Part shown: positions 1 to 64,000 of the stretch, one piece after another
How the letters are laid out: the number at the start of each line of letters is the position of its first letter
Numbering within the stretch: position 1 is the stretch's first letter
NCBI GenBank assembly: GCA_964561135.1
Contig: CAZLOB010000022.1
Coordinates: 5,718-69,717, forward strand
DNA from: an uncultured Elusimicrobia bacterium
GTDB lineage: Bacteria; Elusimicrobiota; Endomicrobiia; DTEH01
Length of the DNA: 64,000 nt
Reading direction: 5' to 3'
Made by a program: the position numbers and the translations under genes
The notes under the pieces: generated by a model
Told to the model about the DNA's origin: nothing
The model's input: only the letters and a program-made list of their open reading frames with translations
Database searches by the model: none

Positions 1-1
1 T

Positions 2-523
2 CGTTCAGCCTTAGAAATATTAAGTGCTGTACCTTCTATTGTGATAGGTATATTTGTGTACGGATTAGTTGTGTTGCCGATGAAAAGATTTTCGTTGCTT
101 GCTGGTTCAATCGCATTAAGTATAATAATGATCCCGTTAGTCGCAAGGACTACTGAAGAAATGTTGAATATGATACCACCAACGATAAAAGAAGCTGGTT
201 TGGCTTTGGGAATAAAAAATTGGAAAGTGATTTTTTATATACTTCTTAACACAGCTAAACCTGGTGTTTTAACAGGGATATTGCTTGCTTTGGCAAGAAT
301 TTTTGGTGAAACAGCACCACTTTTGTTTACTGCTTTTGGGAACAGGTTTTGGCATAGGAGTTTGTTAGACCCTGCTGCTGCTTTACCATTACAAATATTT
401 ATTTATGCAATTTCACCATATGATGACTGGAACAGGCAAGCCTGGGCTGGTGCTTTTGTGTTAATTGCAATTGTTTATATTTTACTTATTATAAGCAGGA
501 AACTAATTTTAAAATATAAGTAA
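2..523 (+). CDS. pstA: Phosphate ABC transporter permease PstA, C-terminal part (5' end lies off-window)
   Basis: The frame is open from window position 2. It is a hydrophobic TM-rich protein with an ABC-permease EAA-like region (ALARIFGETAPLL). pstB and phoU follow immediately. Confidence 0.75.
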   Translation, partial: RSALEILSAVPSIVIGIFVYGLVVLPMKRFSLLAGSIALSIIMIPLVARTTEEMLNMIPPTIKEAGLALGIKNWKVIFYILLNTAKPGVLTGILLALARIFGETAPLLFTAFGNRFWHRSLLDPAAALPLQIFIYAISPYDDWNRQAWAGAFVLIAIVYILLIISRKLILKYK

Positions 524-530
524 TAATGAT

Positions 531-1292
531 ATGGAAGAGATAAAGATAAAAATAGAAGGGCTCTCTGCTTGGTATAGTGAACATCAAGTTTTAAAAAATA
601 TATCGTTTAATATTTATAAAAACAAAGTGACAGCTATAATTGGGCCATCTGGTTGTGGTAAGTCAACCTTAATAAGATGTATAAACAGGTTGCATGAAGT
701 TGTACCTTTTGCTAAGGTTACAGGTAAAATATATATAGATGACAAAAATATATACGATCCTGATGTTGATCCAATGGAAGTAAGAAAAAAAGTTGGTATG
801 GTTTTCCAACAGCCAAACCCGTTCCCTACGATGACAATTTATGATAATGTCGTAATTGGTCTCAAACTTAACGGTATTAAAGATAAAAAACAACTAAATG
901 AATTAGCAATACAAGCTTTGATTGAAGCAGGATTATACGAAGAAGTAAAAGATAAACTTAATTCTTATGCAACAAAACTTTCCGGTGGGCAACAACAAAG
1001 GTTGTGTATTGCAAGAACTTTAGCTTTGAAACCAGAGATAATTCTTTTTGATGAACCGTGTTCGGCTCTGGATCCAATTTCTACTGCAATAATAGAGAAT
1101 ACAATAGAGAAATTGAAAGAGAATCATACAGTGATAATTGTTACGCACAACTTACAACAAGCAGCAAGAGTTGCTGACTACACAGCATTTTTATATTTAG
1201 GTGAACTAATAGAATATGGTCCAACGAACTCGTTATTCACTGCACCAAAGATGAAAAAAACTGAAGAATACATAAGAGGAGTTTTTGGGTGA
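531..1292 (+). CDS. pstB: Phosphate ABC transporter ATP-binding protein PstB
   Basis: Walker A GPSGCGKST, ABC signature LSGGQQQRL, Walker B IILFDEP and H-loop VTHN. Size (253 aa) and position between a permease and phoU fit pstB. Confidence 0.9.
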   Translation: MEEIKIKIEGLSAWYSEHQVLKNISFNIYKNKVTAIIGPSGCGKSTLIRCINRLHEVVPFAKVTGKIYIDDKNIYDPDVDPMEVRKKVGMVFQQPNPFPTMTIYDNVVIGLKLNGIKDKKQLNELAIQALIEAGLYEEVKDKLNSYATKLSGGQQQRLCIARTLALKPEIILFDEPCSALDPISTAIIENTIEKLKENHTVIIVTHNLQQAARVADYTAFLYLGELIEYGPTNSLFTAPKMKKTEEYIRGVFG

Positions 1293-1395
1293 TTAATAGT
1301 TAAAGTTGACAGTTGAAGGTCATTTTGTGTGCTTTGTAAGAGTTTATATAGTAGAATTTAATACTATCAATAAATATTGGGAGGTGATGCCAAAC

Positions 1396-2061
1396 ATGTT
1401 TCAAGAAAAAATGTTAAGTTTAAAAAACAAAATAATAGAATTTGCTAATTTAGTAATTGATATGTCTAAAGAAACCTTTATACGGTTGAAAAACAGAGAT
1501 GAAAATATTGAAAAGTTAGTAATGGAACGCGAGACAAAAGCAAATAATATGGAAGTAGAAATAGAAGAAGATTGTGTATACATTATAGCACAATATGGAC
1601 CAAAAGCAACTGACTTAAGGTTTGTTATCACGGTATTAAAAATGAGTAACGATTTTGAACGTATTGCTGACCATGTAGTAAATATTGCTCAAAGTGGAAA
1701 AATTTTGATAATGAACAATATGTACATTTTAAAAACATTCTGGAATCTTTTAGAAGAACTTTTTAACAAATCCTCATACATGTTTGAAACAAGCATAAAA
1801 GCGTTTATAAACAAAGATATAGGACAAGCAAAGTATATTTGCAAGTTTGATCAAGAAGTAGATATGTTAAAAAGAGATATATACAAAAAACTTGTTGAAG
1901 AAATAAAAAACAATCCTGAAAATATTGAGAATTTGTTACATATTGAAAGAATAATAAACAATCTTGAACGTATTGCAGATTTGTCTACTAACATTTGTGA
2001 AGATGTTGTGTTTTTATACGAAGCAGCAATTATAAAACATCATAAGAAAGAAATTTTGTAG
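1396..2061 (+). CDS. phoU: Phosphate transport system regulator PhoU
   Basis: The two-repeat PhoU architecture shows the conserved motifs ERIADHVVNIA and ERIADLSTNICE. The start is placed at the ATG about 12 nt after a GGGAGG RBS; the track ORF begins earlier at 1306. Confidence 0.8.
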   Translation: MFQEKMLSLKNKIIEFANLVIDMSKETFIRLKNRDENIEKLVMERETKANNMEVEIEEDCVYIIAQYGPKATDLRFVITVLKMSNDFERIADHVVNIAQSGKILIMNNMYILKTFWNLLEELFNKSSYMFETSIKAFINKDIGQAKYICKFDQEVDMLKRDIYKKLVEEIKNNPENIENLLHIERIINNLERIADLSTNICEDVVFLYEAAIIKHHKKEIL

Positions 2062-2064
2062 TTT

Positions 2065-3078
2065 ATGTTATTTATACTTTTTATTGTTTTAAACCTTTCC
2101 TTTAATTTATACTCAGAGGTAAGGATAGTTGCAGTAGGTGATTTCATGCCTGGAAGTACTTATCCAAAACCGATACTTCTCTCTAAAGAAAAACTTGATG
2201 AAATTTGTGAAAATATAAAACAATATATACCTCAAGCTGATATAAAAATATTTAACTTAGAAGGGGTTTTAACAACAAGTACACAACCTTTTAAAAGAAT
2301 TAAAAAAACTTATTATTTTGCAATACCACCTGAATATGTGACAATAATAAAAAAATTAGGGTTTAACACAGCAAGTCTGGTTAACAACCATGTGTTAGAT
2401 TTTGGTTTAAGCGGATATAAAGAAACAGTAAAAATTTTAGAAGAAAATCAAATAAAGTATGCTGGTGAAAAAGGTAAGTTTGCTGAGTTTATTGTTAAGG
2501 AAAAAAAAGTTTGTGTTGTATCGTTCGGTTTTACTTATCCTAAAAAATTTTATTCAATTTTAAACATTAACGAAGCAAAAAAAGTTGTCACTGAATTAAA
2601 AGAAAAATATGATATAGTTATTGTTTCTTTTCATGGTGGCAAAGAAAGTTTTGAAAGGACTTTTGATGAAATGGAAGAATTTTTATCAGAAAAAAGGGGT
2701 AACTTAATAGCGTTTAGTCATGCTGTTATTGACGCAGGTGCTGACTTAGTAATAGGTCATGGTCCACATGTTCCACGTGCATTAGAGTTGTATAAGAAAA
2801 AACTTATTGTTTATAGCCTGGGAAACTTTTTTACATATGCAAGGTTTAATTTAGAAGGTATACGTTCATATGCACCAATGATATACGTTCTTCTTGATGA
2901 CGAGGGAAATTTTAAAGAAGGTAAAATAATACCGTTTATACAAACTGGTTTAGGTATACCTGTTTTTGATAACGAAAAAAAAGTTGTTAAATTAATAAAA
3001 AAATTAACTGAGCTTGACTTCCCACAAACAACATTGCATATTGACGAGGAAGGGAATCTGCAAATTAAACAATATTAA
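2065..3078 (+). CDS. CapA/PGA_cap family protein (poly-gamma-glutamate capsule synthesis-like metallophosphoesterase)
   Basis: An N-terminal hydrophobic signal/anchor is followed by AVGDFMPG, then HGG...SHAVID..GADLVIGHGPHV. These are the PGA_cap metallophosphatase-like motifs. Confidence 0.6.
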   Translation: MLFILFIVLNLSFNLYSEVRIVAVGDFMPGSTYPKPILLSKEKLDEICENIKQYIPQADIKIFNLEGVLTTSTQPFKRIKKTYYFAIPPEYVTIIKKLGFNTASLVNNHVLDFGLSGYKETVKILEENQIKYAGEKGKFAEFIVKEKKVCVVSFGFTYPKKFYSILNINEAKKVVTELKEKYDIVIVSFHGGKESFERTFDEMEEFLSEKRGNLIAFSHAVIDAGADLVIGHGPHVPRALELYKKKLIVYSLGNFFTYARFNLEGIRSYAPMIYVLLDDEGNFKEGKIIPFIQTGLGIPVFDNEKKVVKLIKKLTELDFPQTTLHIDEEGNLQIKQY

Positions 3079-3219
3079 ATCAATCCTTTATGTATCTAAA
3101 TCGTATATTCAAAAAAAAATGACAAGCACGTTAAGCAATTTTTAAAACTATTGATTTTTAGAATATAAATTAGTAAATGATTAAAGTGTCAAATTTTAAA
3201 CTATATTTTGTAAACAATC

Positions 3220-4342
3220 ATGACAATAAATCAAGAATTAATTGAAAAATACAAAGATCTTGTTTCTGAAATAGGAAAGATTGGAGATTTTCTTTAACAT
3301 TGCTGAAAAAGAAAAACTTTTGGCTGAGATACAACAAAAACTTGCTAATACTCAACTGTGGCAAAACACTTCTTCACAACAATATCTTGAACTAACAAAA
3401 CAATTTCAAGAAGTTCAAAAGAGTTTAGAAGTATATAACAAAATAAAATATTTACAACAAGAGTTAGAAACAATATTAGAACTACATAAAGAAACAGATG
3501 AACATTCTTTGGCAACAGAGTTTAAAAATTATCTTGCAGAACTACAGCAAATTGTAAACCAACTTAAGTTAACAATTTTTCTTAACGAACCATATGATAA
3601 ATCTAACGCTATTGTAACGCTTCATGCAGGCGCTGGTGGAACTGAAGCTTGTGACTGGGTTGAGATGTTGTTTAGGATGTACACACGTTGGGCAGATAAA
3701 AAAGGGTTTAAAGTAGAACTTGTTGATATTTCAAAAGGTGAGGAAGCGGGTTTTCGTAGTGTTATGTTTATTGTTAAGGGAGATTATGCATATGGTTTAC
3801 TTAAAGGTGAGGAAGGTGTACATAGGTTAGTGCGAATATCACCCTTTGATGCAAACAAAAGACGACATACATCGTTTGCAAGTTGTGATGTTGCAGCAGA
3901 AGTTGCTGAAGAAGAAATAGTTATTGACGAAAATGATTTAAAGATAGAGACATTTCGTGCTTCAGGCCATGGTGGACAACATCTACAAAAAACTGAGTCT
4001 GCAGTAAGGATTACTCATATACCCACAGGGATTGTGGTACAATGTCAGACAGAACGGTCTCAGTTAAAAAATAAACTAACTGCTTTAAAAATTTTAAAAT
4101 CAAGATTGTACAAACTTAAAAAAGAACAAGAATTAAAAGAAAAGCAAAAAGAACGTATACAGAAAGGTGAGATTGGCTGGGGTAGGCAAAAACGTTCTTA
4201 CATTTTTATGCCGTATCAACTTGTAAAAGATCATATTACAGGAGTTGAAGTAGGAGATATTAATTCTGTAATGGACGGAGAAATAGATGTTTTTATTCAA
4301 GCATATCTTGAATATATTGCAAAAAAGAATAAAAAAATATGA
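3220..4342 (+). CDS. prfB: Peptide chain release factor 2, made by a programmed +1 ribosomal frameshift (ORF0 3220-3294, then +1 frame 3296-4342)
   Basis: ORF0 encodes an RF2-like N-terminus (MTINQELIEKYKDLVSEIGKIGDFL, 25 codons) and ends at CTT TAA C. The +1 frame continues as an RF2 body with SPF-region and GGQ motifs ([11 protein letters not shown]). The layout matches canonical prfB: codon 25 is CUU and codon 26 is a stop. Confidence 0.85.
3283..3298 (+). promoter_or_regulatory. prfB +1 frameshift cassette: internal SD-like GGAG, spacer, slippery CUU, then in-frame stop UAA followed by C
   Basis: The sequence is ggagatttt CTT TAA C. The zero-frame stop at 3295-3297 is UAA instead of the canonical UGA. 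The downstream C makes a weak stop context, as in E. coli. Confidence 0.7.
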
Positions 4343-5409
4343 ATCAAATAGAGAATTTAAGGAAAAAAATAAACCGGATCGATCTAAAAATACTGAATTT
4401 ATTGAACCGTCGTGCTGAGATTGCAAAACAAATTGGCCAAATCAAATCTTCTAAAGGATACCAAATTTATTCTCCAGAACGAGAAAAAGAAATTATACAA
4501 AAAATGATAAAACATAATATGGGACCATTAGATGAGGAAGATGTGAAAGAAATTTTTTCTTTGATTATTCAAATCTGCAGGTATCAACAAAAAAAATTTA
4601 AAGTTTCATATTTAGGTCCTGAAGGAACTTTTACCCAACTTGCAGCAATAAAAATTTTTGGTAATAGAAACATTTATATACCTAAAGAAACAATAGGCGA
4701 TGTGTTTTACAGTGTTGAAAAAAACGAGGTTGAGTACGGTGTTGTTCCTGTAGAAAACACTACTGAAGGTATTGTTTCTCATACACTTGATATGTTTTTA
4801 GAATGTGATTTATACATCTGTGGCGAACTTGATATGAAAATTTCACATTGTTTGCTTTCAAAAGAAAACTCTATTAAAAAAATAAAGTATGTATATTCTA
4901 ACCCACAAGCTTTTGCTCAATGTAAAAACTTTGTTTCTACAAAGTTACATTATGCGAAACTAATTGAAGTGTCTTCTACTGCGGAAGCAGCAAAAATTGT
5001 TGCTAAAAAAAGGTATTCTGCAGCAATATCCTCAGAAGTAAGTGCCAAAATTTATAAATTAAACATTTTAGAAAGAAACATACAGGATTTAGAAGATAAC
5101 TACACAAAGTTTATTGTTATTGGTAAACACCCTATAATGAGACCATCTGGGAAAGATAAAACATCAATTTTGTTTTCTTTAAAAGACAGGGTTGGTATAC
5201 TGCATGACGCTTTAGCACCGTTTAAAAAACATGGGATTAACCTAACAAAGATAGAATCCAGACCGTCAAAACAACGTCCATGGGAATATGTTTTCTTTGT
5301 AGATTTTGTTGGCCATATAAACGATAAAAATGTTAAAAAAGCAATTGAAGAACTGGAAAATTTGTGTACAAATTATAAATTTTTAGGTTCGTATCCACAA
5401 GCGAAATAA
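4339..5409 (+). CDS. pheA: Bifunctional chorismate mutase / prephenate dehydratase (P-protein) with C-terminal ACT domain
   Basis: The N-terminal AroQ chorismate-mutase helix is IDLKILNLLNRRAEIAKQIGQIK. A prephenate dehydratase domain follows (YLGPEGTFT..., TRF-like ESRP), then a C-terminal ACT region. Its start overlaps the prfB stop (ATGA). Confidence 0.8.
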   Translation: MNQIENLRKKINRIDLKILNLLNRRAEIAKQIGQIKSSKGYQIYSPEREKEIIQKMIKHNMGPLDEEDVKEIFSLIIQICRYQQKKFKVSYLGPEGTFTQLAAIKIFGNRNIYIPKETIGDVFYSVEKNEVEYGVVPVENTTEGIVSHTLDMFLECDLYICGELDMKISHCLLSKENSIKKIKYVYSNPQAFAQCKNFVSTKLHYAKLIEVSSTAEAAKIVAKKRYSAAISSEVSAKIYKLNILERNIQDLEDNYTKFIVIGKHPIMRPSGKDKTSILFSLKDRVGILHDALAPFKKHGINLTKIESRPSKQRPWEYVFFVDFVGHINDKNVKKAIEELENLCTNYKFLGSYPQAK

Positions 5410-5419
5410 GTTTAAAACA

Positions 5420-6541
5420 ATGAAAAAAAATATACCGCTACCACAACCTAGAAAAGAAATAAAAAATTTTCAACCATATATTCCTGGCAGACCTATTGAA
5501 GAAATTCAGGATAAATTTGGACTAAAAAATGTTTACAAACTTGCCTCAAACGAAAATCCGCTCGGTTGTTCAAAAACAGTAAAAAATCTTTTAGGCAAAT
5601 TGTACACTTTATTTCATAGGTATCCTGAAGGGTCAAGTTTAAAACTAAGAGAAAAAATTGCAAAAAAGTTTAATGTTTCAAAAGAAGAAGTGATAATAGG
5701 TGCTGGTACTGACGAACTTATCGAACTTCTTGGTAAAACATATCTTTCAAAAGAAGACAATATTGTTGTCTCAAACCATGCGTTTATAAGATATAAAATG
5801 GCAGGCGAGCTTATGGGTTGTAAAGTAATATCAGTACCAATGAAAGATTTTACTCATGATTTGTTCTCAATGGCAAAAAAAGTTAACAAAAAAACTAAAA
5901 TTGTTTTCATTGCTAATCCTAACAATCCAACTGGAACATATAATACAAAAGATGAAGTAAATTGGATGTTAAAATATTTTTTAGAAAAAAAACTTTATCC
6001 AATAGTTGTATTTGATGAAGCGTATTACGAATATGCAAAAGTTTTCAATGATTATCCGGACAGTTTGTCTTTGCGCAAATTATATCCAAATATTGTCATA
6101 CTTAGGACATTTTCAAAAGTATATGGTCTTGCAGGGTTAAGAATAGGGTTTGGTATTTCAAGAAAAGAAATTATTGCTGAATTAGACAGGGTTCGTCCCC
6201 CGTTTAATGTTTCTGTTGTAGCACAATATGTTGCAGAAAAGGCTATTGATGATGAAGAACATATAGAAAAATCCGTGTCTCATGTTATCCGTGAGAAAGA
6301 ATTTTTGTATACTCAATTAGATAAACTTAAAATTGATTATATAAAGTCAGCAACAAATTTTGTTTTAATCAATGTTTATCCAAAGAAAGGAATTGATGTG
6401 TTTTCAAAATTGCTTAGTAAAGGTATTATTGTACGCGCAATGGATGAGTACGATTTACCAAATCATATACGAGTAACTATTGGGACAAGGAAAGAAAATA
6501 TTAAGTTCATAAACAATTTCAAACAAATAATAAAAAACTAA
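5420..6541 (+). CDS. hisC: Histidinol-phosphate/aromatic aminotransferase (HisC family, PLP fold type I)
   Basis: The HisC-family pattern is present: YPxGSS..LR, a PLP-lysine region TFSKVYGLAGLRIGF and NPNNPTG. It lies inside the aromatic amino-acid gene block, so it may serve as an aromatic aminotransferase. Confidence 0.7.
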   Translation: MKKNIPLPQPRKEIKNFQPYIPGRPIEEIQDKFGLKNVYKLASNENPLGCSKTVKNLLGKLYTLFHRYPEGSSLKLREKIAKKFNVSKEEVIIGAGTDELIELLGKTYLSKEDNIVVSNHAFIRYKMAGELMGCKVISVPMKDFTHDLFSMAKKVNKKTKIVFIANPNNPTGTYNTKDEVNWMLKYFLEKKLYPIVVFDEAYYEYAKVFNDYPDSLSLRKLYPNIVILRTFSKVYGLAGLRIGFGISRKEIIAELDRVRPPFNVSVVAQYVAEKAIDDEEHIEKSVSHVIREKEFLYTQLDKLKIDYIKSATNFVLINVYPKKGIDVFSKLLSKGIIVRAMDEYDLPNHIRVTIGTRKENIKFINNFKQIIKN

Positions 6542-6891
6542 TGCAATATTTAGTTTTAGGTATAGTTGCGGGTATATTAGGTGGGTTGTTAGGTATAGGT
6601 GGTGGTACAATCATAGTTCCATATTTAGTTTATATTAAAAATTTTACTCAACATCAGGCACAAGGTGTAAGTTTAATACTTGCGGCTTTACCAATTGGTT
6701 TGCTTGCTTTATTGAAATATTACAAAGAAGGGAACTTTGATTTAAAGATAGGTTTTATAATAGCAATTGGTTTTTTTCTTGGTGGATATTTAGGTGCCAC
6801 AATAGCACATAAAATTCCTGAAAACCTACTTAGGAAATTATTTGGTATATATTTGCTACTTTTAGGTTTAAAAATGGTATTCGGCAAATGA
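6541..6891 (+). CDS. Half-size TSUP (TauE/SafE-like, DUF81) membrane protein
   Basis: The 116-aa protein has 3-4 predicted TM helices with glycine-rich TSUP motifs (GILGGLLGIGGGTIIVP, GFFLGGYLGA). Its length is about half a canonical ~250-aa TSUP. Confidence 0.55.
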   Translation: MQYLVLGIVAGILGGLLGIGGGTIIVPYLVYIKNFTQHQAQGVSLILAALPIGLLALLKYYKEGNFDLKIGFIIAIGFFLGGYLGATIAHKIPENLLRKLFGIYLLLLGLKMVFGK

Positions 6892-6900
6892 AAGGAGGGA
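6892..6900 (+). promoter_or_regulatory. Strong Shine-Dalgarno (AAAGGAGGG) for the DAHP synthase gene
   Basis: aaaggaggg sits 6 nt upstream of the ATG at 6907. Confidence 0.5.
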
Positions 6901-6906
6901 AAACAA

Positions 6907-7923
6907 ATGATATTAGTTTTAAAAAATAATATCTCAGAAGAACAATTTAATCATATAATAGAAAAAATTAAAGAGTTAGGTTTTACACCACATATATCCA
7001 GGGGTGTAAAAAAGACAATTGTTGGTTTAATTGGAGAACAAGCTGAACGTTATAGAGAAATTTTTGAATCAATAGAAGGTATTGAACATATTTCTGAAAT
7101 TGAGAACCCGTTTAAGTTAGCAAGTAGAGAATTTAAAGAAGAAGATACAATAGTAAAAGTAAATCCTGAGGTTGAGCTTGGTGGTAAAAAAATTGTTGTT
7201 ATAGCTGGACCTTGTGCTGTTGAATCTAAAGAACAATTTTTAACTATTGCGAAAGAGGTTAAGAAACACGGTGCTGTTTTGTTACGAGGAGGTATTTTTA
7301 AACCACGTACTTCACCATATTCGTTTCAAGGGTTAGGTAAAGATGGACTAAAAATTTTAAAAGAAGTAAAAGAAGAAGTTGGGTTAGGTATTGTATCTGA
7401 AGCGATGAATATTGAACAAGTTGAAATTTTAGCTGAATATGTTGATATTATACAAATTGGTGCAAGAAATGTACAAAATTTTGAGTTACTTAAAGCTGCT
7501 GGAAGAATAAAAAAACCTGTATTATTAAAACGTGGTATGGCAACAACAATCAAAGAATGGCTAATGTCAGCAGAATATATTATGGCAGAAGGAAATTATA
7601 ACGTAATACTTTGTGAACGAGGTATACGTACGTTTGAAGATTCAACAAGGTTTACTTTAGACTTAAATGCGATACCTGTAGTAAAAAGTTTATCTCATCT
7701 ACCTGTAATTGTTGATCCAAGCCATGGTATAGGAATAAGAAATTTTGTACCAACAATGGCAAAGGCTGCTATTGTAGCAGGTGCCGACGGGTTAATCATA
7801 GAAGTACATCATAATCCTGAACAAGCACTTTCTGATGGCCCACAAAGTATCTATCCGTACCAGTTTGCACAACTTATGCAAGACCTTAGAAAACTTGTGG
7901 AAGCTATCGGAAGAAGTATATAG
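6907..7923 (+). CDS. 3-deoxy-D-arabino-heptulosonate-7-phosphate (DAHP) synthase, class I-beta with an N-terminal ferredoxin-like regulatory domain (Thermotoga type)
   Basis: The 338-aa protein has an N-terminal ~65 aa with the regulatory-domain pattern. The catalytic barrel carries DAHPS/KDO8PS-family motifs: GPCAVES, LRGGIFKPRTSPYSFQG, IQIGARN, KRG and VDPSHG. Confidence 0.8.
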   Translation: MILVLKNNISEEQFNHIIEKIKELGFTPHISRGVKKTIVGLIGEQAERYREIFESIEGIEHISEIENPFKLASREFKEEDTIVKVNPEVELGGKKIVVIAGPCAVESKEQFLTIAKEVKKHGAVLLRGGIFKPRTSPYSFQGLGKDGLKILKEVKEEVGLGIVSEAMNIEQVEILAEYVDIIQIGARNVQNFELLKAAGRIKKPVLLKRGMATTIKEWLMSAEYIMAEGNYNVILCERGIRTFEDSTRFTLDLNAIPVVKSLSHLPVIVDPSHGIGIRNFVPTMAKAAIVAGADGLIIEVHHNPEQALSDGPQSIYPYQFAQLMQDLRKLVEAIGRSI

Positions 7924-7929
7924 CTACTG

Positions 7930-8802
7930 ATGCAAATAAAACAGATAAGTATAATAGGTGTAGGTCTCATTGGTGGATCAATTGGTTTAGCATTAAAAAA
8001 ATGTTTATCTTCTGTAGTTATTATTGGTGTTGGGAGGAATGTTGACAAGTTAAAAATTGCAAAAGAAAAAGGATGTATTGACAAGTTTACAACTGATATT
8101 AAAGAAGGTGTAAAAGACGCAGATATTGTCATTATTAGTGTTCCTGTTAATTTAACTATAAAATTCGTAGAGTTAGTTTTACCATATGTGAAAGAAGATG
8201 CTGTAATAACAGATGTTGCGTCAGTGAAAAATGAAATAATAAAAAAAGTAAAACAAAAGATATTAAAGGTAAAGAAAACAAAAAAAGTACATTTTGTAGG
8301 TTGTCATCCATTAGCAGGACTTGAAAAATCAGGTGTTGAATATGCAAAAGAAAACCTGTTTGAAAATTCTGTCTGCGTTATATGTTATGACAAAACAATA
8401 TGTTCTAAAGATGCTTTAAATAAAATAAAATTTTTGTGGGAAACAATGAAAGCAAATGTCGTTGATCTTGATCCACACAAACATGATAAAATTCTCGCAT
8501 TAACAAGTCATATGTTACATATTATAGCATATGTTTTAGCAAAACAAATTAATTCAAAAAAGGAATATTTAAAATTTACTGCTGGTGCGTATAGAGATAT
8601 GACACGTATCGCTGCGTCAAACCCTGAAATGTGGGCTCAAATATGTTATATGAACAGAAGTTTTGTAAAAAACGAGTTAAAAAAATTTTTAAACTTAACA
8701 AAACAAGTTCTAAACTGTTTAGACAACTACAATAAATTAAAAAAATTTTTCAGTACAGCTTACAGACTTAAACTAAAAAGTTATGAACATAAAAGTATAT
8801 AA
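7930..8802 (+). CDS. tyrA: Prephenate dehydrogenase
   Basis: The N-terminal Rossmann motif is IIGVGLIGGSIG, followed by a TyrA-like dimerisation domain with GCHPLAG. It sits between DAHP synthase and aroA. Confidence 0.75.
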   Translation: MQIKQISIIGVGLIGGSIGLALKKCLSSVVIIGVGRNVDKLKIAKEKGCIDKFTTDIKEGVKDADIVIISVPVNLTIKFVELVLPYVKEDAVITDVASVKNEIIKKVKQKILKVKKTKKVHFVGCHPLAGLEKSGVEYAKENLFENSVCVICYDKTICSKDALNKIKFLWETMKANVVDLDPHKHDKILALTSHMLHIIAYVLAKQINSKKEYLKFTAGAYRDMTRIAASNPEMWAQICYMNRSFVKNELKKFLNLTKQVLNCLDNYNKLKKFFSTAYRLKLKSYEHKSI

Positions 8803-10075
8803 GAAAGACAAAATTAAAGCAGAAATAGAAGTTCCTCCAGACAAATCTATAACACATAGAGCTATAATGTTAGCATCTATATCTTCAGGTGTATCAGAGA
8901 TACACAATTTTTTAAAAAGTAAAGATTGTTATTCTACTATTAACGCTTTTAGGTCGCTTGGAGTAAAAATTGTTGAAGAAAAAAATACATTAAAAGTTTA
9001 CGGTGTTGGTATGGAAGGATTAAAACAACCAAACGATGTTATTGACGCTGGTAACTCTGGCACTACAGTAAGGTTAATATCAGGCATTCTTGCTGGAAAC
9101 GAGATAGAAGTAAAAATTGTTGGTGATGAAAGTTTGTCAAAACGTCCAATGAAACGTATTGTAGAACCGTTATCTCTTATGGGTGCAAAAATTGTTGCTA
9201 CTGAAGGTAACTATTTGCCTATGACTATATATGGAAGCAAAAACTTAAAATCTATCACTTGGGAAAGTAAAATTGCGTCAGCACAAGTAAAATCTTGTAT
9301 TCTATTTGCAGGAATGTATGCAGAAGGTGAAACAATTTATATCGAACCACAAATATCAAGAGATCATACAGAACGTATGTTACAATACTTGGATGTAAAC
9401 ATTGAGAAAAAAGATAGGGTGTGCTCAATTAAGGGTAAAATAAAAAGAATAAAAAATTTTGAAATTGAAATACCAGGAGATCCATCTTCTGCAAGCTATT
9501 TTGTAGCAATTGGTATCTTAACAAAAGATTCTGAGATAGTTATAAGAAATGTTTGTGTAAATCCTACTCGTATGGGATTTATAAACACTTTAATAAAAAT
9601 GGGCGCAAATATAAGTTTGACAAACTTAAAAACAAAATATAATGAACCTGTTGCTGATCTTGTTGTAAAAAGTAGTAAACTAAAAGGTATAAACATATCT
9701 GCTGACGATGTACCATCAATGATTGATGAACTACCGCTGCTTGCTGTTATTGCGACACAGGCTGATGGTTTAACAGAAATACGTGGTGCACAAGAATTAA
9801 GAGTAAAAGAATCTGACAGAATCAAAACTATTACAACTGAACTACAAAAATTAGGTGCAAAAATTGTTGAACTTGAAGATGGTATGATTGTAATGGGTAA
9901 TACAAAACTTTCTTCTGAAAAAGATATTATTGAATTAGAATCTTATAAAGACCATAGGATTGCTTTAAGTTTAGCTGTAGCTGGAACTATTTGTGAAAGA
10001 AATGTAGTTATAAAAGATGCTGAGTGTGTTGATATATCTTTTCCAAACTTTTGGGAAATTTTTAATAGTTTATAA
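8783..10075 (+). CDS. aroA: 3-phosphoshikimate 1-carboxyvinyltransferase (EPSP synthase)
   Basis: EPSPS motifs include PPDKSITHRA, AGNSGTTVRL, LKESDRI and DHRIAL, in a 430-aa protein. Confidence 0.85.
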   Translation: MNIKVYKKDKIKAEIEVPPDKSITHRAIMLASISSGVSEIHNFLKSKDCYSTINAFRSLGVKIVEEKNTLKVYGVGMEGLKQPNDVIDAGNSGTTVRLISGILAGNEIEVKIVGDESLSKRPMKRIVEPLSLMGAKIVATEGNYLPMTIYGSKNLKSITWESKIASAQVKSCILFAGMYAEGETIYIEPQISRDHTERMLQYLDVNIEKKDRVCSIKGKIKRIKNFEIEIPGDPSSASYFVAIGILTKDSEIVIRNVCVNPTRMGFINTLIKMGANISLTNLKTKYNEPVADLVVKSSKLKGINISADDVPSMIDELPLLAVIATQADGLTEIRGAQELRVKESDRIKTITTELQKLGAKIVELEDGMIVMGNTKLSSEKDIIELESYKDHRIALSLAVAGTICERNVVIKDAECVDISFPNFWEIFNSL

Positions 10076-10080
10076 AAATT

Positions 10081-10941
10081 ATGAAAATAATTTTGGCAAA
10101 ATACATTGGGTTCTGTAAAGGTGTCAACAGATGTATATCTTTAGTTGAACAAGAAATTAAAAATGGAAACAAAGTTTATGCATTAGGCGAACTTCTTCAT
10201 AACCAACAAGAAATGAAGAGGTTAGAATCGTTAGGTGTAAAAGTAATAAACGATATTAAAGAATTAAAAAGCGTATTTAAAAACATAAGTTTAATAATTC
10301 GTACTCATGGTATTGAAAAAGAAGTGTATCAACAAATTGTATCAAAAAATGGAATAAAAGTTGTGGATGGTACTTGTCCTATCGTAAAAAAAAATCAGGT
10401 TATTGTTGAAAAATACTCAAAGGAAGGATATAATGTAATAATTTTTGGCGATATTGAACATCCTGAAATAAGAGCGTTAATATCGTATATATCAAATAAT
10501 GTTAAAAAATATGTAGTTTCTTCATTAGAAGATATAAAAAAATTAGACATTAGTTATGACAAACCTATTATTGTAATTTCTCAAACAACCAAACCTGTTG
10601 ATGAATACAAAAAAATATGTGATGTTTTAAAAAGAAAATTCAAAAACGTTAAAATATTTAACACAATCTGTAAAGAAACAATTTTAAGAGAACAAGAGAT
10701 TAAAGATTTATCAAAAAAGGTTCACAAAGTTATAGTTATAGGTGGGAAGAATTCTGCAAATACAAAAAAGTTAATTTCTATTGCAAAAAAATATAACAAT
10801 GAAGTTTTTGCTATAAGCTGTGAAGAAGAAGTAAAGAATCTAAAAATTAATGGTTATGAAACAATTGCAATTTTTTCTGGCGCTTCAACACCAAGATGGT
10901 TGATACAAAAAATTGTTAAAAAAATTGAAACTAAAGTATGA
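10081..10941 (+). CDS. ispH: 4-hydroxy-3-methylbut-2-enyl diphosphate reductase
   Basis: LytB/IspH pattern: GFCKGVNRCI, HNQ, and three conserved Cys (C12, C99 in DGTCPIV, C199 region) with the SxN motif (SANTKKL). Confidence 0.75.
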   Translation: MKIILAKYIGFCKGVNRCISLVEQEIKNGNKVYALGELLHNQQEMKRLESLGVKVINDIKELKSVFKNISLIIRTHGIEKEVYQQIVSKNGIKVVDGTCPIVKKNQVIVEKYSKEGYNVIIFGDIEHPEIRALISYISNNVKKYVVSSLEDIKKLDISYDKPIIVISQTTKPVDEYKKICDVLKRKFKNVKIFNTICKETILREQEIKDLSKKVHKVIVIGGKNSANTKKLISIAKKYNNEVFAISCEEEVKNLKINGYETIAIFSGASTPRWLIQKIVKKIETKV

Positions 10942-11864
10942 ATAAAAACGGTATATTAAACATTTTGTTATTATTGATTATTATTCTTATTGGAACTATT
11001 TTGTTTGCCATCAAATTAATAGATAATAACATTAGAACAACTAAAGATTTAAATTTTGTTTATAACTACAACTTGTATCTATTTAATTTAGAAAACAAAG
11101 AAATTGAAGAGTATATTGAAAAAGTAAGATACAAAATTATTAAAAACATAATACCACTTGTTGTTATTCGTTGTAAATACAATCCTTATAAACACAATTT
11201 ATATTTGTTAGCACAGATGATAGGGGCAAATATAGAATCAATCCGTAGTACAAATTATATAGAAGCTATTGGATTGTTATATCCTGGTAAAGAACTTTTG
11301 TTACATAATAAAAAAGGTATGCTTTATAAAATAAAGCAGGACGATGTTTCAGTAAAAACAATAGCAAAAAAGTTTTCAAAAAGTATAAAACAAATTTGTG
11401 AAATAAATGAAATCCCACCAACTTATGTGTTTAAAAAAGGTGAATATGTTTTTTTACCTGATACATATATAAAATTCAAAGATTTTATGCTACCACTTTT
11501 TAACGCAAAGATTACTTCAAAGTTTGGTTGGCGGAAACATCCAATCTTCGGAATATTAAAGTATCACGAAGGAATTGACTTAAAACAAAAATATGGTGCG
11601 CCAGTAAGAGCAGCAGCTGATGGTAAAGTAATTTTTGCCGGCTGGGCAGAAGGATACGGGAAACTTGTTATACTAAAACATCATAAAGATTATACAACTT
11701 ATTACGGACATTTATCAAAAATACGTGTTAAAGTTGGTCAAAGTGTCTATAAAGGACAAATAATTGGTAATGTTGGGGCAACCGGTTGGACAACAGGTCC
11801 ACACCTACATTTTGAGATAAGAAAAAATGGGATCCCTGTTGATCCTAAAAAAATATTGTTTTAA
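10938..11864 (+). CDS. M23 family metallopeptidase with LysM-like domain and N-terminal membrane anchor
   Basis: M23 motifs HEGIDL and HLHFEI are present. A LysM-like segment (YKIKQDDVSVKTIAKKF...) and an N-terminal TM helix are also seen. Confidence 0.75.
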   Translation: MNKNGILNILLLLIIILIGTILFAIKLIDNNIRTTKDLNFVYNYNLYLFNLENKEIEEYIEKVRYKIIKNIIPLVVIRCKYNPYKHNLYLLAQMIGANIESIRSTNYIEAIGLLYPGKELLLHNKKGMLYKIKQDDVSVKTIAKKFSKSIKQICEINEIPPTYVFKKGEYVFLPDTYIKFKDFMLPLFNAKITSKFGWRKHPIFGILKYHEGIDLKQKYGAPVRAAADGKVIFAGWAEGYGKLVILKHHKDYTTYYGHLSKIRVKVGQSVYKGQIIGNVGATGWTTGPHLHFEIRKNGIPVDPKKILF

Positions 11865-11888
11865 TTATAACAATTTAGGAGGGAGATC

Positions 11889-12203
11889 ATGAAAAAAGGT
11901 ATTCATCCACAATATGTAGAATGTACGGTAACATGTGCCTGTGGATACACTTTCAAAACAAGGTCTACAAAACCTGAGATAAAACTTGAGATATGTGGCA
12001 ATTGTCATCCATATTTTACTGGGAAACAAAAATATGTTGACACTGCTGGTAGAATTGAGAAGTTTATGAAAAAATATGGTGAAAAATTTGATATCACTCA
12101 AAGGAAAAAGAAAACAAAGAAAGAGAAAAAAATAGTTGAGAAAATAAAATCTACTACTGAAAAAATTTTAACAACAAAACCTACTAAGAAAAAGAAAAAA
12201 TAA
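11889..12203 (+). CDS. rpmE: 50S ribosomal protein L31 (zinc-ribbon type) with a lysine-rich C-terminal extension
   Basis: The N-terminus MKKGIHPQY plus CxxC...CxxCHP zinc ribbon is typical L31. The protein is 104 aa with a ~35-aa K-rich tail. A GGAGGG RBS lies upstream. Confidence 0.85.
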
Positions 12204-12206
12204 ACT

Positions 12207-13298
12207 ATGTTAGACAAAGAAATAATCAAAAATTGTGAACACTTAATTATAGAAAAAAAAGAGTTAGAACAAAAACTTGCTGATCCTAATATTATTAACA
12301 ACCAACAAGAATATCAAAATATTGTTGCTGAATACAACCGTGTCAACGAAATTGTTTCTGTATACTTACAAATTAAAGATTTGGAAAACAAAGTTGACGA
12401 ACTTAAAAAAGAATTAAAAAGTTCTACTGATACAGAATATAGTATGTTAGTAGAAGAAGAGATTGAAAAGTTGAGTAAAGAAACTGCTGAGTTAGAACAA
12501 AAATTGCTAGACCTTTTTCTACCCGAAGATCCTAACGAGAAAAAGAATGTGATACTTGAGATACGTGCAGGTACAGGCGGTGAAGAAGCAGCGTTGTTTG
12601 CATACGATTTGTTTAGGATGTACAGCAAATATTGTGCTAAAAAAGGCTGGAAAATAGAAGTTTTAGATATCAACCAGACGGAACTTAAAGGAATAAAGGA
12701 AGTTATATGTTATATTTCTGGTAAAGATGTATACAAATATTTACAGTTTGAAAGTGGAGTACATAGGGTTCAACGTGTACCTATAACAGAATCTTCCGGT
12801 AGAATCCACACTTCAGCTGCAACTGTTGCTGTTTTACCAGAAGCAGAAGATGTTGAGATAGAAATAAAACCTGACGATATTGAGATAGAAACATTTCGTG
12901 CTTCAGGTCATGGAGGACAACACTTACAAAAAACTGAATCTGCAGTAAGGATACGGCATAAACCAACAGGTATTGTTGTTCAATGTCAAGACGAACGTTC
13001 ACAATTAAAGAACCGTGAACGCGCATTAAAAATTTTAAAAGCAAGATTGTACGACTTAAAACTACAACAGCAACAACAAGAAATTGCTAAGTTAAGAAAA
13101 TCACAGGTAAAATCTGGAGACAGGTCTGAAAAAATACGGACATACAATTTTCCACAAAACCGTGTAACTGATCATAGAATAAATTTAACTTTATATAATT
13201 TACAAGAAGTTCTAGATGGTGAGTTAGACGAGATTATTGACAATTTAATCAAAGTTAGGCTGAAAGAAAAAATTGCTGAGTTTCTTTATAACAAATGA
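12207..13298 (+). CDS. prfA: Peptide chain release factor 1
   Basis: The PxT-region and GGQ motif ([11 protein letters not shown]) are present with RF1-class overall similarity, and prmC follows. Confidence 0.9.
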
Positions 13299-14140
13299 AC
13301 ACGATAAACGAAATTTATATTGATATATACAACAAACTGAAAAACTTTACTTCAGCACGTATTGAAACAGAACTGATTATATCAAAAACTTTAAATTTAG
13401 ATAAAATAAAAATTTATGTTTATCCTGAAAAAAAACTTAACGAAAAAGAACTTAAGTTGATTTATAAAAATCTTAACTTGAGGCTAAATCGTATACCACT
13501 TGAATATATATTTTGTGAAAAAGAATTTTTTGGTTTTAATTTTTATGTTGACAAAAACGTTTTGATACCACGGCAAGAAACAGAGTTTTTAGTAGAGGAA
13601 GCAATTAAGTTAATATCTTGTTACAAACTTAAAAAAATAGCTGACATTGGTACTGGTTGTGGTAATATCGCGATAAGTATCATTAAAAACATACAAACAA
13701 AAATCAAAATATATGCTACAGATATTTCAAAAGAAGCGATAAATGTCGCAAAAAAGAATGCAACGATGCATAATGTTTTAAACAAAATAGAGTTTGTTTT
13801 AACTGATAAACTAAAATATTTTTTAGATAATTCTATTATATTAGACATGATTGTTTCAAACCCGCCATATGTTACTGAAGAAGAGTATAAAAATCTTCAG
13901 CCAGAGATATATTATGAACCAAAAATTGCGTTAGTTTCGCCGACAGGGTTAGAATTTTATTCATATTTTGCCAAACATAGTAAAAAAGTTTTAAAAGAAA
14001 ATGGATTTTTAGTACTTGAATTGAACCCGAATTTATACAAAGAAATTTGCAACATATTTAAAGAAAATAAATTTTGTATTTATAAAACTATTTATGATTA
14101 CCAAAATCTACCACGTGTTATTGTAGTAAAAAACAATTAG
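13295..14140 (+). CDS. prmC: Release factor glutamine N5-methyltransferase PrmC (HemK)
   Basis: The SAM-binding motif [12 protein letters not shown] and the NPPY motif (SNPPYV) are present. It is translationally coupled to prfA (ATGA overlap). Confidence 0.8.
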
Positions 14141-14144
14141 TTTT

Positions 14145-15428
14145 ATGGAAAAATATATAATTGAAGGTGGATACAGGTTACAAGGAAAAATAACTATCTC
14201 TGGTTCAAAAAATGCTTCATTACCTATCCTTATTGCTACATTATTAACAGATAACAAAGTTGTCCTTCATAATATACCAAAGTTGAAGGATGTTGAGACA
14301 ACAATTTCAATAATAGAATTTTTAGGGAAAAAAGTTATTTGGCAAAACAATTCCACATTAGTTGTTACACAAAACAAATCGCCAATAAAAGAAAAAGATT
14401 TTGTTGTAGCACCATATGAACTAATAAAAAAAATGAGGGCAAGTTTTCTTGTCTCAGGTGCGTTATTAGCAAATTATGAGAAAGTTAAGACAGCTTTACC
14501 AGGCGGATGTGCAATAGGTGTCCGCCCTGTTGATATTCATATTAAAGCTTTTGAAGATTTAGGTATTGAACATTATATAGATTCTGGATATGAAGTTTTT
14601 ATAAAGAAAAAAAACATACCTAAAAAAAGAGTGATAAAATTTCGTTATCCATCAGTTGGTGCTACAGAAAATGTTTTAATGTTTTTATCAAAAGTACCAA
14701 AACAAGTTACAATAGTAAACGCTGCGTGCGAACCTGAAATTGTAGACTTAGCAAACTTTTTAAAAAAATTAGGTGTAGAAATTGAAGGTGCAGGAACACA
14801 TGTTATAAAAGTTGTTGGTTGTAAAAAATTCATCTCAGGTGATATTGAACATACTGTAATACCTGACAGGATTGAAGCAGGAACATTTATTATAGCAGCA
14901 GCAATAACAAAAGGTGAAATAGAACTTTATAACATTCAACCTCAACATCTTACTTTTGTAATAAATAAATTGCGCAAGTGCGGATTAACAATTGAATTAG
15001 AAGATAACAAAATATATGTAGTATGGAAAAAAAACTTAAAGCCACAAAATATCATAACACGCCCTTACCCATATTTTCCAACAGACCTACAAGCACAATA
15101 TATGGCACTTATGTGTACATTAAAAGGAAGTTGTATAATAAAAGAAACTATTTTTGAGAATAGGTTTCTGCATGTTGGTGAACTTCTTCGTATGGGTGCA
15201 AACATCGTTGTTGAAGACCGAAAAGCAATAATTTATGGTGTTGAAAAACTTAAAGGTGCGGAGGTAATGGTTTCTGATTTAAGGGCAGGTGCTGGATTGG
15301 TATTAGCAGCGCTTGCAGCCGAAGGTATCTCAAAAATATCTCATATTTACCACCTTGATCGCGGATATGAAAAATTAGAAGAAAAAATTTCATCTTTAGG
15401 AGGAAAAATAAAACGTATTGATGAATAA
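14145..15428 (+). CDS. murA: UDP-N-acetylglucosamine 1-carboxyvinyltransferase
   Basis: MurA motifs are ISGSKNASLP, the catalytic Cys loop (LPGGCAIGVRPVDIH) and FPTDLQAQ. Length is 427 aa. Confidence 0.85.
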   Translation: MEKYIIEGGYRLQGKITISGSKNASLPILIATLLTDNKVVLHNIPKLKDVETTISIIEFLGKKVIWQNNSTLVVTQNKSPIKEKDFVVAPYELIKKMRASFLVSGALLANYEKVKTALPGGCAIGVRPVDIHIKAFEDLGIEHYIDSGYEVFIKKKNIPKKRVIKFRYPSVGATENVLMFLSKVPKQVTIVNAACEPEIVDLANFLKKLGVEIEGAGTHVIKVVGCKKFISGDIEHTVIPDRIEAGTFIIAAAITKGEIELYNIQPQHLTFVINKLRKCGLTIELEDNKIYVVWKKNLKPQNIITRPYPYFPTDLQAQYMALMCTLKGSCIIKETIFENRFLHVGELLRMGANIVVEDRKAIIYGVEKLKGAEVMVSDLRAGAGLVLAALAAEGISKISHIYHLDRGYEKLEEKISSLGGKIKRIDE

Positions 15429-16611
15429 CCAAGATATATCTTTAAAAGTAAAAAAAATAATAGAAGATGTTAAAAAATATGGTGACACTGCAATTTTAAA
15501 ATACACACGATTGTTTGATGGTATCAAAAATTTTTCATTAAAAGATATAAAAGTAGAAATCAAAAATTTGCCAAAAATAGACGATGTATTGTTTAAACGT
15601 TCAATAACTTTTGCAATCAATAATGTTAAAAAGTTTCATCAAGCTGAATTAAGAAATATAAAAAAGTTTTGGTTAACAAAATATAACAACATTGTTGCTG
15701 GCCAAAAATTGTTGCCAGTGGAATCTGTTGGTATTTATATACCTGGTGGAAGATATGGGTATAATTATGTTTCAACATTAATTATGACAGTGATACCGGC
15801 ACAAGTTGCAAATGTTAAAAAAATTGTTGTTGTAACACCACCTAAAAATGTCACAAATTATTTTTTATACACTGCTTATTTGTTAAAAATAAAAGAAATT
15901 TACAAAATTGGTGGAGCACAAGCTATCGCTGCGTTAGCGTTCGGTACAGAAACTATACCAAAAGTTGATTTAATAATAGGTCCTGGTAATATTTGGGTAA
16001 GCGAAGCAAAAAGACAACTTGTAGGTTTTGTTGGTATAGATCTTATTGCTGGACCTTCAGAAGTTGTTGTTGTAGCAGATAATTCTTATCCTGTAGAACC
16101 AATTGCTTATGAATTACTTGCTCAAGCTGAACATGACAAAAATGCAAAAAGTTATTTATTAGCATTTGACCAATCTATAATTGAGAAAGTTAAAAATTAT
16201 GTTTTATCAAATGCGAAAGAATTAATTTCACAAATACAATTTAAATATGTTAAAGATATCAACTCTGTAGTAAGTATAATCAATCAAATTGCGCCTGAAC
16301 ATTTGACTTTGTTCACAAAAAAACAAAATTTTATTTTACCAAAGATAAAAAATGTTGGGGCAATATTTTTTGGCAATAATCCTTCAGCAGTTTTCGGCGA
16401 TTATATTGCAGGACCTTCACATGTCCTACCAACAGATACTACAGCAAGATTTTCTTCTGGTTTGTCAGTATTGACTTTTTTAAAAAAAATTAGTTTAATT
16501 AATTTTTCTGTTAACACAACAAAAATGTTGTCAAAATATACTTCTAAACTTGCAGAAATTGAGGGGATGTATTGGCATAAAAAAAGAGTAGATTATGGCA
16601 AGGAAAGTTAA
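15418..16611 (+). CDS. hisD: Histidinol dehydrogenase
   Basis: HisD-family features: GGAQAIAALAFGTETIP, a conserved His-containing region QAEHD, and zinc-ligand regions. Confidence 0.8.
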   Translation: MMNNQDISLKVKKIIEDVKKYGDTAILKYTRLFDGIKNFSLKDIKVEIKNLPKIDDVLFKRSITFAINNVKKFHQAELRNIKKFWLTKYNNIVAGQKLLPVESVGIYIPGGRYGYNYVSTLIMTVIPAQVANVKKIVVVTPPKNVTNYFLYTAYLLKIKEIYKIGGAQAIAALAFGTETIPKVDLIIGPGNIWVSEAKRQLVGFVGIDLIAGPSEVVVVADNSYPVEPIAYELLAQAEHDKNAKSYLLAFDQSIIEKVKNYVLSNAKELISQIQFKYVKDINSVVSIINQIAPEHLTLFTKKQNFILPKIKNVGAIFFGNNPSAVFGDYIAGPSHVLPTDTTARFSSGLSVLTFLKKISLINFSVNTTKMLSKYTSKLAEIEGMYWHKKRVDYGKES

Positions 16612-17182
16612 ATTACAAAGAGTAACAAAAGAAACAAAAGTTAAATTAGAACTTAATTTAGATGGTAAAGGAAAATATAAAATTTATACTTCCATACCTT
16701 TTTTAGACCATATGTTGGAACAATTTAGTTTACACAGCGGGTTTGACCTATATCTTGTAGCATCTGGCGATATTTATATTGATGACCATCATCTTGTTGA
16801 GGATATAGGTATTGTATTAGGTCAGGCTTTTTTAAAAGCATTAAAAGATAAAAAAGGTATTCTACGATATGGACAAATTTTATCTCCGATGGACGAATCT
16901 TTATCTTACATTGTTGTTGACATTTCAGGCAGACCATATCTAGATTATAAAGTAAAGTTTTTACCTGAATATAAAAAATCGTCTTTTGATTACAGGTTAA
17001 TAAAAGAGTTTTTTAAATCTTTTGTTAACGAAGCAAAGATTACATTACATATAAAACTTCTTCAAGGAAAAGATAATCACCATATATGTGAATCAATTTT
17101 CAAAGGTGTAGCACGTGTATTGAAAAATGCTGTACAATTAAGTAAAAATAAAAATTTGTTATCTACAAAAGGAATTATATAA
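16595..17182 (+). CDS. hisB: Imidazoleglycerol-phosphate dehydratase
   Basis: Duplicated IGPD motifs are present (DHHLVEDIGIVLGQA ... NHHICESIFKGVARVL). It overlaps the hisD end. Confidence 0.8.
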   Translation: MARKVKLQRVTKETKVKLELNLDGKGKYKIYTSIPFLDHMLEQFSLHSGFDLYLVASGDIYIDDHHLVEDIGIVLGQAFLKALKDKKGILRYGQILSPMDESLSYIVVDISGRPYLDYKVKFLPEYKKSSFDYRLIKEFFKSFVNEAKITLHIKLLQGKDNHHICESIFKGVARVLKNAVQLSKNKNLLSTKGII

Positions 17183-17185
17183 TTA

Positions 17186-18769
17186 ATGAAGAAAAAAATA
17201 GAAATTTTTGATACAACATTACGCGATGGTGCACAAACACCGTCAGTAAGTTTTTCTGTCTCAGACAAAATTAAAATAGCAAAACTTTTAGATGAACTCG
17301 GTGTTGACTATATAGAAGGGGGTTGGCCTGGAAGTAACCCTAAAGATATAGAATTTTTTAAACAAGCAAAAAATTTAAAACTTAAAACTGCAAAAATTGT
17401 TGCTTTTGGTTCTACAAGAAGAAAAAATATAAAACCATATGAAGATCAAAACCTTGCTGCAATAATTTCTTCAGGTGTATCCATTGCATGTATTTTTGGT
17501 AAAACATGGCGATTACATGTAGAAAAAGCTTTAGAAACAACATTGCAAGAAAATCTTAAAATGATTTATGATTCTATAAAATTTCTAAAAGAACACAAAC
17601 TTAAAGTAATATATGACGCAGAACATTTTTTTGACGGTTATAAATCAGACAGAAATTATGCGTTAAAATGTTTGTTGACAGCATATCAAGCAGGGGCTGA
17701 TTGTCTTGTGTTAGCAGACACAAACGGTGGTTCTCTTCCAACAGAAGTGAAACAAATTGTATCTGAGGTTATAAATTTTTTGAAAACTAAAAATATAAAA
17801 GTAAAACTTGGAATACATGCACATAACGATTCTGACTGTGCTGTAGCGAATACTATTGTAGCTGTTGAAAGTGGTTGTGAACATGTTCAAGGGACAATAA
17901 ATGGTTTAGGTGAACGTTGTGGTAATGCAAACCTTTGTTCAGTGATTCCTGCGTTAATGCTTAAACTTAACTACGATGTTATACCTAAAGAAAATCTTAA
18001 AAAACTTACTGAAATATCGTTAGAAATTTACGAAATTGCTAATCTTATACCTAATGATAGACAACCATATGTTGGTAGGTCAGCTTTTGCTCATAAAGGA
18101 GGTGTTCATGCGTCAGCTGTTGCAAAAGATGTTCGTTCGTATGAACATATAAATCCTGAACTTGTAGGTAATAAACGAAAAATTTTAATCTCAGAACTTG
18201 CTGGTAAGTCAAGTTTGTTATTCTACAAAAAATTTTTAGATTTAGAGATAACCGAAGAAGAAATTGCTAAGATTATAAAAGTTGTTAAACAAAAAGAGTA
18301 TGATGGATATTCATATGAAAATGCTGAAGGATCATTTTTAATTTTAACTGCGAAAGTTCTTAACAGATACAAAGATTTCTTTAAAGTAAAAGGATTTAGA
18401 GTTATCATAGAATACAAAGAAGAAAAAAATGAAATTGTAACAGAAGCAACATTAAAACTTGAAATTGATGGTAACCAAGAACATGTTGTAGCTGAAGGTG
18501 ATGGTCCAGTAAACGCGTTGGATAACGCTTTAAGAAAAGCGTTAATAAAATATTATCCATCATTAAAAGAAGTAAAACTTACTGATTTTAAAGTACGTGT
18601 GGTAAATCCTCAAGCAGGTACTGCTGCAAAAGTACGTGTTAGTATTGAATCAATGGCAAAAAATGAATTGTGGTCAACAGTTGGTGTTTCAGAAAATATT
18701 ATAGAAGCTTCATGGGAAGCGTTGCGTGATGCTGTAGAATATTATCTGTTTAAAAAATCTAAACAATGA
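17186..18769 (+). CDS. cimA: Citramalate synthase / 2-isopropylmalate synthase family enzyme (likely (R)-citramalate synthase)
   Basis: A DRE-TIM barrel N-terminus (IFDTTLRDGAQ, HAHND) is joined to a C-terminal LeuA-dimer regulatory domain. The ~527-aa length is typical of CimA, and it is clustered with ilvD/ilvB. Confidence 0.65.
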   Translation: MKKKIEIFDTTLRDGAQTPSVSFSVSDKIKIAKLLDELGVDYIEGGWPGSNPKDIEFFKQAKNLKLKTAKIVAFGSTRRKNIKPYEDQNLAAIISSGVSIACIFGKTWRLHVEKALETTLQENLKMIYDSIKFLKEHKLKVIYDAEHFFDGYKSDRNYALKCLLTAYQAGADCLVLADTNGGSLPTEVKQIVSEVINFLKTKNIKVKLGIHAHNDSDCAVANTIVAVESGCEHVQGTINGLGERCGNANLCSVIPALMLKLNYDVIPKENLKKLTEISLEIYEIANLIPNDRQPYVGRSAFAHKGGVHASAVAKDVRSYEHINPELVGNKRKILISELAGKSSLLFYKKFLDLEITEEEIAKIIKVVKQKEYDGYSYENAEGSFLILTAKVLNRYKDFFKVKGFRVIIEYKEEKNEIVTEATLKLEIDGNQEHVVAEGDGPVNALDNALRKALIKYYPSLKEVKLTDFKVRVVNPQAGTAAKVRVSIESMAKNELWSTVGVSENIIEASWEALRDAVEYYLFKKSKQ

Positions 18770-18870
18770 AATTTCATTTTCAACTTTAACTTATAAATTT
18801 TTGCGTGTTAATTCTAAGAGCGATTTTTATATTATTTTCATTAAAATTTTCATAAAGAGGGGAACTAAAT

Positions 18871-20595
18871 ATGAAAAGGGGGAGAAAAAAGAAAGTTTTA
18901 CCACTAAAACCTATTGAGTTAATAAGTAACCAAATAAAAAAATCTCCAACCAGAGCGCCACACAGGGCACTTTTATATGCCACAGGTATTTCTTCATCAG
19001 ATTTATCCAAACCTTTTATTGGCATAGCGTCAGCATATAGCGATATTGTACCAGGTCATATACACCTTCGTGAGCTTGAACGATGGATTGAACGAGGTGT
19101 TGCAGAAGCAGGTGGTGTACCATTTGTCTTCGGTATACCAGGCATATGTGATGGTATTGCGATGGGTCATAGTGGTATGCATTATTCATTACCTTCAAGA
19201 GAACTTATTGCTGATTCTATTGAATCTATGGTAAAAGCACATTGCTTTGATGGTATTGTGTTGTTAACCAACTGTGACAAAATTACGCCTGGGATGATTA
19301 TGGGTGCAGTAAGAGTAAACGTTAACATACCAATGATAGTTGTGACAGGCGGTCCGATGCTTGCTGGATATTATAAAGGTAAAAGAAGATCGTTAGTAAG
19401 AGACACTTTTGAAGCTGTAGGCCTTTATGAAGCAGGCAAAATTTCGTTAGAAGAACTATACCAGCTTGAATGTGCAGCATGTCCAACAGCAGGTTCCTGC
19501 CAAGGACTTTATACTGCGAACACAATGGCATGTTTGTCTGAAGCAATGGGTTTATCATTACCATATTGTGCGACAACACCAGCTGTCTCTGCAGAGAAAA
19601 AACGTATTGCTTATGAATCAGGTAAACGTATTGTACAAATGGTTTATGAAAACTTAACTCCGTTAAAAATTTTGTCTTATAACTCAATTTATAACGCAAT
19701 TGTAGTTGATGCTGCACTCGGTGGTTCAACAAATACTATATTACATCTAAAAGCTATCGCATATGAAGCAGGGATTAGATTTGATTTAAAACTTTTTGAC
19801 GATGTTTCAAAAATTGTACCAAATATAGTAAGATTAGAACCCGCTGGTGATTATTATATGGAAGATCTACATAAAGCTGGCGGAATACCAGCGGTACTAA
19901 ACGTTTTACAAAAGTATCTCAAAAGTGCACTCACTGTTACAGGAAAAAATATTCTTGAGATTGCAAGTTTAGGAAAAGTTGAAGATGAAGAAATTATACG
20001 GTATAAAAACCCTTATTCTACTGAAGGTGGTTTAGCTATATTGTATGGCAACCTTGCACCAGAAGGTGCTGTAGTTAAACAATCAGCTGTTTTACCAAAT
20101 ATGAGGAAATTTGTTGGTCCTGCAGTAGTGTTTGATTCTGAACAATCTGCTATGAACGCTATTTTGAACAAAAAAATTAAAAAAGGTGATGTTATAGTGA
20201 TACGTTATGAAGGTCCTAAAGGTGGGCCAGGAATGAGGGAGATGTTAGGTCCTACAAGTGTTATTCAAGGAATGGGATTAGCTGATAAAGTAGCTTTAAT
20301 CACTGATGGTAGGTTCTCAGGTGGCACTCGGGGGCCGTGTATCGGCCATGTTTCACCTGAAGCTGCTGCTGGTGGACCTATTGGTGTGATCCAAAATGGT
20401 GATATAATCGAAATTGATATTCCAAACAGAAAACTTAATGTTCGTCTTACTGATACAGAACTTAACTCAAGGTTAGCAAAGTTTCAAGGTGAGCTTGAAA
20501 CAAGAGAAAAAAAGTTTAAAACAGGTTGGCTTGCAAGATATGTTGAATTTGTTACTTCTGCATCTGAAGGTGCTGTGTTAAAACCTAGAAAATGA
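18871..20595 (+). CDS. ilvD: Dihydroxy-acid dehydratase
   Basis: IlvD/EDD-family motifs are [23 protein letters not shown] and SGGT. An AGAGGGG RBS lies upstream. Confidence 0.85.
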
Positions 20596-21680
20596 AAGTT
20601 GTGCAATGGAATACAGCAAAAGTGTTAGGCGGCGCTGAATTAAGAACATTAGAACTTACAAAAGCTTTAATAAAAAAAGGTCATCAGGTATATATAATCT
20701 GTAGAAAGAATTCGTTCTTTGAAAATAAATTAAAACAAGAGCATATGAATATTATAGCTTACAAAAATCCATTTGTGGGATTCATTAAAATCTTAGTCTT
20801 TCTAAAAAATTGGAAACCAGATATTATTCATGTGCACTCAGGGAAAGATTATGCCATATCTATAATTCTAGGTATGTTAAACTCAATACCTGTTGTGATA
20901 CACAGGCGTCTTATGTCAAAAGTAAACCCAATAACTAAGTTTTTAATAAATAATTGGAAGACAAAAATTATCGCTATTTCAAAGGCTACAAAAGAAATTT
21001 TAATAAAAGAAAATAAATTTGAGGAAGAAAAAATAGAACTCGTATATAACGCAATACCACAAGAAAGATTAAAGTTTGACTCAGATAAAATAATCCAACT
21101 TCAACATCATTTTGATAAAAAAAATAAAAAAATTGATTTAAGTGTAGGTAATCTTTATCCTACAAAAGGATTTGAAGAATTAATAAAAGTTGCAAAAATC
21201 TTAAAAGAAAAAATAAAAAACTTGCTTGTTTTAATTGCTGGGGAGGGTGAAGAAAGAAAAAAATTGGAAAAATTAATAATCCAATACAATTTGTCTGACA
21301 CAGTTAAACTTTTAGGATTTAGGAATGATGTTATAGAATTGTTAAAAATTTGTGATTGTTTTGTATTGTTATCATATGAGGAACCTTTTGGAGTAGCATT
21401 TATTGAAGCGCTAGGGTGTGGGAAACCAGTGGTAGGGTATCGATGTGGTGGTCTCCCTGAGATAATTGCTGATAACGAAGTCGGGTATTTGGTTGAACCA
21501 CACGATATTAATGCTGTATGTGAAAAGTTAGAAAAAATTTTGCTTGATGAAGAACTTGCTAAAAAATTGGGCACAAACGCGAAAAGATATTTTGATTGTA
21601 AATTTAGTTTTAATAATATGATTGAAAAAATTGAAAATATATTCTACGAATTAAAAAATTTGACTAACAATAAGGAGTAA
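20592..21680 (+). CDS. Glycosyltransferase family 4 (GT-B, RfaB-like)
   Basis: The GT4 C-terminal signature is [25 protein letters not shown]. It is inserted between ilvD and ilvB. Confidence 0.7.
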
Positions 21681-21689
21681 GAATTAGCA

Positions 21690-23411
21690 ATGAAAAAGAA
21701 AGTTGTTAAGACAGGTGCTGAAATTTTTGTTGAAACCTTAGAAAAAGAAGGTGTAGAAATAATGTTTGGTATTCCAGGTGGTGCAGTGTTACCTATTTTT
21801 GACAGGTTATACGATTCAAAAAAAATAAAATTTGTATTAACTCGGCATGAACAAGCTGCTGCACACATGGCAGACGGGTACGCACGTGCTACTGGCAAAG
21901 TAGGTGTATGTATTGCTACTTCTGGACCTGGTGCTACAAATCTTACCACAGGTATTGCTACTGCATATATGGATTCTGTACCAATAGTAGCGTTTACAGG
22001 GCAAGTTGCGACACATCTTATTGGGAATGATGCGTTCCAAGAAGCGGATACAACCGGTATCACAAGACCTATAACAAAACATAATTATTTAGTAAAAGAT
22101 GTGAAAGAATTAGCAAGAACTATAAGAGAAGCATTTTATATTGCATCTACAGGACGGCCCGGACCTGTGTTAATCGACTTACCTGTAGATGTACAACGTG
22201 CAACAACTGAATTTATTTGGCCAACAGAAATTGAAATACCATCATATAAACCAACTTACAAAGGTCATCCTCTACAAATAAAAAAGCTTGCAGAAGCAAT
22301 TAATTCTGCAAAAAGGCCTGTATTGTATGTAGGAGGTGGTGTTGTAATTTCTAACGCTTGTGATGAACTAAAACGTCTTGCTGAACTGTGTCAAATACCT
22401 GTTACTACAACACTTATGGCTATTGGCAGTTTTCCACCAAACCATGAACTTTATTTAGGTATGCTTGGTATGCACGGTACTGTATATGCAAATTTAAGTA
22501 TGCAAAATGCTGACCTAATTATTGCTGTGGGTGCAAGGTTTGATGATAGATGTACAGGTAAACTTGCTGCATTTGCTCCTAAAGCAAATCATATTGCACA
22601 TGTTGATATTGACCCTACAAGTATTTCTAAAAATGTTGTAGCTGATATTCCCGTTGTAGGTGATTGTAAGACAGTACTACAAGACTTGTTAAAGCTTGTA
22701 AAACCTAAAAAACATACTGAATGGTTAAAGCAAATTGAAGAATGGAAAAAGAAATATCCTTTAACTTATAAAAACGACGAAAAATTAAGACCACAATATA
22801 TAATTGAAGAAATTTCAAAATTAACAAAAGGTGATGCAATCCTTGTAACAGAAGTAGGTCAACACCAGATGTGGTCTGCACAATATTATAAACCAAACGG
22901 GCCAAGAAAATTTTTGTCATCAGGTGGGTTAGGGACCATGGGTTTTGGATTCCCAGCAGGTATTGGAGCAAAGTTTGGTAAACCTGATCAAACAGTTATA
23001 GTTATTGCAGGCGATGGTTCGTTCCAAATGAACATACAAGAATTATCCACTGCCGTGGTTAACAAAATTAATATTATTGTTTGTATAATGAACAATGGAT
23101 ATTTAGGTATGGTTCGTCAATGGCAAGAATTGTTTTATAACAAAAGATATTCACAAATATATTTATGTACAAGGAAGTCAGGCAAACTAACCTGCGAACC
23201 AATACCTGATTTTGTAGAAGTTGCAAAAGCGTATAAAGCTGAAGGATTTAGAGTAACTAAAAAAGAAGAAGTTGTGCCAACATTAAAAAAAGCTTTTGAA
23301 ATAAAAGATAAACCTGTGATAATCGATTTTTGGATTGAACCAGAAGAAAATGTATTCCCTATGGTTCCTGCAGGCGCGTCATTAGATGAAGTTATTACAA
23401 GCCTAGCATAA
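21690..23411 (+). CDS. ilvB: Acetolactate synthase large subunit (ThDP-dependent)
   Basis: ThDP-enzyme motifs are present: GIPGGA, the ThDP-binding motif GDGSFQMN and the MLGMHGT region. Length is 573 aa. Confidence 0.85.
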   Translation: MKKKVVKTGAEIFVETLEKEGVEIMFGIPGGAVLPIFDRLYDSKKIKFVLTRHEQAAAHMADGYARATGKVGVCIATSGPGATNLTTGIATAYMDSVPIVAFTGQVATHLIGNDAFQEADTTGITRPITKHNYLVKDVKELARTIREAFYIASTGRPGPVLIDLPVDVQRATTEFIWPTEIEIPSYKPTYKGHPLQIKKLAEAINSAKRPVLYVGGGVVISNACDELKRLAELCQIPVTTTLMAIGSFPPNHELYLGMLGMHGTVYANLSMQNADLIIAVGARFDDRCTGKLAAFAPKANHIAHVDIDPTSISKNVVADIPVVGDCKTVLQDLLKLVKPKKHTEWLKQIEEWKKKYPLTYKNDEKLRPQYIIEEISKLTKGDAILVTEVGQHQMWSAQYYKPNGPRKFLSSGGLGTMGFGFPAGIGAKFGKPDQTVIVIAGDGSFQMNIQELSTAVVNKINIIVCIMNNGYLGMVRQWQELFYNKRYSQIYLCTRKSGKLTCEPIPDFVEVAKAYKAEGFRVTKKEEVVPTLKKAFEIKDKPVIIDFWIEPEENVFPMVPAGASLDEVITSLA

Positions 23412-23423
23412 AAAGGAGGTTAA

Positions 23424-24374
23424 ATGTACACAAATCTTATTGATGGTAACAAAATTGCCCAAAGGATAAAAGATGAAATTGTTCAACAATTGAACGAAAT
23501 AAAAACAAAATTTTCTTTAATACCAAAAGTTGTTTCAATTATTGTTGGTGAAAACCCTGCTACAAAAGTATATGTAAACACACAATGTAAAATTTGTCAA
23601 GAACTCGGTATTAATATTGAAATATTATCGTTACAGTCAGATATAACTGAGAAAGAACTTGAACAAAGAATTGAAGAACTTAACAACGATAAAAATGTTA
23701 ATGCTATAATGCTTAATTTGCCACTTCCACAACATCTAAATCCAAGAAAATTACAAAACAAAATTTCGTCATCAAAAGATATTGAAGGAGTTACTGCAGA
23801 AAATTTAGGTAAACTTTTTTATGCAGAAACGCCTCCTGTCGTTGCACCATGTACAGCATTAGCTGTTATAGAATGTTTAAAAGAGACAAAAATTGAGCTT
23901 AAAGGTAAAGAAGTTGTTATTGTTGGACATTCAGAAATTGTTGGAAAACCAGTACTTATTTTGCTTCTTTCATCACTTTTTAACTCACCAACACCTACTG
24001 TCTGCCATATCGCAACAAAAAATCTTGCTGAACACACAAAAAATGCTGATGTTTTAATTGTAGCTGTTGGGAAGCCTAACTTGATTACTGCAGACATGGT
24101 AAAAGAAGGTGTGGTTGTAATAGATGTTGGTATAAATAAAGTAAAAATCTTGGATGAAAACGGTAAAGAAGTTATTGATGAAAAAACTGGAAAACCAAAA
24201 ACAAAAATTGTTGGTGATGTAGATTTTGAAAATGTATCAAAAAAGGCTTTGTTTATAACACCTGTACCTGGTGGTGTCGGTCCTGTAACTTCTTGTATTT
24301 TAGTAAAAAATTTAGTAAATTTAATAAAATTACAACTTGGATTACCTGTAGAAGGATACAAAATTTTTAATTAA
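23424..24374 (+). CDS. folD: Bifunctional methylenetetrahydrofolate dehydrogenase / methenyl-THF cyclohydrolase
   Basis: FolD motifs include the catalytic-lysine region KDIEG, GHSEIVGKP and TPVPGGVGP. It carries a ~20-aa insertion relative to the ~285-aa norm. Confidence 0.85.
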   Translation: MYTNLIDGNKIAQRIKDEIVQQLNEIKTKFSLIPKVVSIIVGENPATKVYVNTQCKICQELGINIEILSLQSDITEKELEQRIEELNNDKNVNAIMLNLPLPQHLNPRKLQNKISSSKDIEGVTAENLGKLFYAETPPVVAPCTALAVIECLKETKIELKGKEVVIVGHSEIVGKPVLILLLSSLFNSPTPTVCHIATKNLAEHTKNADVLIVAVGKPNLITADMVKEGVVVIDVGINKVKILDENGKEVIDEKTGKPKTKIVGDVDFENVSKKALFITPVPGGVGPVTSCILVKNLVNLIKLQLGLPVEGYKIFN

Positions 24375-24396
24375 ACTTGTAAACTTATAAAAAGCT

Positions 24397-25353
24397 ATGA
24401 ACTATGAACCTTATGTAGAAAAATGGTCTGCTGAAATAATTGAAGTTACAATAGGTGCAACAAGTCAGGATGGTGGTACAAGAAGTAAAGTTTTAAAAGT
24501 AGGTGGAGCAAAAACTTTACCTTTTTTAAATTTTGAAGGTGGTTCATCTAACAAACCGGCTGTCGTAGCTGAAGTTGTTGATTATTTACCTGAAGAGCTT
24601 TGGCCAATTTTCTATGAGAACTTAAAAGATATTGTATCTGATCCAATAAAATGGATAAAAGAAGTTGAAAAATTACAGCCTGATGCAATATGTATAAGAT
24701 TGTTATCATGCCATCCTGATATAAAAAACAATTCAGTTGATTATATTAAATCTTTTATACCTGAAGTTTTAAAAACAACTTCTTTACCACTTATAATTCT
24801 AGGTTGTGAACATATAGAACGTGATACAGAAATACTACCTGTTGTATGCGAACTTACAAAAGGGGAAAAAATTCTTGTAGGTATGGCAGTAAAAGAAAAC
24901 TATAAAACAATATCTTTATCAGCGTTTGCTTGTGGACATTCAGTAATTGCTCAAACACCACTTGATATAAATTTGGCTAAACAACTTAATATTTTAATAA
25001 ATGATGCTGGTGTCCCTCTCGACAGAATTGTTATGCATCATACAACTGGTGGGTTAGGCTATGGGTTTGAATATTGTTATTCTATTATGGAACGTTGTAG
25101 ACTTGCTGGCTTACAAGGTGATAGTGTAATGGCTACACCTATTATAAACCTTGTTGGAGAAGAAACTTGGAAAACAAAAGAAGCTAAAGCTACAGTTGAA
25201 GAAGAACCTCTCTGGGGAAATGATACAATAAAAAGGGGAATTATGTGGGAAACAACTACTGCGTTTGGTTACCTTCAAGCAGGAAGTGATATAGTTGTAT
25301 TAGTTCATCCTGAAAGTATTAAAAATGTGAAATCTTTTTTAAGTCAAACATAA
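24397..25353 (+). CDS. acsD: CO dehydrogenase/acetyl-CoA synthase delta subunit-like (corrinoid Fe-S protein small subunit, AcsD/CdhD family)
   Basis: The N-terminus VTIGATSQDGGTRSKVLKVGG..LPFLNFEG resembles what I recall of AcsD. It is a ~320-aa TIM-barrel-sized protein, and no acsC partner is adjacent. Confidence 0.5.
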   Translation: MNYEPYVEKWSAEIIEVTIGATSQDGGTRSKVLKVGGAKTLPFLNFEGGSSNKPAVVAEVVDYLPEELWPIFYENLKDIVSDPIKWIKEVEKLQPDAICIRLLSCHPDIKNNSVDYIKSFIPEVLKTTSLPLIILGCEHIERDTEILPVVCELTKGEKILVGMAVKENYKTISLSAFACGHSVIAQTPLDINLAKQLNILINDAGVPLDRIVMHHTTGGLGYGFEYCYSIMERCRLAGLQGDSVMATPIINLVGEETWKTKEAKATVEEEPLWGNDTIKRGIMWETTTAFGYLQAGSDIVVLVHPESIKNVKSFLSQT

Positions 25354-25381
25354 TAATAAAATCTCTTCTTTTCTAAACTTT

Positions 25382-26041
25382 ATGATAGATAAAAAATTTA
25401 TAAAGGGCATAATAGAAACACTAATTTTTATCGCAGATAAACCGTTAAGTATATCAAAGATTGTAGAACTTATCAACGAGCCCGAAGTTGATGAATCTGT
25501 CGTTAAAGAATTAATAACTGATTTGCAAACAGAATATATAAACCGTTCTGCAATAGAAATAAGAGAAGTTGCTGGTGGCTACCAGATGGCTACAAAACCT
25601 GAATTCTCAGAATATGTAAGAAGGTTATATCAAGATAGGACATTGTTAAGACTATCTCCTGCTGCTGTTGAAACATTAGCAATCATCGCTTATAAACAAC
25701 CTATAACAAAAGCAGAAATAGAAGAAATACGCGGTGTTGATTGTACAACTGTGTTAGAAACACTTCTTCAACGTAGACTTATAAAAATTGTTGGTAGAAA
25801 AGAAGTTGTTGGTAAACCGTTATTGTACGGTACGACACAAGAATTTTTAAAATATTTTGGGATAAACTCACTTAATGATCTACCACCTATTGAACAATTT
25901 GTTGAACAAGCAACACAAGAACAACTTCCAACTCAAGAAAATGTAGAAACTGTAGGTACAGAACCTACAATATCAATTTCGACAAGCGAAGTAACTGTTG
26001 ACCAAACGACATCTGCCCAAAATGATAAACAGCAAGAATAA
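25382..26041 (+). CDS. scpB: Segregation and condensation protein B
   Basis: The tandem winged-helix ScpB pattern is present (IEALIFIADKPLS ..., ITKAEIEEIRGVD) with an acidic C-terminal tail. Confidence 0.75.
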   Translation: MIDKKFIKGIIETLIFIADKPLSISKIVELINEPEVDESVVKELITDLQTEYINRSAIEIREVAGGYQMATKPEFSEYVRRLYQDRTLLRLSPAAVETLAIIAYKQPITKAEIEEIRGVDCTTVLETLLQRRLIKIVGRKEVVGKPLLYGTTQEFLKYFGINSLNDLPPIEQFVEQATQEQLPTQENVETVGTEPTISISTSEVTVDQTTSAQNDKQQE

Positions 26042-26981
26042 TTTAGGTATTTCAACTATTTACTTTTATAAAGAAATCGTTAAAAGAAGCATTAATTGGC
26101 AACAAATTAAAGAGAAATTGTACCAACTTGGTTTATCCGCTGTAGAACTTAACGCTGATGTACCTATTGAATGGTTTAAAGAAATACAAAAAGATGTAAA
26201 TGAAGGCGAAATAAGAATTCTTTCTTTACACAATTTTTGTCCTTCAGTAGAAAATATTCCTAAAGGAAAGTATGGTTTTAATGCATTTTCTTTAACATCT
26301 ACTGATGAAGAAGAACATAAACTTGCAATAAAGTATACATTAAGAACTATTGATTATGCACAAATTGTTAACAGTAATATCGTAGTAGTACATTTAGGCG
26401 AAATTGTGACACAACCTTCTTCAGACGAAGTATACAAAATTGCTAAAGAATTTGGACCCACTTCAGAAATTTATCAAAAATATAAACAATCACTAATATC
26501 CTCTCGGTTACAAAACAAACAAAAATATTTTGATTTGTTAAAAAAAACAATTGATATAATTCTACCTTATGCAGAAAGTAAAAAAGTTAGTATTTGTATA
26601 GAAACACGGTTTTTCCCTAACGAAATACCTAATTTTGAAGAGTTTGCTGAAATTTTTGAATGTTATAAAAATGATTATTTACGCTACTGGCACGATTTTG
26701 GACATGTAGAGATACAAACAATTTTTGATTTTGAAAAAGGACATAAAATATTTTTTGATACATATGGAAACTACTTATCTGGGTATCATATACATGGGGT
26801 AAAAAATTTTGTCGACCATTTTGTTCCATTACCAGAAACACAACCCGATTATAAAAAATTGTTAAACTATCAAGAAAACAAGATATATGTATTAGAAGTA
26901 CATCCAAAAGAAAGTTTTGATAATCTAATTAAAGGAGTAAAATATATAAAATCGTTACTTAACGGAGGACGAAATGCGTGA
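26022..26981 (+). CDS. Sugar phosphate isomerase/epimerase family protein (xylose isomerase-like TIM barrel)
   Basis: TIM-barrel AP-endonuclease-2/xylose-isomerase-like fold signatures are VVHLG, CIETR and WHDFGH. The start is chosen at the first ATG (26022) and overlaps the scpB end. Confidence 0.55.
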   Translation: MINSKNNLGISTIYFYKEIVKRSINWQQIKEKLYQLGLSAVELNADVPIEWFKEIQKDVNEGEIRILSLHNFCPSVENIPKGKYGFNAFSLTSTDEEEHKLAIKYTLRTIDYAQIVNSNIVVVHLGEIVTQPSSDEVYKIAKEFGPTSEIYQKYKQSLISSRLQNKQKYFDLLKKTIDIILPYAESKKVSICIETRFFPNEIPNFEEFAEIFECYKNDYLRYWHDFGHVEIQTIFDFEKGHKIFFDTYGNYLSGYHIHGVKNFVDHFVPLPETQPDYKKLLNYQENKIYVLEVHPKESFDNLIKGVKYIKSLLNGGRNA

Positions 26982-27969
26982 ATTTCGTCGCGATCTTATA
27001 ACAGGTAGGTGGATAATAATATCCACAGAACGAGCAAAACGACCATTCGCTTTTGTTAAATACCCACGTGAAATTGACGATGTTGATACATGTCCATTTT
27101 GTTCGGGCAACGAAAAATTTACACCGCCGGAAATTGTTGCCTATAGACCACAAAATACGCAAAAAGATACTCCTGGGTGGCAAGTAAGAACCATACCAAA
27201 CAAGTATCCAGCATTACGTGTTGAAGGTGAAGTTATAAAATCTGCCTGTGGTATATACGATTGTATTACAGGTATAGGAGCTCATGAAGTTATTATAGAA
27301 ACGCCACACCATGATAAGGATATCTACCAACTTGAACTAAACAATATTATTGATATTTTTAGAATGTATAAAGAGAGGATTGAAGATCTTAAACGTGATA
27401 TAAGATTTGAATATATATTAGTATTTAAAAACTGTGGAAAAAATGCTGGTGCTACACTATCACACCCTCATTCACAACTTATTGCATTACCTATGATACC
27501 AATAATAATCCAACAAGAACTTGAAGGTGCCAAAAAATATTATGAATTTAAAGAACGATGTGTGTATTGTGACATAATTAACGAAGAATTAAAAACTAAC
27601 TTGCGTGTTGTAACAGAAAATGATGATTTTATAGCAATATGTCCGTATGCAAGTAGATTTCCGTTTGAAGTTTGGATTTTACCAAAACGACATGACCCTA
27701 TGTACGAAGATATACATTATAACGAACTTAAAAATTTAGCTTCTATTATGAAAATTATTAATAGGAAATTAAATCTAGCTTTAGAAAATCCACCGTATAA
27801 CTATTTACTTCACACTTCTCCTTTGAAACATTCTAATTTACATCATTATCATTGGCATATAGAAATTATTCCAATACTGACAGGAATAGGCGGATTTGAA
27901 TGGGGGACAGGGTTTTATATTAATCCTGTTGAACCAGAAGAAGCAACAAAGTTTCTACAACAAACATGA
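26974..27969 (+). CDS. Galactose-1-phosphate uridylyltransferase-like HIT-family nucleotidyltransferase (GalT class I)
   Basis: It has the zinc-site CPFCSGNE and an HxHxQ active-site motif (SHPHSQ). Length is 331 aa. Confidence 0.7.
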   Translation: MREFRRDLITGRWIIISTERAKRPFAFVKYPREIDDVDTCPFCSGNEKFTPPEIVAYRPQNTQKDTPGWQVRTIPNKYPALRVEGEVIKSACGIYDCITGIGAHEVIIETPHHDKDIYQLELNNIIDIFRMYKERIEDLKRDIRFEYILVFKNCGKNAGATLSHPHSQLIALPMIPIIIQQELEGAKKYYEFKERCVYCDIINEELKTNLRVVTENDDFIAICPYASRFPFEVWILPKRHDPMYEDIHYNELKNLASIMKIINRKLNLALENPPYNYLLHTSPLKHSNLHHYHWHIEIIPILTGIGGFEWGTGFYINPVEPEEATKFLQQT

Positions 27970-30149
27970 GCCAAGAAAAAAATCTTATTGACCAACTACT
28001 GAGAACTTTTAAAATGACAATAATAAATATAAAAATTTACCCTATTAACAACCCGTTGATAGAAAAACAGATTTCTGAACTATTTGCTGTTTTAAAACAA
28101 ATTTTGCAAAAAGAAACAATTTTAACAATCTCAGAAATCGATAATAAAATATTTATAAACGACAAAGAGTATTTAGGGAAAGATCCTACATCTATTGCAA
28201 ACATAACTTCTATTACACAATTTTTTTTACAAACAGGGATTAAAAGTATAACTTTTAAAAAAGAAATTGAGTTAGACGAACTTAAAAACTTACTTTTAGC
28301 AATGTCTATCAAAAAACCTAAAGTATCAACCAAAGAAATTGTTAACCAGATAATTAAAGAAAAAAATATAAAAAATATTGCTATTGATGAAATTGAATAT
28401 ATTACAATAACAAAATCTGACCAAACAGCAAAATCAATCTTAAATCTTATTTCACAACCTGTATCAAATTTGTCAGAACTTATCAACATATTAGGAACAA
28501 GTTTTAATGAACTTGATAAAATCAAAGATGAAAAAACTAAAAAAAATCTTACTGACGCTATTGTAAAATACTTGTCATCATTGGATATTAATCTTATAAA
28601 AGAGTTGTTTATTCAACCATTACCACAAAAAATTGAACAAACCGGTATCAAACAATTGTTGTTTAATAAACTAACGAAACAAACTGTTGAAGAAATTTTT
28701 AACGAAATAATATCTTGGTGTAAACAACTAAAATCAAAAGTTGAAAGTGAAACTGAATATATTGAACAACTACAAAATTTGAAAGAGTTTATAAAACTTG
28801 TAATAAACTCGCCTGTAAGTAAACTTGTGCCGATAGAAGTTTTTGAAGAATTGTTTAAAATAGGACTTATTGACGCACTACCTGAATGGATATTAGAACA
28901 AAAAAAAGAAAAAAAATCGTGGATTGCACAACTTGACGAGTTGTTGTCCACTAACGAACCAGTAAAATTGTTACAAGAAAAATTTTTAGATAATTTACAA
29001 GAGAATATAGAAAAGTTATGTTTAATTGGTCTTGACGATAAACTTGATAGATTAGTATATTTAATGACAGAAAATTTTTCAAATCCTATAGTGAAACTTA
29101 GACAACTCGCAGCATCTACTACTGAAAATATTGCGAAACAGTTAACAAAGTTTCAAAAAGGAAAAATTGCAAAAAATCTTGTAAGCAACATTTTAAAATT
29201 TTTAATAAAAGAACAAGATGAAACTGTAGTTAAATTACAAATACAAGCCCTTGAACACTCATTGTGTTGTTTAATAATCAATGATGACTATAAATCGTTT
29301 GTTGAATATTCACAACAATTATTACAATTTGCTGAAGAACTCATAAAAGTTAATCCTGAAAAATCAAAGTTAATTTATTTTTTACTTGATAAAGTTTATC
29401 AACAAACTAAAGATTTTATATTATCAGATTTAGCAGATCCTAAAGACAACCTTAATGAAATTATATGGTTTTTAACTTATGTAGCAGAACAATCTATTGA
29501 TATTTTGTTGTCTGCAATCATGAATACAAACAACATAAATATAACCAATATTTTAGTAAAAGTTCTGTTATCATTAAAAGATCAAAAACAAGTAATAGAT
29601 TCTATTGAACAACTTATTGTGCCTCAAACTCCTGTATATAAACTTAGCAAAATTTTAGAAATACTACCAAAATTTGACTATGATTTTTCTAATTCACTAA
29701 GAAATCTTTATAATTACACAAACTATGCTAACAAAATCGCTATATTAAATTATATCCAAGAAAGACCTACAGAAGAAAACCTACAATGGCTTACATCTTT
29801 ATTAACGATAGAAGACCCTCAAATACTTCAGTATATTATTGACATACTAACATTTTTAGATTACAAACCCGCTGCAGAAAAAATTATTAAATTGTTAAAA
29901 ATGAAAGATATAGATGTTAAAAAACGTGTGTGTATATCTGTTGGTATGCTGAAATATATTGGCGCAATAAAAAAACTTAAAAAAATACTTAAATCAAAAA
30001 AAGAAAATATAGATGTACGTATAGCAGCATGTTGGTCATTAGGTAATTTTATAACTTTACCAGAAGTAAAATCTTATTTACAGAATGTTGCCAAAAAAAT
30101 AAAAGAACCTACAATTTTAAATGTAATACAAGAAATACTAAACAAATAA
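27966..30149 (+). CDS. Large HEAT/ARM-repeat protein (C-terminal PBS-lyase-type HEAT-like repeats); function unknown
   Basis: The 727-aa protein is all-alpha and repetitive. The C-terminus carries E/Z-type HEAT repeats (DVKKRVCISVGMLKYIGA...DVRIAACWSLGNF). Its start overlaps the galT-like stop (ATGA). Confidence 0.55.
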   Translation: MSQEKNLIDQLLRTFKMTIINIKIYPINNPLIEKQISELFAVLKQILQKETILTISEIDNKIFINDKEYLGKDPTSIANITSITQFFLQTGIKSITFKKEIELDELKNLLLAMSIKKPKVSTKEIVNQIIKEKNIKNIAIDEIEYITITKSDQTAKSILNLISQPVSNLSELINILGTSFNELDKIKDEKTKKNLTDAIVKYLSSLDINLIKELFIQPLPQKIEQTGIKQLLFNKLTKQTVEEIFNEIISWCKQLKSKVESETEYIEQLQNLKEFIKLVINSPVSKLVPIEVFEELFKIGLIDALPEWILEQKKEKKSWIAQLDELLSTNEPVKLLQEKFLDNLQENIEKLCLIGLDDKLDRLVYLMTENFSNPIVKLRQLAASTTENIAKQLTKFQKGKIAKNLVSNILKFLIKEQDETVVKLQIQALEHSLCCLIINDDYKSFVEYSQQLLQFAEELIKVNPEKSKLIYFLLDKVYQQTKDFILSDLADPKDNLNEIIWFLTYVAEQSIDILLSAIMNTNNINITNILVKVLLSLKDQKQVIDSIEQLIVPQTPVYKLSKILEILPKFDYDFSNSLRNLYNYTNYANKIAILNYIQERPTEENLQWLTSLLTIEDPQILQYIIDILTFLDYKPAAEKIIKLLKMKDIDVKKRVCISVGMLKYIGAIKKLKKILKSKKENIDVRIAACWSLGNFITLPEVKSYLQNVAKKIKEPTILNVIQEILNK

Positions 30150-30150
30150 A

Positions 30151-30699
30151 ATGTTAAAAATTTTGTTGTTAATTTATATATTTTACAACTACATCTTCTC
30201 TCAACAAAATACCAACTTGATACAAAACAAATTCATTGATTTTGAGCTTCCATCTATATCAACATACAATATAAAACTGTCAGATCTTGTAGGTAAAAAA
30301 CTTATTTTATTAAACTTTTGGACAACATGGTGCCCATATTGTAAACAAGAAATTCCACGTCTTATAACACTCGCTAATAAATATAAAGATAAAAATTTAG
30401 AAATAATTGGAATCAATATTCGTGAACCAGAAAAAATGGTTAAAAAGTTTGCAGAAAATAAACAAATAAATTATACAATTGTATTAGATACAGCAGCAGT
30501 AGTTGCAAAAAAATACAATATCAAAGGAATACCAACAAATTTTATTATAAACAAAGAAGGGAATATAGTTTTTGTAGGGCCCTTACTACCTACCGAAGAA
30601 ATTATAATTAAAAATTTAATTGAGTTTGAGAAAAAAGAAGTAGAAACAAATAAAAAGAGAAAAAAAAGATTAAAGGGAAAAACCAAGATTGTCTATTAA
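30151..30699 (+). CDS. TlpA/ResA-like secreted thiol-disulfide oxidoreductase (thioredoxin fold)
   Basis: An N-terminal signal/anchor precedes the thioredoxin motif WCPYC. A K-rich C-terminal tail follows. Confidence 0.7.
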   Translation: MLKILLLIYIFYNYIFSQQNTNLIQNKFIDFELPSISTYNIKLSDLVGKKLILLNFWTTWCPYCKQEIPRLITLANKYKDKNLEIIGINIREPEKMVKKFAENKQINYTIVLDTAAVVAKKYNIKGIPTNFIINKEGNIVFVGPLLPTEEIIIKNLIEFEKKEVETNKKRKKRLKGKTKIVY

Positions 30700-31590
30700 T
30701 CGTGTAGAACCTAAATACATTGCAACAAAAATTCTTAATTTCTTTCCTTTAGGTATTTTTGAAATTCTGTCATCTATTGGAAACAAATCTTCATCATAAA
30801 CTTCAAAATATTGTATTTTATGTCTTACTCCAACTAATAGATTGCGCAAATATTTTTTTGATACTTCTATACATTTTTTTATACTATCATATCTTCTTTC
30901 AGAGATCAGATCTTTGCAATATAGAAGAGATTTATATATAGAAGATGCTACTTTTCTTTCTATTTTTGTAAGATAAGTGTTCCTACTTGAACACGCAAGA
31001 CCGTCTTCTTCACGAACTGTACCCACAGGAATTATTTCTATATCAAAATTTAAATCTTTAACCATTTGTTGGATTATCTTTAATTGTTGATAGTCTTTTT
31101 CACCAAAATATGCTCTGTGTGGTTTAACAATGTTAAACAATTTTGTCACTACAGTACAAACACCTCTAAAATGTCCGGGCCTGTACTTACCACAAAGAAT
31201 GTCTTGTAGCTTTTCTACTTCTACAAAAGTAAGAATTCTTTTTTCATTATCATCTTTGGACTTTAAACTTTGAACTAACTTTTTACTTACAGGGTACATC
31301 TCATTAACTTCTGGGTAAAAAACATAATCAACATTGTTTTCTCTACAAATTTTTAAATCTTGTTTAATAGGTCTTGGATATTTTTTATAATCTTCTTTAG
31401 GCCCAAATTGTATAGGATTAACAAAAATTGAAACCACAACAACATCATTTTCTCTTTTTGCTTTTTTAATAAGTTCCAAATGCCCTTTATGTAATGCACC
31501 CATTGTTGGAACAAAACCTATTATTTTATTTTGCTTGCGTAAAAAATCAGCAATTTTTTGCATCTGTTTTATTTTTTTTATAACTTTCAT
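30670..31590 (-). CDS. panC: Pantoate--beta-alanine ligase (pantothenate synthetase)
   Basis: PanC motifs are the HxGH-type MGALHKGH, and GEKDYQQ. It overlaps the tlpA-like 3' end convergently by 30 bp. Confidence 0.85.
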   Translation of the reverse strand: MKVIKKIKQMQKIADFLRKQNKIIGFVPTMGALHKGHLELIKKAKRENDVVVVSIFVNPIQFGPKEDYKKYPRPIKQDLKICRENNVDYVFYPEVNEMYPVSKKLVQSLKSKDDNEKRILTFVEVEKLQDILCGKYRPGHFRGVCTVVTKLFNIVKPHRAYFGEKDYQQLKIIQQMVKDLNFDIEIIPVGTVREEDGLACSSRNTYLTKIERKVASSIYKSLLYCKDLISERRYDSIKKCIEVSKKYLRNLLVGVRHKIQYFEVYDEDLFPIDDRISKIPKGKKLRIFVAMYLGSTRLIDNLGFSL

Positions 31591-31907
31591 ATGTATCTCT
31601 CTATAAGTTCAATATACTCTTTTTTATTCCTTACTCCTGTAACTTGTTCAACTGGTTTACCATCTTTAAAAATTATTACAGTGGGAATAGCCATAATACC
31701 ATATTTTGCTGCGATTTGTGGGTTTTCATCTACATTTAATTTATAAATTTTTATTTTTTGTTCGTCGTATTCCTTTGCAAGTTCTTCAATAATAGGTGTT
31801 AACATACGGCATGGACCACACCACTGTGCCCAAAAATCTACTAATACAGGAGTTTTTGAGTTTAACACTTTCTCAACAAAATCTTTATCATTTATTTCTT
31901 CCACCAT
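31587..31907 (-). CDS. trxA: Thioredoxin
   Basis: The 106-aa protein has the WCGPC active site and a classic thioredoxin length. Confidence 0.85.
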   Translation of the reverse strand: MVEEINDKDFVEKVLNSKTPVLVDFWAQWCGPCRMLTPIIEELAKEYDEQKIKIYKLNVDENPQIAAKYGIMAIPTVIIFKDGKPVEQVTGVRNKKEYIELIERYI

Positions 31908-31956
31908 AGTGCTTTTAAACCTCCTTATTGTAATTTTATTATAATTTTGTTAATTT

Positions 31957-31965
31957 TGATATAAT
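31957..31965 (+). promoter_or_regulatory. Putative extended -10 promoter (TGaTATAAT) upstream of comFC, in the divergent trxA/comFC intergenic region
   Basis: TGATATAAT matches the TGnTATAAT consensus about 40 nt upstream of the comFC ATG. The region is very AT-rich, so specificity is low. Confidence 0.3.
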
Positions 31966-32006
31966 ATATCTAAATCAAAAAATATTTTCAATAAAAAACA
32001 AAAATA

Positions 32007-32741
32007 ATGAACTTTATAAAAAAATTTTTTGAATTATTCATTTACAGTTTTTTTCCAAAAATATGTTTTTATTGCAATAAACCAATTGATTATTTTTCTA
32101 ACTTGCCTTTATGCAACAATTGTGTCAACAAAATAAAAATTATCGATGGACTCGTATGTGACAAGTGTGGTCTTCCATTATACAGTGGGGGAAAATTTTG
32201 TTATAACTGTAGAAAACAAGAAAGAAAATTTTATTTTGATTTTGTCCGTGGTGTGGTTGAGTACAGAGAACCAATAAAAACATTAATTCATGAATTTAAA
32301 TATAACAAAAAAACATTCCTTGTTTCTTTCTTAAGCAATATTTTCACAAAAGGATATGAAAAAGAATTTAAGAATATAAAAATTGATATTGTATGTTGTG
32401 TCCCAATGCATAGAATAAAAAAGTTTTTACGCGGGTTTAACCAAGCAGAACTTCTTGCTAAAGTTTTAGCAAAAAAATTTTATCTAAACTTCATTCCAGA
32501 TCTCTTAATAAGAAAAAAATATACTGTTTCACAATTCAAACTTTCACAACAAAAACGTATTGAAAATGTCAAAGATGCGTTTGAAATAAATCATAAATTT
32601 GAAAACATAATAAAAGAAAAAAATGTTTTAATAATTGATGATGTTTGTACCACTGCTGAAACAATTAATCAATGTGCAAAAATGTTAAAAAAACATAAAG
32701 CAAAAAATGTTTATGGTTTTGTTTTAGCAAGAGATATATAA
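32007..32741 (+). CDS. comFC: ComF family protein (ComFC-like phosphoribosyltransferase with N-terminal zinc finger)
   Basis: The N-terminal 4-Cys pairs are CFYC..CNNC...CDKCGLP...CYNC. The C-terminus has a PRTase-type motif (LIIDDVCTTAET). Confidence 0.7.
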   Translation: MNFIKKFFELFIYSFFPKICFYCNKPIDYFSNLPLCNNCVNKIKIIDGLVCDKCGLPLYSGGKFCYNCRKQERKFYFDFVRGVVEYREPIKTLIHEFKYNKKTFLVSFLSNIFTKGYEKEFKNIKIDIVCCVPMHRIKKFLRGFNQAELLAKVLAKKFYLNFIPDLLIRKKYTVSQFKLSQQKRIENVKDAFEINHKFENIIKEKNVLIIDDVCTTAETINQCAKMLKKHKAKNVYGFVLARDI

Positions 32742-32789
32742 CTATGTATTGTTATATCTAACGAAATTTTGTAAAATAATAATAACAAT

Positions 32790-34085
32790 ATGAAACAAAA
32801 AGTGTTTTTTAAAACCTTTGGTTGCCAAATGAATGTTGCTGATTCTGAGTATGTGGCATCTCTGTTAGTTTCTAAAGAAAATTATGAAATAACGCAAAAT
32901 ATAAATGAAGCAGATTTAATAATAGTTAATACTTGCTGTGTGAGAAAACATGCTGAAGATAGAGAAAAGTCGTTTCTTGGACAATTGAAGAAAATAAAAC
33001 TTAAAAACAACTGCAAAATCATTGTTTTAGGCTGTCTTGTACAAAAAGCAAAAAACGAACTTAAAAGACAATTTCCATACATAGACCTATTTATTGGTCC
33101 TACAGAATATGAAAATCTTTGCCAAATTTTAGAAAATGAACTTGATTTTCAAATCACTAATCCACAAATACATATAAACGTGTTCAACAAAACAAGTTGT
33201 TTTGTACCAATAATGAAAGGTTGTAACAATTTTTGTTCATACTGTATTGTACCATATGTAAGAGGTAGGGAAGTCTCTATAGATATAAACAATATTATTA
33301 AAGAGGTCAACTTTTTACTTGACAACGGTGTTAAAGAAATTATACTTATCGGACAGAATGTTAACTCTTATAAATGGGACAACAATGGAAATATTATTAC
33401 ATTTGCAAAACTTTTAGAAAAAGTTGCAACTTTAAATACTGACAAAAAATACTGGGTTCGTTTCTTGACAAATCATCCAAAAGATATGAACTATGAAATT
33501 GTTAAAACAATAAAAACTTATAATAACATTTCACGACATATTCATCTTCCATTACAATCAGGCTCTAACAAGATCTTAGAACTTATGAACAGAAATTACA
33601 CTTTGGAAAAATACAAACAAATTGTAGAAATGATACGTTCTGAAATTCCTGAGATCTCTATAACTACAGACCTTATTGTTGGATTTCCCTACGAAACAGA
33701 AGAAGATTTTAAACAAACACTACAGGCTGTAAAAGATATACAATTTGATGCAGCATTTGTTTTTAAATATTCCCCAAGAGAAGGGACAAAAGCTTATTTA
33801 TTACCTGATAACGTCCCAAAAGAAGTAAAAGAAAAAAGACATGCTGAATTATTGTCTTTATGTGACGGTATCGCTTCTCAAAAAAATAAAAAATATCTTG
33901 AAAAAGAAGTGGAAACATTAATTATTTCGCAAAACTTTAAACATGCAAAAAGTTATTATATCGGCAAAACTTTAGAAAACAAAACTGTTGAAATTATAAC
34001 AAAAAAAACTGGACTAGTAGGCAATTTTGTGAAAACAAAAATAAAAGAAGTAAAACTACATACTTTGATTGGTGAGCTGAGTTAA
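32790..34085 (+). CDS. miaB: Radical-SAM methylthiotransferase, MiaB family (tRNA i6A 2-methylthiolation; MiaB/RimO/MtaB subclass uncertain)
   Basis: An MTTase N-terminal domain (FKTFGCQMN) is followed by the radical SAM motif CSYCIVPYVRG and a C-terminal TRAM domain. Length is 431 aa. Confidence 0.7.
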   Translation: MKQKVFFKTFGCQMNVADSEYVASLLVSKENYEITQNINEADLIIVNTCCVRKHAEDREKSFLGQLKKIKLKNNCKIIVLGCLVQKAKNELKRQFPYIDLFIGPTEYENLCQILENELDFQITNPQIHINVFNKTSCFVPIMKGCNNFCSYCIVPYVRGREVSIDINNIIKEVNFLLDNGVKEIILIGQNVNSYKWDNNGNIITFAKLLEKVATLNTDKKYWVRFLTNHPKDMNYEIVKTIKTYNNISRHIHLPLQSGSNKILELMNRNYTLEKYKQIVEMIRSEIPEISITTDLIVGFPYETEEDFKQTLQAVKDIQFDAAFVFKYSPREGTKAYLLPDNVPKEVKEKRHAELLSLCDGIASQKNKKYLEKEVETLIISQNFKHAKSYYIGKTLENKTVEIITKKTGLVGNFVKTKIKEVKLHTLIGELS

Positions 34086-34086
34086 T

Positions 34087-36789
34087 ATGAAAGAATTACA
34101 AGAAATTAATCTTACACCTTTAATGAAACAATACCACCAAATAAAACAACAATATAAAGATTGTATACTAATGTTTCGTCTAGGCGATTTTTATGAAATG
34201 TTTGGTGAAGATGCGATAAAATCAGCGCCTGTTTTAGGTGTTGTTTTAACAAAGAGGCAAGGGGTACCAATGTGTGGTGTCCCATTCCACAGTGTTAACA
34301 ACTATATCTCAAAACTTCTTAATTGTGGATTCAAAGTTGCTATATGTGAACAAGTCGAAGATCCAAAACTTGCAAAAGGTGTAGTTAAAAGAGAAGTGGT
34401 AAGAGTTATAACTCCAGGAACAATTATTGAAGAAAATCTTCTTGATGCTAAAAAAAATAATTTCTTGACTTCTATAAATTTTGCTTTTGTCAAAAACAAA
34501 CTTTGTTTTGGTATTGCTAATGTTGATATTTCAACAGGTGATTTTTTAGTCACTCAATTTGAAGACCAAAATAGTTCCAAAATTATAGATGAGTTAATCA
34601 GGATCTCACCTTCTGAAATTGTTGCAAAAGAAACACAAAAAGAAGAAATTATCAAAATTGTAAAACAATACAAAGAAGTACATATAGAATTTTTAGAAGA
34701 TTGGTTCTTTGATGTATTAACAGCTGTAGAAAGAATTAAAGAGTATTATAAAATTTATTCTCTTGAAACATTTGGACTTGATATGACGAAACATGCAATT
34801 TTATTATCTTCTGTAGGCGGGTTATTAGAATACTTAAATAGGACACAAAAAAAATTGATACCAAAATTAAAAGGAATAAAATTTTATAACTTAGATGACT
34901 ACTTGTTTATGGACAGCAGCTGTATAAGAAATTTGGAGTTAGTAGAAAATCTTTATGATAGGACACAAAAAAATACTTTACTTGATGTTATCGACAAAAC
35001 ACAGACAGCCCAAGGTGCAAGATTATTACGAAGTTGGTTATTAAAACCATTAAAAGATGTAAAAGAAATTAATAATCGTTTATTAATTGTAGAAATGTTT
35101 TATAACGATGATACAAACAGACAAAAACTCAAAGATATTCTACGAAACATAGCAGATATTGAAAGAATAACAAATAGAATCACATCAAAAAATGCAACAC
35201 CAAAGGATCTTATCACACTAAAAGAATCTTTAGAATTAATACCTGAAATTAAAACATTATTACAACATATAATAAATTCTCAATTTGTTTTAAAACTTGA
35301 CGAACTACACAAAATGATCGATATTCCCGAATTAGAAGAAGTTAAACAACTTATAGAAAATAGTATAGTACCGGACGCGCCTACTGATATAAAAAAAGGA
35401 GGAGTTATCAAAAAAGGGTTTAATAAAGAACTTGATGAAATTAGAGAACTTTATTCTTCATCAAAAGAATGGTTGTTAAACTATCAAGAAGAACAACGAC
35501 GAAAAACACAAATACAGTCATTAAAAGTTGGATATACTTCTGTCTTCGGGTATTATATAGAAGTTACAAAATCTAATTTACATCTAATACCAAAAGAATA
35601 CATTAGGAAACAAACATTGAAAAATGCAGAACGGTTCACAACGCCTGAATTACAAGATTTTGAAAACAAAATCCTTTCAGCTGAAGAAAAAATTTTAAAT
35701 CTAGAAGAATATCTTTTCAATTCTGTAGTTGAACAAGTTGGACAATATGCTGAACAACTATATGAAGTAAGTTATAAGATAGCTTTAATAGATGTGTTTA
35801 GTAACCTTGCTGAAGTTGCAAAAAGAAATAATTATAAAAAACCTATTGTAGATGATTCATATATTATTGAATTAAAATCTTGTCGTCATCCTATAGTAGA
35901 ACAAATATTGCCTTACGGAAAGTTTATACCAAATGATGTATACCTTGACGGAGACAATGTAAAACTTATAATTTTAACAGGTCCTAATATGGCTGGAAAA
36001 TCAACTTATATAAGACAGGTTGCGTTGTGCACAATCTTAGCACAAATGGGAAGTTTTGTGCCAGCTGAATATTCACGTATAGGTGTTGTGGACAAAATTT
36101 TTGCTCGTATAGGTGCAGCTGATTATTTAGCAAAAGGATTGTCAACATTTATGGTTGAAATGCAAGAAACTGCTAATATACTTCATAATGCTACTGATAG
36201 AAGTTTGATAATTTTAGACGAAGTTGGACGTGGGACATCAACTTATGATGGTATCTCTATTGCTTGGGCTGTGATAGAATATCTTGTTAACAAACAAAAT
36301 TGGCCGAATAAAACCCATTGCCCTAAAACTTTGTTTGCTACACATTATTTTGAACTTACAGAACTTGAACAAAGGTATACTGGGATTAAAAATTTTAATG
36401 TTGCTGTTAAAGAATATAAAGACGAAATTGTATTTTTGTACAAAGTTATTGAAGGTTGTTCAGATAAATCTTATGGAATACATGTAGCAAAACTTGCTGG
36501 TATACCACAACAAGTTGTTAACCGGGCAAATATATTATTAAAATATTTACTTAACGCTGCTGCAAACATTGATAAAGCAACCAAATCTAAAAGTGTACAA
36601 CTACAACTAATCCATATTACTGAACAAAAAGAACAAGAAAAAAATTTTTTTAATGAAATATTGGTAAATCTAAAAAAAATTGATATAAACAAAATTACAC
36701 CATTAGATGCGTTTAATTTGTTACTACAATGGAAAAAAATGATAGAACAAAATACACAGGACCGGAACGACGAAAATATAAACGGTTAA
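34087..36789 (+). CDS. mutS: DNA mismatch repair protein MutS
   Basis: The 900-aa protein has an N-terminal mismatch-binding motif (GDFYEMFGEDA), Walker A GPNMAGKST, and DE(V)GRGTSTYDG. Confidence 0.9.
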   Translation: MKELQEINLTPLMKQYHQIKQQYKDCILMFRLGDFYEMFGEDAIKSAPVLGVVLTKRQGVPMCGVPFHSVNNYISKLLNCGFKVAICEQVEDPKLAKGVVKREVVRVITPGTIIEENLLDAKKNNFLTSINFAFVKNKLCFGIANVDISTGDFLVTQFEDQNSSKIIDELIRISPSEIVAKETQKEEIIKIVKQYKEVHIEFLEDWFFDVLTAVERIKEYYKIYSLETFGLDMTKHAILLSSVGGLLEYLNRTQKKLIPKLKGIKFYNLDDYLFMDSSCIRNLELVENLYDRTQKNTLLDVIDKTQTAQGARLLRSWLLKPLKDVKEINNRLLIVEMFYNDDTNRQKLKDILRNIADIERITNRITSKNATPKDLITLKESLELIPEIKTLLQHIINSQFVLKLDELHKMIDIPELEEVKQLIENSIVPDAPTDIKKGGVIKKGFNKELDEIRELYSSSKEWLLNYQEEQRRKTQIQSLKVGYTSVFGYYIEVTKSNLHLIPKEYIRKQTLKNAERFTTPELQDFENKILSAEEKILNLEEYLFNSVVEQVGQYAEQLYEVSYKIALIDVFSNLAEVAKRNNYKKPIVDDSYIIELKSCRHPIVEQILPYGKFIPNDVYLDGDNVKLIILTGPNMAGKSTYIRQVALCTILAQMGSFVPAEYSRIGVVDKIFARIGAADYLAKGLSTFMVEMQETANILHNATDRSLIILDEVGRGTSTYDGISIAWAVIEYLVNKQNWPNKTHCPKTLFATHYFELTELEQRYTGIKNFNVAVKEYKDEIVFLYKVIEGCSDKSYGIHVAKLAGIPQQVVNRANILLKYLLNAAANIDKATKSKSVQLQLIHITEQKEQEKNFFNEILVNLKKIDINKITPLDAFNLLLQWKKMIEQNTQDRNDENING

Positions 36790-37100
36790 AAATTTTTCAT
36801 CTTTCTATACCCATAGTCCTAAAAACTAATACTGAAGATTTATCATTTCCAGGGATACTTTTAGACATCTCTGCTAATGGGATAGGAATTCTTACTTTTA
36901 AAGAAATACCTGTTAACACTATTGTCAATTTACAAATTAATTTACATCAGATAAAAACTGATTGTATTAAAGCAAAAGTTGTATGGACAAAACAATTAGA
37001 TAAAACATATAGAGCTGGGTTACAATTTATAGAAATTTCAAAGAAAGATTTTGAACAAATATCAGATTATGTTGAACAACATCTAATGGAAGATTTTTGA
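36729..37100 (+). CDS. PilZ domain protein (predicted c-di-GMP receptor)
   Basis: Both PilZ signature motifs are present: RRxxxR (ERRKYKR) near the N-terminus and DxSxxG (DISANG). It overlaps the mutS 3' end by ~60 nt in another frame, and its stop overlaps the mutL start. Confidence 0.7.
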   Translation: MEKNDRTKYTGPERRKYKRLKIFHLSIPIVLKTNTEDLSFPGILLDISANGIGILTFKEIPVNTIVNLQINLHQIKTDCIKAKVVWTKQLDKTYRAGLQFIEISKKDFEQISDYVEQHLMEDF

Positions 37101-38818
37101 CTATGACCAAAATTAAGATCTTACCACCTGAGGTTTATACACGTATCGCAGCAGGTGAAGTTGTTGAACGACCATCTAATGTTGTCAAAGAACTTGTAGA
37201 AAATAGTATTGATGCTAACGCCACTGAAATAACAATAGAAATTGTTTCTTCTGGAAGGAAACTTATTCGTGTAGCAGATAACGGTTGCGGTATGACAAAA
37301 GATGATCTGTTATTATCAGTTAAACCACATGCTACAAGTAAAATAGAAAAATTTGAAGATATATATAGTTTAACAACTTTAGGATTTCGTGGAGAAGCCT
37401 TAGCTTCAATTTCAAATGTTTCTAAACTTACAATTATTTCAAAAACAGAAGAACAACCTCTCGGATACCAAATCGTTGTTCATGGTGGAGAAATTATATC
37501 AGTAAAAGAATGTTCATGTAATAAAGGAACGATTGTTGAAGTTAAAGATTTGTTTTACAACACTCCTGCAAGACTTAAATTTTTAAAATCTGATTATACA
37601 GAAAAAGTACATGTTACACGTACTGTTGAAGAATATGCAATTGCCTATCCTGAAATTTCGTTTAAGTTCTATTCAGATAACGAACTTGTCTTTTCAACAG
37701 AAGCTACCACAAAACTTGTTAGTAGATTAAAAGATATTATAAAAAAAGATATTGTGAAAGACATGTTATACATTGCTCATACTGAAGATAACATTTGTAT
37801 CTACGGATTTATAACACCGATAGAATTTACACAAGTTAACAAATCTTTACAAATGTTTTATGTTAACAAAAGACCCGTTACTTTACGTATTTTATCACAA
37901 GCGTTATATGATGCATACAGGGATAGTTTACCTACTGGTAGACATCCTGGAGCGGTTATTTTTATCAATATCTCGTCAGATTTGATTGATGTTAATGTAC
38001 ATCCAACAAAACGTGTTATAAAGTTTAAAGATGAAGATTATGTATATGAAACACTTAAAAATTTGTTCAAAAAAACATTAAAAGAATATTACACTAAAAC
38101 ATATAAAATTGAAACTGGACAACCAATACAAACTTTAACAATAACACAAAAAGAAAAACAACTAACAGAAACAAAAGTTGAACAAAAACAAACAGAGTTG
38201 GAATTACGGTATGAACAACCTATTTTAAACTATGAAAAACTTGGACTACAAAATTTTGTATATTTGGGTCAACTACATAGAACATATCTGTTGTTTGAAA
38301 CACAAGAAGGTTTGTTATTAATAGACCAACATGCAGCAAGTGAACGTATACTTTTTGAAAAATTTATGAAATCAAAAAATGTCCAAATACAGAAATTGCT
38401 TATTCCATTAAATATAGAACTAAAACCCTCAGATTTTGAATCTATAAAGCCATATATAGACCTACTTAATACTTTAGGGTTTGAAGTAACAATTTCTGGT
38501 AAGAGTTCAATAGGGTTTGCTAGTATTCCATCATTATTCAATATACAAGATGTGAAAGATTTTATTCTAAGATTTATAGAAAATCTTATGGAAGATATAA
38601 AAAATGAAATTAATAATGTTACTCCTAAAGAAAAAATTATCCGTAGTGCATGTCGTGCTGCAATAAAAGCTAATGAACTATTAGCAATATCTGAAGTTAA
38701 TGCTTTAATATCAGATTTGTCTAATTGTGAACAACCTTTTTTTTGTCCTCATGGTAGACCTACTATAATCAAACTTGAGTTAGAAAAAATTGAAAAACTT
38801 TTTTCACGACGTAAATGA
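37097..38818 (+). CDS. mutL: DNA mismatch repair protein MutL
   Basis: GHKL ATPase motifs (ELVENSIDA, DNGCGM, GFRGEAL) are present with a C-terminal dimerisation domain. The C-terminal region CPHGRP resembles the MutL endonuclease-type zinc motif. Confidence 0.85.
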   Translation: MTMTKIKILPPEVYTRIAAGEVVERPSNVVKELVENSIDANATEITIEIVSSGRKLIRVADNGCGMTKDDLLLSVKPHATSKIEKFEDIYSLTTLGFRGEALASISNVSKLTIISKTEEQPLGYQIVVHGGEIISVKECSCNKGTIVEVKDLFYNTPARLKFLKSDYTEKVHVTRTVEEYAIAYPEISFKFYSDNELVFSTEATTKLVSRLKDIIKKDIVKDMLYIAHTEDNICIYGFITPIEFTQVNKSLQMFYVNKRPVTLRILSQALYDAYRDSLPTGRHPGAVIFINISSDLIDVNVHPTKRVIKFKDEDYVYETLKNLFKKTLKEYYTKTYKIETGQPIQTLTITQKEKQLTETKVEQKQTELELRYEQPILNYEKLGLQNFVYLGQLHRTYLLFETQEGLLLIDQHAASERILFEKFMKSKNVQIQKLLIPLNIELKPSDFESIKPYIDLLNTLGFEVTISGKSSIGFASIPSLFNIQDVKDFILRFIENLMEDIKNEINNVTPKEKIIRSACRAAIKANELLAISEVNALISDLSNCEQPFFCPHGRPTIIKLELEKIEKLFSRRK

Positions 38819-39762
38819 ACAACAAAGTTGTTCTCATTGTTGGACCAACAGCTTCAGGGAAAACAGAAGTTGCTGTTGAACTTTGCCAAAAATTACCCGC
38901 TGAAATAATATCAGCTGATTCTAGACAAGTTTATAAATACTTAACAATAGGTACAAACAAACCTGTTGGTGAATGGATTGGGGAGGAATATTTGTATAAA
39001 AACATACCTTACCATTTAGTTGATTTTCTTGAGCCACACTTGTATTACGATGCAAACAGGTTTTATACTGACGCTTCATCTTTAATCAATAGAATTTGGT
39101 CAAAAAATAAAATCCCCATTGTTGTTGGTGGGACAGGGTTATATATCAAAACAATTACCGAAGGGATCACTATATTACCTAAAAAAAATGAGAAAATAAG
39201 AAATTACTTAACACAGCTTGCAATATTGTATGGAAAAAACTATCTTTATAATATGCTTAAAACTTATGACCCACAACGGGCAAAAGAAATACATCCAAAT
39301 AATACACAAAGAATAATACGTTCATTAGAAATTATTCTTCAAACAGGTAAACCTTTTACACAAATTGTTTCAGAAAATCCTAAAACAAAATCTTATGATA
39401 CAATTATCTTTGGTCTTTATTATGATAAAAAAACTTTGTTTCACAAAGTCACTGAACGTACAAAACAAATGTTTCAAATTGGTATCGTAGAAGAAACAAA
39501 ACAACTTTTAGCAAAAGGTATTAAGGAAACATCTCCTGCGTTTAGTTCTATAGGTTACCATTGGGTAATAAAATATATAAACCACGAAATCTCGTTGGAA
39601 GAAACACAAAAAAATTTTATCAAAGATACTATGGACTACATTAAACGACAATTAGTATGGTTTAAAAAAGATAAAAACATACAATGGATAAACTGTGAAG
39701 ATATGTCAATAAAACACATTGTGGAATATATTTATGAAATAATATCAAAAATTTGTTTCTAA
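38815..39762 (+). CDS. miaA: tRNA dimethylallyltransferase
   Basis: The P-loop is GPTASGKT, and the IPT-family motif ISADSRQVY is present. Confidence 0.8.
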   Translation: MNNKVVLIVGPTASGKTEVAVELCQKLPAEIISADSRQVYKYLTIGTNKPVGEWIGEEYLYKNIPYHLVDFLEPHLYYDANRFYTDASSLINRIWSKNKIPIVVGGTGLYIKTITEGITILPKKNEKIRNYLTQLAILYGKNYLYNMLKTYDPQRAKEIHPNNTQRIIRSLEIILQTGKPFTQIVSENPKTKSYDTIIFGLYYDKKTLFHKVTERTKQMFQIGIVEETKQLLAKGIKETSPAFSSIGYHWVIKYINHEISLEETQKNFIKDTMDYIKRQLVWFKKDKNIQWINCEDMSIKHIVEYIYEIISKICF

Positions 39763-39777
39763 ACAACTTATAATGCT

Positions 39778-41058
39778 ATGGAAAAAGTTGTCACTGTAGG
39801 AACAGTTTTAAAATCTGCTGGGAAAAAAGCTATTGAAGAAGAAAAAAAGTCTTTAGAAGAACTAAAAAATCTAGTTGCTACTGCGAATGGTATTGTGATA
39901 AAATCTTTTTTAGTAAAACGTGATAAAATTGACCCTGCTTATTACATCGGGAGAGGAAAAGCAGAAGAAATTAATGATTTTATTGTCCAAAACAATATTC
40001 GTACAGTTGTTTTTGATAACGAACTTTCTCCTGCACAAATAAAAAATTTAGAAGAAGTAATATCAGCAAAAATTGTAGATAGAACAAGGTTAATACTTGA
40101 CATTTTTGCACAACGAGCACATACAAAAGAAGCACAACTCCAAGTAGAACTTGCTCAACTTCAATATATGCTACCACGTCTCACTCAAAAAGGTATCTAT
40201 ATGGACAACCAAGTAGGTGGGATAGGTACAAGGGGACCCGGAGAAACAAAACTTGAATATGACAGACGTAAAATTATGCAACGTATCGAAAAAATAAAAG
40301 AAGAACTTAAAAAAGTTGTTGTTGCACGAAATGAACAAAAAAAGTTAAGAATGGAAACAAATATACCTTTAATAGCGTTAGTAGGTTACACTAATGTTGG
40401 TAAATCAACATTGTTTAACACTATTCTTAAATCTTCTTCTGCATATACAGATGACAAACTTTTTGCAACTTTAGACCCGTTAATAAGAAAAGTAGTCCTT
40501 CCTACAAAAGAAGAATTTTTGCTTGTAGACACTGTAGGGTTTATAAATAAACTGCCACATCATTTAGTAGAAAGTTTTAAGTCAACTTTAGAAATTGTTA
40601 AAGATGCAACATTATTATTAGAAATTATTGACATAACTGACGAAGATTATCATAAAAAAGAACTATTAGTAAAAAAAATTTTGGAAGAACTAAACGCAGA
40701 TAAAATTCCTATTATAAAAGTTTACAATAAAATCGATCTCTTAGATGAAAGATTACAAAAGGTATATATAAAAAAATTAAACAAAGAAAAGACAAGTGTT
40801 GTTATTTCAGCAAAGACAGGTTTTGGAATCGAAAAATTACTCAAAAAAATACTTTTCTTTATTGGACAAAATTATGTTACAAAAACAATAAATGTTCCTA
40901 ATAAATATTTTGAACTCTTGAATTTTATTAACAAACATTGCAAAGTAATTTCTTATAATATAAACCACAATCTATTAAATATAAAAATTTCAACAACAAA
41001 AGAAATTTATAATAAAATAATAAAAATGCTAAATGAATACACTGTTCACAATACCTAA
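39778..41058 (+). CDS. hflX: GTPase HflX
   Basis: The HflX N-terminal domain precedes G-domain motifs: G1 GYTNVGKST, G3 DTVGF, G4 NKID. Confidence 0.85.
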   Translation: MEKVVTVGTVLKSAGKKAIEEEKKSLEELKNLVATANGIVIKSFLVKRDKIDPAYYIGRGKAEEINDFIVQNNIRTVVFDNELSPAQIKNLEEVISAKIVDRTRLILDIFAQRAHTKEAQLQVELAQLQYMLPRLTQKGIYMDNQVGGIGTRGPGETKLEYDRRKIMQRIEKIKEELKKVVVARNEQKKLRMETNIPLIALVGYTNVGKSTLFNTILKSSSAYTDDKLFATLDPLIRKVVLPTKEEFLLVDTVGFINKLPHHLVESFKSTLEIVKDATLLLEIIDITDEDYHKKELLVKKILEELNADKIPIIKVYNKIDLLDERLQKVYIKKLNKEKTSVVISAKTGFGIEKLLKKILFFIGQNYVTKTINVPNKYFELLNFINKHCKVISYNINHNLLNIKISTTKEIYNKIIKMLNEYTVHNT

Positions 41059-41578
41059 TTTGTTGTCTATATTACGAATGTGTTTTACATTTTTATTTGT
41101 TCACAGTTTGTTGAATGATAAAATTACTAAATCTATTCTATTTTTAAGTATATGTATTCTTACTGACTTTCTTGATGGATTTTTTGCACGTGTCTTTAAA
41201 CAGAAAACAAAAATAGGTGTTTTATTAGACCCGCTTGCTGATAAAGTTTTAGTTATATCAACATTAATAGTTTTAATGGTAAAAAACTATTTACCATGGT
41301 GGTTCTTTAGTATAATAATTATACGAGAAACGTTAGTTATCGCAGGCTGGATCGTTACATACCAACATACACCACAATCTTTTCCAAAACCACGTTTCTT
41401 AGGAAAAGTTTCAATAGCATTGTTAATGATAACTTTAATAATCGTAGTTTTAAATATCCATCTACAATACGAAATTGTTTCTGATATAATAAATGAACTA
41501 TTTTTTTTAACATCAGTTTTTGTCACAGGTTCTTTGGTTGATTATATTGGATACGCTAGAAAAGTTTTCTCAAAATAA
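41033..41578 (+). CDS. CDP-alcohol phosphatidyltransferase family protein (PgsA-like)
   Basis: The N-terminus PNLLSILR and the conserved D..DG...AR.......G...D...D motif (DFLDGFFAR...GVLLDPLADK) are present, with multi-TM topology. Confidence 0.65.
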   Translation: MNTLFTIPNLLSILRMCFTFLFVHSLLNDKITKSILFLSICILTDFLDGFFARVFKQKTKIGVLLDPLADKVLVISTLIVLMVKNYLPWWFFSIIIIRETLVIAGWIVTYQHTPQSFPKPRFLGKVSIALLMITLIIVVLNIHLQYEIVSDIINELFFLTSVFVTGSLVDYIGYARKVFSK

Positions 41579-41597
41579 AATTTTGTTATAAAAGATA

Positions 41598-42182
41598 ATG
41601 AAAAATTTTATAATATTTTTTTTATCATACATAATTGGTGGTATCCCCACTGCATTTATATTAACTAAAATCTTTAAAGGAGTAGATATACGAACTGTTG
41701 GGTCAAAAAATCCTGGCACAACAAATGTGATACGTACAGCAGGATTTTTGTTAGGAGCAATAACATTTATCATAGATTTTTTGAAAGGAGGAATATCTAT
41801 ATTTATTACAAAAAAATATTTAGGATATGAATTTTTGCCACTAACAATGTTTTTTACCGTGCTTGGGCATACAACATCCCCTTTTCTTTCGTTTAAAGGG
41901 GGAAAAGGTGTTGCAACATTTTTTGGTTCGCTATTTGCAATTTCAACTAATATGTTTATATATAGCTGTATTTGTTTTGCAATTATATTTTTATTAACAC
42001 ATATTGTGTCAATATCTTCTATTGTTTCAGTATTTTTTTTCTTTTGGTATGTGTTGTTAAAAAATCCAGTTGAGTATCAAGACACAAAAATATTTTTTCT
42101 ATTAACAGTCTTATGGATAATCTATAGACACAAGTCAAATATCAAAAGGTTAATATTAAAAGAAGAAAAAAGGTTGTTTTAA
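41598..42182 (+). CDS. plsY: Glycerol-3-phosphate acyltransferase PlsY (acyl-phosphate dependent)
   Basis: The PlsY motifs are GSKNPGTTN and SFKGGKGVAT in a ~194-aa membrane protein. It is adjacent to gpsA. Confidence 0.8.
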   Translation: MKNFIIFFLSYIIGGIPTAFILTKIFKGVDIRTVGSKNPGTTNVIRTAGFLLGAITFIIDFLKGGISIFITKKYLGYEFLPLTMFFTVLGHTTSPFLSFKGGKGVATFFGSLFAISTNMFIYSCICFAIIFLLTHIVSISSIVSVFFFFWYVLLKNPVEYQDTKIFFLLTVLWIIYRHKSNIKRLILKEEKRLF

Positions 42183-42185
42183 AAT

Positions 42186-43190
42186 ATGAAAAACATTTTT
42201 ATAATAGGTGGAGGTTGTTGGGGGGCAACCTTAGCAACAATATATGCTAAGAAGGGATTAAAAATTACCATCTATGAACCTGTTTTGGAAAACTATAATT
42301 ATCTTAAACAACATCGTCACCCAAAATTTTTTAAGTATGTAAGTATCCCTGAAAATGTAAACATTACTAACGATGCGAATCAAATACAAAAAAATGATAT
42401 TGTTTTTTTAGTAATACCATCAATTTATGTGTTACCAATATTGAATAAATTTAAAAATGTAAATACTAAAGAAAAAATTTTTATTTCTTGTGTCAAAGGG
42501 TTTGAACCAAAAACTTTTAATTCTATCTCAAAAACAATTGCTGAAAGTTTAAAAATTAATAAAGAAAAAATTTTTGTCTTAAGTGGACCTTCTCATGCTG
42601 AAGAAGTTGCTATGGAAAAACCTACAGCAGTATCTTTAGCAGGAGTAAATAAGGATCTGCTTGTTAAATTACAAAAATTGTTAGCAACACAAATGTTAAG
42701 GATTTATGTCAATACAGACATTGTTGGGGTAGAAATAGCAGGAGCTGTGAAAAATATATATGCTATTGCTGCCGGCATCTGTGATGGTCTTAAGCTTGGT
42801 AATAATGCAAAAGCTGCTTTAATTACACGTTCATTAAAAGAAATGATATTAGTTGGCAACCTTTTCGGTGCAGAAACAAAAACCTTTTTTGGTTTATCAG
42901 GAATTGGTGATTTACTTACAACGGCTTATTCACCTTATTCAAGAAACCGTACTTTTGGCGAATATATTGCTAAATACAAAAACATAGAAAAAGCAAAACA
43001 AAAAATTCATACTTTTATCGAAGGTATCTACACTGTAAAAACAATTAATAAAATTGCAAAAAAATATTCTCTAGAGTTACCTATTGCAGAAGAAGTTTAT
43101 AAAATTATATATAAAAACAAACCGCCAGAACTTTCAATAAAATCTTTATTAACAAGACCGTTAAAAGAAGAGTTTAGTTGGTTAAAATGA
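42186..43190 (+). CDS. gpsA: NAD(P)H-dependent glycerol-3-phosphate dehydrogenase
   Basis: The N-terminal Rossmann motif is IIGGGCWGATLA, with a GpsA-family region GPSHAEEVA. Confidence 0.8.
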   Translation: MKNIFIIGGGCWGATLATIYAKKGLKITIYEPVLENYNYLKQHRHPKFFKYVSIPENVNITNDANQIQKNDIVFLVIPSIYVLPILNKFKNVNTKEKIFISCVKGFEPKTFNSISKTIAESLKINKEKIFVLSGPSHAEEVAMEKPTAVSLAGVNKDLLVKLQKLLATQMLRIYVNTDIVGVEIAGAVKNIYAIAAGICDGLKLGNNAKAALITRSLKEMILVGNLFGAETKTFFGLSGIGDLLTTAYSPYSRNRTFGEYIAKYKNIEKAKQKIHTFIEGIYTVKTINKIAKKYSLELPIAEEVYKIIYKNKPPELSIKSLLTRPLKEEFSWLK

Positions 43191-43471
43191 ATAAAAATGA
43201 TTTAATTAAAATATTAACACAATATACTTTAACAAAAAATGATGCAAAAAAGTTTGTAAATATTATTTTTGACTCAATAAGAGATGCTTTGTTATCTGGT
43301 GAAAAAGTTGTGATACAAAACTTTGGTAGTTTTATTCCAAAATTTTATAAATCAAAAAGAATGTATAATCCAAAACAAAAAAAATACGTTGTATTAACAC
43401 CAAGAAAAAAAATAAAATTTACTCTTTCTAAAAAATTTTTTGCAGCGTTAAACTTAAAAGAAAAAAAGTAA
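43187..43471 (+). CDS. hup: DNA-binding protein HU/IHF family
   Basis: The N-terminus MNKNDLIKIL and the beta-arm region NFGSF...R.YNPK are HU-like. Length is ~95 aa. The start is chosen at the internal ATG (43187) rather than the track start. Confidence 0.75.
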   Translation: MNKNDLIKILTQYTLTKNDAKKFVNIIFDSIRDALLSGEKVVIQNFGSFIPKFYKSKRMYNPKQKKYVVLTPRKKIKFTLSKKFFAALNLKEKK

Positions 43472-43477
43472 GCAACT

Positions 43478-43840
43478 ATGACTGAAGAAAACAAACAACA
43501 TTACTATACTATCAAAGAGTTTGCAAAAAAAGTTGGTGTTGAAGAATATGTGTTAAGATACTGGGAAAGTGTATTTCCACAATTAAAACCTTTAAAAACT
43601 GAAAAAGGGCATAGAAGATATACAGACGAACATATACCTATTGTAGAAAAAATTAAAGAACTTATGTGGGAAAAAAAATATACTATTGAAGGAGCAAGAA
43701 AGGAATTAAAAGAATTTTTTTCTAAAAAGAAAAATGTGCAATCCACATTATTTTTAGATTTCCAAACTGCAGGTAATAAAAAAATATTAAACGAAATTAA
43801 AAGTGTTTTAGAAGAAATTTTAAAAATTCTTGAAGAATAG
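43478..43840 (+). CDS. MerR-family transcriptional regulator (short, HspR-like, no obvious effector domain)
   Basis: The N-terminal MerR HTH is YTIKEFAKKVGVEEYVLRYWE...GHRRYTDEHI. Length is 120 aa. Confidence 0.55.
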   Translation: MTEENKQHYYTIKEFAKKVGVEEYVLRYWESVFPQLKPLKTEKGHRRYTDEHIPIVEKIKELMWEKKYTIEGARKELKEFFSKKKNVQSTLFLDFQTAGNKKILNEIKSVLEEILKILEE

Positions 43841-43842
43841 AT

Positions 43843-44340
43843 ATGATAGAAAATCTTGTACAACTTTTTTCTAATTTACCAAAAGAAGTTGCAATAATAC
43901 TTATCTCAGCCATTCCTATAAGCGAACTACGTGGTGCTATACCGGTAGGTATTGGTATCTATAAGTTTAGTGTAACCAAAACATTAACTTTAGCAATAAT
44001 TGGTAATTTATCTTTTGTTATACCGTTCTTATGGTTTTTAAACAACTTACATTTGCATTTTATGAAATATTATTACTACAACAAATTTTTTACTTGGTGG
44101 TTCAGTAAAGTAAAGCCAAGAACAAAAAATATTAAAAAATATGAATATGTTGGACTAGCTTTGTTTGTTGCTATACCTTTACCTGTGACTGGTGCTTGGA
44201 GTGGATGTGTAGCAAGCTATCTTTTAGGATTAGACTTTTGGAAATCAGTTGTAGCTATATCAATAGGAGTTTTAATTGCAGCAATAATTGTGACCGTTAT
44301 CACTCTTGTTACTACACAAACTATTCAATTAATAATTTAA
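43843..44340 (+). CDS. Small membrane protein, probable small multidrug-export-like family (COG2426-like)
   Basis: The ~165-aa protein has 4 predicted TM helices and the N-terminal motif PISELRGAIPVG. It directly follows the MerR-like gene. Confidence 0.45.
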   Translation: MIENLVQLFSNLPKEVAIILISAIPISELRGAIPVGIGIYKFSVTKTLTLAIIGNLSFVIPFLWFLNNLHLHFMKYYYYNKFFTWWFSKVKPRTKNIKKYEYVGLALFVAIPLPVTGAWSGCVASYLLGLDFWKSVVAISIGVLIAAIIVTVITLVTTQTIQLII

Positions 44341-44342
44341 AA

Positions 44343-44419
44343 AGCGGGCGATGGGATTCGAACCCACGACCTTCTGCTTGGCAAGCAGACGTTCTTAAAC
44401 CAGGCTGAACTACGCCCGC
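44343..44419 (-). tRNA. tRNA-Gly (anticodon GCC)
   Basis: The minus-strand read GCGGGCGUAGUUCAGCCUGGUUUAAGAACGUCUGCUUGCCAAGCAGAAGGUCGUGGGUUCGAAUCCCAUCGCCCGCU folds as a cloverleaf. The anticodon loop UUGCCAA gives anticodon GCC, and the discriminator is U. CCA is not encoded. Confidence 0.9.
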
Positions 44420-44512
44420 ATTTTCCTAGTTTTTTAATTTATAAAATCAATAAATAAAAGTCAATATTTTTGATTTTATTTCTAACAAATTTAAAACGAA
44501 AGGAGAAAAAAA

Positions 44513-46066
44513 ATGAAAAATGCTATAATAAGTGTATCAGATAAAACAAATTTAATAGAGTTTGCAAAAGAACTTAATAATATAGGAATAAAAATTTATT
44601 CAACTGGTGGAACTGCAAAAATTTTAAAAGAGCATAATATCAGTGTTATAGAAATATCTGAATACACTTCTTTTGCAGAAATTTTAGATGGAAGAGTTAA
44701 AACTTTACACCCAAAAATTCACGGTGGTATACTTGCAAAACGAAACAAACAAGAACATATGCAAGAGATTCAAAAATATAATATTACTCTTTTCGATCTT
44801 GTAGTAGTAAACCTTTATCCATTTGAAGAAACTCTACAAAAAACAAATGATGAAGAAGAAATTATTGAAAACATTGATATTGGGGGTGTTACACTTATTC
44901 GTGCAGCAGCAAAAAATTATAAAGATGTAGCTGTTGTTGTTGACTATAACGATTATCCCGAAGTTATACATAGAATCAAAAATAACACATTAGATTTAGA
45001 ATACAAAAAATATCTTGCAACAAAAGCATTTTTACATACTGCAAGATATGATTCTATAATCTCAAACTGGTTTGTTAAAACTTCAAAAAAAGAAGTTTTT
45101 GATTTTGAAGAAATATCTATCGGACTTAAAAAAGTGTCTAACTTAAGATATGGAGAGAATCCACATCAAAAAGCTGCTTTGTTCAAATTCGCGTCAAAAA
45201 CATCAAGTTTAGTTTCTGCAGAAAAGTTGCAAGGTAAAGAATTGTCATATAACAATTACTTAGATTTAGATTCAGCAATGAATATTGTAAAAAATTTTTC
45301 AAATCCTGCTTGTGTTATAATAAAACATAACAATCCTTGTGGTGTAGCAGAAGCAAATACTTTGTTAGATGCATATAAAAAAGCATTAAGTTGTGACCCT
45401 GTTTCTGCATTTGGTGGTATAATTGCTTTTAATTACGAAGTGGACGAAAATACTGCAAAAGAAGTTATTAACCTATTTACAGAATGTATAATTGCACCTG
45501 CGTATACACAAAAAGCAAAAGAAGTGTTCTCAAAAAAGAAAGATTTAAGATTATTAGTACTACCAGGGTTGATGAATTCAATAACAGAAGAAATTGAGTT
45601 TAGACAAATTGACGGTGGGATGCTTGTTCAATCAAAAGATTTAACTCTGTATAATGAACTTGTATATGTAACAAAACGGCACCCAACTGAACAAGAACTT
45701 AAAAGTTTAATTTTCGCGTTTAAAGTTGTAAAATATGTAAAATCAAATGCTATAGTGTTAGCAAAAGGAACACAAACTGTTGGTATAGGTGCGGGACAAA
45801 TGTCACGTATCGACGCGTTGAAAATTGCCACAATCAAAATGAACCAAATTGATAAAGAAATTTTAGAGTCGTTAAAGGAATATCCACTTGTTTTAGCATC
45901 GGATGCGTTTTTCCCGTTCAACGATGTTGTGAATGAAGCTGCAAAAATTGGTGTTTCTGCTATAATACAACCTGGTGGATCCGTACGAGATGCAGATTCT
46001 ATATCTTTAGCGAATGAATATAATATAGCTATGGTCTTTACCAAAACTCGCCACTTTAAACATTGA
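44513..46066 (+). CDS. purH: Bifunctional AICAR transformylase / IMP cyclohydrolase
   Basis: The MGS-like N-terminal IMPCH domain (ALISVSDKT..., GGT) precedes the AICARFT domain. Length is 517 aa, with an AAAGGAG RBS. Confidence 0.9.
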   Translation: MKNAIISVSDKTNLIEFAKELNNIGIKIYSTGGTAKILKEHNISVIEISEYTSFAEILDGRVKTLHPKIHGGILAKRNKQEHMQEIQKYNITLFDLVVVNLYPFEETLQKTNDEEEIIENIDIGGVTLIRAAAKNYKDVAVVVDYNDYPEVIHRIKNNTLDLEYKKYLATKAFLHTARYDSIISNWFVKTSKKEVFDFEEISIGLKKVSNLRYGENPHQKAALFKFASKTSSLVSAEKLQGKELSYNNYLDLDSAMNIVKNFSNPACVIIKHNNPCGVAEANTLLDAYKKALSCDPVSAFGGIIAFNYEVDENTAKEVINLFTECIIAPAYTQKAKEVFSKKKDLRLLVLPGLMNSITEEIEFRQIDGGMLVQSKDLTLYNELVYVTKRHPTEQELKSLIFAFKVVKYVKSNAIVLAKGTQTVGIGAGQMSRIDALKIATIKMNQIDKEILESLKEYPLVLASDAFFPFNDVVNEAAKIGVSAIIQPGGSVRDADSISLANEYNIAMVFTKTRHFKH

Positions 46067-46076
46067 TAGATGAGAG

Positions 46077-46619
46077 ATGTTTAGAAAAACTTTTGTTTTT
46101 TTAAGAGTCTTAACTATATTTCTAGTATGTGTTTTACATGTTTTTTCAAAAGAGTTGCCAACAGAACTTTTGGGTTTCCAAATTAATACTGAATTAAAAA
46201 GTGTAAAAAAATCTGTACAATTAAAAAAAATCAAAAATTCGTTTGAAAAAGTTTACAAGGTTTTATATATTGAACAAAGTATTGAAACTTATCTTTATTT
46301 TTTTAATAAAAAAATTTACAAAATAATTATCTGTTTTTCTGAAAAAGTTTTTGACCAAGAAGATTGGGAAAATATTGTTAGCCAAGCAATTTCTTTGTAC
46401 GATAGACCTAAAAAAGTTTTTGTAACACACAAAAATGGTTTATCACAAGAAGTTTATCTTTGGGAAGATGAAAAAGTAAAATATATCTACAAAAAAGTTA
46501 GTAAAGAAAATAAAATACAGAATTTTAGTATAGAACTAGTAGATAAACATACTGAACAAAAAATAACACAATTGTCTTTTATAAAAAAGTTATATCTCAG
46601 ATTGATTAATTTGTTTTAA
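46077..46619 (+). CDS. Hypothetical protein with N-terminal signal peptide/TM anchor
   Basis: An N-terminal hydrophobic segment (VFLRVLTIFLVCVLHVF) is followed by a K-rich soluble domain. No recognisable motif was found. Confidence 0.4.
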   Translation: MFRKTFVFLRVLTIFLVCVLHVFSKELPTELLGFQINTELKSVKKSVQLKKIKNSFEKVYKVLYIEQSIETYLYFFNKKIYKIIICFSEKVFDQEDWENIVSQAISLYDRPKKVFVTHKNGLSQEVYLWEDEKVKYIYKKVSKENKIQNFSIELVDKHTEQKITQLSFIKKLYLRLINLF

Positions 46620-46624
46620 AAACA

Positions 46625-47416
46625 ATGAAAAACTTTCTTATAAATTTAGTAAAAACAGCTGGAAGAATTTTGCAAAAATATTATTATTCAGATATATCAC
46701 AGTTGTCATTAAAATATAAATCAAAACATAATCCCGTAACAAAAGCAGATAAAGAAGCTGAAGAAATTATAAAATATATGATATCTAAAAAATTTCCTAA
46801 CGATAAATTTATATGTGAAGAAAGTTGTCCTACAGTTGACAAACTTAATAAAGAACAAAGATACTGGGTGATAGACCCACTTGATGGTACCGTAAATTTT
46901 TCACACAAACTTCCAATATTTTGTATCTCAATTGCTATAATAGAAAATAACGATATTGTTGAAGGAATTGTATATAATCCTATAACAAAAGATTTGTATT
47001 ATGCAAAAAAAGGATGTGGAGCGTATAAAAATAATAAAAAAATACTTGTATCTAAAATAAAAAATTTGTATAATTCTTTATTAGTAACAGGTTTTCCATA
47101 TTATACATATAAAAATCCACAACGGGTGTTTAAATTGTTTAACAAATTTGCGATTTCTGCACAAGCAGTACGTAGATTAGGTTCAGCAGCGTTAGACCTT
47201 TGTATGGTAGCCGAAGGTATCTTTGAAGGATTTTGGGAAGAAAACTTGCAAATATGGGATGTAGCAGCAGGATCTTTAATTGTTAAAGAAGCTGGAGGAG
47301 AAGTAACAGATTTTTTTGGTAAAGATAATTATTTGTTTGGTAAAACAATAGTTGCAACAAACGGAAAAATACATAAACAAATGTTGAATATTATAAGCAA
47401 AACAGTCAAAAGTTAA
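46625..47416 (+). CDS. suhB: Inositol monophosphatase family protein (SuhB/IMPase/FBPase-like)
   Basis: The IMPase metal-binding motifs are WVIDPLDGT and WDVAAG. Confidence 0.75.
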   Translation: MKNFLINLVKTAGRILQKYYYSDISQLSLKYKSKHNPVTKADKEAEEIIKYMISKKFPNDKFICEESCPTVDKLNKEQRYWVIDPLDGTVNFSHKLPIFCISIAIIENNDIVEGIVYNPITKDLYYAKKGCGAYKNNKKILVSKIKNLYNSLLVTGFPYYTYKNPQRVFKLFNKFAISAQAVRRLGSAALDLCMVAEGIFEGFWEENLQIWDVAAGSLIVKEAGGEVTDFFGKDNYLFGKTIVATNGKIHKQMLNIISKTVKS

Positions 47417-47421
47417 GAAGA

Positions 47422-47502
<81 letters not shown>

Positions 47503-47532
47503 AAGAAAATTATTTTTATTTTTTTACTTAAA

Positions 47533-48192
47533 ATGAAACTGAAACAAATTAGTGAATTTTTACCACGGGAAAAACTTTTAAAATACAACAGACCCGATAA
47601 ACTCAAAAATGAAGAGTTGCTTGCTATCATCCTTAGAACTGGAACAAAAAATTACAATGTGTTAACTTTAGCAAAAAAAATTTTAAAACAATATGGTAAA
47701 GAATTACCTTATGTTTCAGTAAATGAGTTAAAAAATTTTTTAGGTATAGGTGAAGCACGTGCATGTAGTATTGTTGCATGTTTTGAACTTGGTAAACGTT
47801 TGTTAAGAGATAAAAAGACATATCTTTATCTTACACCGAAAGATGTATACGAACGACTTTCAGAATACAGAACAGCTAAAAAAGAATATTTTTTTGTGTT
47901 TTACCTCGACAGTAGAAACCAAGAAATAAAATGTGAAGTTGTAAGTGTTGGGATTTTAAATTCAAGTTTAGTACATCCAAGGGAAGTGTTTGAACCTGCA
48001 GTGAAACATCTTGCATGTCAGATTATTGTTGCACATAATCATCCATCAGGTTGTTTAGAACCGTCAAAAGATGATCTTGAGATTACACAACGTTTAATAA
48101 AAGCAGGTGAAATACTTGGTATAGAACTGTTAGATCATGTTATTGTTGCTAAAAACGGATATTTTAGTTTTAAAGAATATAAACTTATGTAA
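47533..48192 (+). CDS. radC: RadC-like JAB/MPN domain protein (UPF0758)
   Basis: The N-terminal HhH-like region is followed by the JAMM motif HNHPSG..PS.DD. Confidence 0.8.
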   Translation: MKLKQISEFLPREKLLKYNRPDKLKNEELLAIILRTGTKNYNVLTLAKKILKQYGKELPYVSVNELKNFLGIGEARACSIVACFELGKRLLRDKKTYLYLTPKDVYERLSEYRTAKKEYFFVFYLDSRNQEIKCEVVSVGILNSSLVHPREVFEPAVKHLACQIIVAHNHPSGCLEPSKDDLEITQRLIKAGEILGIELLDHVIVAKNGYFSFKEYKLM

Positions 48193-48216
48193 CAACAAAT
48201 TGTTGAGGTTAAACAT

Positions 48217-48414
48217 ATGAAAGAATGTAAAATAAATGAAAATCTTAAAATTTGTCCATGCAGTTATCCAGTGTGTTCCAGAAAAGGTATTTGTTGTGAA
48301 TGTTTGCATTACCACAGAGAAAGAGGGGAACTGCCAGCATGTTATTTTTCACCAAAAGTTGAAAAAACATACGACAGAAGTATCGAAAATTTTATAAAAA
48401 ATTATAAAAAATAA
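48217..48414 (+). CDS. Small cysteine-rich protein (8 Cys in 65 aa), possible metal-binding
   Basis: The sequence reads [21 protein letters not shown]...C. A GAGG RBS lies upstream, and it ends 34 nt before the aspartokinase-like gene. Confidence 0.4.
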
Positions 48415-48448
48415 TAAGTCTCCAAACAATCTAAAGGAAAACCAAAAA

Positions 48449-49183
48449 ATGAGTATAAGACCTATAGTGATGAAATTTGGGGGTTCTTCAGTAGCAAATG
48501 TTGAACGTATAAAAAATGTTGCTAAAATCATTGTTAATAAAAAGAAAAAGTATAAACATATTGTAGTTGTTGTTTCAGCACCTGGAGATATGACCGACGA
48601 ACTTATTGAAAAAGCATACCAAATCACTCCTGACCCTGATAAACGAGAATTTGATATGTTGTTATCTACAGGAGAACAAATATCAATTGCTCTTTTAGCA
48701 ATGGCATTACATACATTAAACTGTGATGCTATTTCTTTAACAGGACCACAAGCAGGCATCTATGCTGATGCATCATATACCAAAGCTAAAATTATTGATA
48801 TTGATACAAAAAAAATAAAAAGATATTTAAAACAAGGTAAAGTGGTTATAGTTGCTGGTTTTCAAGGAATAAATCCTTATCAAGATATAACAACCTTAGG
48901 ACGGGGCGGTTCTGACCTTACCGCAATAGCGTTAGCTGCAAAGTTAAAAAGTCCTATCTGCGAAATATATACAGATGTAGAAGGTGTCTATACTACAGAT
49001 CCAAGAATTGTACCAGAAGCAAGAAAAATTAATTATCTTACCTATGACGAAATGCTTGAGATAGCAGGCAGTGGCGCACAAGTTATGATGGCAAGATCTA
49101 TTGAAGTAGCAAAAAAATATAATGTTAAACTTGAAATAAAATCGTCTCTTGTTCGAAAACCAGGAACAATAATTTATAAATAA
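48449..49183 (+). CDS. Aspartokinase catalytic domain only (amino-acid kinase family), lacking C-terminal ACT regulatory domains
   Basis: The N-terminus IVMKFGGSSV and the aspartokinase signature LGRGGSDLTAIALAA...EIYTDVEGVYTTDPRIVP...MLE.A.SGAQV are present. The ORF ends at the catalytic/ACT junction (KPGTIIYK*), and no ACT-encoding ORF follows. An AAGGAAA RBS lies upstream. Confidence 0.7.
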   Translation: MSIRPIVMKFGGSSVANVERIKNVAKIIVNKKKKYKHIVVVVSAPGDMTDELIEKAYQITPDPDKREFDMLLSTGEQISIALLAMALHTLNCDAISLTGPQAGIYADASYTKAKIIDIDTKKIKRYLKQGKVVIVAGFQGINPYQDITTLGRGGSDLTAIALAAKLKSPICEIYTDVEGVYTTDPRIVPEARKINYLTYDEMLEIAGSGAQVMMARSIEVAKKYNVKLEIKSSLVRKPGTIIYK

Positions 49184-49257
49184 AATTCTTAACTTTCTTT
49201 TTGAAAATTCTATCATTATTTCGCTACTCATATTTTGCCAAAATTATTGTCCTTATA

Positions 49258-49286
49258 TTGACATATATAAAATAAATTTGTATCTT
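49258..49286 (+). promoter_or_regulatory. Putative sigma70-like promoter for queH-aroD (TTGACA, 17 nt spacer, TATCTT)
   Basis: A perfect -35 TTGACA sits at 49258-49263. The -10 at 49281-49286 is weak. This is the only >100-bp gap upstream of queH. Confidence 0.25.
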
Positions 49287-49295
49287 TTTATTCGT

Positions 49296-49838
49296 ATGAA
49301 CAACAATAAAGTATTGCTTCATATTTGTTGTGGAATATGCGCATTAGAATCTATAAATAGGTTACTACAGCAAAAGTATAAAGTTATAGGTTACTTTTAC
49401 AACCCTAACATTTATCCAAAAGAAGAATATCAAAAAAGATTACAAGTTGTTGAAAAAGTTGCTGAAATATACAATATTAAGATCATCTATGATAATTACG
49501 AACCTGAAGTTTGGCAAAAATTATGTGGACAATACGAAAGCGAACCTGAAGGGGGAAAAAGATGTTTATTGTGTTATGAATTAAGATTAAGAAAAACATA
49601 CAATACTATGGTAAAAGAAAATCTTGATTTATTCACTACGACACTTACTATAAGTCCACATAAAAAATCAAATATAATTTTTGAAATAGGTGAAAAAATT
49701 GGTGGTGAAAAATTTTTAAAAATTGATTTTAAAAAACATGACGGATTTAAAAAAACTATTGAACTAGCAAAACAATTCGAGTTTTATAGACAAAACTATT
49801 GTGGATGCAAATTTTCATTAAGAAAAACTATCTTATGA
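49296..49838 (+). CDS. queH: Epoxyqueuosine reductase QueH (DUF208)
   Basis: The N-terminus LLHICCGIC and the later CLLCYELR Cys motifs are characteristic of DUF208/QueH. The start is chosen at the ATG giving MNNNKVLLHICC. Confidence 0.7.
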   Translation: MNNNKVLLHICCGICALESINRLLQQKYKVIGYFYNPNIYPKEEYQKRLQVVEKVAEIYNIKIIYDNYEPEVWQKLCGQYESEPEGGKRCLLCYELRLRKTYNTMVKENLDLFTTTLTISPHKKSNIIFEIGEKIGGEKFLKIDFKKHDGFKKTIELAKQFEFYRQNYCGCKFSLRKTIL

Positions 49839-50575
49839 AAAAAACTAATCTTGTAGCAGTATTTACCTGCGAAAATATCAACAAACAATTATCTTTGCTT
49901 AAAAAATACAAAAATTTTATTGACAGCGTAGAAATAAGGGTTGACTCCTTTTATAAGAATAATAAAATCAAAGAAATACCAAATATTATAAAAAATATAA
50001 AAGATACTATACCAAAGATAAAAATTATTATAACATTCAGAAAACTTGAAGAAGGTGGTTGTGTAAAAGTTTATGAAAAAACAAGGCAATTTGTAATAAC
50101 AGAACTTTTAAAAAGTTCTCATCAATACATAAATTTCGTAGATATTGAATTTTTCTCTAAAATAAAAAATAAAATAATTAATCTAGCAAAAAAATATAAA
50201 AAAATTGTAATTTTATCGTTTCATAAATTAGACAAAAATTTTAAGCTAAATGAAGTAACAAAAATAATTAAAAAAATGCAAAAATTTGTTAATAGCAATA
50301 AAAAACACTGCATCATTAAAATAGTTGTTTATTGTGATTCATTATACAAATACATCGAGATCTTAAAAAGTGCTCACATTAAGCCAACAACGAAAACAAA
50401 AGTTTTTAAAAACATAAGCATTTTTTCTGTTGGCAAAACTTCGATACTTTCAAGGCTAATTTGTTTCGTTTTGGATATGCCGATTGTTTACGCTGCACTA
50501 TCAAAAGCAGTAATTAAAACACAGCCTACTATAAAACAGATTGTCAAAATAAAAAGACTTCTTGCCAACAACTAA
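49835..50575 (+). CDS. aroD: 3-dehydroquinate dehydratase, type I
   Basis: AroD motifs: IEIRVD (the Schiff-base barrel start), ITFRKLEEGG, SFH, and a C-terminal GK-S-SR pattern. The start is chosen at MKKTNLVAV and overlaps the queH stop (ATGA). Confidence 0.6.
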   Translation: MKKTNLVAVFTCENINKQLSLLKKYKNFIDSVEIRVDSFYKNNKIKEIPNIIKNIKDTIPKIKIIITFRKLEEGGCVKVYEKTRQFVITELLKSSHQYINFVDIEFFSKIKNKIINLAKKYKKIVILSFHKLDKNFKLNEVTKIIKKMQKFVNSNKKHCIIKIVVYCDSLYKYIEILKSAHIKPTTKTKVFKNISIFSVGKTSILSRLICFVLDMPIVYAALSKAVIKTQPTIKQIVKIKRLLANN

Positions 50576-50828
50576 ATTCTAAAAACTTAAACTTAAAATG
50601 ACGATTTAAAACTTAATCCGGCTATTGAATTTAACCAAATTTTAATCTAATTTTAAGTTCCTATAAGATATATTATGTTAATTTATATTTTTTGAATGAT
50701 ACTTTAAAATAAAGACGAAAAATTACGAAAAAACGAAATCATAAAACAAAAATTAATGTAATAGTTTAAATTCGAATAAAAATAAAAATTAAAGTAATAC
50801 TTGAAAATAGAAATTGCAAAAATTGTAA

Positions 50829-50861
50829 AACTTGCAGCTTCAAAAAAGAAACTTGCAAGTT
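50829..50861 (-). terminator. Possible weak hairpin at the pgeF stop codon, which may act as a bidirectional terminator
   Basis: An 8-bp stem (AACTTGCA paired with TGCAAGTT) with a 17-nt loop sits in the convergent aroD/pgeF gap. It includes the perfect 12-bp palindrome AACTTGCAAGTT (50850-50861) and is followed by T-rich sequence on the minus-strand transcript. It is AT-rich and weak. Confidence 0.2.
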
Positions 50862-51606
50862 AAACTTTTGTAATAATGGAAAGTAAGCGGTAAGAAGTGG
50901 CATTTTTTCTAAAAGAAAAGAAAAGGTCATCATGAAAAGTACAAAAACCAGTGTTAATAATCTGCTGTTTTGAAAAACCGAAATTTAAAAGTTTTTTAAA
51001 AAGTATATCAAATAAAGAAAATTTCTCCCCATCTACATAATAACAATTCCCGCAAATATGAGGGCCTGCTATAAATAGAGTATCTTTTAAAGAAAAAGAA
51101 AGAGTATTTAGTTTCTCAAAAAGACATTCTATTATACCTTTTTGCAATCCTATTCTTCCAATATGAACAAGTCCAAACCAGCTGTTTTCTATATCCACAA
51201 CAAATAAAGGGATACAATCGGCTGTAAAAATAGCAATAATTTCTTTATTATTTTTAGAAATTATGCCATCTGTATGTAGAATTATTTTATAGTCAACCAC
51301 AAAATTTTTGAATTGTAGTTTACCAAAATAACCTTCAAAATCTGACTGATTGGTTTCTATTATTTTATTATCGTGTATTTGCTCGCACATTACCACAACT
51401 TTGTTTAAAAATATACTTGGATATTTAGTAGCAAAAGAGTACAAAGAAAGGGTTTTTTCTTTAGAAATAAAAGGGATAAAAGGAATAGACAAGTTAGCTT
51501 CTTTGGTTTCAGATATTAAATTCTTTGTTGTAGTAAGTAACAAAAAATCTTTTATTTTAAAAGATATATAATCACAATTTTCTTCATAGCTAATCATTTT
51601 CCACAA
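50860..51606 (-). CDS. pgeF: Purine nucleoside phosphorylase/laccase-domain protein PgeF (YfiH/YlmD, DUF152)
   Basis: The motifs are TADCIP and GPHICGNCY(YV). It sits downstream of ftsZ as ylmD does in Bacillus. Confidence 0.75.
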   Translation of the reverse strand: MWKMISYEENCDYISFKIKDFLLLTTTKNLISETKEANLSIPFIPFISKEKTLSLYSFATKYPSIFLNKVVVMCEQIHDNKIIETNQSDFEGYFGKLQFKNFVVDYKIILHTDGIISKNNKEIIAIFTADCIPLFVVDIENSWFGLVHIGRIGLQKGIIECLFEKLNTLSFSLKDTLFIAGPHICGNCYYVDGEKFSLFDILFKKLLNFGFSKQQIINTGFCTFHDDLFFSFRKNATSYRLLSIITKV

Positions 51607-51613
51607 ATTCTTC

Positions 51614-52735
51614 TTAAAAACGTTCTATTATATGAGATGGCCCTCCTCCTGATTCTATACCTTTTATTGCTAACATAAGTTCCTCTGGACTTGAAGCTGC
51701 TTGTAACGCATCTTCTAACGATACTAATCCTTTTTTGAATAATTCTAACAATGCTTGGTTAAATGTTTGCATACCGTAAATTTTTCCTTGTTTCATCAAG
51801 TTTATAATATCACCCAAATTTTTTTCTTCTATACATTTTTTAACAGCTGGAGTAACTACCAAAACTTCTACTGCAGGAATTAACCCTTTTTTATCTTTTC
51901 TTGGTAGCAATCTTTGAGAAATAATACCTTTTAAAGTATCGGCAAGTTGTAAACGTACTTGGTTCTGTTGGTGTGGTGGAAATATATCTATTATTCTATT
52001 TATTGTTTGAACTGCATCAACAGTGTGAACTGTTGAAAGAACAAGATGGCCAAGTTGTGCTGCAGTAAGTGCAGCTTGCATTGTTTCAAGATCTCTCATC
52101 TCTCCAATTAAAATTACATCCGGATTTTGTCTAACAACATGTCTTAATGCTGAAACAAAAGATGTTGTATCATAAGGCACTTCTCTTTGTGATATAATCG
52201 ACTTTTTATCTTTATATACAAACTCTATAGGATCCTCAATCGTTATAATATGTGCAGGACGTGTAGAATTGATATAATCGATCATACATGCAAGTGTTGT
52301 TGATTTTCCTGAGCCTGCAGGCCCTGTAACAAGAATAAACCCACGGACATTCTCTGCAAGTTTATAAACGACTTCCGGCAAATTTAGTTCTTCTCTATTT
52401 GGTATTTGGAAAGGTATACGTCTTATAGCTATATTTATTACACCACGTTGATAAAATATATTCATTCTTAAACGAGCAATATTCTCAAAATTGTATCCTA
52501 TATCACACTCTTTCTCTAATTCAAACCTTTTTTGTTGTTGTGGCGTAGTTATATAAAGAACAAAATTTTCAATATCTTCTTTAGAAAGTATAAATTGTTG
52601 ATCTTCAATTGGCTGTAATATTCCATTTATTCTAACATATGGTACACATTCACTTCTTAAATGTAGATCGCTAGCATTAGTTTCCAAAAATTTTCTTATT
52701 ATATTAAATATTTTTTCAATATTTTTATCACTCAT
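51614..52735 (-). CDS. pilT: Type IV pilus retraction ATPase PilT (twitching motility protein)
   Basis: Walker A is GPAGSGKST. The PilT-type Asp box, Walker B and His box are present with the AIRNLIRE-like region (ALTAAQLGHLVLSTVHT). Length is 373 aa. Confidence 0.85.
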   Translation of the reverse strand: MSDKNIEKIFNIIRKFLETNASDLHLRSECVPYVRINGILQPIEDQQFILSKEDIENFVLYITTPQQQKRFELEKECDIGYNFENIARLRMNIFYQRGVINIAIRRIPFQIPNREELNLPEVVYKLAENVRGFILVTGPAGSGKSTTLACMIDYINSTRPAHIITIEDPIEFVYKDKKSIISQREVPYDTTSFVSALRHVVRQNPDVILIGEMRDLETMQAALTAAQLGHLVLSTVHTVDAVQTINRIIDIFPPHQQNQVRLQLADTLKGIISQRLLPRKDKKGLIPAVEVLVVTPAVKKCIEEKNLGDIINLMKQGKIYGMQTFNQALLELFKKGLVSLEDALQAASSPEELMLAIKGIESGGGPSHIIERF

Positions 52736-52738
52736 AAA

Positions 52739-53851
52739 CTACCTCAACACACGTAATTTACCAGTTCTAAAAAACTTTTGTTGGATTTCTTTTTCTTCTA
52801 AAATAGCATCTTCTTTATCTACAACTATTTCGGTTTTGGTACGTAACGATCTTAATGTTTTTTTAGATTTTGTTTTTTCAACCATTTGGAACCCACTTGC
52901 GATAATCGTAACTTCAACTTTATCTTCAAAATCATTAGAATTTACATATCCTATATAAGTCACGACTTCTTTATCCATATAATGTTGTAAATATTCAAAC
53001 GCATTATAAACATCGTGCCCTGTTATATTTTTCCCACAAATATTTACTAACAAATTTTTTGCACTACGAATATCAAATTCTATAAATGGATTATTCATAG
53101 CATTTTTTATTGCTTTTTTTAAACAGCTTTCAGCACTTGCTTTTTCTACACCATACGACATAATTATCTGGCCTGCATTTTTTAATACATTTCTTGCATC
53201 AGCATAATCAACATTGACATACCCTGGTTGTGTCACAACTTTCCACATACTTAACACCGCTTTGTGTAAAACATCATCTGCTAATCTATATAAAACTTCA
53301 CCAAAACTTAAATTAGGATACATTTCTAAAAATTTATTGTTTGGTATAGTCAATAAAGCATCAACATATTTTTTTAATTCTGTGATTCCTGTAATTGCAT
53401 TATCCATTCTTATTTTTCCTTCGAAGTCGAAAGGTTTTGTTACAACAGCCACTGTTAAAACACCCAATTCTTTAGCCACTCTTGCAATAACAGGTGTTGC
53501 ACCAGTCCCCGTCCCTTTCCCCATACCACAGGTTAAAAACACCATATCTGTATGTGTCAATAAGTCACGAATTATATCTATTGATTCTTCCGCAGCCTGT
53601 TTCCCAACAAGCGGATCTCCTCCAGACCCTTGTCCTTTTGTAGTTTTTGGACCTATATGTATAACAATTGGCGCTTTTGACTCTTTTAAAGCTTGCAGAT
53701 CTGTGTTGATAGCGATCATTTCTACAGAAGGATCAATAAGACCAGCAGTAGCGATTCTATTTATAGCGTTCCCTCCTGCACCACCAATCCCCATTATTTT
53801 TATTCTTACAGGATATTTTTTTGTAACAATATTGTCATCCATAGAAATCAC
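52739..53851 (-). CDS. ftsZ: Cell division protein FtsZ
   Basis: The tubulin signature GGGTGTG and GIGGAGGNA are present. Length is 370 aa. Confidence 0.9.
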   Translation of the reverse strand: MISMDDNIVTKKYPVRIKIMGIGGAGGNAINRIATAGLIDPSVEMIAINTDLQALKESKAPIVIHIGPKTTKGQGSGGDPLVGKQAAEESIDIIRDLLTHTDMVFLTCGMGKGTGTGATPVIARVAKELGVLTVAVVTKPFDFEGKIRMDNAITGITELKKYVDALLTIPNNKFLEMYPNLSFGEVLYRLADDVLHKAVLSMWKVVTQPGYVNVDYADARNVLKNAGQIIMSYGVEKASAESCLKKAIKNAMNNPFIEFDIRSAKNLLVNICGKNITGHDVYNAFEYLQHYMDKEVVTYIGYVNSNDFEDKVEVTIIASGFQMVEKTKSKKTLRSLRTKTEIVVDKEDAILEEKEIQQKFFRTGKLRVLR

Positions 53852-55143
53852 TCCCCAAAAAAACTCCAGATTTTACGAAAGAAACCTTTTATCCCTTTTG
53901 ACTGTTTTTTCCCTTTAAAAGGTTTTTTTTGACTTTCTATTTCGTATTTTATCAAACTTATTGAAGTAGTATAAGAAAAATTAGAAATAATATCTTCATC
54001 TCCCACAATAGAACTCTCCATACCTACATTTCCTGCACGAACATCAATACTTTCTTCAAGATCACTATATTCACTTTTTAACAACTCACGTAACGCGTCA
54101 GTAATACCCACCAAATTTCCCCCACCACCTGCTAAAACAACATCTCCATACTGTAGTGCTAACTCAACATAATGAATTTTTTTCAACTCGGGGATAACAA
54201 TGTCTAAAAAAATCTTTTCAATAACTTCAGCAATAATTTTTGCTATTTCTTTTTTTGTTGTAGTTCTAATATTTTTACCATCTCTGGATGGTATCTCAAC
54301 TTGTTCATCTTTTTTCACTGATGACGGTTGTGCAACACCATAACGACGTTTTATATTCTCTGCTACATTCCAAGATGTTTTATAATAAGCTGCAATTTCT
54401 CTCGTTATAAGGTCCGCTCCTAAATCAATATCTTTACTTTGAAACTCTCTACAATATCTTATGCATCCACCTAAATATACCACAGTCCCTATTGATTGTC
54501 CACCAAAATCTATTACTAAACAACCTAAATTACGTTCTTCAGCTTCCGTAACCAACTGTGCTAAAGAAATTAAACCATAATGTAAATTATCAATTACATA
54601 ACCAGCTTCCGTAAAAGTTCGTTCTATGTTCCTTATAAAACTTGAATATCCAACAATTGCATAAGCTTTTACTTCTAGAATACTTCCTTCCATATTAACA
54701 GGATTTGAAATTCCAGGTTGACCATCGATAATATACTCTTGAGGTATAATATTCATTATTAAACGATCATTCGAAATTCTTAAATTTTTTACTGCATGTT
54801 CAATAACTTTTTCTTGATCTTCAAAAGTAATTGTTCGATCAGTTGAGGTAATAGGAATTTGTGCTGAAGTTTCATAAGTACTTACAAACGGCCCTCTCAC
54901 ACCAACAATAAGTTTTGTCCTTTCAACTTTTGCCATATCTTCTAATGATGAAATCAACTCGTTTATAAGAGCAGCACTTCTCTCAATATCTTTAATTACA
55001 CCTGCAGAAATTGCTTCTTTATCGACTAACTGTTTACCTGCAATAATTTCTATAATTTCTTGTTCAGGATCGTACTTTCCTAAAACACCTGTAACACAAC
55101 CTGAACCTATATCAACCCCACAATAAATTTCTTCTTTTGGCAT
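53848..55143 (-). CDS. ftsA: Cell division protein FtsA
   Basis: It is actin-like, with the phosphate-1 motif GVDIGS, VIDFGGQS and the adenosine motif LAGGGG. It overlaps the ftsZ start. Confidence 0.85.
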   Translation of the reverse strand: MPKEEIYCGVDIGSGCVTGVLGKYDPEQEIIEIIAGKQLVDKEAISAGVIKDIERSAALINELISSLEDMAKVERTKLIVGVRGPFVSTYETSAQIPITSTDRTITFEDQEKVIEHAVKNLRISNDRLIMNIIPQEYIIDGQPGISNPVNMEGSILEVKAYAIVGYSSFIRNIERTFTEAGYVIDNLHYGLISLAQLVTEAEERNLGCLVIDFGGQSIGTVVYLGGCIRYCREFQSKDIDLGADLITREIAAYYKTSWNVAENIKRRYGVAQPSSVKKDEQVEIPSRDGKNIRTTTKKEIAKIIAEVIEKIFLDIVIPELKKIHYVELALQYGDVVLAGGGGNLVGITDALRELLKSEYSDLEESIDVRAGNVGMESSIVGDEDIISNFSYTTSISLIKYEIESQKKPFKGKKQSKGIKGFFRKIWSFFGE

Positions 55144-55199
55144 TTTTATTCTCCAAAAAAGAAATTATTTAAAATTTTTAAATATAAAATTATTAAGTT

Positions 55200-55970
55200 T
55201 TATTCAATATATGCCTTTCCATAGGATAATAACTGTGTATAAATTCTTGTGTTTTTATCAAATTTATATTTTATCAATTTAGATAGCATCTCTTTTTTTA
55301 CATTCTCAAATTTTTTGTCAACAATAAAATAAAGAATACAATTATCTTCCTCTCCACGGACACAAACAACATATTTATTGTTTTCTTTTCTAATTTTTTC
55401 AACTTTATCCCAAACATTAGCTTCACTAAATTTTTGATAGATAATCTTTAATGTTGGAATATCCACTTCGCCTTCTATATATGGCAGTTTAGCTAAATTA
55501 ATTTTTCTAGCATCATAAACTTTATACCATTTTATATCACTGGACAGAAACAAAATTCCATCATCAATTCCCTTTTTGTAACCTATTGGAGAAAAAGTAT
55601 GAATTTTAATTTTTAAAGGTTTTGTTGGAAAAAACATAATTTTTATCTCTTTAATTTCAGGAAAAACTTTTTGTAGTTTAAGAATATTTTTTTTATAATT
55701 AAAAACATCAAGATGTTCCGCATTTAGTTGTTTATAAATAATTTCGTCTGGTACTGTTGATTTGTTCTCGCATAAGTATACTTTTTGTATTTTAAAAACT
55801 TCATACTTAAAAACTTCATACAAAGATTTAACTTTACTTATTTTATAAACAACAAAAATCAAAATTGTTAAACAAGCTGTAGCCAATAAAAATCTGAAAA
55901 CAATTTTAAATTTTTTCTTTTTCTTATTTTTTTTCTTTACCAAAATGTTGAATGAATAATATCTACTCAT
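55200..55970 (-). CDS. ftsQ: FtsQ/DivIB-like cell division protein (single TM + POTRA-like)
   Basis: A K-rich cytoplasmic N-terminus, one TM helix and a periplasmic domain fit FtsQ. The position between ddl and ftsA is the canonical FtsQ position. Confidence 0.5.
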   Translation of the reverse strand: MSRYYSFNILVKKKNKKKKKFKIVFRFLLATACLTILIFVVYKISKVKSLYEVFKYEVFKIQKVYLCENKSTVPDEIIYKQLNAEHLDVFNYKKNILKLQKVFPEIKEIKIMFFPTKPLKIKIHTFSPIGYKKGIDDGILFLSSDIKWYKVYDARKINLAKLPYIEGEVDIPTLKIIYQKFSEANVWDKVEKIRKENNKYVVCVRGEEDNCILYFIVDKKFENVKKEMLSKLIKYKFDKNTRIYTQLLSYGKAYIE

Positions 55971-56925
55971 ATTTTTTAAATGACACGAAGACTATTTTTC
56001 TTACAAGCTCAGCAAAAGATATACCTTGATACTTAGCAGCTTCAGGCAATAAAGATGTCTCAGTCATACCAGGGACAGTGTTTACTTCTAACACATATGG
56101 TATTTTTTTTCTTTCATCAAAAATAGTATCTACTCTGCACAAAATTTCACACCCTATTAATTTTGCAGTTTTCAAAGCAATATTTTTAATTTTTTCATAT
56201 GAAATTTTATCAATTCTTGGTGGTATTAAATGTTGTGATCCCCCAGGCTGATATTTTGATTTATAGTCATAAAATCTGTTTAACTTTGGGATGATTTCTA
56301 TCAAAGGTAAAACTTCACCATCTAAAATAGGGACAGTTATTTCTTTTCCATTTATAAATTTTTCTATAATAATAACATTATCATACTTTAACGCATTTTT
56401 TACTGCAGGAATTAAATTTTTGTAATTATTCACGATAGAAGTGCCAATAGTTGAACCCTCACGTGCAGGTTTCACTACTAATGGAAAACCAAAATTTTTT
56501 TCTTTAACGAAATAAAAATTTTTTTCATCAATATCTTTTTTAATTTTAGAAAAGTTTAATACTTTAAAATCAGGTGTGGGTATTCCGTTATCTTTTAATA
56601 AAAGTTTTGTAAGATATTTATTCATTCCTATCATTGACGCTTCAACACCACAACCAGTATATTTAAGCCCTATATTCTCAAGTAACATTTGCAATTTACC
56701 ATCTTCACCAAATTTTCCATGTAATGCTATAAAAATAATATCGACTTTTTTCTTTTTTAATTTAAGTAATTGATTTACACAATGTTCTTTTTTAATATCA
56801 ATTAAAGAAACTTTAAAATCCTGCCATTTAGATAAGTTGTTAAACACAGCTTTACCAGTTTTCAAACTTATTTCTCGTTCAGAAGAGAAGCCACCACACA
56901 GTACCGCTATTTTGATCTTCCTCAT
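55963..56925 (-). CDS. ddl: D-alanine--D-alanine ligase
   Basis: This is an ATP-grasp enzyme with the Ddl N-terminus (IAVLCGGFSSEREISL, ALHGKFGEDG) and a C-terminal CRVDTIFDERKKIPYVLEVNTVPGMT. Confidence 0.85.
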   Translation of the reverse strand: MRKIKIAVLCGGFSSEREISLKTGKAVFNNLSKWQDFKVSLIDIKKEHCVNQLLKLKKKKVDIIFIALHGKFGEDGKLQMLLENIGLKYTGCGVEASMIGMNKYLTKLLLKDNGIPTPDFKVLNFSKIKKDIDEKNFYFVKEKNFGFPLVVKPAREGSTIGTSIVNNYKNLIPAVKNALKYDNVIIIEKFINGKEITVPILDGEVLPLIEIIPKLNRFYDYKSKYQPGGSQHLIPPRIDKISYEKIKNIALKTAKLIGCEILCRVDTIFDERKKIPYVLEVNTVPGMTETSLLPEAAKYQGISFAELVRKIVFVSFKKYE

Positions 56926-57854
56926 TATAACTCTACCCCAACAAAAGTTATTTCAGGCTGAAGTTCAATTTTATATTTTTCTTTCACAACTTTGATAATA
57001 TGCCGGATAAGATTTACAAAATCTTCACAAGTAGCATTATTTTTGTTTATAATAAAATTTGCATGTTTTTCTGAAACACAAGCCCCACCAATTGAAAAAC
57101 CTTTTAGTCCAGCAGATTCTATTAACTTTGCAGCAGTAAGTTCTGTTTCATATGGATTTTTAAAGATACAGCCAGCGTTAAAAGTACCTAAAGGTTGTGT
57201 CTGTATACGTTGAAGTAAAGCTTCGTTAAGCCGTTTTTTAATTAATTCTTTATCTTCTTTTTTAAGGCGAAAATGAGCAGATACAACTACATACTTGTTT
57301 TGTAACCCACTATTTCTGTATCCAAAATCTATCTGTTCTTTATACAATTTTATTATTCCTTGTTCAGGATCATCAATTTTAACAACTTCAATATATTCTA
57401 AACAATCAGATATTGTAGCTGTTTTTGTTCCAGCATTCATTATTATAGCGCCACCAACACTACCCGGTATTCCAAAAAGTTCTTCTAATCCAGATAAAGA
57501 ATGTTCTACAGTTGTATTTATCAATGAAGGTAACATCGTGGCTGAATATGCAATAACTTTTTCTTCTTCTATATTTACTGTAGAAAAATCTTTCTTTAGT
57601 TTAATTACAACACCATCAAAACCTTTGTCAGAAACTAACAAGTTTGACCCTGCACCAATGACAAAAATTTTTTCGTTATAAAATTTTATTATGGATAAAA
57701 CATCAATAAGTTGCGATATATTTTCTACATAGACAAAATATTTCGCAGGACCACCTATGTTTAATGTTGTGTGTTTATTTAACTTTTCATTAAGAACTAC
57801 ATTAATATTATGTTTTTTAAATGTTGTTATTATCTTATCTCCCATAATATTCAA
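56925..57854 (-). CDS. murB: UDP-N-acetylenolpyruvoylglucosamine reductase
   Basis: The FAD-binding PCMH domain (TTLNIGGPA, GAGSNLL) precedes a MurB C-terminal domain. Confidence 0.8.
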   Translation of the reverse strand: MNIMGDKIITTFKKHNINVVLNEKLNKHTTLNIGGPAKYFVYVENISQLIDVLSIIKFYNEKIFVIGAGSNLLVSDKGFDGVVIKLKKDFSTVNIEEEKVIAYSATMLPSLINTTVEHSLSGLEELFGIPGSVGGAIIMNAGTKTATISDCLEYIEVVKIDDPEQGIIKLYKEQIDFGYRNSGLQNKYVVVSAHFRLKKEDKELIKKRLNEALLQRIQTQPLGTFNAGCIFKNPYETELTAAKLIESAGLKGFSIGGACVSEKHANFIINKNNATCEDFVNLIRHIIKVVKEKYKIELQPEITFVGVEL

Positions 57855-59223
57855 TTAATTTATCTGCAATTTTGTATACATCACCTGCACCTAAAGTTAA
57901 AACAACGCTATCTTCAGCTAAATTTTTTAGATAGTTTACCAATCTGTCAAAATTATACATTTCAACATTATAACCATTTTTTACAAACTCGTCATATACT
58001 AATTTTATATTCACTCCTTCTATTGGTTTTTCATTAGCAGGATATATTTGTACAAGGAAAACTTTATCTTTATGTGAAAAAGCTTTCGGAAATTCTTTAT
58101 AAAGAAGTTGTGTACGTGTGTATCTATGTGGTTGGAAAACAACAACTATTTTTTTATTATTTGTTTTTATTCTTAATGTTTGAAGAGTATAATAAATTTC
58201 GGTTGGATGATGACCATAATCATCATAAACATCAATTACCTTATCATCAATAGCTATTTGCCCTTTAAATTCAATTCTACGTTTTATACCATCAAAACTT
58301 TCCAAAGCAGATTTTATATCTGAAAAATTAAACCCGCAAACAATACCTAAAGAAATTGTTGCTAACGCGTTCAATACGTTATGAATACCAGTCGTATTTA
58401 ACAATACTTTCCCTACCAATTTGTCATTTTTATATACTACAAACCTTGAAAAATTTGGTTTTAACTCAATATTTTTTGCAACAAAGTCATTGTTTCCATT
58501 TTTTATTCCATAAGTGTAATATTTTCTTTTAATTTTAGGTAATAACGAACAAATTCTTTTATCATCTCCATAAAGAATACTAAAGCCATAAAACGGAACA
58601 GAATTGAAATGTTGTAAAAACGCTTGTTTTAGATTATTCATAGATCCATAGTTGTCTAAATGGTCATTATCTATATTTGTGCAAACAACAATATAAGGTG
58701 ACAGATGTAAAAAAGAGCCATCACTTTCATCCGCTTCAACAACAATAAATTTACCCTTTCCAATTTTTGCTGACGAACCAATGTTTTTTAATATCCCACC
58801 GACAACTATTGTGGGATCATATCCACATTGTTGTAGTAGTAATCCTATCATTGAAGTTGTTGTTGTTTTTCCATGTGTACCACAAATACTTATTGTATAT
58901 TTCATTCTTGCAATTTCTACTAACATTTCAATACGAGGAATCACAGGAATGTTTCTTTTCTTTGCAGCAACTATTTCAGGATTATTCTCTTTTATTGCCG
59001 TGGAATAAACAACAACATCTACATCATTAACATTAGTAGCTTTATGGCCAATAAAAACTTTTGCACCTAATTTTTTTAATCTCTCTATCACGACAGAATT
59101 TTTTATATCAGACCCTGAAACTTGATATCCCAAATTAAGCAAAACTTCTGCGATACTGCTCATCCCACTGCCACCAATACCAATAAGATGTACTTTTTTT
59201 ACTTTATTAAATATTTCCTCCAT
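57835..59223 (-). CDS. murC: UDP-N-acetylmuramate--L-alanine ligase
   Basis: The Mur ligase N-terminal nucleotide-binding motif is GIGGSGMSSIAE, and the P-loop is GTHGKTTT. Confidence 0.85.
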   Translation of the reverse strand: MEEIFNKVKKVHLIGIGGSGMSSIAEVLLNLGYQVSGSDIKNSVVIERLKKLGAKVFIGHKATNVNDVDVVVYSTAIKENNPEIVAAKKRNIPVIPRIEMLVEIARMKYTISICGTHGKTTTTSMIGLLLQQCGYDPTIVVGGILKNIGSSAKIGKGKFIVVEADESDGSFLHLSPYIVVCTNIDNDHLDNYGSMNNLKQAFLQHFNSVPFYGFSILYGDDKRICSLLPKIKRKYYTYGIKNGNNDFVAKNIELKPNFSRFVVYKNDKLVGKVLLNTTGIHNVLNALATISLGIVCGFNFSDIKSALESFDGIKRRIEFKGQIAIDDKVIDVYDDYGHHPTEIYYTLQTLRIKTNNKKIVVVFQPHRYTRTQLLYKEFPKAFSHKDKVFLVQIYPANEKPIEGVNIKLVYDEFVKNGYNVEMYNFDRLVNYLKNLAEDSVVLTLGAGDVYKIADKLIEYYGR

Positions 59224-59225
59224 TT

Positions 59226-59624
59226 TTATTTTGACTCTCTTTTAACTATAGTTTTAATACCACCACGAAGGTTAAACTCAAGTTCTACATACAACCATTT
59301 TGGTTTTAACAATTTATTTAAATCTTCAAAAATTTGGTTCACTGCGGACTCGTGTACAATATGTACATTGCGATAACTTTGAATGTAATACTTTAGAGAC
59401 TTTAACTCAACACATACTTTATTTGGTACATATTTTATTCTAAGTGTTGCAAAATCGGGAAGGTTATTCCATGGACATAAACATGTAAATTCTTGCGTTT
59501 CAATTTCTATTGTTATATCTTTCCCTTTATATTCGTATTCTAGTGGTATTAACAACTCTGGCGAAATTTTATCAAATTTCACTGACAAATTCTTTATTCT
59601 ATCATATAATTCTACTTTTTTCAT
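59226..59624 (-). CDS. queF: NADPH-dependent 7-cyano-7-deazaguanine (preQ0) reductase, unimodular type
   Basis: The catalytic Cys context ([16 protein letters not shown]) and the QueF motif E(L)KSLK are present. Length is 132 aa. Confidence 0.85.
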
Positions 59625-60817
59625 TAATTAAAAATTTCTGTTACAATAAATTTTAAATATTCTGTTTCATCTTTCATCGGAAAATATATAGGATGATCTT
59701 CTGATTGTGTCCCATAATATATTATAAAACCTTTTTGTTCGTTTTTCAACATAGAAGATAAAATCAACTCTTCTATATCTTCCAACGAAATGTGTCTACT
59801 GCACACAGAAAAAGCTAAAAGTCCGTTGTTTGTTAACAATTTCATAATCTGTGATAAGACAAATTTATATTTCTTTTTTGCAGGATTAACATCTTTATCA
59901 GATTTTGCATATGATGGTGGATCAAAAATTATTAAATCAAACTTTGTTTTATTCTCTTGGATGAAATCTTCAATTTTTGCGCAAACAAACTCAACTTTGA
60001 CTTTATTTATTTTAGCATTTTCTTTTGCAAGTTCTATCGCATATGAAGACGAATCTACACCAATAACATTCTTGCAACCTGATAAAGCACAAATTACACC
60101 AAATGAACCTGTATAACAGCATAAATCAAGAACATTTTTATCATTAGCGATACAAGATATATATTTTCTGTTTTCAAATTGATCATAATAAAAACCTGTT
60201 TTTTGCCCATTTAAAACATCAACAACAAATTTTGCATTCAAATGTTCAATAACAGTTATTAATTCATTAGTAATTTTATTTTTTGAATAAACAACTTCTT
60301 TATATTTTGGTGCGACTTCAAGTTCTCGTTGGTAAATATCGTTGTTTACAACAATAAATTTTGGATTAAAAATATCTATTAAACAACTAAAAATTTCGTT
60401 TTTAAACAACTCCATTGCATAAGAAAAAAACTGTATAACAAAAATATCTCCGTATCTATCTATTACTACACCCGGTAAAAAATCACTCTCTCCATAAACA
60501 ATTCTACAGTACTTTATATTTATTCCATACTTCTTTCTTCTTTCTATTGCATTCTTTATTCTTTTATAAAAAAAATCTTTATTGATTTTTTCCTCTCTTC
60601 TTTGTGAAAGAATACGAATAGAAATTAAAGAATGTGGATTATATACACCTTTACACAAAAAATTATCTTTGTGATCATATACTTCGACAAAAGAAATTTG
60701 TTTTGTTAAGTTTTTATGTTCAATTTCATTAGAAAAAATCCATAAGTATCCATTTTTAACTCTGTTTTTAAATTGTTTTGAAACTTTAATTTTTATAGGT
60801 TCAACATAATTATTCAT
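59624..60817 (-). CDS. Class I SAM-dependent rRNA (cytosine-C5) methyltransferase, RlmI/RlmK-like (PUA + MTase, COG1092)
   Basis: An N-terminal PUA-like domain precedes a Rossmann MTase with SAM motif [11 protein letters not shown] and motif IV DPPSY. Length is 397 aa. Confidence 0.65.
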
Positions 60818-61631
60818 ATACTAACCAAAATTCTGATGATGTCAAATCAATTTTGTTTTTTAGAAACTCGTATGCATTAGCTTTGTTTATTGCAACTTCA
60901 ATATATCCGATAGAATTAACGTATGCTAAAAATTCTTTTTCTTTTACATCTGCATAACATTTTTTAATTTTGGCCTTAAACATAGGTTTATTTTTATAAC
61001 AAATTGTAAGATAATATCTCTCAATTTTGTTTTTATTTAATACTTCTTCAGGTAAAGATGTAATGATATTCCCGAAACTATCACTAAAAAGATATTTTCC
61101 AACAACAATTTTTTTATTACCAAGTTTTTTTATTTCATAAGAAAAGTTTTGTAGTGTTATAATTTTTGATTTTTCAAATTTTTCACAAATTTTTTTAATA
61201 GGCACATTTTTAGATATATAAGCACCTACAGGTGAAAAAATATCCCGTCCATGGAAAGTATTACTTATTTTAGGTAAAAAAAATTTTGTGTTAACTATTT
61301 TATAAACTGAATAATTTTTTTCTTTATCTATCACTTTTGTTATTAATCCATTATTGGGTACAATAAAAACATAAAATCTTGTCTTTATCAAAAGTATTTC
61401 TCTTTCACTTCCTACTCCAGGGTCAACTACACATACAAAAATACTTCCTCTCGGAAAAAACTCATAAGATTTTGCAAGGATAACTGATGCTTGTAGAACA
61501 TTTTGTGGTGCAATATTATGACAAAGATCAATTATTTCTGCATTAGGATTTATCTTTTTAATTACTCCTTTCATTTGGCCAATATAAAAGTCGTTATTGA
61601 AATCTGTCAACAAAACAATAGGCCTTTTCAT
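60810..61631 (-). CDS. S-adenosyl-L-methionine hydroxide adenosyltransferase (DUF62 SAM hydrolase, fluorinase/chlorinase superfamily)
   Basis: The motifs are N-terminal LLTDF, VVDPGVGS and the highly conserved TFHGRDIFSPV. Length is ~273 aa. Confidence 0.75.
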   Translation of the reverse strand: MKRPIVLLTDFNNDFYIGQMKGVIKKINPNAEIIDLCHNIAPQNVLQASVILAKSYEFFPRGSIFVCVVDPGVGSEREILLIKTRFYVFIVPNNGLITKVIDKEKNYSVYKIVNTKFFLPKISNTFHGRDIFSPVGAYISKNVPIKKICEKFEKSKIITLQNFSYEIKKLGNKKIVVGKYLFSDSFGNIITSLPEEVLNKNKIERYYLTICYKNKPMFKAKIKKCYADVKEKEFLAYVNSIGYIEVAINKANAYEFLKNKIDLTSSEFWLVYE

Positions 61632-62335
61632 TTTATATAATACAAGGTCCTGTGTAACTGAGGAATTATATGTATTGATGGTACATATCTTTTTGCTTTC
61701 CTAAAAATTTCAACAAGATTAAAAAAAAGTTTTCTATTTCTTTTTTTTAATGCTGAAGTTTCCGGCTGTAATACCAAAATTTTTGGTTTTGCATTTTTTA
61801 AAAGATGACAAATTTTTTTTAATGTATTTTTTTTATACCACGCTCTCCCACAAACCACCATCTTTATAAAAAACTTCTTATTTTTATTCTTACATAAACT
61901 AATAACTTTTTCAGCTTCACGCAGTGTATTTTTTTTATTTAAATCATCATCTGGAATTTTGACATTAACTGCGCAAACATCTATAAGATCTATTATTTTT
62001 TCAAATTGGTTTAATGATGAAGCATTTGTTTCTAAATAAATTTTTACTCTACAATTTTTTATAATCTCTTTTATAAAAAACGGTAGATCTTTTTGTAGCA
62101 AAGGTTCACCACCTGTTAAACTTATAAACTCAGGTCTATATTTTTTAACATATTCCAAAACTTTTTTAACAGCAACATTTAATTCAACTTTATCCTTTGA
62201 TGAAACTTTTTTTGCATATTTTGTATCACAATAACAACAACTAAGATTACATCCTGCAAACCTTACAAACACCGTTGGGCAACCAATATAAGGACCTTCA
62301 GCTTGGTAAGAAAAGAAAATTTCTTTAATGTTCAT
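61628..62335 (-). CDS. queE: 7-carboxy-7-deazaguanine synthase (radical SAM)
   Basis: The N-terminus EIFFSYQAEGPYIGCPTVFVRFAGCNLSCCYCDTKY is a QueE-type modified CxxxCxxC cluster motif. Confidence 0.8.
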   Translation of the reverse strand: MNIKEIFFSYQAEGPYIGCPTVFVRFAGCNLSCCYCDTKYAKKVSSKDKVELNVAVKKVLEYVKKYRPEFISLTGGEPLLQKDLPFFIKEIIKNCRVKIYLETNASSLNQFEKIIDLIDVCAVNVKIPDDDLNKKNTLREAEKVISLCKNKNKKFFIKMVVCGRAWYKKNTLKKICHLLKNAKPKILVLQPETSALKKRNRKLFFNLVEIFRKAKRYVPSIHIIPQLHRTLYYIK

Positions 62336-63000
62336 TTTTTATCCAATGGATCAACAAGCCCTGCTTTTTTAAACCCCATTTTACGAAACCTGCAAGAGTC
62401 ACAACTTCCACAAGGTCTTTTTGCACCTTTATAACAACTCCATGTGTTTTGCAAAGGGACACCAAGTTTTACTGCTAATTTAACAATTTCTTCTTTTGTC
62501 AAATTGATAAGTGGAGCAACAATTTTTATTTTTTTACCACTTACACCCTTCTTTGTTCCAACATTTATCATTTTTTGGAAAGCGTCAACAAACTCTTGCC
62601 TACAGTCAGGATATCCAGAAAAATCAATTTGGTTTGCTCCAAAAAAAATGTAATTAGCATCTATTACTTCTGCCAAAGATGTTGCAAACGATAAAAATAT
62701 TATATTTCTTGCAGGAACATAAGTTAACGGGATTACATTTTTGTGTTTGCTTTTAGTCAACTTAAGTTTTTTATTAATTAACGAACTACCTTTCCAAGGT
62801 AGACCAAATTTTACAACATAGTATTTCAACCCTAAACTTTTAGCAATTTTTTTTGCACAATAAATTTCTTTTTTATGTCTTTGTCCATAGTCAAATATAA
62901 GGCACACAGGCTTATATCCTTGCTTAATTACATAATAAAGAGTGGTAGTAGAATCTAACCCGCCAGAAAGTAAAACAACACATTTTTTATTCTTCTTCAT
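62332..63000 (-). CDS. queC: 7-cyano-7-deazaguanine synthase
   Basis: The PP-loop SGGLDS (VVLLSGGLDSTT) and the C-terminal zinc-binding Cys cluster (C..CGSCDSC) are present. Confidence 0.85.
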   Translation of the reverse strand: MKKNKKCVVLLSGGLDSTTTLYYVIKQGYKPVCLIFDYGQRHKKEIYCAKKIAKSLGLKYYVVKFGLPWKGSSLINKKLKLTKSKHKNVIPLTYVPARNIIFLSFATSLAEVIDANYIFFGANQIDFSGYPDCRQEFVDAFQKMINVGTKKGVSGKKIKIVAPLINLTKEEIVKLAVKLGVPLQNTWSCYKGAKRPCGSCDSCRFRKMGFKKAGLVDPLDKK

Positions 63001-63373
63001 AACTCGCGTACTGGGTTGGTGTTTCCCACACGATAACCTTTATTTTTTGTATATTTTTATATTTTAAAAGTTTCTCTTTTAATTTTTCGTATATAAACTT
63101 TGCAATATTTTCTGCAGTTGGTTGATTATTTTTAAAAAATGGAAGGTTGTTTAAATATTTATGGTCTAACTGGTATAAAATTTTGTTCAAAACTTTTTTT
63201 AATTTCACAAAATCTATTACCATTTGTTGAGTGTTTAACTTTGTAGATGAAACGATAACCCCTACTTTCCAATTATGTCCATGTAGATTCTCACATTTAC
63301 CTTTATATAATTTCAAATGATGTGCAGCAGAAAAACTGTTTTCTACATATACTTCAAATTTATTCACTTTCAT
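62987..63373 (-). CDS. queD: 6-carboxy-5,6,7,8-tetrahydropterin synthase (PTPS-like)
   Basis: The 128-aa protein has the zinc-binding His motif (SAAHHL...HGHNW) and an E-x-P-T region (ETPTQ). Confidence 0.8.
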   Translation of the reverse strand: MKVNKFEVYVENSFSAAHHLKLYKGKCENLHGHNWKVGVIVSSTKLNTQQMVIDFVKLKKVLNKILYQLDHKYLNNLPFFKNNQPTAENIAKFIYEKLKEKLLKYKNIQKIKVIVWETPTQYASYEEE

Positions 63374-64000
63374 TCAATTTTAACTTTTTTAACATATTTT
63401 ATTTCTTGACCTAATAACAACGATCCTATTTTTTTAAAACTTTCAGGATTGTCAGAAACAAAAAATTTATATTTTGGTTTGTTATTCCTAAATTTACACA
63501 ATTTATTTTCTTCAAGAATTTTTTTAACTTCTTTTGCTGTTTCTAACGACGAATCCACAACAGTAACATTTTTACCAATTATATCTTGAATTATATTTTT
63601 TATTGCAGGATAATGAGTACAACCTAATACTAAAACATCAATACCAAAATTTTTTAAAGGTGCTAAATACTCAGCTGATAGTTGTCTTAAAATATTTTCA
63701 TGGTTTATTGTTTGATAATAGTCACTATTTATAAGTTGAAGTTTATCAATCCATCCTTCTTCTATTAAAGGGACAAACAAAGGTGTTGGTTGGCAAAAAA
63801 TTTTTGCCTTATTACAAATTTTTTTAATCGCTTTTATATATGATTTGCTTTTTATAGTTGCTTTTGTACCGATTACTCCAATTTTATAATTTTTTGTGTA
63901 TTCAACAGCAGCCCTAGCACCAGGAGTGACAACTTCTACTATTTTGAGATTTTTAAACATTTTTTTTAACATTGGGATAGCATATGATGATGAAGTATTA
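63370..64000 (-). CDS. murI: Glutamate racemase (C-terminal ~2/3; N-terminal coding part lies beyond the window end)
   Basis: The second catalytic Cys motif LGCTHYP and the IGVIGT-like region are present. The frame remains open to position 64000, so the true start is off-window. Confidence 0.7.
   Translation of the reverse strand, partial: NTSSSYAIPMLKKMFKNLKIVEVVTPGARAAVEYTKNYKIGVIGTKATIKSKSYIKAIKKICNKAKIFCQPTPLFVPLIEEGWIDKLQLINSDYYQTINHENILRQLSAEYLAPLKNFGIDVLVLGCTHYPAIKNIIQDIIGKNVTVVDSSLETAKEVKKILEENKLCKFRNNKPKYKFFVSDNPESFKKIGSLLLGQEIKYVKKVKIE

Follow-up and report, generated by a model that had tools for sequence, protein, structure and literature searches.

The window, by which we mean the whole 64,000-nucleotide (64-kb) stretch of DNA analysed here, carries the gene for release factor 2 (RF2), prfB, split over two overlapping reading frames, together with prfA, the gene for release factor 1 (RF1). 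The features on which the analysis rests are as follows.

3220..3297, + strand: prfB ORF0, 25 sense codons (MTINQELIEKYKDLVSEIGKIGDFL) and an in-frame TAA; it can be aligned to the N-terminal end of RF2 in relatives, and the match to the prfB HMM extends across the junction.
3283..3286, + strand: internal Shine-Dalgarno (SD)-like core GGAG, 5 nt 5' of CTT; its GAG and the following TTTCTTT are invariant in 10 aligned Endomicrobiia sequences.
3289..3291, + strand: TTT codon, in the E-site while CTT is in the P-site; invariant in the same alignment.
3292..3298, + strand: shift heptamer CTT TAA C, with the slippery Leu codon CTT (3292-3294), the UAA stop (3295-3297) and the +4 C (3298).
3296..4342, + strand: prfB ORF1 in the +1 frame, 348 codons; the first is AAC (Asn26) and the last TGA (4340-4342), overlapping the pheA ATG.
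3839..3847, + strand: SPF tripeptide, the stop-codon discriminator of RF2, residues 207-209; the 22 residues around it do not differ between UAA and UGA lineages.
3971..3979, + strand: GGQ motif, residues 251-253, embedded in RASGHGGQ; the counterpart of E. coli residue 246 is Ala.
12207..13298, + strand: prfA (RF1), the other factor that would be able to read the shift-site UAA; 509.8 bits against a cut-off of 423; PIT at residues 192-194 and GGQ at residue 236.
13295..14140, + strand: prmC, release-factor glutamine methyltransferase, directly after prfA.

ORF0 begins at ATG 3220 and overlaps ORF1, which runs from 3296, at the shift site, and the HMM alignment continues without a break from one to the other. 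The joined RF2 has 373 residues and scores 464.8 bits on the NCBIfam model TIGR00020 prfB (cut-off 370), with the match covering residues 12 to 363 and thus passing through the frameshift junction, while RF1 models give it 273-276 bits, below their own cut-offs. An earlier note on this DNA had described a 25-codon ORF0 ending in CTT TAA C, an RF2 body continuing in the +1 frame, a GGAG a few nucleotides upstream and a prfA elsewhere in the window; all of this holds.

The stretch CTTT at 3292-3295, which is invariant in the relatives, would allow the tRNA-Leu to re-pair with UUU. The in-frame stop that follows is readable by RF2, albeit not in the strict RF2-specific form UGA, and the C at 3298 places it in a weak termination context, which fits the rarity of TAAC as a natural terminator in the window (4 of the 40 TAA-terminated genes). 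Poole, Brown and Tate, in work from 1995 in EMBO J, reportedly measured all twelve four-base stop signals in the E. coli RF2 frameshift window, with UAAC, like UGAC, said to be among the weaker signals of its own series. The spacer between GGAG and CTT is ATTTT (N5), which places the conserved GGAG core 5 nt from CUU; the hexamer at the canonical SD position, 3 nt 5' of CUU, is GGAGAT. The window has a single GGAG-N5-CTTTRAC, where 0.01 would be expected by chance, and it lies exactly at the shift-site position of the homologues. Frame 0 is closed by a second stop, TGA 3304-3306, two codons beyond the TAA, and readthrough of the UAA is therefore unable to make RF2. The fold of 3260-3360 is no better than that of shuffled sequence (z = 0.15), and a scan of 2900-4500 for promoters and terminators returned nothing above chance. 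The window contains no rRNA, and hence no 16S 3' end or anti-SD sequence, and its tRNAs are those for Gly and Pro only.

The prfB stop overlaps the pheA start in ATGA (4339-4342), and from there to 10075 runs a co-directional aromatic amino-acid cluster (pheA, a hisC-like aminotransferase, a TauE-like protein, DAHP synthase, prephenate dehydrogenase and EPSP synthase), the arrangement of which is conserved in the related lineages B, C1 and C2 introduced below. Upstream of prfB the lineages are not syntenic (L172 401-715, L174 3546-3854): a Cas Csx3-like gene lies close by in B, and in C2 there are a Y1 transposase and a large protein with an FGE-sulfatase domain. Between 11889 and 14140, rpmE (L31, with the strong SD GGAGGGAG), prfA and prmC follow one another so closely, 3 nt apart or overlapping, as to suggest a single operon with translational coupling; the order is the same in lineage B (L172). 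At about 50500-50900 the genes switch from the + to the - strand, and the GC skew turns from positive to negative there as well, a convergent layout such as would be expected near a replication terminus.

Shift sites among the relatives

We surveyed prfB with a frame-aware scan at 172 loci drawn from genome collections, metagenome collections and contig look-ups. A shift site was found at 161 of these, reading CTTTGA in 153 cases, CTTTAA in seven and TTTTGA in one; the 11 loci without the motif are in-frame, truncated or, in one case (L172), matched at prfA instead of prfB. The seven CTTTAA loci belong to three lineages: the population of the window itself (W), lineage B (L084, L089) and an unrelated Elusimicrobiota metagenome-assembled genome (MAG; L019). 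The last of these (JBNJFW010000131.1, 432-438; 41% GC) is a distant member of the same phylum as the window organism and has an independent CTTTAAC, preceded at the canonical spacing of 3 nt by a strong AGGGGG SD.

The best protein matches of the window RF2 are in MAGs annotated as Endomicrobia or Elusimicrobiota; the name of one record, GBSSSed77C, may point to a hot spring as the habitat. Four lineages with an RF2 identity of about 82-86% make up a genus-level clade, namely W, B, C1 (L001, L088, L165-169) and C2 (L086, L087, L170, L171). W and B share 82% of their DNA and 84% of their RF2 residues, with a synonymous divergence (dS) of about 1.2. C1 and C2 both read CTTTGAC, and CTTTGA is also found in all the other Endomicrobiia sampled (L002-L006 and L090-L096; 57-72% identity to W). 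This distribution indicates that UGA is the ancestral state and UAA a derived G-to-A transition. The view of the earlier note that UAA sites common in the clade would undo the observation holds in part: two of the four lineages of the genus-level clade have UAA, but none of the other sampled Endomicrobiia lineages does.

In the 10-sequence Endomicrobiia alignment, conservation across the region is highest in the block GAG-N-TTTCTTT-[G/A]-A, which varies only at N and at G/A. The GGAG of W and B is preceded by T rather than A, as it is in L004 and L090, both of which have UGA. As a consequence of the G-to-A change, the first codon after a +1 slip is AAC rather than GAC, turning Asp26 into Asn; residue 26 is Asn in W, B and L019, and Asp or Glu in the UGA lineages. 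RF2 is under strong purifying selection, with dN/dS values of 0.07-0.10 between the window and lineages B, C1 and C2.

One origin or two

In a phylogeny of RF2 only, the four lineages form an unresolved star with 33-40% support, and neighbouring genes were therefore added. In a rooted neighbour-joining tree of RF2, PheA and HisC (1097 aligned residues, four outgroups), W and B group together in 89 of 100 bootstraps and C1 and C2 in 95 of 100. A seven-gene quartet (1985 residues, ingroup only) favors the same split, W+B | C1+C2, with 47 informative amino-acid sites against 31 and 17 for the other two arrangements, and codon positions 1 and 2 do so with 66 against 39 and 21. The internal branch leading to W+B is short, and unambiguous W+B synapomorphies amount to 2 residues only. 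Thus, W and B likely, though not certainly, share their UAA by common descent from a single origin. Whether the origin was single or not, the UAA has been maintained, with the surrounding motif intact, in two lineages that are nearly saturated for synonymous change.

The two release factors

Both factors appear canonical in the regions that read the stop codon. Neither the RF2 recognition loop GVHRLVRISPFDANKRRHTSFA nor the GGQ region differs between the UAA and UGA lineages of Endomicrobiia, and there is no sign of a compensating change in RF2 codon specificity. An altered specificity of RF2 or RF1 that would make UAA specific to one factor was considered and rejected, given the identical SPF loop across UAA and UGA lineages and the canonical PIT of RF1. 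A reassignment or loss of UGA was rejected as well. Among the 63 genes of the window, 40 end in TAA, 17 (27%) in TGA and 6 (10%) in TAG; both prfB and prfA are among those ending in TGA, and lineages B, C1 and C2 have TGA-terminated genes too. Because UGA is a working stop, RF2 is still needed.

Around GGQ, RF1 and RF2 share a 19-residue stretch (RF2, window 3962-3988; prfA, residues about 229-250). E. coli has SGAGGQHVN here, and a His and an LQ of the shared stretch are common to both paralogues of the window; the same His and LQ are present in the RF2 of every Endomicrobiia relative. The likeness of the two GGQ flanks suggests that the paralogues have co-evolved in this lineage or undergone gene conversion.

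Probable frameshifting and the feedback on RF2

Based on these data, we suggest that the prfB of the window very probably has a genuine and functional programmed +1 frameshift site in which a single G-to-A transition turned UGA into UAA. Both UAA lineages retain the block GGAGAKTTTCTTTAAC at a dS above 1, and conservation of this kind fits a recoding signal and not a decaying remnant. From the conservation of the motif over this distance, together with purifying selection on both ORFs, we infer that frameshifting takes place in vivo and would respond to the RF2 concentration.

In this model, which is drawn by homology with the E. coli site, the upstream GGAG would pair with the tail of the 16S rRNA, and a ribosome reaching the UAA would have two possible outcomes. 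Termination by a release factor would leave a peptide of 25 residues. If the P-site tRNA slipped from CUU to UUU, AAC would be read next, as Asn instead of the usual Asp, and full-length RF2 would be made. Because RF2 reads UAA, the negative feedback of RF2 on its own synthesis would be retained. Because RF1 reads UAA too, RF1 would act as an additional repressor of RF2 synthesis. That RF1 as well as RF2 should be able to terminate at this UAA follows logically from the known specificities of the factors, and nothing in the canonical PIT of RF1 and SPF of RF2 contradicts it. By a simple kinetic argument of our own, the shifting fraction would be k_fs / (k_fs + k1[RF1] + k2[RF2]), and the RF1 term in this fraction would dilute the gain of the RF2 loop to a degree that depends on how active each factor is at UAA-C relative to the other.

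How much this matters depends on how termination at UAA is divided between the factors. It is quite possible, if short of probable, that the regulatory logic is effectively unchanged, with RF2 doing nearly all UAA termination and the G-to-A change being a nearly neutral product of AT mutation pressure in a genome of 30% GC. With GC contents of 26-33%, G-to-A is indeed the favored direction of mutation, and the recognition loop of RF2 has not changed along with the stop. TGA (27%) is more frequent than TAG (10%) in the window, suggesting that RF2 is at least as abundant as RF1. Moreover, RF2 proteins with Ala or Ser at position 246 are described in the literature as sharing or dominating UAA decoding; the window RF2 has Ala at the equivalent position, and by this argument from the literature a UAA site would still report on RF2. 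By contrast, neutrality under AT pressure predicts many UAA sites in AT-rich clades. Of the 161 sites, however, 153 are CTTTGA, among them those of all other sampled Endomicrobiia, at 28-34% GC, and the published figure is 98.6% TGA. In addition, prfA is intact and canonical and lies 3 nt after rpmE with its strong SD, so that RF1 is probably well expressed.

A stronger proposal is that the RF2 loop has been stably rewired in a small Endomicrobiia clade, such that RF1 and RF2 together repress RF2, total UAA-termination capacity is what is regulated, and the arrangement has been kept by selection over a dS above 1. We regard this as rather unlikely on present data; if true, it would contradict the published view that UAA is poorly tolerated at this site and never fixed in a clade.

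Internal initiation and sequencing error as alternatives

Independent initiation in the +1 frame could in principle supply RF2 with no frameshift at all, for instance from TTG 3281 (353 aa), in which case ORF0 would be a leftover or a separate leader peptide. Automatic JGI gene calls do begin the protein at this TTG (P0001, 353 aa), and ATG 3220 has no SD-like core within the 22 nt upstream of it (3198-3219). In the window at large, such a core (GGAG, GAGG or AGGA) precedes no more than 12 of 53 genes, the background being 5.8%. TTG 3281 itself overlaps with the GGAG and lacks a suitably spaced ribosome-binding site. Against internal initiation stands the homology of ORF0 to the RF2 N-terminus, with a length of 23-28 codons conserved in all relatives, as well as the invariance of GAG-N-TTTCTTT in the ten aligned Endomicrobiia and the persistence of the block around it in both UAA lineages. 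Taken together, these observations make internal initiation very improbable as the source of RF2, and programmed frameshifting remains the reading that we adopt.

The internal GGAG of prfB is conserved across the Endomicrobiia relatives although the organism uses SD sequences sparingly. In this respect it resembles the Bacteroidia as they have been described, in which SD use is low but the SD of prfB is kept.

With regard to annotation, the P0001 calls miss ORF0, the RF2 proteins of the relatives are called from assorted internal Met codons (220-365 aa), and the frameshift is unannotated in these records. The lesson is that pipelines looking for CTTTGA only will miscall the window prfB, and that the JGI calls lose its N-terminus.

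The base at the centre of the analysis is the same in at least five assemblies, the window included. CTTTAAC is identical in JGI 3300005298, 3300005278 and 3300000082 and in the ENA contig OGCH01003370; the contigs from the three JGI samples (L081, L082, L083) encode exactly the RF2 body protein P0001, and they and the ENA contig (L085) match the window at 99.8-100% identity over 1.8-4 kb and all read GGAGATTTTCTTTAAC. Each of these contigs is too short to have supplied the window. Thus, a sequencing or assembly error hiding a G at 3296, and with it a canonical CTT TGA C, of which the earlier note had warned, is extremely improbable and in practice excluded: the canonical site is one base away and the nearest UGA relatives differ within the heptamer only there, but CTTTAAC is read in contigs from different JGI and ENA samples and again in two contigs, from two samples, of lineage B at 82% nucleotide identity. 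The change is fixed in the species-level population of the window.

Comparison with known sites

The site of the window shares with the canonical E. coli site (AGGGGG-UAU-CUU-UGA-C) an ORF0 of about 25 codons, the CUU, a stop readable by RF2, the +4 C, an internal SD-like element and a +1-frame body with SPF and GGQ. It differs in its stop, UAA, which is no longer RF2-specific, and in the first +1 codon, AAC (Asn) instead of GAC (Asp). The SD also differs: AGGGGG at 3 nt in E. coli, compared with a GGAG core at 5 nt from CUU in the window. Relative to the corresponding bases of E. coli, GGAG is shifted by one nucleotide away from CUU, as it is in all Endomicrobiia relatives, the UGA lineages included.

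Natural UAA sites have been reported before. Prince, Lin and Feaga (bioRxiv 10.1101/2024.09.24.614795, 2025 version) surveyed 12,751 genomes and found the frameshift motif in 8160, of which 98.6% have CTTTGA, 1.4% CTTTAA and none TAG, with the TAA cases scattered and unfixed within clades; the Elusimicrobiota are not mentioned in that work. As related in the same preprint (10.1101/2024.09.24.614795), a single sequence among the 87 prfB genes of Baranov et al. 2002 lacked UGA, and Grome et al. (PMC11903333) name Chlorobium tepidum as the natural CUU-UAA case of Baranov et al. 2002. The site of the window has the same CTTTAAC as these natural sites (C. tepidum and the 1.4% of 8160 genomes), at the homologous position and with the other motif elements retained. 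In contrast to the scattered, unfixed TAA of Prince et al., however, the UAA described here is present in two lineages about 18% apart in DNA, probably by descent.

The same change has also been engineered. Grome et al. (Nature 2025, PMC11903333) replaced the internal TGA of prfB in E. coli by TAA (D26N, RF2.B1) "for autoregulatory maintenance", and the resulting strain had no significant growth defect. The nucleotide change and the D26N substitution are identical to those of the window. The engineered strain is without RF1, though, so that UAA is RF2-specific there, whereas the window organism keeps an intact prfA; the engineered strain is therefore uninformative with respect to RF1 cross-talk.

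Thus, the earlier observation of UAA in place of UGA is real, but the surprise that it implied is weakened by CUU UAA being a documented minority form (1.4% of 8160 genomes; one of 87 sequences), and by the published argument that an RF2 with Ala at position 246 takes on much of the decoding of UAA. The variant has been on record since 2002, was quantified in a 2025 preprint and has been engineered in E. coli, and the known picture is unchanged. What the present data add to the literature is modest, namely the persistence of UAA in two sister-like lineages of deep divergence beside lineages with UGA.

The textbook account of the prfB loop explains it by the RF2-specificity of UGA, and natural UAA sites in organisms that retain RF1 test whether this specificity is required. 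The window provides a well-supported UAA case of this kind in an uncultured phylum. The UAA lineages W and B and the UGA lineages C1 and C2, which differ by one base of the heptamer, form a natural matched pair for RF1 cross-talk in the regulation of RF2.

Follow-up and report, generated by a model that had tools for sequence, protein, structure and literature searches.

The locus examined here raises the question of whether four closely packed genes, encoding a xylose-isomerase-like TIM barrel, a GalT-like transferase, a 727-residue HEAT-repeat protein and a TlpA-like redoxin, work together or merely lie together. They are found in a 64,000-nucleotide stretch of DNA from an uncultured bacterium of the class Endomicrobiia (Elusimicrobiota), hereafter the window. 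A first-pass annotation had viewed them as a sugar-nucleotide/sugar-phosphate module coupled to a large scaffold protein. That proposal fares poorly on neighborhood conservation, and we found no evidence of a dedicated pathway; in our judgment the four genes probably do not make up a dedicated module. The best overall explanation, which we hold to be somewhat better than an even bet, is that the block belongs to a string of housekeeping genes and that its HEAT protein is a signaling adaptor or sensor.

Gene packing and conservation of gene order

Comparison with Pfam and NCBIfam recovers the four ORFs of the earlier description, namely a TIM barrel of the AP_endonuc_2 type, a HIT transferase resembling class-I GalT, the HEAT protein of 727 aa and a CxxC redoxin of the TlpA/ResA kind, and the original gene-by-gene family calls prove right at the superfamily level (Table 1).

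Table 1. Features of the locus, in window coordinates
Feature	Position	Strand	Evidence or remark
scpB (SMC-ScpAB subunit B)	25382..26041	+	PF04079 E 2e-57; TIGR00281 149 bits
TIM barrel, AP_endonuc_2 / xylose-isomerase-like	26022..26981	+	ATG start; longest ORF from alternative TTG 25998
Class-I GalT-like HIT nucleotidyltransferase/phosphorylase, 331 aa	26974..27969	+	PF01087 + PF02744
HEAT protein, 727 aa	27966..30149	+	PF13646 at residues 638-711
HEAT protein, N-terminal alpha/beta domain (aa 1-140), invariant Tyr25-Pro26	27966..28385	+	
HEAT protein, conserved helical middle (aa ~151-340), including FEELFKIG	28416..28985	+	Invariant columns, alignment A1
HEAT protein, C-terminal HEAT/ARM solenoid (aa ~341-727, stop included), PBS-lyase-type repeats last	28986..30149	+	
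Exported (probable) TlpA/ResA-like thiol-disulfide oxidoreductase, WCPYC	30151..30699	+	PF00578, PF08534, PF13905

The four ORFs are genuine genes and probably co-transcribed. They make up the 3′ end of a series of about 30 housekeeping genes that all point the same way, lie close together and are unrelated in function; the Endomicrobiia genome that carries them is small and AT-rich. Across nearly the whole set of window ORFs, Pfam reveals a mixed housekeeping content, comprising aro, his, leu and ilv genes, folD, cdhD, scpB and panC, together with trxA, comF, miaB, mutS, mutL and fts/mur genes. The reported absence of the Leloir partners galK and galE is borne out: neither these nor any glg or pgm genes were found by Pfam among nearly all window ORFs of at least 90 aa, three short ORFs being left out. 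Promoter and terminator scans returned signals at background level.

Overlaps had been reported at every junction of the block. Read directly, the TIM/GalT junction (ATGCGTGA) is an 8-nt overlap and the GalT/HEAT junction (ATGA) a 4-nt overlap, but the HEAT/TlpA junction reads TAA-a-ATG, a 1-nt spacer with neither overlap nor TGA, so that the description holds for two of the three internal junctions. The placement of the unit's start at position 26022 has to be abandoned, because the last 20 nt of scpB are shared with the TIM gene; no clear 5′ limit to the block can be drawn, and the co-directional unit begins further upstream. At the opposite end, the TlpA-like gene overlaps the convergent panC gene by 30 nt. 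The packing of the block does not exceed the local norm: the coding share of the window is roughly 97%, and its 63 same-strand neighbor pairs show a median gap of 2 nt, with 28 pairs overlapping and 47 within 10 nt. As an operon the block is ordinary, and it illustrates how little start/stop overlaps in so streamlined a genome reveal about function.

The order scpB-TIM-GalT-HEAT is kept in about 15 Endomicrobiia loci and was found in this class only; at all Endomicrobiia loci examined TIM, GalT and HEAT remain neighbors, even where identity of the HEAT protein falls to 46%. Together with the two real overlaps, this constant adjacency is what speaks for a single functional operon of four genes, in which the HEAT protein would scaffold or regulate a sugar-phosphate/nucleotide-sugar pathway that includes the redoxin. 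Several observations set against it render this reading improbable. Overlapping genes are commonplace in this genome, and the overlap at the 5′ end ties scpB to the TIM gene as well. The flanking panC, trxA and comF genes are also kept in most of the same loci and, more broadly, the order of folD, cdhD, scpB, panC, trxA and comF is mostly preserved across Endomicrobiia, with lineage differences such as folD-cdhD or trpS-scpA upstream. Because the order of most housekeeping genes on either side is likewise maintained, the adjacency of the block is explained by descent; the neighborhood is kept only where its flanks mostly are, and not, as would be expected of a conserved functional operon, where synteny is otherwise lost. 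Furthermore, the TlpA-like gene is absent from three to four Endomicrobiia loci (L001/L013, L015 and L017) and present at the others, making it a variable member of the block that is dispensable in sister lineages, and the fusion partners of the HEAT family, described below, are signaling domains rather than carbohydrate enzymes.

Conservation of the four-gene neighborhood across genomes, put forward as a check on the original proposal, does not extend beyond Endomicrobiia, the block being absent from all loci sampled outside the class (two contexts for GalT, two for TIM and six for HEAT), where scpB-GalT is the only pair of these genes to co-occur. That pair lies on a non-Endomicrobiia Elusimicrobiota contig (L008) that reads trpS-scpA-scpB-GalT followed by unrelated genes, with neither TIM nor HEAT, and on a Calditrichaeota contig (L009) the GalT gene precedes a GT5 glycogen synthase. 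Two distant TIM homologues are set among unrelated housekeeping strings without GalT, and the flanks of six more distant HEAT homologues (L012, L021, L022, L023, L030 and L032) contain neither GalT nor TIM. A TIM gene between scpB and GalT, and a HEAT gene after GalT, occur in Endomicrobiia only. The scpB-GalT adjacency appears to be the older arrangement, and the scpB-TIM-GalT-HEAT(-TlpA) order looks like a lineage-specific juxtaposition. Given that core adjacency is kept while TlpA and upstream genes vary, and that the ATGA overlap permits translational coupling, a functional link specific to this lineage is possible.

Predicted activities of the TIM, GalT-like and TlpA-like proteins

The GalT-like enzyme carries both GalT half-domains in tandem (PF01087, 54.3 bits against a cut-off of 22.1; PF02744, 52.0 against 29.2), which places it in the class-I GalT group, branch III of the HIT superfamily, and contains the motifs CPFCSGNE and SHPHSQ. 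It passes the broader TIGR00209 model (129.8 against 102.1). Identity as an E. coli-type GalT was rejected, with 148 bits for the NF008724 equivalog against a cut-off of 448 and neither galK nor galE among the window ORFs scanned. The best solved relative is the plant protein At5g18200 (PDB 1z84; E 6e-77), and its 262 bits, compared with 95 for E. coli GalT, favor the earlier suggestion of a UDP-/ADP-hexose phosphorylase as the predicted activity. CPFC (residues 40-43), His104 and SHPHSQ (172-177) are matched by identical residues in the alignment to 1z84, accounting for the zinc site and the nucleophilic histidine. The predicted reaction would be NDP-hexose + Pi <-> hexose-1-P + NDP, proceeding via a histidine-nucleotidyl intermediate, and the enzyme may serve alpha-glucan or nucleotide-sugar metabolism. 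Its sequence proximity to At5g18200 makes the window enzyme a candidate ADP-glucose phosphorylase (ADP-glucose to glucose-1-P + ADP), for which the adjacency of glgA to the Calditrichaeota orthologue is circumstantial evidence. Its best 120 listed homologues are 54-91% identical and include several named from other phyla, with 54-60% identity across phyla. They outline a widespread bacterial clade nearest to the plant protein, whose role in bacterial alpha-glucan metabolism is apparently uncharacterized in the literature found.

The TIM protein scores 50.7 bits against PF01261 (AP_endonuc_2; cut-off 31.1) and is predicted to be a metal-dependent enzyme of the AP_endonuc_2 / xylose-isomerase-like superfamily. 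Its close clade (44-94% identity) consists of Endomicrobia/Elusimicrobiota wherever members are annotated by name, and other phyla contain homologues of 35% identity or less. Across 23 homologues, the invariant or near-invariant residues are E42, H70-N-F-C-P74, H124, E194, R196, D225, H228, H256, H258, D265, H266 and E292. Specific sugar-phosphate isomerases and epimerases (IolO, UlaE, DTE and others) were considered and rejected: the best NCBIfam score is about 16 bits where cut-offs lie at 105-300, no NCBIfam equivalog was matched, and a search of the PDB with the family profile matched UlaE and DTE only at E >= 0.004.

The intact catalytic-type residues of both proteins, their 8-nt gene overlap and the exact placement of the TIM gene between scpB and GalT, as against the direct scpB-GalT succession of L008, would suit a working pair in Endomicrobiia, for instance with a metal-dependent isomerase or phosphodiesterase step before or after nucleotidyl transfer, and with the HEAT and TlpA-like proteins as bystanders. 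We regard such a pair as rather unlikely, though less so than the four-gene operon: the GalT-like enzyme, well conserved across phyla, has no member of this TIM clade beside it in either of the contexts sampled outside Endomicrobiia, the two distant TIM homologues do without GalT, and the NCBIfam scores assign no substrate to the TIM protein.

The description of the last gene product as a secreted TlpA-like CxxC oxidoreductase stands as regards its AhpC-TSA/Redoxin fold, its WCPYC motif and its hydrophobic N-terminus, and the protein is probably exported. A more specific assignment does not follow, with ResA at 112.6 bits against a cut-off of 170, TlpA at 48.7 against 230, and all specific NCBIfam models, including DsbE, below their cut-offs.

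The HEAT protein and its family

The HEAT protein had been described as all-alpha with PBS-lyase-type repeats at its C-terminus. The second part of this description is confirmed; the first is not, given that residues 1-140 form an alpha/beta domain. This N-domain is modeled confidently and contains a Tyr25-Pro26 pair that is invariant in alignment A2 and nearly so in A4; it matched no Pfam model, and structure searches returned no solved relative. The middle region is dense in family-invariant positions, with a consensus that persists in a 27-sequence diverse alignment, and is modeled by AF2 with lower confidence (pLDDT 57-85). The HEAT_2 and HEAT_PBS repeats build an alpha-solenoid of the PBS-lyase type. 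Remote homology and structure prediction, recommended at the outset, hence identify the solenoid as generic HEAT and leave the N-domain without a solved counterpart; sequence-level matches in the PDB are to designed alphaReps only. No signal peptide was detected.

Searches with a profile of the HEAT family return 1276 representatives (50%-identity clusters) at E <= 1e-3, 400 of them at E <= 1e-10. Many matches run end-to-end over 700-770 aa, dozens span profile positions ~5-738 in a single stretch, and an HMM of the N-domain matches nearly all of those end-to-end proteins, delineating a shared architecture of 'YP' domain plus HEAT. Apart from HEAT repeats, no Pfam model and no NCBIfam model covers the family, and we found no literature on it or on the GGDEF + AAA_16 + HEAT architecture. 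Judged by these profile matches, the window protein is a member of a large uncharacterized family and not a lone orphan.

Among the best 150 of the 1276 representatives, 98 are stand-alone, 36 carry GGDEF + AAA_16, 10 AAA_16 only, 2 cNMP-binding + PilZ and 1 Pkinase + GGDEF + AAA_16. The module makes up the C-terminal half of GGDEF + AAA_16 ATPase proteins of about 1400 aa, and the N-terminal part of those ending in cNMP-binding + PilZ. Named GGDEF + AAA_16 + HEAT proteins come from Desulfobacterales metagenomes and are annotated just as 'diguanylate cyclase (GGDEF)-like protein'. These fusions suggest a signaling adaptor or sensor. Sampled neighborhoods of the family, most of whose members are stand-alone, are heterogeneous; at L021 the second gene upstream of the HEAT homologue encodes a GAF-HD-PilZ protein. 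In the window, Pfam detects no GGDEF, EAL, HD-GYP or PilZ domain in the HEAT protein itself, and a PilZ gene that stands alone is found 6.6 kb further downstream.

With the fusions in distant relatives and one neighboring gene as its basis, a signaling role for the HEAT protein is put forward tentatively, at somewhat less than even chances. The protein would act as a cytoplasmic, non-enzymatic adaptor or sensor that recognizes a ligand or another protein and relays its bound state to cyclic-di-GMP/cyclic-nucleotide signaling components supplied in trans. A bolder and more doubtful proposal is that 'YP' domain, helical middle and HEAT repeats together form an unrecognized input/adaptor module of cyclic-di-GMP/cyclic-nucleotide signaling, with an N-domain fold absent from the PDB. 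Copies that stand alone, like the one in the window, would then work in trans, with diguanylate cyclases, STAND-like ATPases or PilZ receptors as their targets, and in Endomicrobiia they might link the signal to the adjacent GalT-like alpha-glucan enzyme.

Two further roles for the HEAT protein draw on its neighbors. Its location near scpB, which lies upstream of the block in all Endomicrobiia loci ("two genes upstream"), and weak Pfam Cnd1 matches in relatives (e.g. P0222, E 4e-4) could be explained by an accessory subunit of the SMC-ScpAB condensin akin to the HEAT subunits of eukaryotic condensin. We consider this extremely improbable: Cnd1 similarities are generic to HEAT repeats, in other Elusimicrobiota neither scpA nor scpB is found in the vicinity of the HEAT homologues, and L008 retains scpA-scpB-GalT with no HEAT gene. 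A cofactor-handling or redox-linked chaperone in the style of the PBS-lyase E/F proteins, paired with the neighboring thioredoxin-fold protein, would account for the thioredoxin-fold gene that follows HEAT both in the window (TlpA-like) and at the distant L022 (a cytoplasmic Trx). This is very unlikely as well. The TlpA-like protein is probably exported but the HEAT protein has no signal peptide, the TlpA gene is missing at several loci, and the L022 order HEAT-trx...miaB...mutS resembles the HEAT...trxA...miaB-mutS order of the window, which suggests old synteny rather than function. Identity as a bilin lyase (CpcE/CpcF) was rejected, with only 14-17% identity over 130-144 residues; we also take the host to be non-photosynthetic. 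The interest of the family lies in its size, in its pairing of a confidently modeled domain lacking a solved structural relative with a HEAT solenoid, and in its fusions to GGDEF, AAA_16, cNMP-binding and PilZ domains, from which new inputs to cyclic-di-GMP signaling could be sought and tested.

Comparison with known systems

Among solved structures, the TIM-family profile best matches that of MJ1311 from Methanocaldococcus jannaschii (PDB 3wqo; E 8e-13). This protein belongs to the same PF01261 superfamily but aligns well over only part of the barrel (profile positions 160-296) and is itself uncharacterized. It has reportedly been described as D-tagatose-3-epimerase-like. The order H-H-E-D-H-H-D-H-E of the histidine-rich invariant set in the window family recalls the nine metal ligands of the trinuclear zinc site of Endo IV, and hhalign against E. 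coli Nfo (Endo IV) gives a probability of 3%, with the C-terminal third alone aligned. MJ1311 has been listed as a predicted Endo IV homologue (PMC2770678).

The window GalT-like enzyme aligns end-to-end with At5g18200 (1z84/2h39; residues 3-330 versus 24-347) and shares with it the CPFC zinc motif, the histidine of GxHxV, the SHxHSQ nucleophile motif, the length class and both half-domains. The plant protein was reportedly characterized as an ADP-glucose phosphorylase by McCoy and colleagues in 2006; its window relative is a bacterial enzyme and a candidate phosphorylase, and a glycogen synthase adjoins the orthologue in one other phylum but not in the window. With ResA/TlpA oxidoreductases, the TlpA-like protein shares a thioredoxin fold, WCxxC, an N-terminal hydrophobic anchor or signal and a similar size; it differs from ResA, TlpA and DsbE in scoring below the family cut-offs and in having no cytochrome c maturation genes nearby.

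For the HEAT protein, likeness to CpcE/CpcF bilin lyases, E. coli YibA and designed alphaReps is at the level of fold and repeat (12-20% identity), and nothing in these proteins corresponds to its N-domain or its middle region. The GGDEF + AAA_16 + HEAT proteins (for example P0222, P0226 and P0251) are distant, about 20-30% identical over the N-domain, of which most hold two copies where the window protein has one, and they add the GGDEF and ATPase domains that it does not have. Yet their C-terminal ~750 residues hold the same module: the 'YP' alpha/beta domain is matched with E-values from 1e-13 to 1e-26, and the HEAT region matches profile positions ~340-737.

Gene junctions and packing

Pfam and NCBIfam searches bore out the four labels assigned in the first-pass annotation (TIM barrel, GalT-like, HEAT and TlpA-like), as well as its remark that Leloir partners are absent, with Pfam scans of nearly every ORF in the window returning no galK, galE, glg or pgm. 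The claim that the genes overlap at every junction stood in part: direct reading of the sequence places an 8-nt overlap between TIM and GalT (ATGCGTGA) and a 4-nt overlap (ATGA) between GalT and HEAT, whereas HEAT and TlpA are joined by a non-overlapping TAA-a-ATG. With these corrections, the four-gene observation is real. The scpB gene in turn overlaps TIM by 20 nt by the same reading, and the block therefore lacks a natural 5′ boundary at 26022. On the opposite side, TlpA-like and panC are convergent and their 3′ ends share 30 nt (30670-30699), leaving no space for an intergenic terminator.

The window is AT-rich (25-34% GC), and the GC minimum among its 2-kb bins lies at the HEAT gene (28001-30000; 25.3% versus an average of ~29%). 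A packing census based on the longest non-overlapping ORFs over the whole window yielded 67 genes and ~97% coding sequence, with genes 1-30 all on the plus strand. Among same-strand neighbour pairs, 28/63 overlap and 47/63 lie at most 10 nt apart, the median gap being 2 nt. Since overlaps are the local norm, they provide no evidence for a dedicated operon. Scans for promoters and terminators did not rise above the background given by shuffled sequence (73 versus 66 ± 8 and 5 versus 4 ± 2, respectively), and PADLOC returned a generic HIT match and no other defence-system match.

The Pfam scan of nearly every ORF revealed mixed housekeeping functions, including pstA/pstB/phoU, prfA/prfB, aro and his genes, leuA, ilvD, a GT4 glycosyltransferase, ilvB, folD, cdhD and scpB, then panC, trxA, comF, miaB, mutS, a PilZ protein, mutL, miaA, hflX, gpsA and purH on the other side of the block, and a minus-strand fts/mur cluster. 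The GT4 gene, lodged between ilvD and ilvB and overlapping ilvD by 4 nt, is a further case of unrelated genes in one tight string. The cdhD/acsD gene stands alone between folD and scpB, an order also found in most Endomicrobiia loci, and no further CODH/ACS subunits occur among the scanned window ORFs. Both EPSP_synthase-family genes and both release-factor genes fall within the same co-directional string.

Coordinates of the four genes and of other features in the window
Feature	Position	Strand	Assignment
Class-I release factor	3281-4342		presumably prfA or prfB
EPSP_synthase family	8783-10075		presumably aroA or murA
Class-I release factor	12207-13298		presumably prfA or prfB
EPSP_synthase family	14145-15428		presumably aroA or murA
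GT4-family glycosyltransferase	20592-21680	+	
cdhD/acsD	24397-25353	+	acetyl-CoA decarbonylase/synthase delta subunit; NF003376, 366 bits
scpB	25382-26041		
TIM barrel	26022 (ATG) to 26981; longest ORF from TTG 25998	+	PF01261
GalT-like	26974-27969	+	PF01087 + PF02744, with CPFCSGNE and SHPHSQ
HEAT protein, 727 aa	27966-30149	+	PF13646 at residues 638-711
Thioredoxin-fold TlpA-like	30151-30699	+	AhpC-TSA/Redoxin, WCPYC, hydrophobic N-terminus
mutS	34087-36789		
PilZ, 123 aa	36729-37100	+	PF07238, E 2e-16
mutL	37097-38818		

Conservation of the neighbourhood

All HEAT protein homologues retrieved by word-indexed search were 46-100% identical, and those named were labelled Endomicrobia, Endomicrobiia or Elusimicrobiota. 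In the more divergent Endomicrobiia loci, identity was 46-57% for HEAT versus 72-78% for GalT and 64-78% for scpB. Scans of genome and metagenome contigs yielded mainly close Endomicrobiia relatives, and twelve window genes were placed by tblastn on ~15 distinct loci of this clade. The order scpB-TIM-GalT-HEAT is kept in all ~15; most loci also keep the unrelated downstream flank panC(-), trxA(-) and comF, and carry folD-cdhD upstream. In the deepest-branching loci (L002/L018), trpS-scpA takes the place of folD-cdhD and comF is missing, while TlpA is missing from L001/L013, L015 and L017. Conservation of the block is largely region-wide synteny inside one class. A functional link among TIM, GalT and HEAT specific to the Endomicrobiia lineage is conceivable, given that no other part of the block is as stable as these three genes and that GalT and HEAT have an ATGA in common; a TIM-GalT enzyme pair would be its more plausible version.

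Outside Endomicrobiia the genes separate. A contig from another Elusimicrobiota lineage (L008, 5675-7996) carries trpS-scpA-scpB-GalT followed by unrelated genes, with neither TIM nor HEAT. The trpS-scpA-scpB prefix of L008 recurs in L002, the deepest locus within Endomicrobiia, and TIM therefore seems to have been inserted after scpB and GalT had become neighbours. On a Calditrichaeota contig (L009), the genes following GalT encode a GT5 glycogen synthase and a HAD phosphatase. Two TIM homologues that are only distantly related (≤35% identity; one annotated as Caldiserica) lie amid translation and repair genes. Neither GalT nor TIM occurs in the flanks of six HEAT homologues that are full-length but more distant (L012, L021, L022, L023, L030 and L032). 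The first-pass annotation had proposed an uncharacterised four-gene operon to be checked through its conservation across genomes; with overlaps being the local norm and the block conserved, among the loci sampled, only in one class, that proposal is not supported, and the result amounts in substance to the lack of a conserved neighbourhood that the annotation had named as refuting it.

In L022 (7001-16277) the HEAT homologue (25% identity) precedes trx and, further downstream, miaB and mutS. This order echoes the HEAT...trxA...miaB-mutS succession of the window, perhaps as a vestige of an older gene order that would account for the thioredoxin neighbours without a functional link. A function as a bilin-lyase-like or redox chaperone, to which thioredoxin-fold neighbours might point, is unlikely, as the resemblance between L022 and the window argues for old synteny instead. 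It is likewise unlikely that the HEAT protein acts as a condensin accessory, a role brought to mind by the proximity of scpB and having generic HEAT similarity as its sole basis.

The HEAT protein and its family

The HEAT protein had been described as all-alpha, a description at odds with its AlphaFold2 model (21-sequence alignment; mean pLDDT 85). In the model, residues 1-140 fold into an alpha/beta domain, residues ~150-340 into a helical middle of lower confidence and residues ~340-727 into a HEAT solenoid (pLDDT >90). Modelled alone, the N-domain reached a pLDDT of 94 and a pTM of 0.86. Profile search of PDB sequences with the HEAT protein recovered designed alphaReps only, PDB searches with the N-domain gave no match, and no Pfam model covers it. 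The N-domain is a separable module, named here the YP domain after Tyr25-Pro26, which is invariant in 31 diverse copies. An HMM of residues 1-150 matches nearly all family members, and the domain occurs in tandem duplicate in most ~1400-aa relatives (e.g. P0226, at 664-800 and 854-974). The middle region contains a dense cluster of positions conserved family-wide.

When 1.84 billion cluster representatives were searched exhaustively with an HMMER profile, 1276 matched the family at E ≤ 1e-3, and 400 still did so at a threshold of E ≤ 1e-10. Dozens of 700-770-aa proteins gave an end-to-end match, the nearest named ones coming from other Elusimicrobiota. Two 746-aa Syntrophales proteins (P0028/P0029) were rejected as distant orthologues, with ~20% of the query covered and an unrelated context. 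Among the best 150 of the 1276 representatives, 98 are stand-alone proteins (≤900 aa), 36 combine GGDEF, an AAA_16 ATPase and the YP/HEAT module, 10 combine AAA_16 with the module, one adds Pkinase to GGDEF, AAA_16 and the module, two join the module to cNMP-binding and PilZ domains, and three exceed 900 aa but showed no extra domain. The named GGDEF + AAA_16 fusions stem from Desulfobacterales. AGDEF replaces GGDEF in 29 of 32 fusions (P0222, P0226, P0251 and 29 others; ~1200-1500 aa), a crude N-terminal regex check found no RxxD I-site in the fused GGDEF domains, and Walker A is intact in the four AAA_16 domains sampled. The AAA_16 gene following GalT in L008 was considered as a split counterpart of the ATPase in such fusions and rejected, BLASTP showing no significant similarity (best E 0.008 over 55 residues); tblastn located no AAA_16, GGDEF or glgA genes in the window.

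In L021, from Elusimicrobiota MAG GCA_043826435.1, a GAF-HD-PilZ gene (4925-6616) lies second upstream of a stand-alone HEAT gene; by accession numbering, this MAG appears to carry a second family paralogue (P0205). The window harbours its own stand-alone PilZ gene 6.6 kb downstream of HEAT, between mutS and mutL and overlapping both in its longest ORF. It probably denotes cyclic-di-GMP use by the host genome, and its product is a candidate partner of the HEAT protein. As independent links, the fusions, the L021 GAF-HD-PilZ gene and the window PilZ gene make a signalling role the best available hypothesis. Under this tentative proposal, extrapolated from distant fusions and held at somewhat less than even confidence, the HEAT protein would be a protein- or ligand-binding input/adaptor module in cyclic-di-GMP/cyclic-nucleotide signalling. 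Literature searches returned nothing relevant on HEAT proteins of Endomicrobium or on a GGDEF + HEAT + STAND architecture.

The two enzymes and their known relatives

Close TIM homologues (44-94% identity) are annotated as Endomicrobia/Elusimicrobiota where named, with distant relatives elsewhere. The histidine-rich set E42, H70, H124, E194, R196, D225, H228, H256, H258, D265, H266 and E292 is invariant or near-invariant in 23 homologues, and TIM therefore looks like an active metalloenzyme. Their order resembles that of the nine metal ligands in Endo IV; an hhalign comparison with the E. coli enzyme, Nfo, gave a probability of 3%. No curated NCBIfam equivalog matched TIM. By profile, its best solved relative is the uncharacterised MJ1311 (E 8e-13), listed as a predicted Endo IV homologue (PMC2770678). 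A role as a sugar-phosphate isomerase is therefore only one among several possibilities.

For the GalT-like enzyme, the best 120 of at least 8000 scored matches in the word-indexed search were 54-91% identical, those named coming from Elusimicrobiota, Calditrichaeota and Bryobacteraceae. Literature searches on bacterial ADP-glucose phosphorylase or GalT + glycogen synthase returned nothing relevant, the mention of "ADP-glucose phosphorylase" that was found concerning glgC. Among solved structures, the closest relative is Arabidopsis At5g18200 (1z84), which matches end to end at 262 bits (E 6e-77) and lines up with the enzyme at the zinc CxxC, at the GxHxV histidine and at the nucleophile motif HxHxQ, in contrast to only 95 bits against E. 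coli GalT; the E. coli-type GalT equivalog model likewise scores far below its cut-off (148 versus 448 bits). At5g18200 is reportedly an ADP-glucose phosphorylase, in work attributed to McCoy and colleagues in 2006. Fold and motifs are read directly from these alignments; as for the substrate, kinship with At5g18200 and the adjacency of glgA in L009 lead us to infer NDP-hexose phosphorolysis. The most likely reaction, NDP-hexose + Pi <-> hexose-1-P + NDP, would belong to the metabolism of alpha-glucans or nucleotide sugars. All four genes are new representatives of superfamilies already known, and the noteworthy remainder is an uncharacterised YP-domain + HEAT family with signalling fusions.

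Follow-up and report, generated by a model that had tools for sequence, protein, structure and literature searches.

Why should a gene for a putative c-di-GMP receptor lie between mutS and mutL, in the middle of an operon for DNA mismatch repair? The second messenger is best known for switching bacteria between motility and a sessile state, and mismatch repair is usually seen as constitutive, being altered only by mutation (as in hypermutators). A c-di-GMP receptor hard-wired in the mutS-mutL operon would offer a testable handle on the old question of whether mutation or recombination rates are under physiological control in bacteria. We analysed such a locus within a stretch of 64,000 nucleotides, called here the window, and compared it with related loci.

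The gene had been described in an earlier note on this DNA as a 123-residue open reading frame with two PilZ signatures. It is present exactly as described (36729–37100, forward strand, ATG start), and both signatures can be read in its sequence. The RxxxR c-di-GMP-binding motif, RRKYKR, covers residues 14–19 (36768–36785, forward strand) and lies inside the overlap with mutS; the D/NxSxxG c-di-GMP-binding motif, DISANG, covers residues 46–51 (36864–36881, forward strand). The product matches the Pfam family PilZ (PF07238) with 60.4 bits (E 2.3e-16; curated gathering score, 22.5 bits) over model positions 1–102 of 102. Database searches gave a family of 42 homologous protein clusters with members of 99–130 residues, only two representatives among 1.84 billion proteins reaching E≤1e-30. 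In an alignment of 18 homologs R15 and R19 are invariant and R14 is conserved to at least 90%, and likewise S48 and G51 are invariant with D46 at 90% or more. RRxxxR or KRxxxR was found in 45 of 47 relatives (44 family proteins together with those of loci L093, L094 and L095); one sub-clade has DxSxxN in place of D/NxSxxG. The invariance of R15, R19, S48 and G51 argues for selection on ligand binding.

An AlphaFold2 model (pLDDT 74) consists of a β-barrel, with strands between residues 28 and 102, followed by a C-terminal helix at residues 105–122 in which H118, L119 and D122 are invariant. Confidence is highest over residues 41–110 (pLDDT 82–92); the first 26 residues are disordered, as would be expected in the ligand-free state. 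When the model was compared with the PDB using Foldseek, the best 45 matches were all PilZ domains, headed by the c-di-GMP-bound domains of YcgR, Alg44 and MotI, with MapZ lower. Variability at codon positions 1, 2 and 3 in the non-overlapping part of the gene (0.32/0.13/0.51) follows the pattern expected under purifying selection which, together with the 42 homologous clusters, argues against a chance reading frame. Moreover, the GC content equals that of the flanks and PilZ identity tracks that of MutS and MutL, pointing to vertical inheritance. Judged from its sequence, the reading frame is a real gene for a single-domain, canonical PilZ protein, vertically inherited and under purifying selection.

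The surrounding genes form a tightly packed string on the forward strand. A miaB-like radical-SAM methylthiotransferase gene (32790–34085; Pfam UPF0004 and Radical_SAM) comes first; 12 of the 13 related clade loci have it ahead of mutS, and the sequence of the remaining one (L009) begins within mutS. It is followed by mutS (34087–36789; 900 residues; Pfam MutS_I to MutS_V; NCBIfam MutS equivalog, 1037 bits), PilZ, and mutL (37103–38818; Pfam HATPase_c_3, DNA_mis_repair and MutL_C; NCBIfam MutL, 520 bits), which is of the endonuclease type with a DQHAASERILFE motif. Next are miaA for tRNA isopentenyltransferase (38815–39762; Pfam IPPT, 245 bits), overlapping the mutL stop by 4 nt, the hflX GTPase gene (39778–41058), and pgsA, plsY and gpsA (41033–43190), the last four assigned by Pfam and kept in this order in related loci. 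The nine genes from miaB to gpsA form a block that the clade conserves, although their housekeeping roles are unrelated, with tRNA modification and phospholipid synthesis next to a GTPase.

A scan of the region gave no terminator-like site between mutS, PilZ and mutL. PilZ lacks a Shine-Dalgarno-like motif, which is normal here since only 29% of the genes in the window have one. A scan for internal promoters returned 83 sites with 69 expected by chance, a result that is uninformative because the DNA is AT-rich. Rfam scans matched nothing in the region and, over the window as a whole, two tRNAs only. Further downstream (51614–52735) lies a gene for a PilT-like ATPase. Reading frames with GGDEF, EAL or HD-GYP motifs were looked for in the 64 kb of the window and in some 150 kb of related loci, and none was seen.

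PilZ was said to begin about 60 nt inside the 3′ end of mutS in a different frame, and it does so: the last 20 codons of mutS overlap the PilZ gene over 61 nt (36729–36789, forward strand), a dual-coding segment that encodes the MutS C-terminal tail (WKKMIEQNTQDRNDENING and stop) and, in the −1 frame relative to mutS, PilZ residues 1–20. The start codon, held to be uncertain, is largely fixed by conservation. ATG 36729 is the sole start that retains the RxxxR motif, the frame is closed 12 nt before it by a stop (36714–36716), M1 and E2 are invariant in the 18 aligned homologs, and the ATG is placed on a conserved tryptophan codon of MutS (xxA TGG). The proposed ATGA overlap with mutL, on the other hand, is absent from the window. 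The PilZ stop is the TGA at 37098–37100, in the context TTTTGACTATGACC, and the mutL ATG at 37103 follows 2 nt after it; the only start-like codon overlapping the stop is a TTG at 37097 (TTGA), an alternative start for mutL. All relatives share the MutL N-terminus M-[T/N]-K-I-K-I-L-P-P-E, which supports ATG 37103. A genuine ATGA junction between PilZ and mutL was found in the relative L001.

The overlap with mutS recurs in all 13 clade loci, with a length of 61, 55, 46, 37 or 31 nt, and in the outgroup locus L095, where it is 14 nt long with another frame offset. A start inside the upstream reading frame on the same strand, conserved in relatives, is the layout predicted for a translationally coupled pair, and mutS and PilZ show it. 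Variability in the overlap (0.28/0.13/0.21 for codon positions 1, 2 and 3) is lower than or equal to that downstream at all three positions. We considered this as proof of selection in both frames and rejected it as confounded, because K, E, N, R and Y, which have two-fold codons in a genome of 29% GC, abound in the PilZ N-terminus, and because the MutS stop simply falls at the first possible position (in 10 of 12 loci, where a pair of PilZ residues first permits a stop in that frame); no selection on the MutS tail is claimed. Just after the PilZ ATG lies an A7 homopolymer (36733–36739, forward strand), which is not conserved as a slippery site. A variant of the window locus with A6 is present in the databases (P0184).

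The earlier note had proposed to look for the PilZ gene between mutS and mutL in relatives, its absence being taken to speak against the association. No such absence was seen: all 13 independent relatives examined carry it, in each case starting inside mutS, with PilZ identities of 47–100%. Ten of these loci were found through PilZ itself (L002, L004, L005, L007–L011 and duplicates), and three (L001, L093 and L094) were reached through MutL rather than PilZ, so they could have revealed a missing gene and did not. A scan of a genome collection with a single MutL protein gave only one locus.

The nearest outgroup MutL, P0103, in locus L095, is 42% identical to that of the window, with 50% identity for MutS and 28% for PilZ. 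A diverged PilZ gene, with the motif NxAxxG, lies between mutS and mutL in this locus, and mutL is followed by a GH31 glycosidase gene instead of miaA. A further sequence, L015 (MutL identity 38%), starts with the last 30 codons of a reading frame upstream of mutL whose cysteine motif is that of the PilZ tail in L095 and was seen nowhere else among the loci examined, suggesting that the triad is probably kept in L015. The layout thus persists throughout a deep Endomicrobia-like clade (Elusimicrobiota), the AT-rich lineage from which the window comes, and a diverged version of it occurs in at least one outgroup lineage, the outgroup being represented by one full locus (L095) and one fragment (L015).

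The arrangement had been called non-standard, and the wider comparison bears this out. PilZ lies directly upstream of mutL in none of 71 distant mutL loci (MutL identity 30–38%, from a metagenome scan with a MutL alignment, among the matches listed), and about 11 sampled distant loci in which mutS abuts mutL have no gene between them. The closest PilZ protein examined from outside the family, P0044, is encoded in a polysaccharide-export locus and scores as a generic PilZ, and among the relatives examined none of the family was found in any other gene context. Fusions of MutS or MutL with PilZ were absent from the best 150 of 1.84 billion representatives and from the top 120 MutL homologs. Full-text searches for PilZ with MutS, MutL or mismatch repair, and for c-di-GMP with mismatch repair, returned nothing relevant, nor did searches of the literature for Endomicrobia with c-di-GMP or for Elusimicrobia with PilZ or diguanylate cyclase; the mutS-PilZ-mutL arrangement is not described in the literature searched.

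The retention of PilZ between mutS and mutL hints at an undescribed link of c-di-GMP signalling with mismatch repair. In such a scheme mutS, PilZ and mutL would be co-transcribed and the translation of PilZ would be coupled to that of mutS and mutL, so that the three proteins would be made together. By analogy with other stand-alone PilZ proteins, the product would bind c-di-GMP through its N-terminal RxxxR loop and DxSxxG strand, and the ligand-bound form may then dock on a partner protein, as MapZ does on CheR1 and the PilZ domain of YcgR on the flagellar motor. The conserved C-terminal helix (H118, L119 and D122) is a plausible docking surface, and MutS and/or MutL are the proposed partners. 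The c-di-GMP level would thereby tune mismatch repair, and with it the mutation rate or the barrier to homeologous recombination; whether repair would be inhibited or activated cannot be inferred. We consider a c-di-GMP-dependent adaptor, co-expressed with MutS and MutL and acting on them, to have somewhat less than an even chance of being correct. The more specific statement, that ligand-loaded PilZ attaches to MutS or MutL, with which it is produced, and that c-di-GMP in this way directly gates mismatch repair up or down, is rather unlikely. Counted against a role of this kind are the sub-clade with weakened motifs (KRxxxR and DxSxxN), the lack of MutS-PilZ or MutL-PilZ fusions and the lack of c-di-GMP enzymes in the sequence examined.

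Adjacency is weak evidence within the clade, since the whole nine-gene block is conserved although its functions are unrelated, and PilZ could persist without a functional link since relocation is difficult for a gene that is wedged between two functionally coupled genes and shares sequence with one of them. A single insertion into a housekeeping superoperon could have been held in place by the need of the flanking genes to stay together and by the mutS overlap, PilZ being a functional c-di-GMP receptor whose target lies outside mismatch repair, for example in type IV pili or envelope functions. That the functionally heterogeneous block from miaB to gpsA is conserved whole fits such a history, as does the missing fusion protein; the overlap length is a passive consequence of the composition of the PilZ N-terminus, which suggests a historical accident rather than a designed MutS tail, and the PilT-like ATPase implies that classical PilZ-type targets exist in the organism. 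However, the triad is kept in L095 despite a different downstream neighbour, and probably in L015; no relative of the PilZ family was found in another context, the outlier P0044 scoring as a generic PilZ; and PilZ diverges in step with MutS and MutL. Such an origin is nearly equal in standing to action on MutS and MutL and has, in our estimate, a little more than one chance in three. The sequence data raise modulation of MutS and MutL over hitch-hiking without deciding between them.

PilZ might also be an accessory subunit of mismatch repair that works independently of c-di-GMP, its fold serving only as a protein-binding module, as in PA2960 and XAC1133. Consistent with this, P0034, P0035, P0037, P0038 and L093 combine KRxxxR with DxSxxN, L095 has NxAxxG, and c-di-GMP enzymes were not seen in the sequence examined. 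Yet both motifs are canonical in most of the family, the window included, with four binding residues invariant in the 18 homologs, whereas the known non-binding PilZ proteins are without the N-terminal motif altogether (bioRxiv 10.1101/814665), and we regard the idea as improbable. Finally, PilZ might not be an independent gene, a −1 ribosomal frameshift or transcriptional slippage at the A7 run giving a MutS-PilZ fusion. PilZ does lie in the −1 frame of mutS, its frame opens just 12 nt ahead of the ATG, and the A7 run follows the ATG in the window, L001, L005 and L009. The run is, however, replaced by ATGGAAACG in L002 and by ATGGAAAGA in L004 and L011, the overlap of L095 has another length and frame offset, M1 and E2 are invariant, the homologs are all called as proteins of 120–130 residues, and the best 150 of 1.84 billion representatives hold no MutS-PilZ fusion. 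With the A-run not conserved and fusions not found, we rejected this explanation as very improbable.

Should PilZ indeed act as a c-di-GMP-dependent adaptor of MutS and MutL, a second messenger would set the mutation rate or the recombination barrier in these bacteria, through a c-di-GMP output pathway not described before and an association inherited from an ancestor shared by lineages with only about 40% identity in MutL. Even if PilZ acts elsewhere, the locus is a clean, conserved dual-coding overlap, in which a start codon is anchored on the conserved tryptophan codon of another gene and a ligand-binding motif is encoded inside mutS.

Comparison with known systems places these features in context. 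The gene order in Escherichia coli is amiB-mutL-miaA-hfq-hflX, and miaB-mutS-mutL-miaA occurs in many Firmicutes; the window shares the backbone miaB-mutS-mutL-miaA-hflX with these standard operons and differs in having a third gene inserted, overlapping mutS. In Vibrio cholerae, c-di-GMP induces the glycosylase gene tag through VpsT/VpsR. The second messenger has been listed as a regulator of DNA repair (10.1101/814665), and an interaction of the diguanylate cyclase AdrA with UvrA homologs has been reported for Pseudomonas fluorescens SBW25 (bioRxiv 10.64898/2026.05.12.724550). These known links run through transcription factors or a cyclase and concern excision repair, with no PilZ receptor and neither MutS nor MutL.

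Among PilZ proteins, the flagellar brakes YcgR and MotI (DgrA) are the best structural matches (PDB 5Y6G, 5Y6F and 5VX6; Foldseek E 5e-5 to 2e-4), but they carry an extra N-terminal PilZN/YcgR_N domain and have 210–250 residues, unlike the single domain of 123 residues in the window. The JGI name “c-di-GMP-binding flagellar brake protein YcgR” given to several homologs is an over-annotation, as only the PilZ domain is matched. Membership of the tPilZ type (XCC6012; two long inserted helices, about 180 residues) was rejected, the model having no insertion and a single C-terminal helix, and XCC6012 structures match over only 84 columns (Foldseek rank 37 or lower). PA2960 and XAC1133/Xc1028, stand-alone PilZ proteins that bridge FimX and PilB and do not bind c-di-GMP, use the PilZ fold as an adaptor between proteins, as is proposed for the window protein; they have lost the motifs, whereas the window protein retains both in conserved form. 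MapZ of Pseudomonas aeruginosa (PA4608; PDB 5XLY and 5Y4R) is a stand-alone PilZ protein whose c-di-GMP-loaded form binds the methyltransferase CheR1 as an adaptor. It differs in sequence (13–14% identity), and its gene lies apart from DNA-repair genes and has no overlap with a neighbour, but it has the same single PilZ domain of about 120 residues with a C-terminal helix and canonical RxxxR and D/NxSxxG motifs. Its structures match the model at Foldseek ranks 26, 28 and 36 (TM about 0.6), and its ligand-dependent docking is the behaviour assumed for the PilZ protein of the window.

The open reading frame at 36729–37100 (+), for which the earlier note had claimed both PilZ signatures and a position between mutS and mutL, encodes 123 aa and is confirmed as a PilZ domain. 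It matches the Pfam PilZ model over its full length, scoring 60.4 bits where the cut-off is 22.5, and carries RRKYKR (residues 14–19) and DISANG (residues 46–51). R15, R19, S48 and G51, together with a C-terminal H-L-x-x-D signature, were invariant in the homolog alignment. The AlphaFold2 model, obtained with 18 homologs as input, exhibited a β-barrel followed by a C-terminal helix, with pLDDT of 82–92 over residues 41–110 and a disordered N-terminal arm. Screening this model against the PDB using Foldseek returned PilZ domains for all of the top 45 matches; YcgR, Alg44 and MotI bound to c-di-GMP headed the ranking, and MapZ came further down.

The gene begins within mutS, in the −1 frame and 61 nt short of the mutS stop. 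Its own frame is closed by a stop 12 nt 5′ of the ATG, and no start codon other than ATG 36729 could include the RxxxR motif. At the other end, the ATGA overlap with the mutL start described previously is absent. The one start codon that shares bases with the TGA stop (37098–37100) is a TTG at 37097, and the mutL ATG, which aligns with the MutL N-terminus in all relatives (M-[T/N]-K-I-K-I-L-P-P-E), follows 2 nt later. Among relatives this junction ranges from a 4-nt overlap to a gap of 23 nt, a spacing typical of coupled genes. Within the non-overlapping part, relatives differ by 0.32/0.13/0.51 at codon positions 1/2/3, indicating purifying selection on the PilZ protein. Taken with the homologs, the bounded family and the structural model, this pattern establishes the ORF as a real gene.

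The gene lies in a compact run on one strand (32007–43190, +), assigned through sequence and profile matches, comprising a ComF-like phosphoribosyltransferase (32007–32741), a miaB-like radical-SAM enzyme (32790–34085), mutS (34087–36789, 900 aa), the PilZ gene, mutL (37103–38818), miaA (38815–39762), hflX (39778–41058) and pgsA, plsY and gpsA (41033–43190). No terminator-like hairpin was found between mutS, PilZ and mutL, and the region gave no Rfam family match. Many neighbouring genes in the window overlap, by 1–40 nt. Elsewhere in the window, a PilT/T2SSE-type ATPase gene (51614–52735, −) adjoins ftsZ (52739–53851, −), directly downstream of ftsA-ftsZ, and closes a cell-division/cell-wall cluster; it is an odd partner for ftsZ, and ATPases of this type are a classical target class of PilZ-type regulators.

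Absence of the gene in close relatives would have spoken against the arrangement. The loci retrieved through PilZ (L002–L011; eight distinct lineages plus duplicates, with PilZ identity down to 47%) all retain the order miaB-mutS-PilZ-mutL-miaA-hflX, L009 beginning inside mutS. Since look-ups anchored on PilZ cannot reveal its absence, MutL was used as a second anchor. The MutL search delimited a clade of 39 clusters at ≥55% identity, followed by a gap to 42%, and all three clade loci reached in this way (L001, L093 and L094) contain the PilZ gene, which is thus present between mutS and mutL in every clade locus examined (13/13). The order of a nine-gene block, miaB-mutS-PilZ-mutL-miaA-hflX-pgsA-plsY-gpsA (window 32790–43190), is kept within the clade (MutL ≥55%); among L002–L011, L093 and L094 the block is complete in nine distinct loci, with L008 and L009 cut by locus ends. 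Gene content 5′ of miaB differs among clade loci (feoB, metallophosphatase, RRM protein, thioredoxin or NAD synthase).

The overlap with mutS has the same anatomy throughout. Across the 13 clade loci, the PilZ ATG invariably draws its A from the end of one MutS codon and its TG from the next, a conserved Trp codon, with xxA TGG AAx reading W-K in the MutS frame and ATG GAA reading M-E in the PilZ frame. The MutS frame then continues across the hydrophilic PilZ N-terminus, a segment without Leu, Ile, Val or Met, and stops at the first stop-capable PilZ residue pair in 10/12 loci (in the window, TTA-A of L20-K21), so that the overlap varies in length (61, 55, 46, 37 or 31 nt). Coding for the RxxxR motif of the window protein lies wholly within mutS. 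We conclude that the MutS tail, 9–19 residues past W-K, is passive read-on and not a designed element. The earlier note had proposed a comparison of synonymous-site conservation in the overlap. Variability there was lower at all three codon positions; composition accounts for much of this, and selection on the MutS tail is therefore not claimed.

As PilZ lies in the −1 frame with an A7 run after its ATG, a MutS–PilZ fusion by slippage was considered. It was rejected, the run being absent in L002, L004 and L011 and the frame offset being different in the outgroup locus L095; moreover, no MutS–PilZ or MutL–PilZ fusion occurred among the best 150 of 1.84 billion representatives or the top 120 MutL homologs. 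One protein of the same 90% cluster (P0184, 130 aa, on a 1877-nt Logan contig) derives from a version of the locus with A6 instead of A7 at window 36733–36739; this would terminate MutS at ...QWKK* and move the PilZ start to the upstream ATG 36707 (MRLICYYNGKNDRTKY...). On this one short contig, A6 may be a sequencing error, or the homopolymer could truly vary in length without harm to either gene.

Judged by sequence searches, the family is small and sharply bounded. Among 5.8 billion proteins, a word-indexed search gave 29 homolog clusters at 55–100% identity, and a profile search gave 42 at ≥126 bits, with a steep fall to ≤67 bits for generic PilZ. When 1.84 billion representatives clustered at 50% identity were scanned exhaustively with HMMER, only two reached E≤1e-30, and a single intermediate (P0186, 107 bits) preceded the ordinary PilZ proteins. 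By name, the homologs come from Endomicrobia, Endomicrobiia or Elusimicrobiota MAGs. The PilZ gene has the same GC as its neighbours (window, 29%), and across ten loci its identity to the window copy follows that of MutS and MutL (PilZ/MutS/MutL, 70/84/75% in L005 and 47/59/55% in L010), which shows that it has been inherited vertically, together with the operon. A sub-clade (P0034, P0035, P0037, P0038 and L093:4622–4996) has KRxxxR and DxSxxN (e.g. DISTTN) in place of RRxxxR and DxSxxG, which suggests that some family members bind ligand more weakly or differently. The L011 member lies on a contig of 1,101,983 nt (JAEDZT010001687.1, no. 1687 of the large assembly GCA_017880035.1) that resembles a small, almost complete genome of Endomicrobia type, possibly a symbiont's, within another organism's assembly.

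Of the 59 predicted genes in the window, only 17 show a Shine-Dalgarno-like motif in the 22 nt nearest their start, so its lack before PilZ says little; initiation in this organism seems to be mostly SD-independent. Ribosomes could enter at the A-rich, unstructured start region during mutS translation, or could re-initiate after terminating at the mutS stop.

Beyond the clade, the nearest MutL (P0103) lies in L095 (40% GC; MutL 42% and MutS 50% identical to the window). Here too a PilZ gene (L095:1861–2349, +) occupies the slot between mutS and mutL and shares 14 nt with mutS. Its product is 28% identical to the window PilZ, with motifs RRQHKR and NLAAGG; 20 residues are inserted behind the RxxxR motif, and the C-terminus is extended by a Cys-rich tail, both features being absent from the window's family. 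The tail pattern, C-x12-C-x3-C-x6-C (...VCFTNCHYYKLCTKK), is possibly metal-binding. A GH31 glycosidase follows mutL where the window has miaA; the mutS-PilZ-mutL triad thus outlasts the remainder of the block. In the more distant L015 (41% GC; MutL 38% identical to the window and 40% to L095), the contig opens with the 3′-terminal 30 codons of an ORF that precedes mutL (L015:2–94, +). This ORF shares with the L095 PilZ tail the motif C-x3-C-x-YY-x-LC-x-K, seen in no other locus compared, which hints at a possible third lineage with this arrangement. Immediately downstream of that mutL lies a PilZ-4HBT thioesterase fusion (L015:2038–2850, +; 270 aa), and L015 may therefore have PilZ-domain genes on both sides of mutL.

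The background set comprised at least 80 distant MutL loci (30–38% identity; metagenome scan), 71 with ≥300 nt upstream. Even with HMMER filters off, none of the 71 listed had PilZ directly upstream of mutL, and in about 11 mutS abuts mutL with nothing between, supporting the earlier description of a PilZ gene in the mismatch-repair operon as non-standard. In L020, one of these 11 or so, the MutS end ...EWKKRINE* directly precedes mutL. The closest non-family PilZ examined (P0044) belongs to a polysaccharide-export locus.

In a deep lineage, the mismatch-repair operon thus contains a conserved stand-alone canonical PilZ gene, whose product is a predicted c-di-GMP receptor. PilZ proteins of the stand-alone type serve, where their motifs are intact, as adaptors that depend on c-di-GMP, for example MapZ on CheR1 (others in Galperin and Chou, 10.1101/814665), and the window protein would act likewise. 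The most economical target would be a co-produced protein, MutS or MutL, a choice we favour tentatively. The main rival, rated nearly as probable, sees a working PilZ protein whose gene is caught in a housekeeping superoperon of mixed function: tRNA-modification, GTPase and phospholipid genes belong to the block as well, and an insert between two coupled genes, overlapping one of them, is not easily displaced. A functional link gains slightly from the fact that L095, and probably L015, kept the triad although its surroundings changed. No c-di-GMP synthesis gene was found in the 64-kb window or in ~150 kb of related loci, and the KRxxxR/DxSxxN sub-clade and the NxAxxG of L095 hint that ligand dependence may be weakened in some lineages.

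Compared with known systems, four of the six features listed for the canonical PilZ class were tested and found, the other two being ligand binding and c-di-GMP enzymes. The JGI label YcgR was rejected, as the window protein has a single domain; non-binding PilZ was rejected because both motifs are kept, and tetrameric tPilZ because the helical insertion is missing. In full-text literature searches, neither a PilZ gene within a mutS-mutL operon nor a c-di-GMP link to mismatch repair came up. DNA repair is known to be tied to c-di-GMP through transcriptional control and through one reported interaction, AdrA–UvrA (bioRxiv 10.64898/2026.05.12.724550). The sequence comparisons support the view that the ORF is PilZ and that its arrangement is unusual: an ordinary receptor fold is placed in a context that is undescribed in the literature searched, conserved and dual-coding.

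Follow-up and report, generated by a model that had tools for sequence, protein, structure and literature searches.

Aspartokinases of the α2β2 type, such as the LysC enzymes of Corynebacterium glutamicum (3AAW, 3AB2, 3AB4) and Pseudomonas aeruginosa (5YEI) and that of Thermus thermophilus (β subunit, 2DT9), produce their β subunit from an internal start inside lysC, and the α subunit keeps its own pair of ACT domains. What chiefly keeps the β subunit in these complexes is its pairing with the ACT domains of α. A small free ACT subunit which confers end-product feedback on a separate catalytic subunit is known from the acetohydroxyacid synthase IlvB/IlvN.

The aspartokinase described here is encoded in a 64-kb stretch of DNA (64,000 nucleotides, below called the window) from an uncultured Elusimicrobia bacterium. 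Its catalytic domain is alike end to end to that of the α2β2 enzymes, and the lineage, like these enzymes, has a separately made ACT–ACT polypeptide, which aligns from residue 2 of the β subunit. Unlike in the α2β2 enzymes, however, the open reading frame is cut, the catalytic chain is without ACT domains, and the β-like protein has a gene of its own which in the sub-clade of the window lies 30 kb off. The fused aspartokinases of the Elusimicrobiota and Omnitrophota (for example, P0082) are 64–70% identical over the catalytic part and are tiled by the split genes without loss, but they are single open reading frames. With IlvB/IlvN the likeness is an analogy of mechanism, as the catalytic folds are unrelated and there is thus no homology of the catalytic part. 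We regard the enzyme of the window as a probable gene-fission variant of a known enzyme and not as a new system. A search of the literature on split or ACT-less aspartokinases, on the aspartate kinase of Endomicrobium, and on DUF6485 found nothing relevant; the aspartokinase review by Lo et al. (2009) was not among the literature covered.

Extent and conservation of the kinase gene

The kinase gene and its two neighbours are arranged as follows:

48217–48414, + strand, DUF6485 small protein of 65 aa with 8 Cys and His33 (PF20095, 30 bits, cut-off 24)
48449–49183, + strand, protein of 244 aa with the amino-acid-kinase fold and no further domain, probable catalytic half of a split aspartokinase encoded by two genes (PF00696, aspartate kinase profiles, alignment to 3AAW_A)
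49278–49838, + strand, QueH (epoxyqueuosine reductase), downstream neighbour and not part of the enzyme (PF02677, 202 bits)

The sequence-only reading had assigned a full aspartokinase catalytic domain to the 244-aa protein, ending at the usual catalytic/ACT boundary, and both statements are borne out by the profiles and by the structure-based alignment. The Pfam scan gave PF00696 (AA_kinase) as the sole match with 181 bits and no ACT domain. Among the NCBIfam matches listed, 23 of 25 are aspartate kinase models (E down to 7e-109), and the protein spans positions ∼4–242 of these profiles of ∼400 aa. The score for NF005154 is 357 bits, and the cut-offs of NF005155 (348.3 bits, cut-off 346) and TIGR00657 (304.9 bits, cut-off 208.7) are passed, whereas the remaining equivalog models stay below their cut-offs because the kinase leaves the ACT half of each profile unmatched. 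The protein aligns to residues 4–241 of the α chain of the C. glutamicum aspartokinase (3AAW_A, E 3e-75) with conservation of KFGGSS, SAPGD.TDEL, GEQIS, GFQG, LGRGGSD, and YTDVEGVYTTDPR; the general motif patterns KxGGSS, GE.IS, LGRGGSD, and DV(D/E)GVYT.DPR are kept. Since only these parts of 3AAW_A and of the profiles are covered, the protein ends at the catalytic/ACT boundary, and as it stops at profile position ∼242 the two C-terminal ACT domains are absent from the kinase polypeptide.

It had also been noted that no ACT open reading frame follows, and this is correct. QueH sits where the ACT region would be expected and starts 95 nt past the stop codon of the kinase, which leaves too little space for an ACT domain. 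A tblastn search of the 64-kb window with two stand-alone ACT proteins as queries did not find an aspartokinase-type ACT region (best E 0.42). An internal in-frame start of a β subunit is likewise missing, as neither the kinase gene of the window nor the sequence behind it codes for an ACT domain. Judged from its sequence, the 244-aa protein is a genuine ACT-less aspartokinase with aspartate phosphorylation as its predicted activity.

The same 244-aa protein is found on five independent contigs which are 99.6–99.8% identical to the window, and the database holds 16 clusters of 237–265 aa with 73–94% identity to the window kinase and AA_kinase as their only domain; the short form is therefore no sequencing artefact. 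The next matches (≤70% identity) are the fused aspartokinases of 400–420 aa from Elusimicrobiota and Omnitrophota. In a neighbor-joining tree of the catalytic parts 18 short sequences, namely the 16 clusters, the window protein, and the kinase of locus L018, are monophyletic without any full-length member inside. This clade belongs to the Endomicrobiia, and its ACT-less kinases are mostly 244–248 aa long; source names within it include “uncultured Elusimicrobia sp.” (L036, 95% identity) and “Endomicrobia bacterium SKYB53” (L109, 85%). A further short protein, P0026 (locus L009), falls outside the main short clade, and either its gene was split independently or its position is an artefact of the tree. 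The kinase gene of the window is under strong purifying selection (dN/dS 0.05–0.14 against relatives, cited from unsaturated pairs only, as dS is saturated against the lineage of L018 and L003 with its 65% GC), and the length of the protein is steady at 244–245 aa down to 72% identity.

Two readings would deny that this gene encodes a working aspartokinase. A different amino-acid-kinase subfamily with a substrate other than aspartate could be suspected as the generic AA_kinase is the sole Pfam domain, but the best non-aspartokinase NCBIfam model, that of UMP kinase, gives no more than 46 bits where 244 would be required, nearly all the profile matches listed above are to aspartate kinase, and the identity to fused aspartokinases is 64–70%. 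Such a kinase is very unlikely, and this candidate is ruled out by the profile scores. That the gene is a decaying remnant of lysC in a reduced genome might be argued from the AT-rich genome (29% GC), from the small genomes of the relatives (one contig of 1.10 Mb), and from a nearby metK gene which looks broken in the loci of the ACT protein P0143 (see below). On the contrary, the low dN/dS, the length conserved over a wide range of identity, and the intact state of all catalytic motifs leave a pseudogene hardly any probability, dN/dS and conserved length ruling it out.

The ACT–ACT gene of the relatives and the probable origin of the split

The earlier claim of a genuine loss of the ACT domains holds in one part and fails in the other. 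The short gene is real and not produced by a frameshift, as the five contigs and 16 clusters show, but the domains were not lost from the lineage: in the closest relatives a conserved, separate ACT–ACT gene lies ∼30 kb away, at a distance that is outside the window. In fact every relative with enough contig has a stand-alone ACT–ACT gene of 165–172 aa. This gene is under purifying selection (dN/dS 0.07–0.22). From lineage to lineage its degree of identity follows that of the kinase, and the two genes are co-inherited. The following arrangements were found:

L009 (P0026, 70% identity): thrB, kinase of 236 aa, in-frame spacer with two stops, ACT–ACT open reading frame of 159 aa
L018–L022: thiC-thrB-kinase-QueH-x-SSF-radical SAM-ACT (167 aa); kinase–ACT spacing 3.8 kb in L018
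L004: thrB-kinase-two inserted genes-QueH-radical SAM-ACT (165 aa); kinase–ACT spacing 4.7 kb
JAEDZT010001687.1 (1.10-Mb contig): kinase 304,295–305,032; ACT gene (P0136) 273,809–274,321
Ga0209809_1000012 (P0001 type): kinase 107,710–108,444; ACT gene 77,245–77,754
Ga0308394_1000065 (P0001 type): kinase 54,902–55,636; ACT gene 24,432–24,941
k141_147058 (P0001 type): kinase 33,534–34,268; ACT gene 3,069–3,578

In the last four contigs the ACT gene is 29,955–29,974 bp downstream of the kinase on the opposite strand and beside the gene of PBP1A. The order RadC-kinase-QueH-AroD of the window is kept in all four of them, and the three closest ones, of the P0001 type, also contain DUF6485; the P0001 cluster is the closest to the window kinase with 94% identity. 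Three further kinase/ACT pairs were found on contigs of matching size (406,704, 96,381, and 96,318). The adjacency of kinase and QueH is kept across most of the split-aspartokinase clade (L001, L003, L006, and L018), with two genes in between in L004. In the closest relatives (L028) a Cas6-like gene adjoins the ACT gene.

The ACT–ACT open reading frame of L009 has its own Shine–Dalgarno sequence and ATG (MEEPVV...), and its distance to the kinase is about 105–109 nt. The spacer (3712–3819) contains two similar hairpin repeats, CGTCCGAATTCGGACGCTACA and CGTCCAGTTAAAACTGGACGCTACA, and the split at this locus may go back to a small palindromic repeat element that was inserted here.

The point at which the enzyme was divided can be read from the fused relatives. 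Residues 3–244 of the window kinase match residues 2–243 of P0082, a fused Elusimicrobia aspartokinase of 407 aa, and residues 10–168 of the ACT protein P0143 match its residues 248–406; therefore the two genes tile the full-length enzyme. The alignment of P0143 begins at residue 2 in the β-subunit chains 5YEI_D, 2DTJ_A, and 3AB4_B and at residue 250 in the C. glutamicum α chain. The break thus falls at the internal start of the β subunit of α2β2 aspartokinases. Among the GTDB-representative loci that reach past the kinase domain all 77 are fused, and in these fused relatives an ATG stands exactly at the split position in 54 of 77 and a Shine–Dalgarno-like motif, typically AAGGAGG, is found just upstream inside the open reading frame in 63 of 77. 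We conclude from the internal start and its motif that even in the ancestor the ACT pair was also translated on its own, so that the fission needed just a stop in the linker.

The two-gene form is not restricted to this lineage. On three contigs of “Candidatus Aerophobetes” from different samples (L196–L198) a kinase gene (241 aa) is followed after a gap of 24 nt by an ACT gene (173 aa) and by asd. This operon links the two-gene form with the aspartate pathway and shows that the fission recurs; the aspartokinase of the Aerophobetes is an independent split.

The window ends 14,817 bp past the stop codon of the kinase, and with the ACT gene of the relatives at ∼29.96 kb the partner gene is to be expected ∼15 kb beyond its right end. 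P0143 (172 aa) is a candidate for this partner. Two samples (ERZ27289263 and ERZ27245891) contain both this exact protein and the exact window kinase, and the P0143 locus L012 has a GC content of 29.0% compared to 29.2% for the window. The nucleotide identity of L012 is 78–81% to the P0001-type relative and 70–71% to the 1.10-Mb genome; the window stands at the same distances from these two relatives, with 78–86% and 74%. The evidence from shared samples and from the relatives, rather than from one shared contig, makes a good circumstantial case for P0143 in this strain. For the 200-aa open reading frame at the right end of the window (63370–63972) no exact match is on record.

The metK gene beside the ACT gene appears as two open reading frames (194 and 137 aa) in five contigs, L012 (6845–7887), L013, and L015–L017, and as a single open reading frame of 347 aa in L014 (3366–4409). 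The split call in the contigs of the L012 type may stem from a frameshift or from a decaying gene.

The cysteine-rich neighbour

The 65-aa open reading frame with eight cysteines had been noted 34 nt upstream of the kinase, and its coordinates, length, and distance are exact (gap 48415–48448). It is probably co-transcribed with the kinase gene. The protein is an ordinary member of the Pfam family DUF6485 with all the invariant residues present: C4, C13, C15, C20, C26, C27, C29, C42, and H33 do not vary among 35 homologs drawn from many phyla. The AlphaFold2 model is of moderate quality (pLDDT 72), and a Foldseek search of the PDB with this model of only pLDDT 72 gave no match. The DUF6485 protein probably binds a metal or a cluster, a putative function.

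It had been proposed that this protein could regulate the ACT-less kinase, possibly in a redox- or metal-dependent way. The close spacing on the same strand, the eight invariant cysteines with one histidine, and the purifying selection on the gene (dN/dS 0.08) would be in agreement with this proposal. Nevertheless, the genomic distribution speaks clearly against it. DUF6485 stands beside the kinase only in L006–L008, L023–L026, and L036, that is, in the strain of the window, the P0001 relatives, and L036, and the two genes are thus neighbours in the closest sub-clade alone; no DUF6485 gene adjoins the kinase in L001, L109, L004, L018, L003, and L009 or in the 77 fused loci. Conversely, an aspartokinase within 4 kb was found in none of 80 other DUF6485 loci (L116–L195). 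The small protein is unusually well conserved and its family very widespread: homologs with 60–77% identity occur in CPR bacteria, a DPANN archaeon, Omnitrophota, Aminicenantes, Chloroflexi, and Caldicellulosiruptor, and several of the lineages carrying DUF6485 (CPR, DPANN, and others) are without amino-acid biosynthesis. DUF6485 is therefore no conserved partner of the kinase, nor is it credible as its dedicated regulator; we regard such a role as extremely improbable. In the 80 loci ligA is directly upstream of DUF6485 in 10 cases and a convergent QueH gene is downstream in 6, a possible hint of some connection with the metabolism of queuosine or DNA.

Regulation and metabolic context

The window contains genes for the synthesis of aromatic amino acids (pheA, DAHP synthase, tyrA, aroA, aroD), histidine (hisD, hisB), and branched-chain amino acids (leuA-like, ilvD, ilvB), and in addition cell-wall and division genes and a queuosine cluster:

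59226–59624, − strand, QueF
61628–62335, − strand, QueE-like radical SAM protein
62332–63000, − strand, QueC
62987–63373, − strand, QueD/PTPS

It had been stated that no asd, hom, or dapA gene is adjacent to the kinase. This applies to the whole 64-kb window, in which domain annotation and synteny with annotated loci revealed none of these genes and no thrB or other thr genes. The further proposal of a specialised pathway finds nothing in its support. In the more basal relatives (L004, L009, and L018) the kinase directly follows thrB, and together with the kinase-ACT-asd operon of the Aerophobetes this indicates ordinary aspartate-family biosynthesis. A scan for promoters and terminators around the genes gave results no better than shuffled sequence. 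The pheA gene of the window (4339–5409, + strand), coding for chorismate mutase-prephenate dehydratase, still has an ACT domain fused to it; the loss of the covalent link to ACT domains is therefore specific to the aspartokinase and no trend of the whole genome.

We consider it likely that the 244-aa open reading frame is the catalytic subunit of a lysC which was split by gene fission and whose partner, the ACT–ACT gene, is located elsewhere. The ancestral lysC would have been of the α2β2 type, a single open reading frame with an internal ribosome binding site and ATG for the ACT–ACT β subunit. In the Endomicrobiia this frame would have been cut in the short linker just before the internal start, giving a kinase-only gene and an ACT–ACT gene of 165–172 aa. 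QueH and other genes would then have been inserted between both genes, which in the sub-clade of the window would now be ∼30 kb apart on opposite strands. The ACT–ACT protein may dimerise as β subunits do, and the dimer may dock non-covalently on the kinase dimer and could thus make the opening step of Lys/Thr/Met/diaminopimelate synthesis subject to feedback inhibition by Thr and/or Lys. The DUF6485 gene would be a recently acquired neighbour with an unrelated function. Regulation in trans, which the sequence-only reading had named as one option, appears as the likely mode in view of the separate conserved ACT–ACT gene of the relatives.

As the ACT domains of α, to which β is mainly bound in the known enzymes, are missing here, two other modes have to be considered. 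The kinase might be truly unregulated and insensitive to feedback, and the ACT–ACT protein, which could have acquired another role, would then have a different job or be a relic. This would fit a kinase gene without ACT domains, an ACT gene that is unlinked in the sub-clade (30 kb, opposite strand), and the fact that the α-ACT/β-ACT pairing of the known α2β2 enzymes cannot form. However, the ACT gene is kept under purifying selection in every lineage examined, its divergence follows that of the kinase, and where genomes are less rearranged the ACT gene adjoins the kinase gene or is part of the kinase-ACT-asd operon. Thus, an unregulated enzyme appears improbable to us. Alternatively, binding of Thr or Lys might be required before a free ACT dimer joins the ACT-less kinase; no permanent complex of the α2β2 kind would then form, and the dimer would act as a dissociable, effector-dependent inhibitor. 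We know of no aspartokinase for which this mode has been described, and we give it a limited though real chance; if true, it would explain why the kinase and ACT genes tolerate being unlinked.

The preferred reading, a split lysC with its ACT–ACT partner encoded elsewhere, implies that deregulation cannot simply be assumed when a genome fragment shows an aspartokinase without ACT domains. It describes a natural fission of lysC exactly at the α/β boundary which is fixed across the Endomicrobiia, and at least one other phylum shows such a fission again. Two-gene aspartokinases of this kind would be a natural test of ACT regulation purely in trans, which is of relevance for the engineering of feedback-resistant lysine and threonine producers and for the annotation of the ACT partner, which is currently annotated merely as “ACT domain-containing protein”. 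Otherwise the biology is plain aspartate-family amino-acid synthesis.

Some variation was observed in the flanks of the kinase locus. The contigs of the same strain (99.6–99.8% identity) depart from the window exactly at tRNA-Pro (departure at 47413; tRNA-Pro 47422–47500). In L023 the left flank is unlike that of the window and the whole locus has 37% GC compared to 29% in the window; L024 departs from the window after aroD at 50682, and HTH genes then follow. The breakpoints of L023 and L024 are either assembly chimeras or strain-variable islands. The interval between suhB and RadC holds an N6_N4 methyltransferase gene and a gene of 348 aa in L006–L008, which are likely a restriction–modification pair, whereas in the window this interval contains tRNA-Pro alone.
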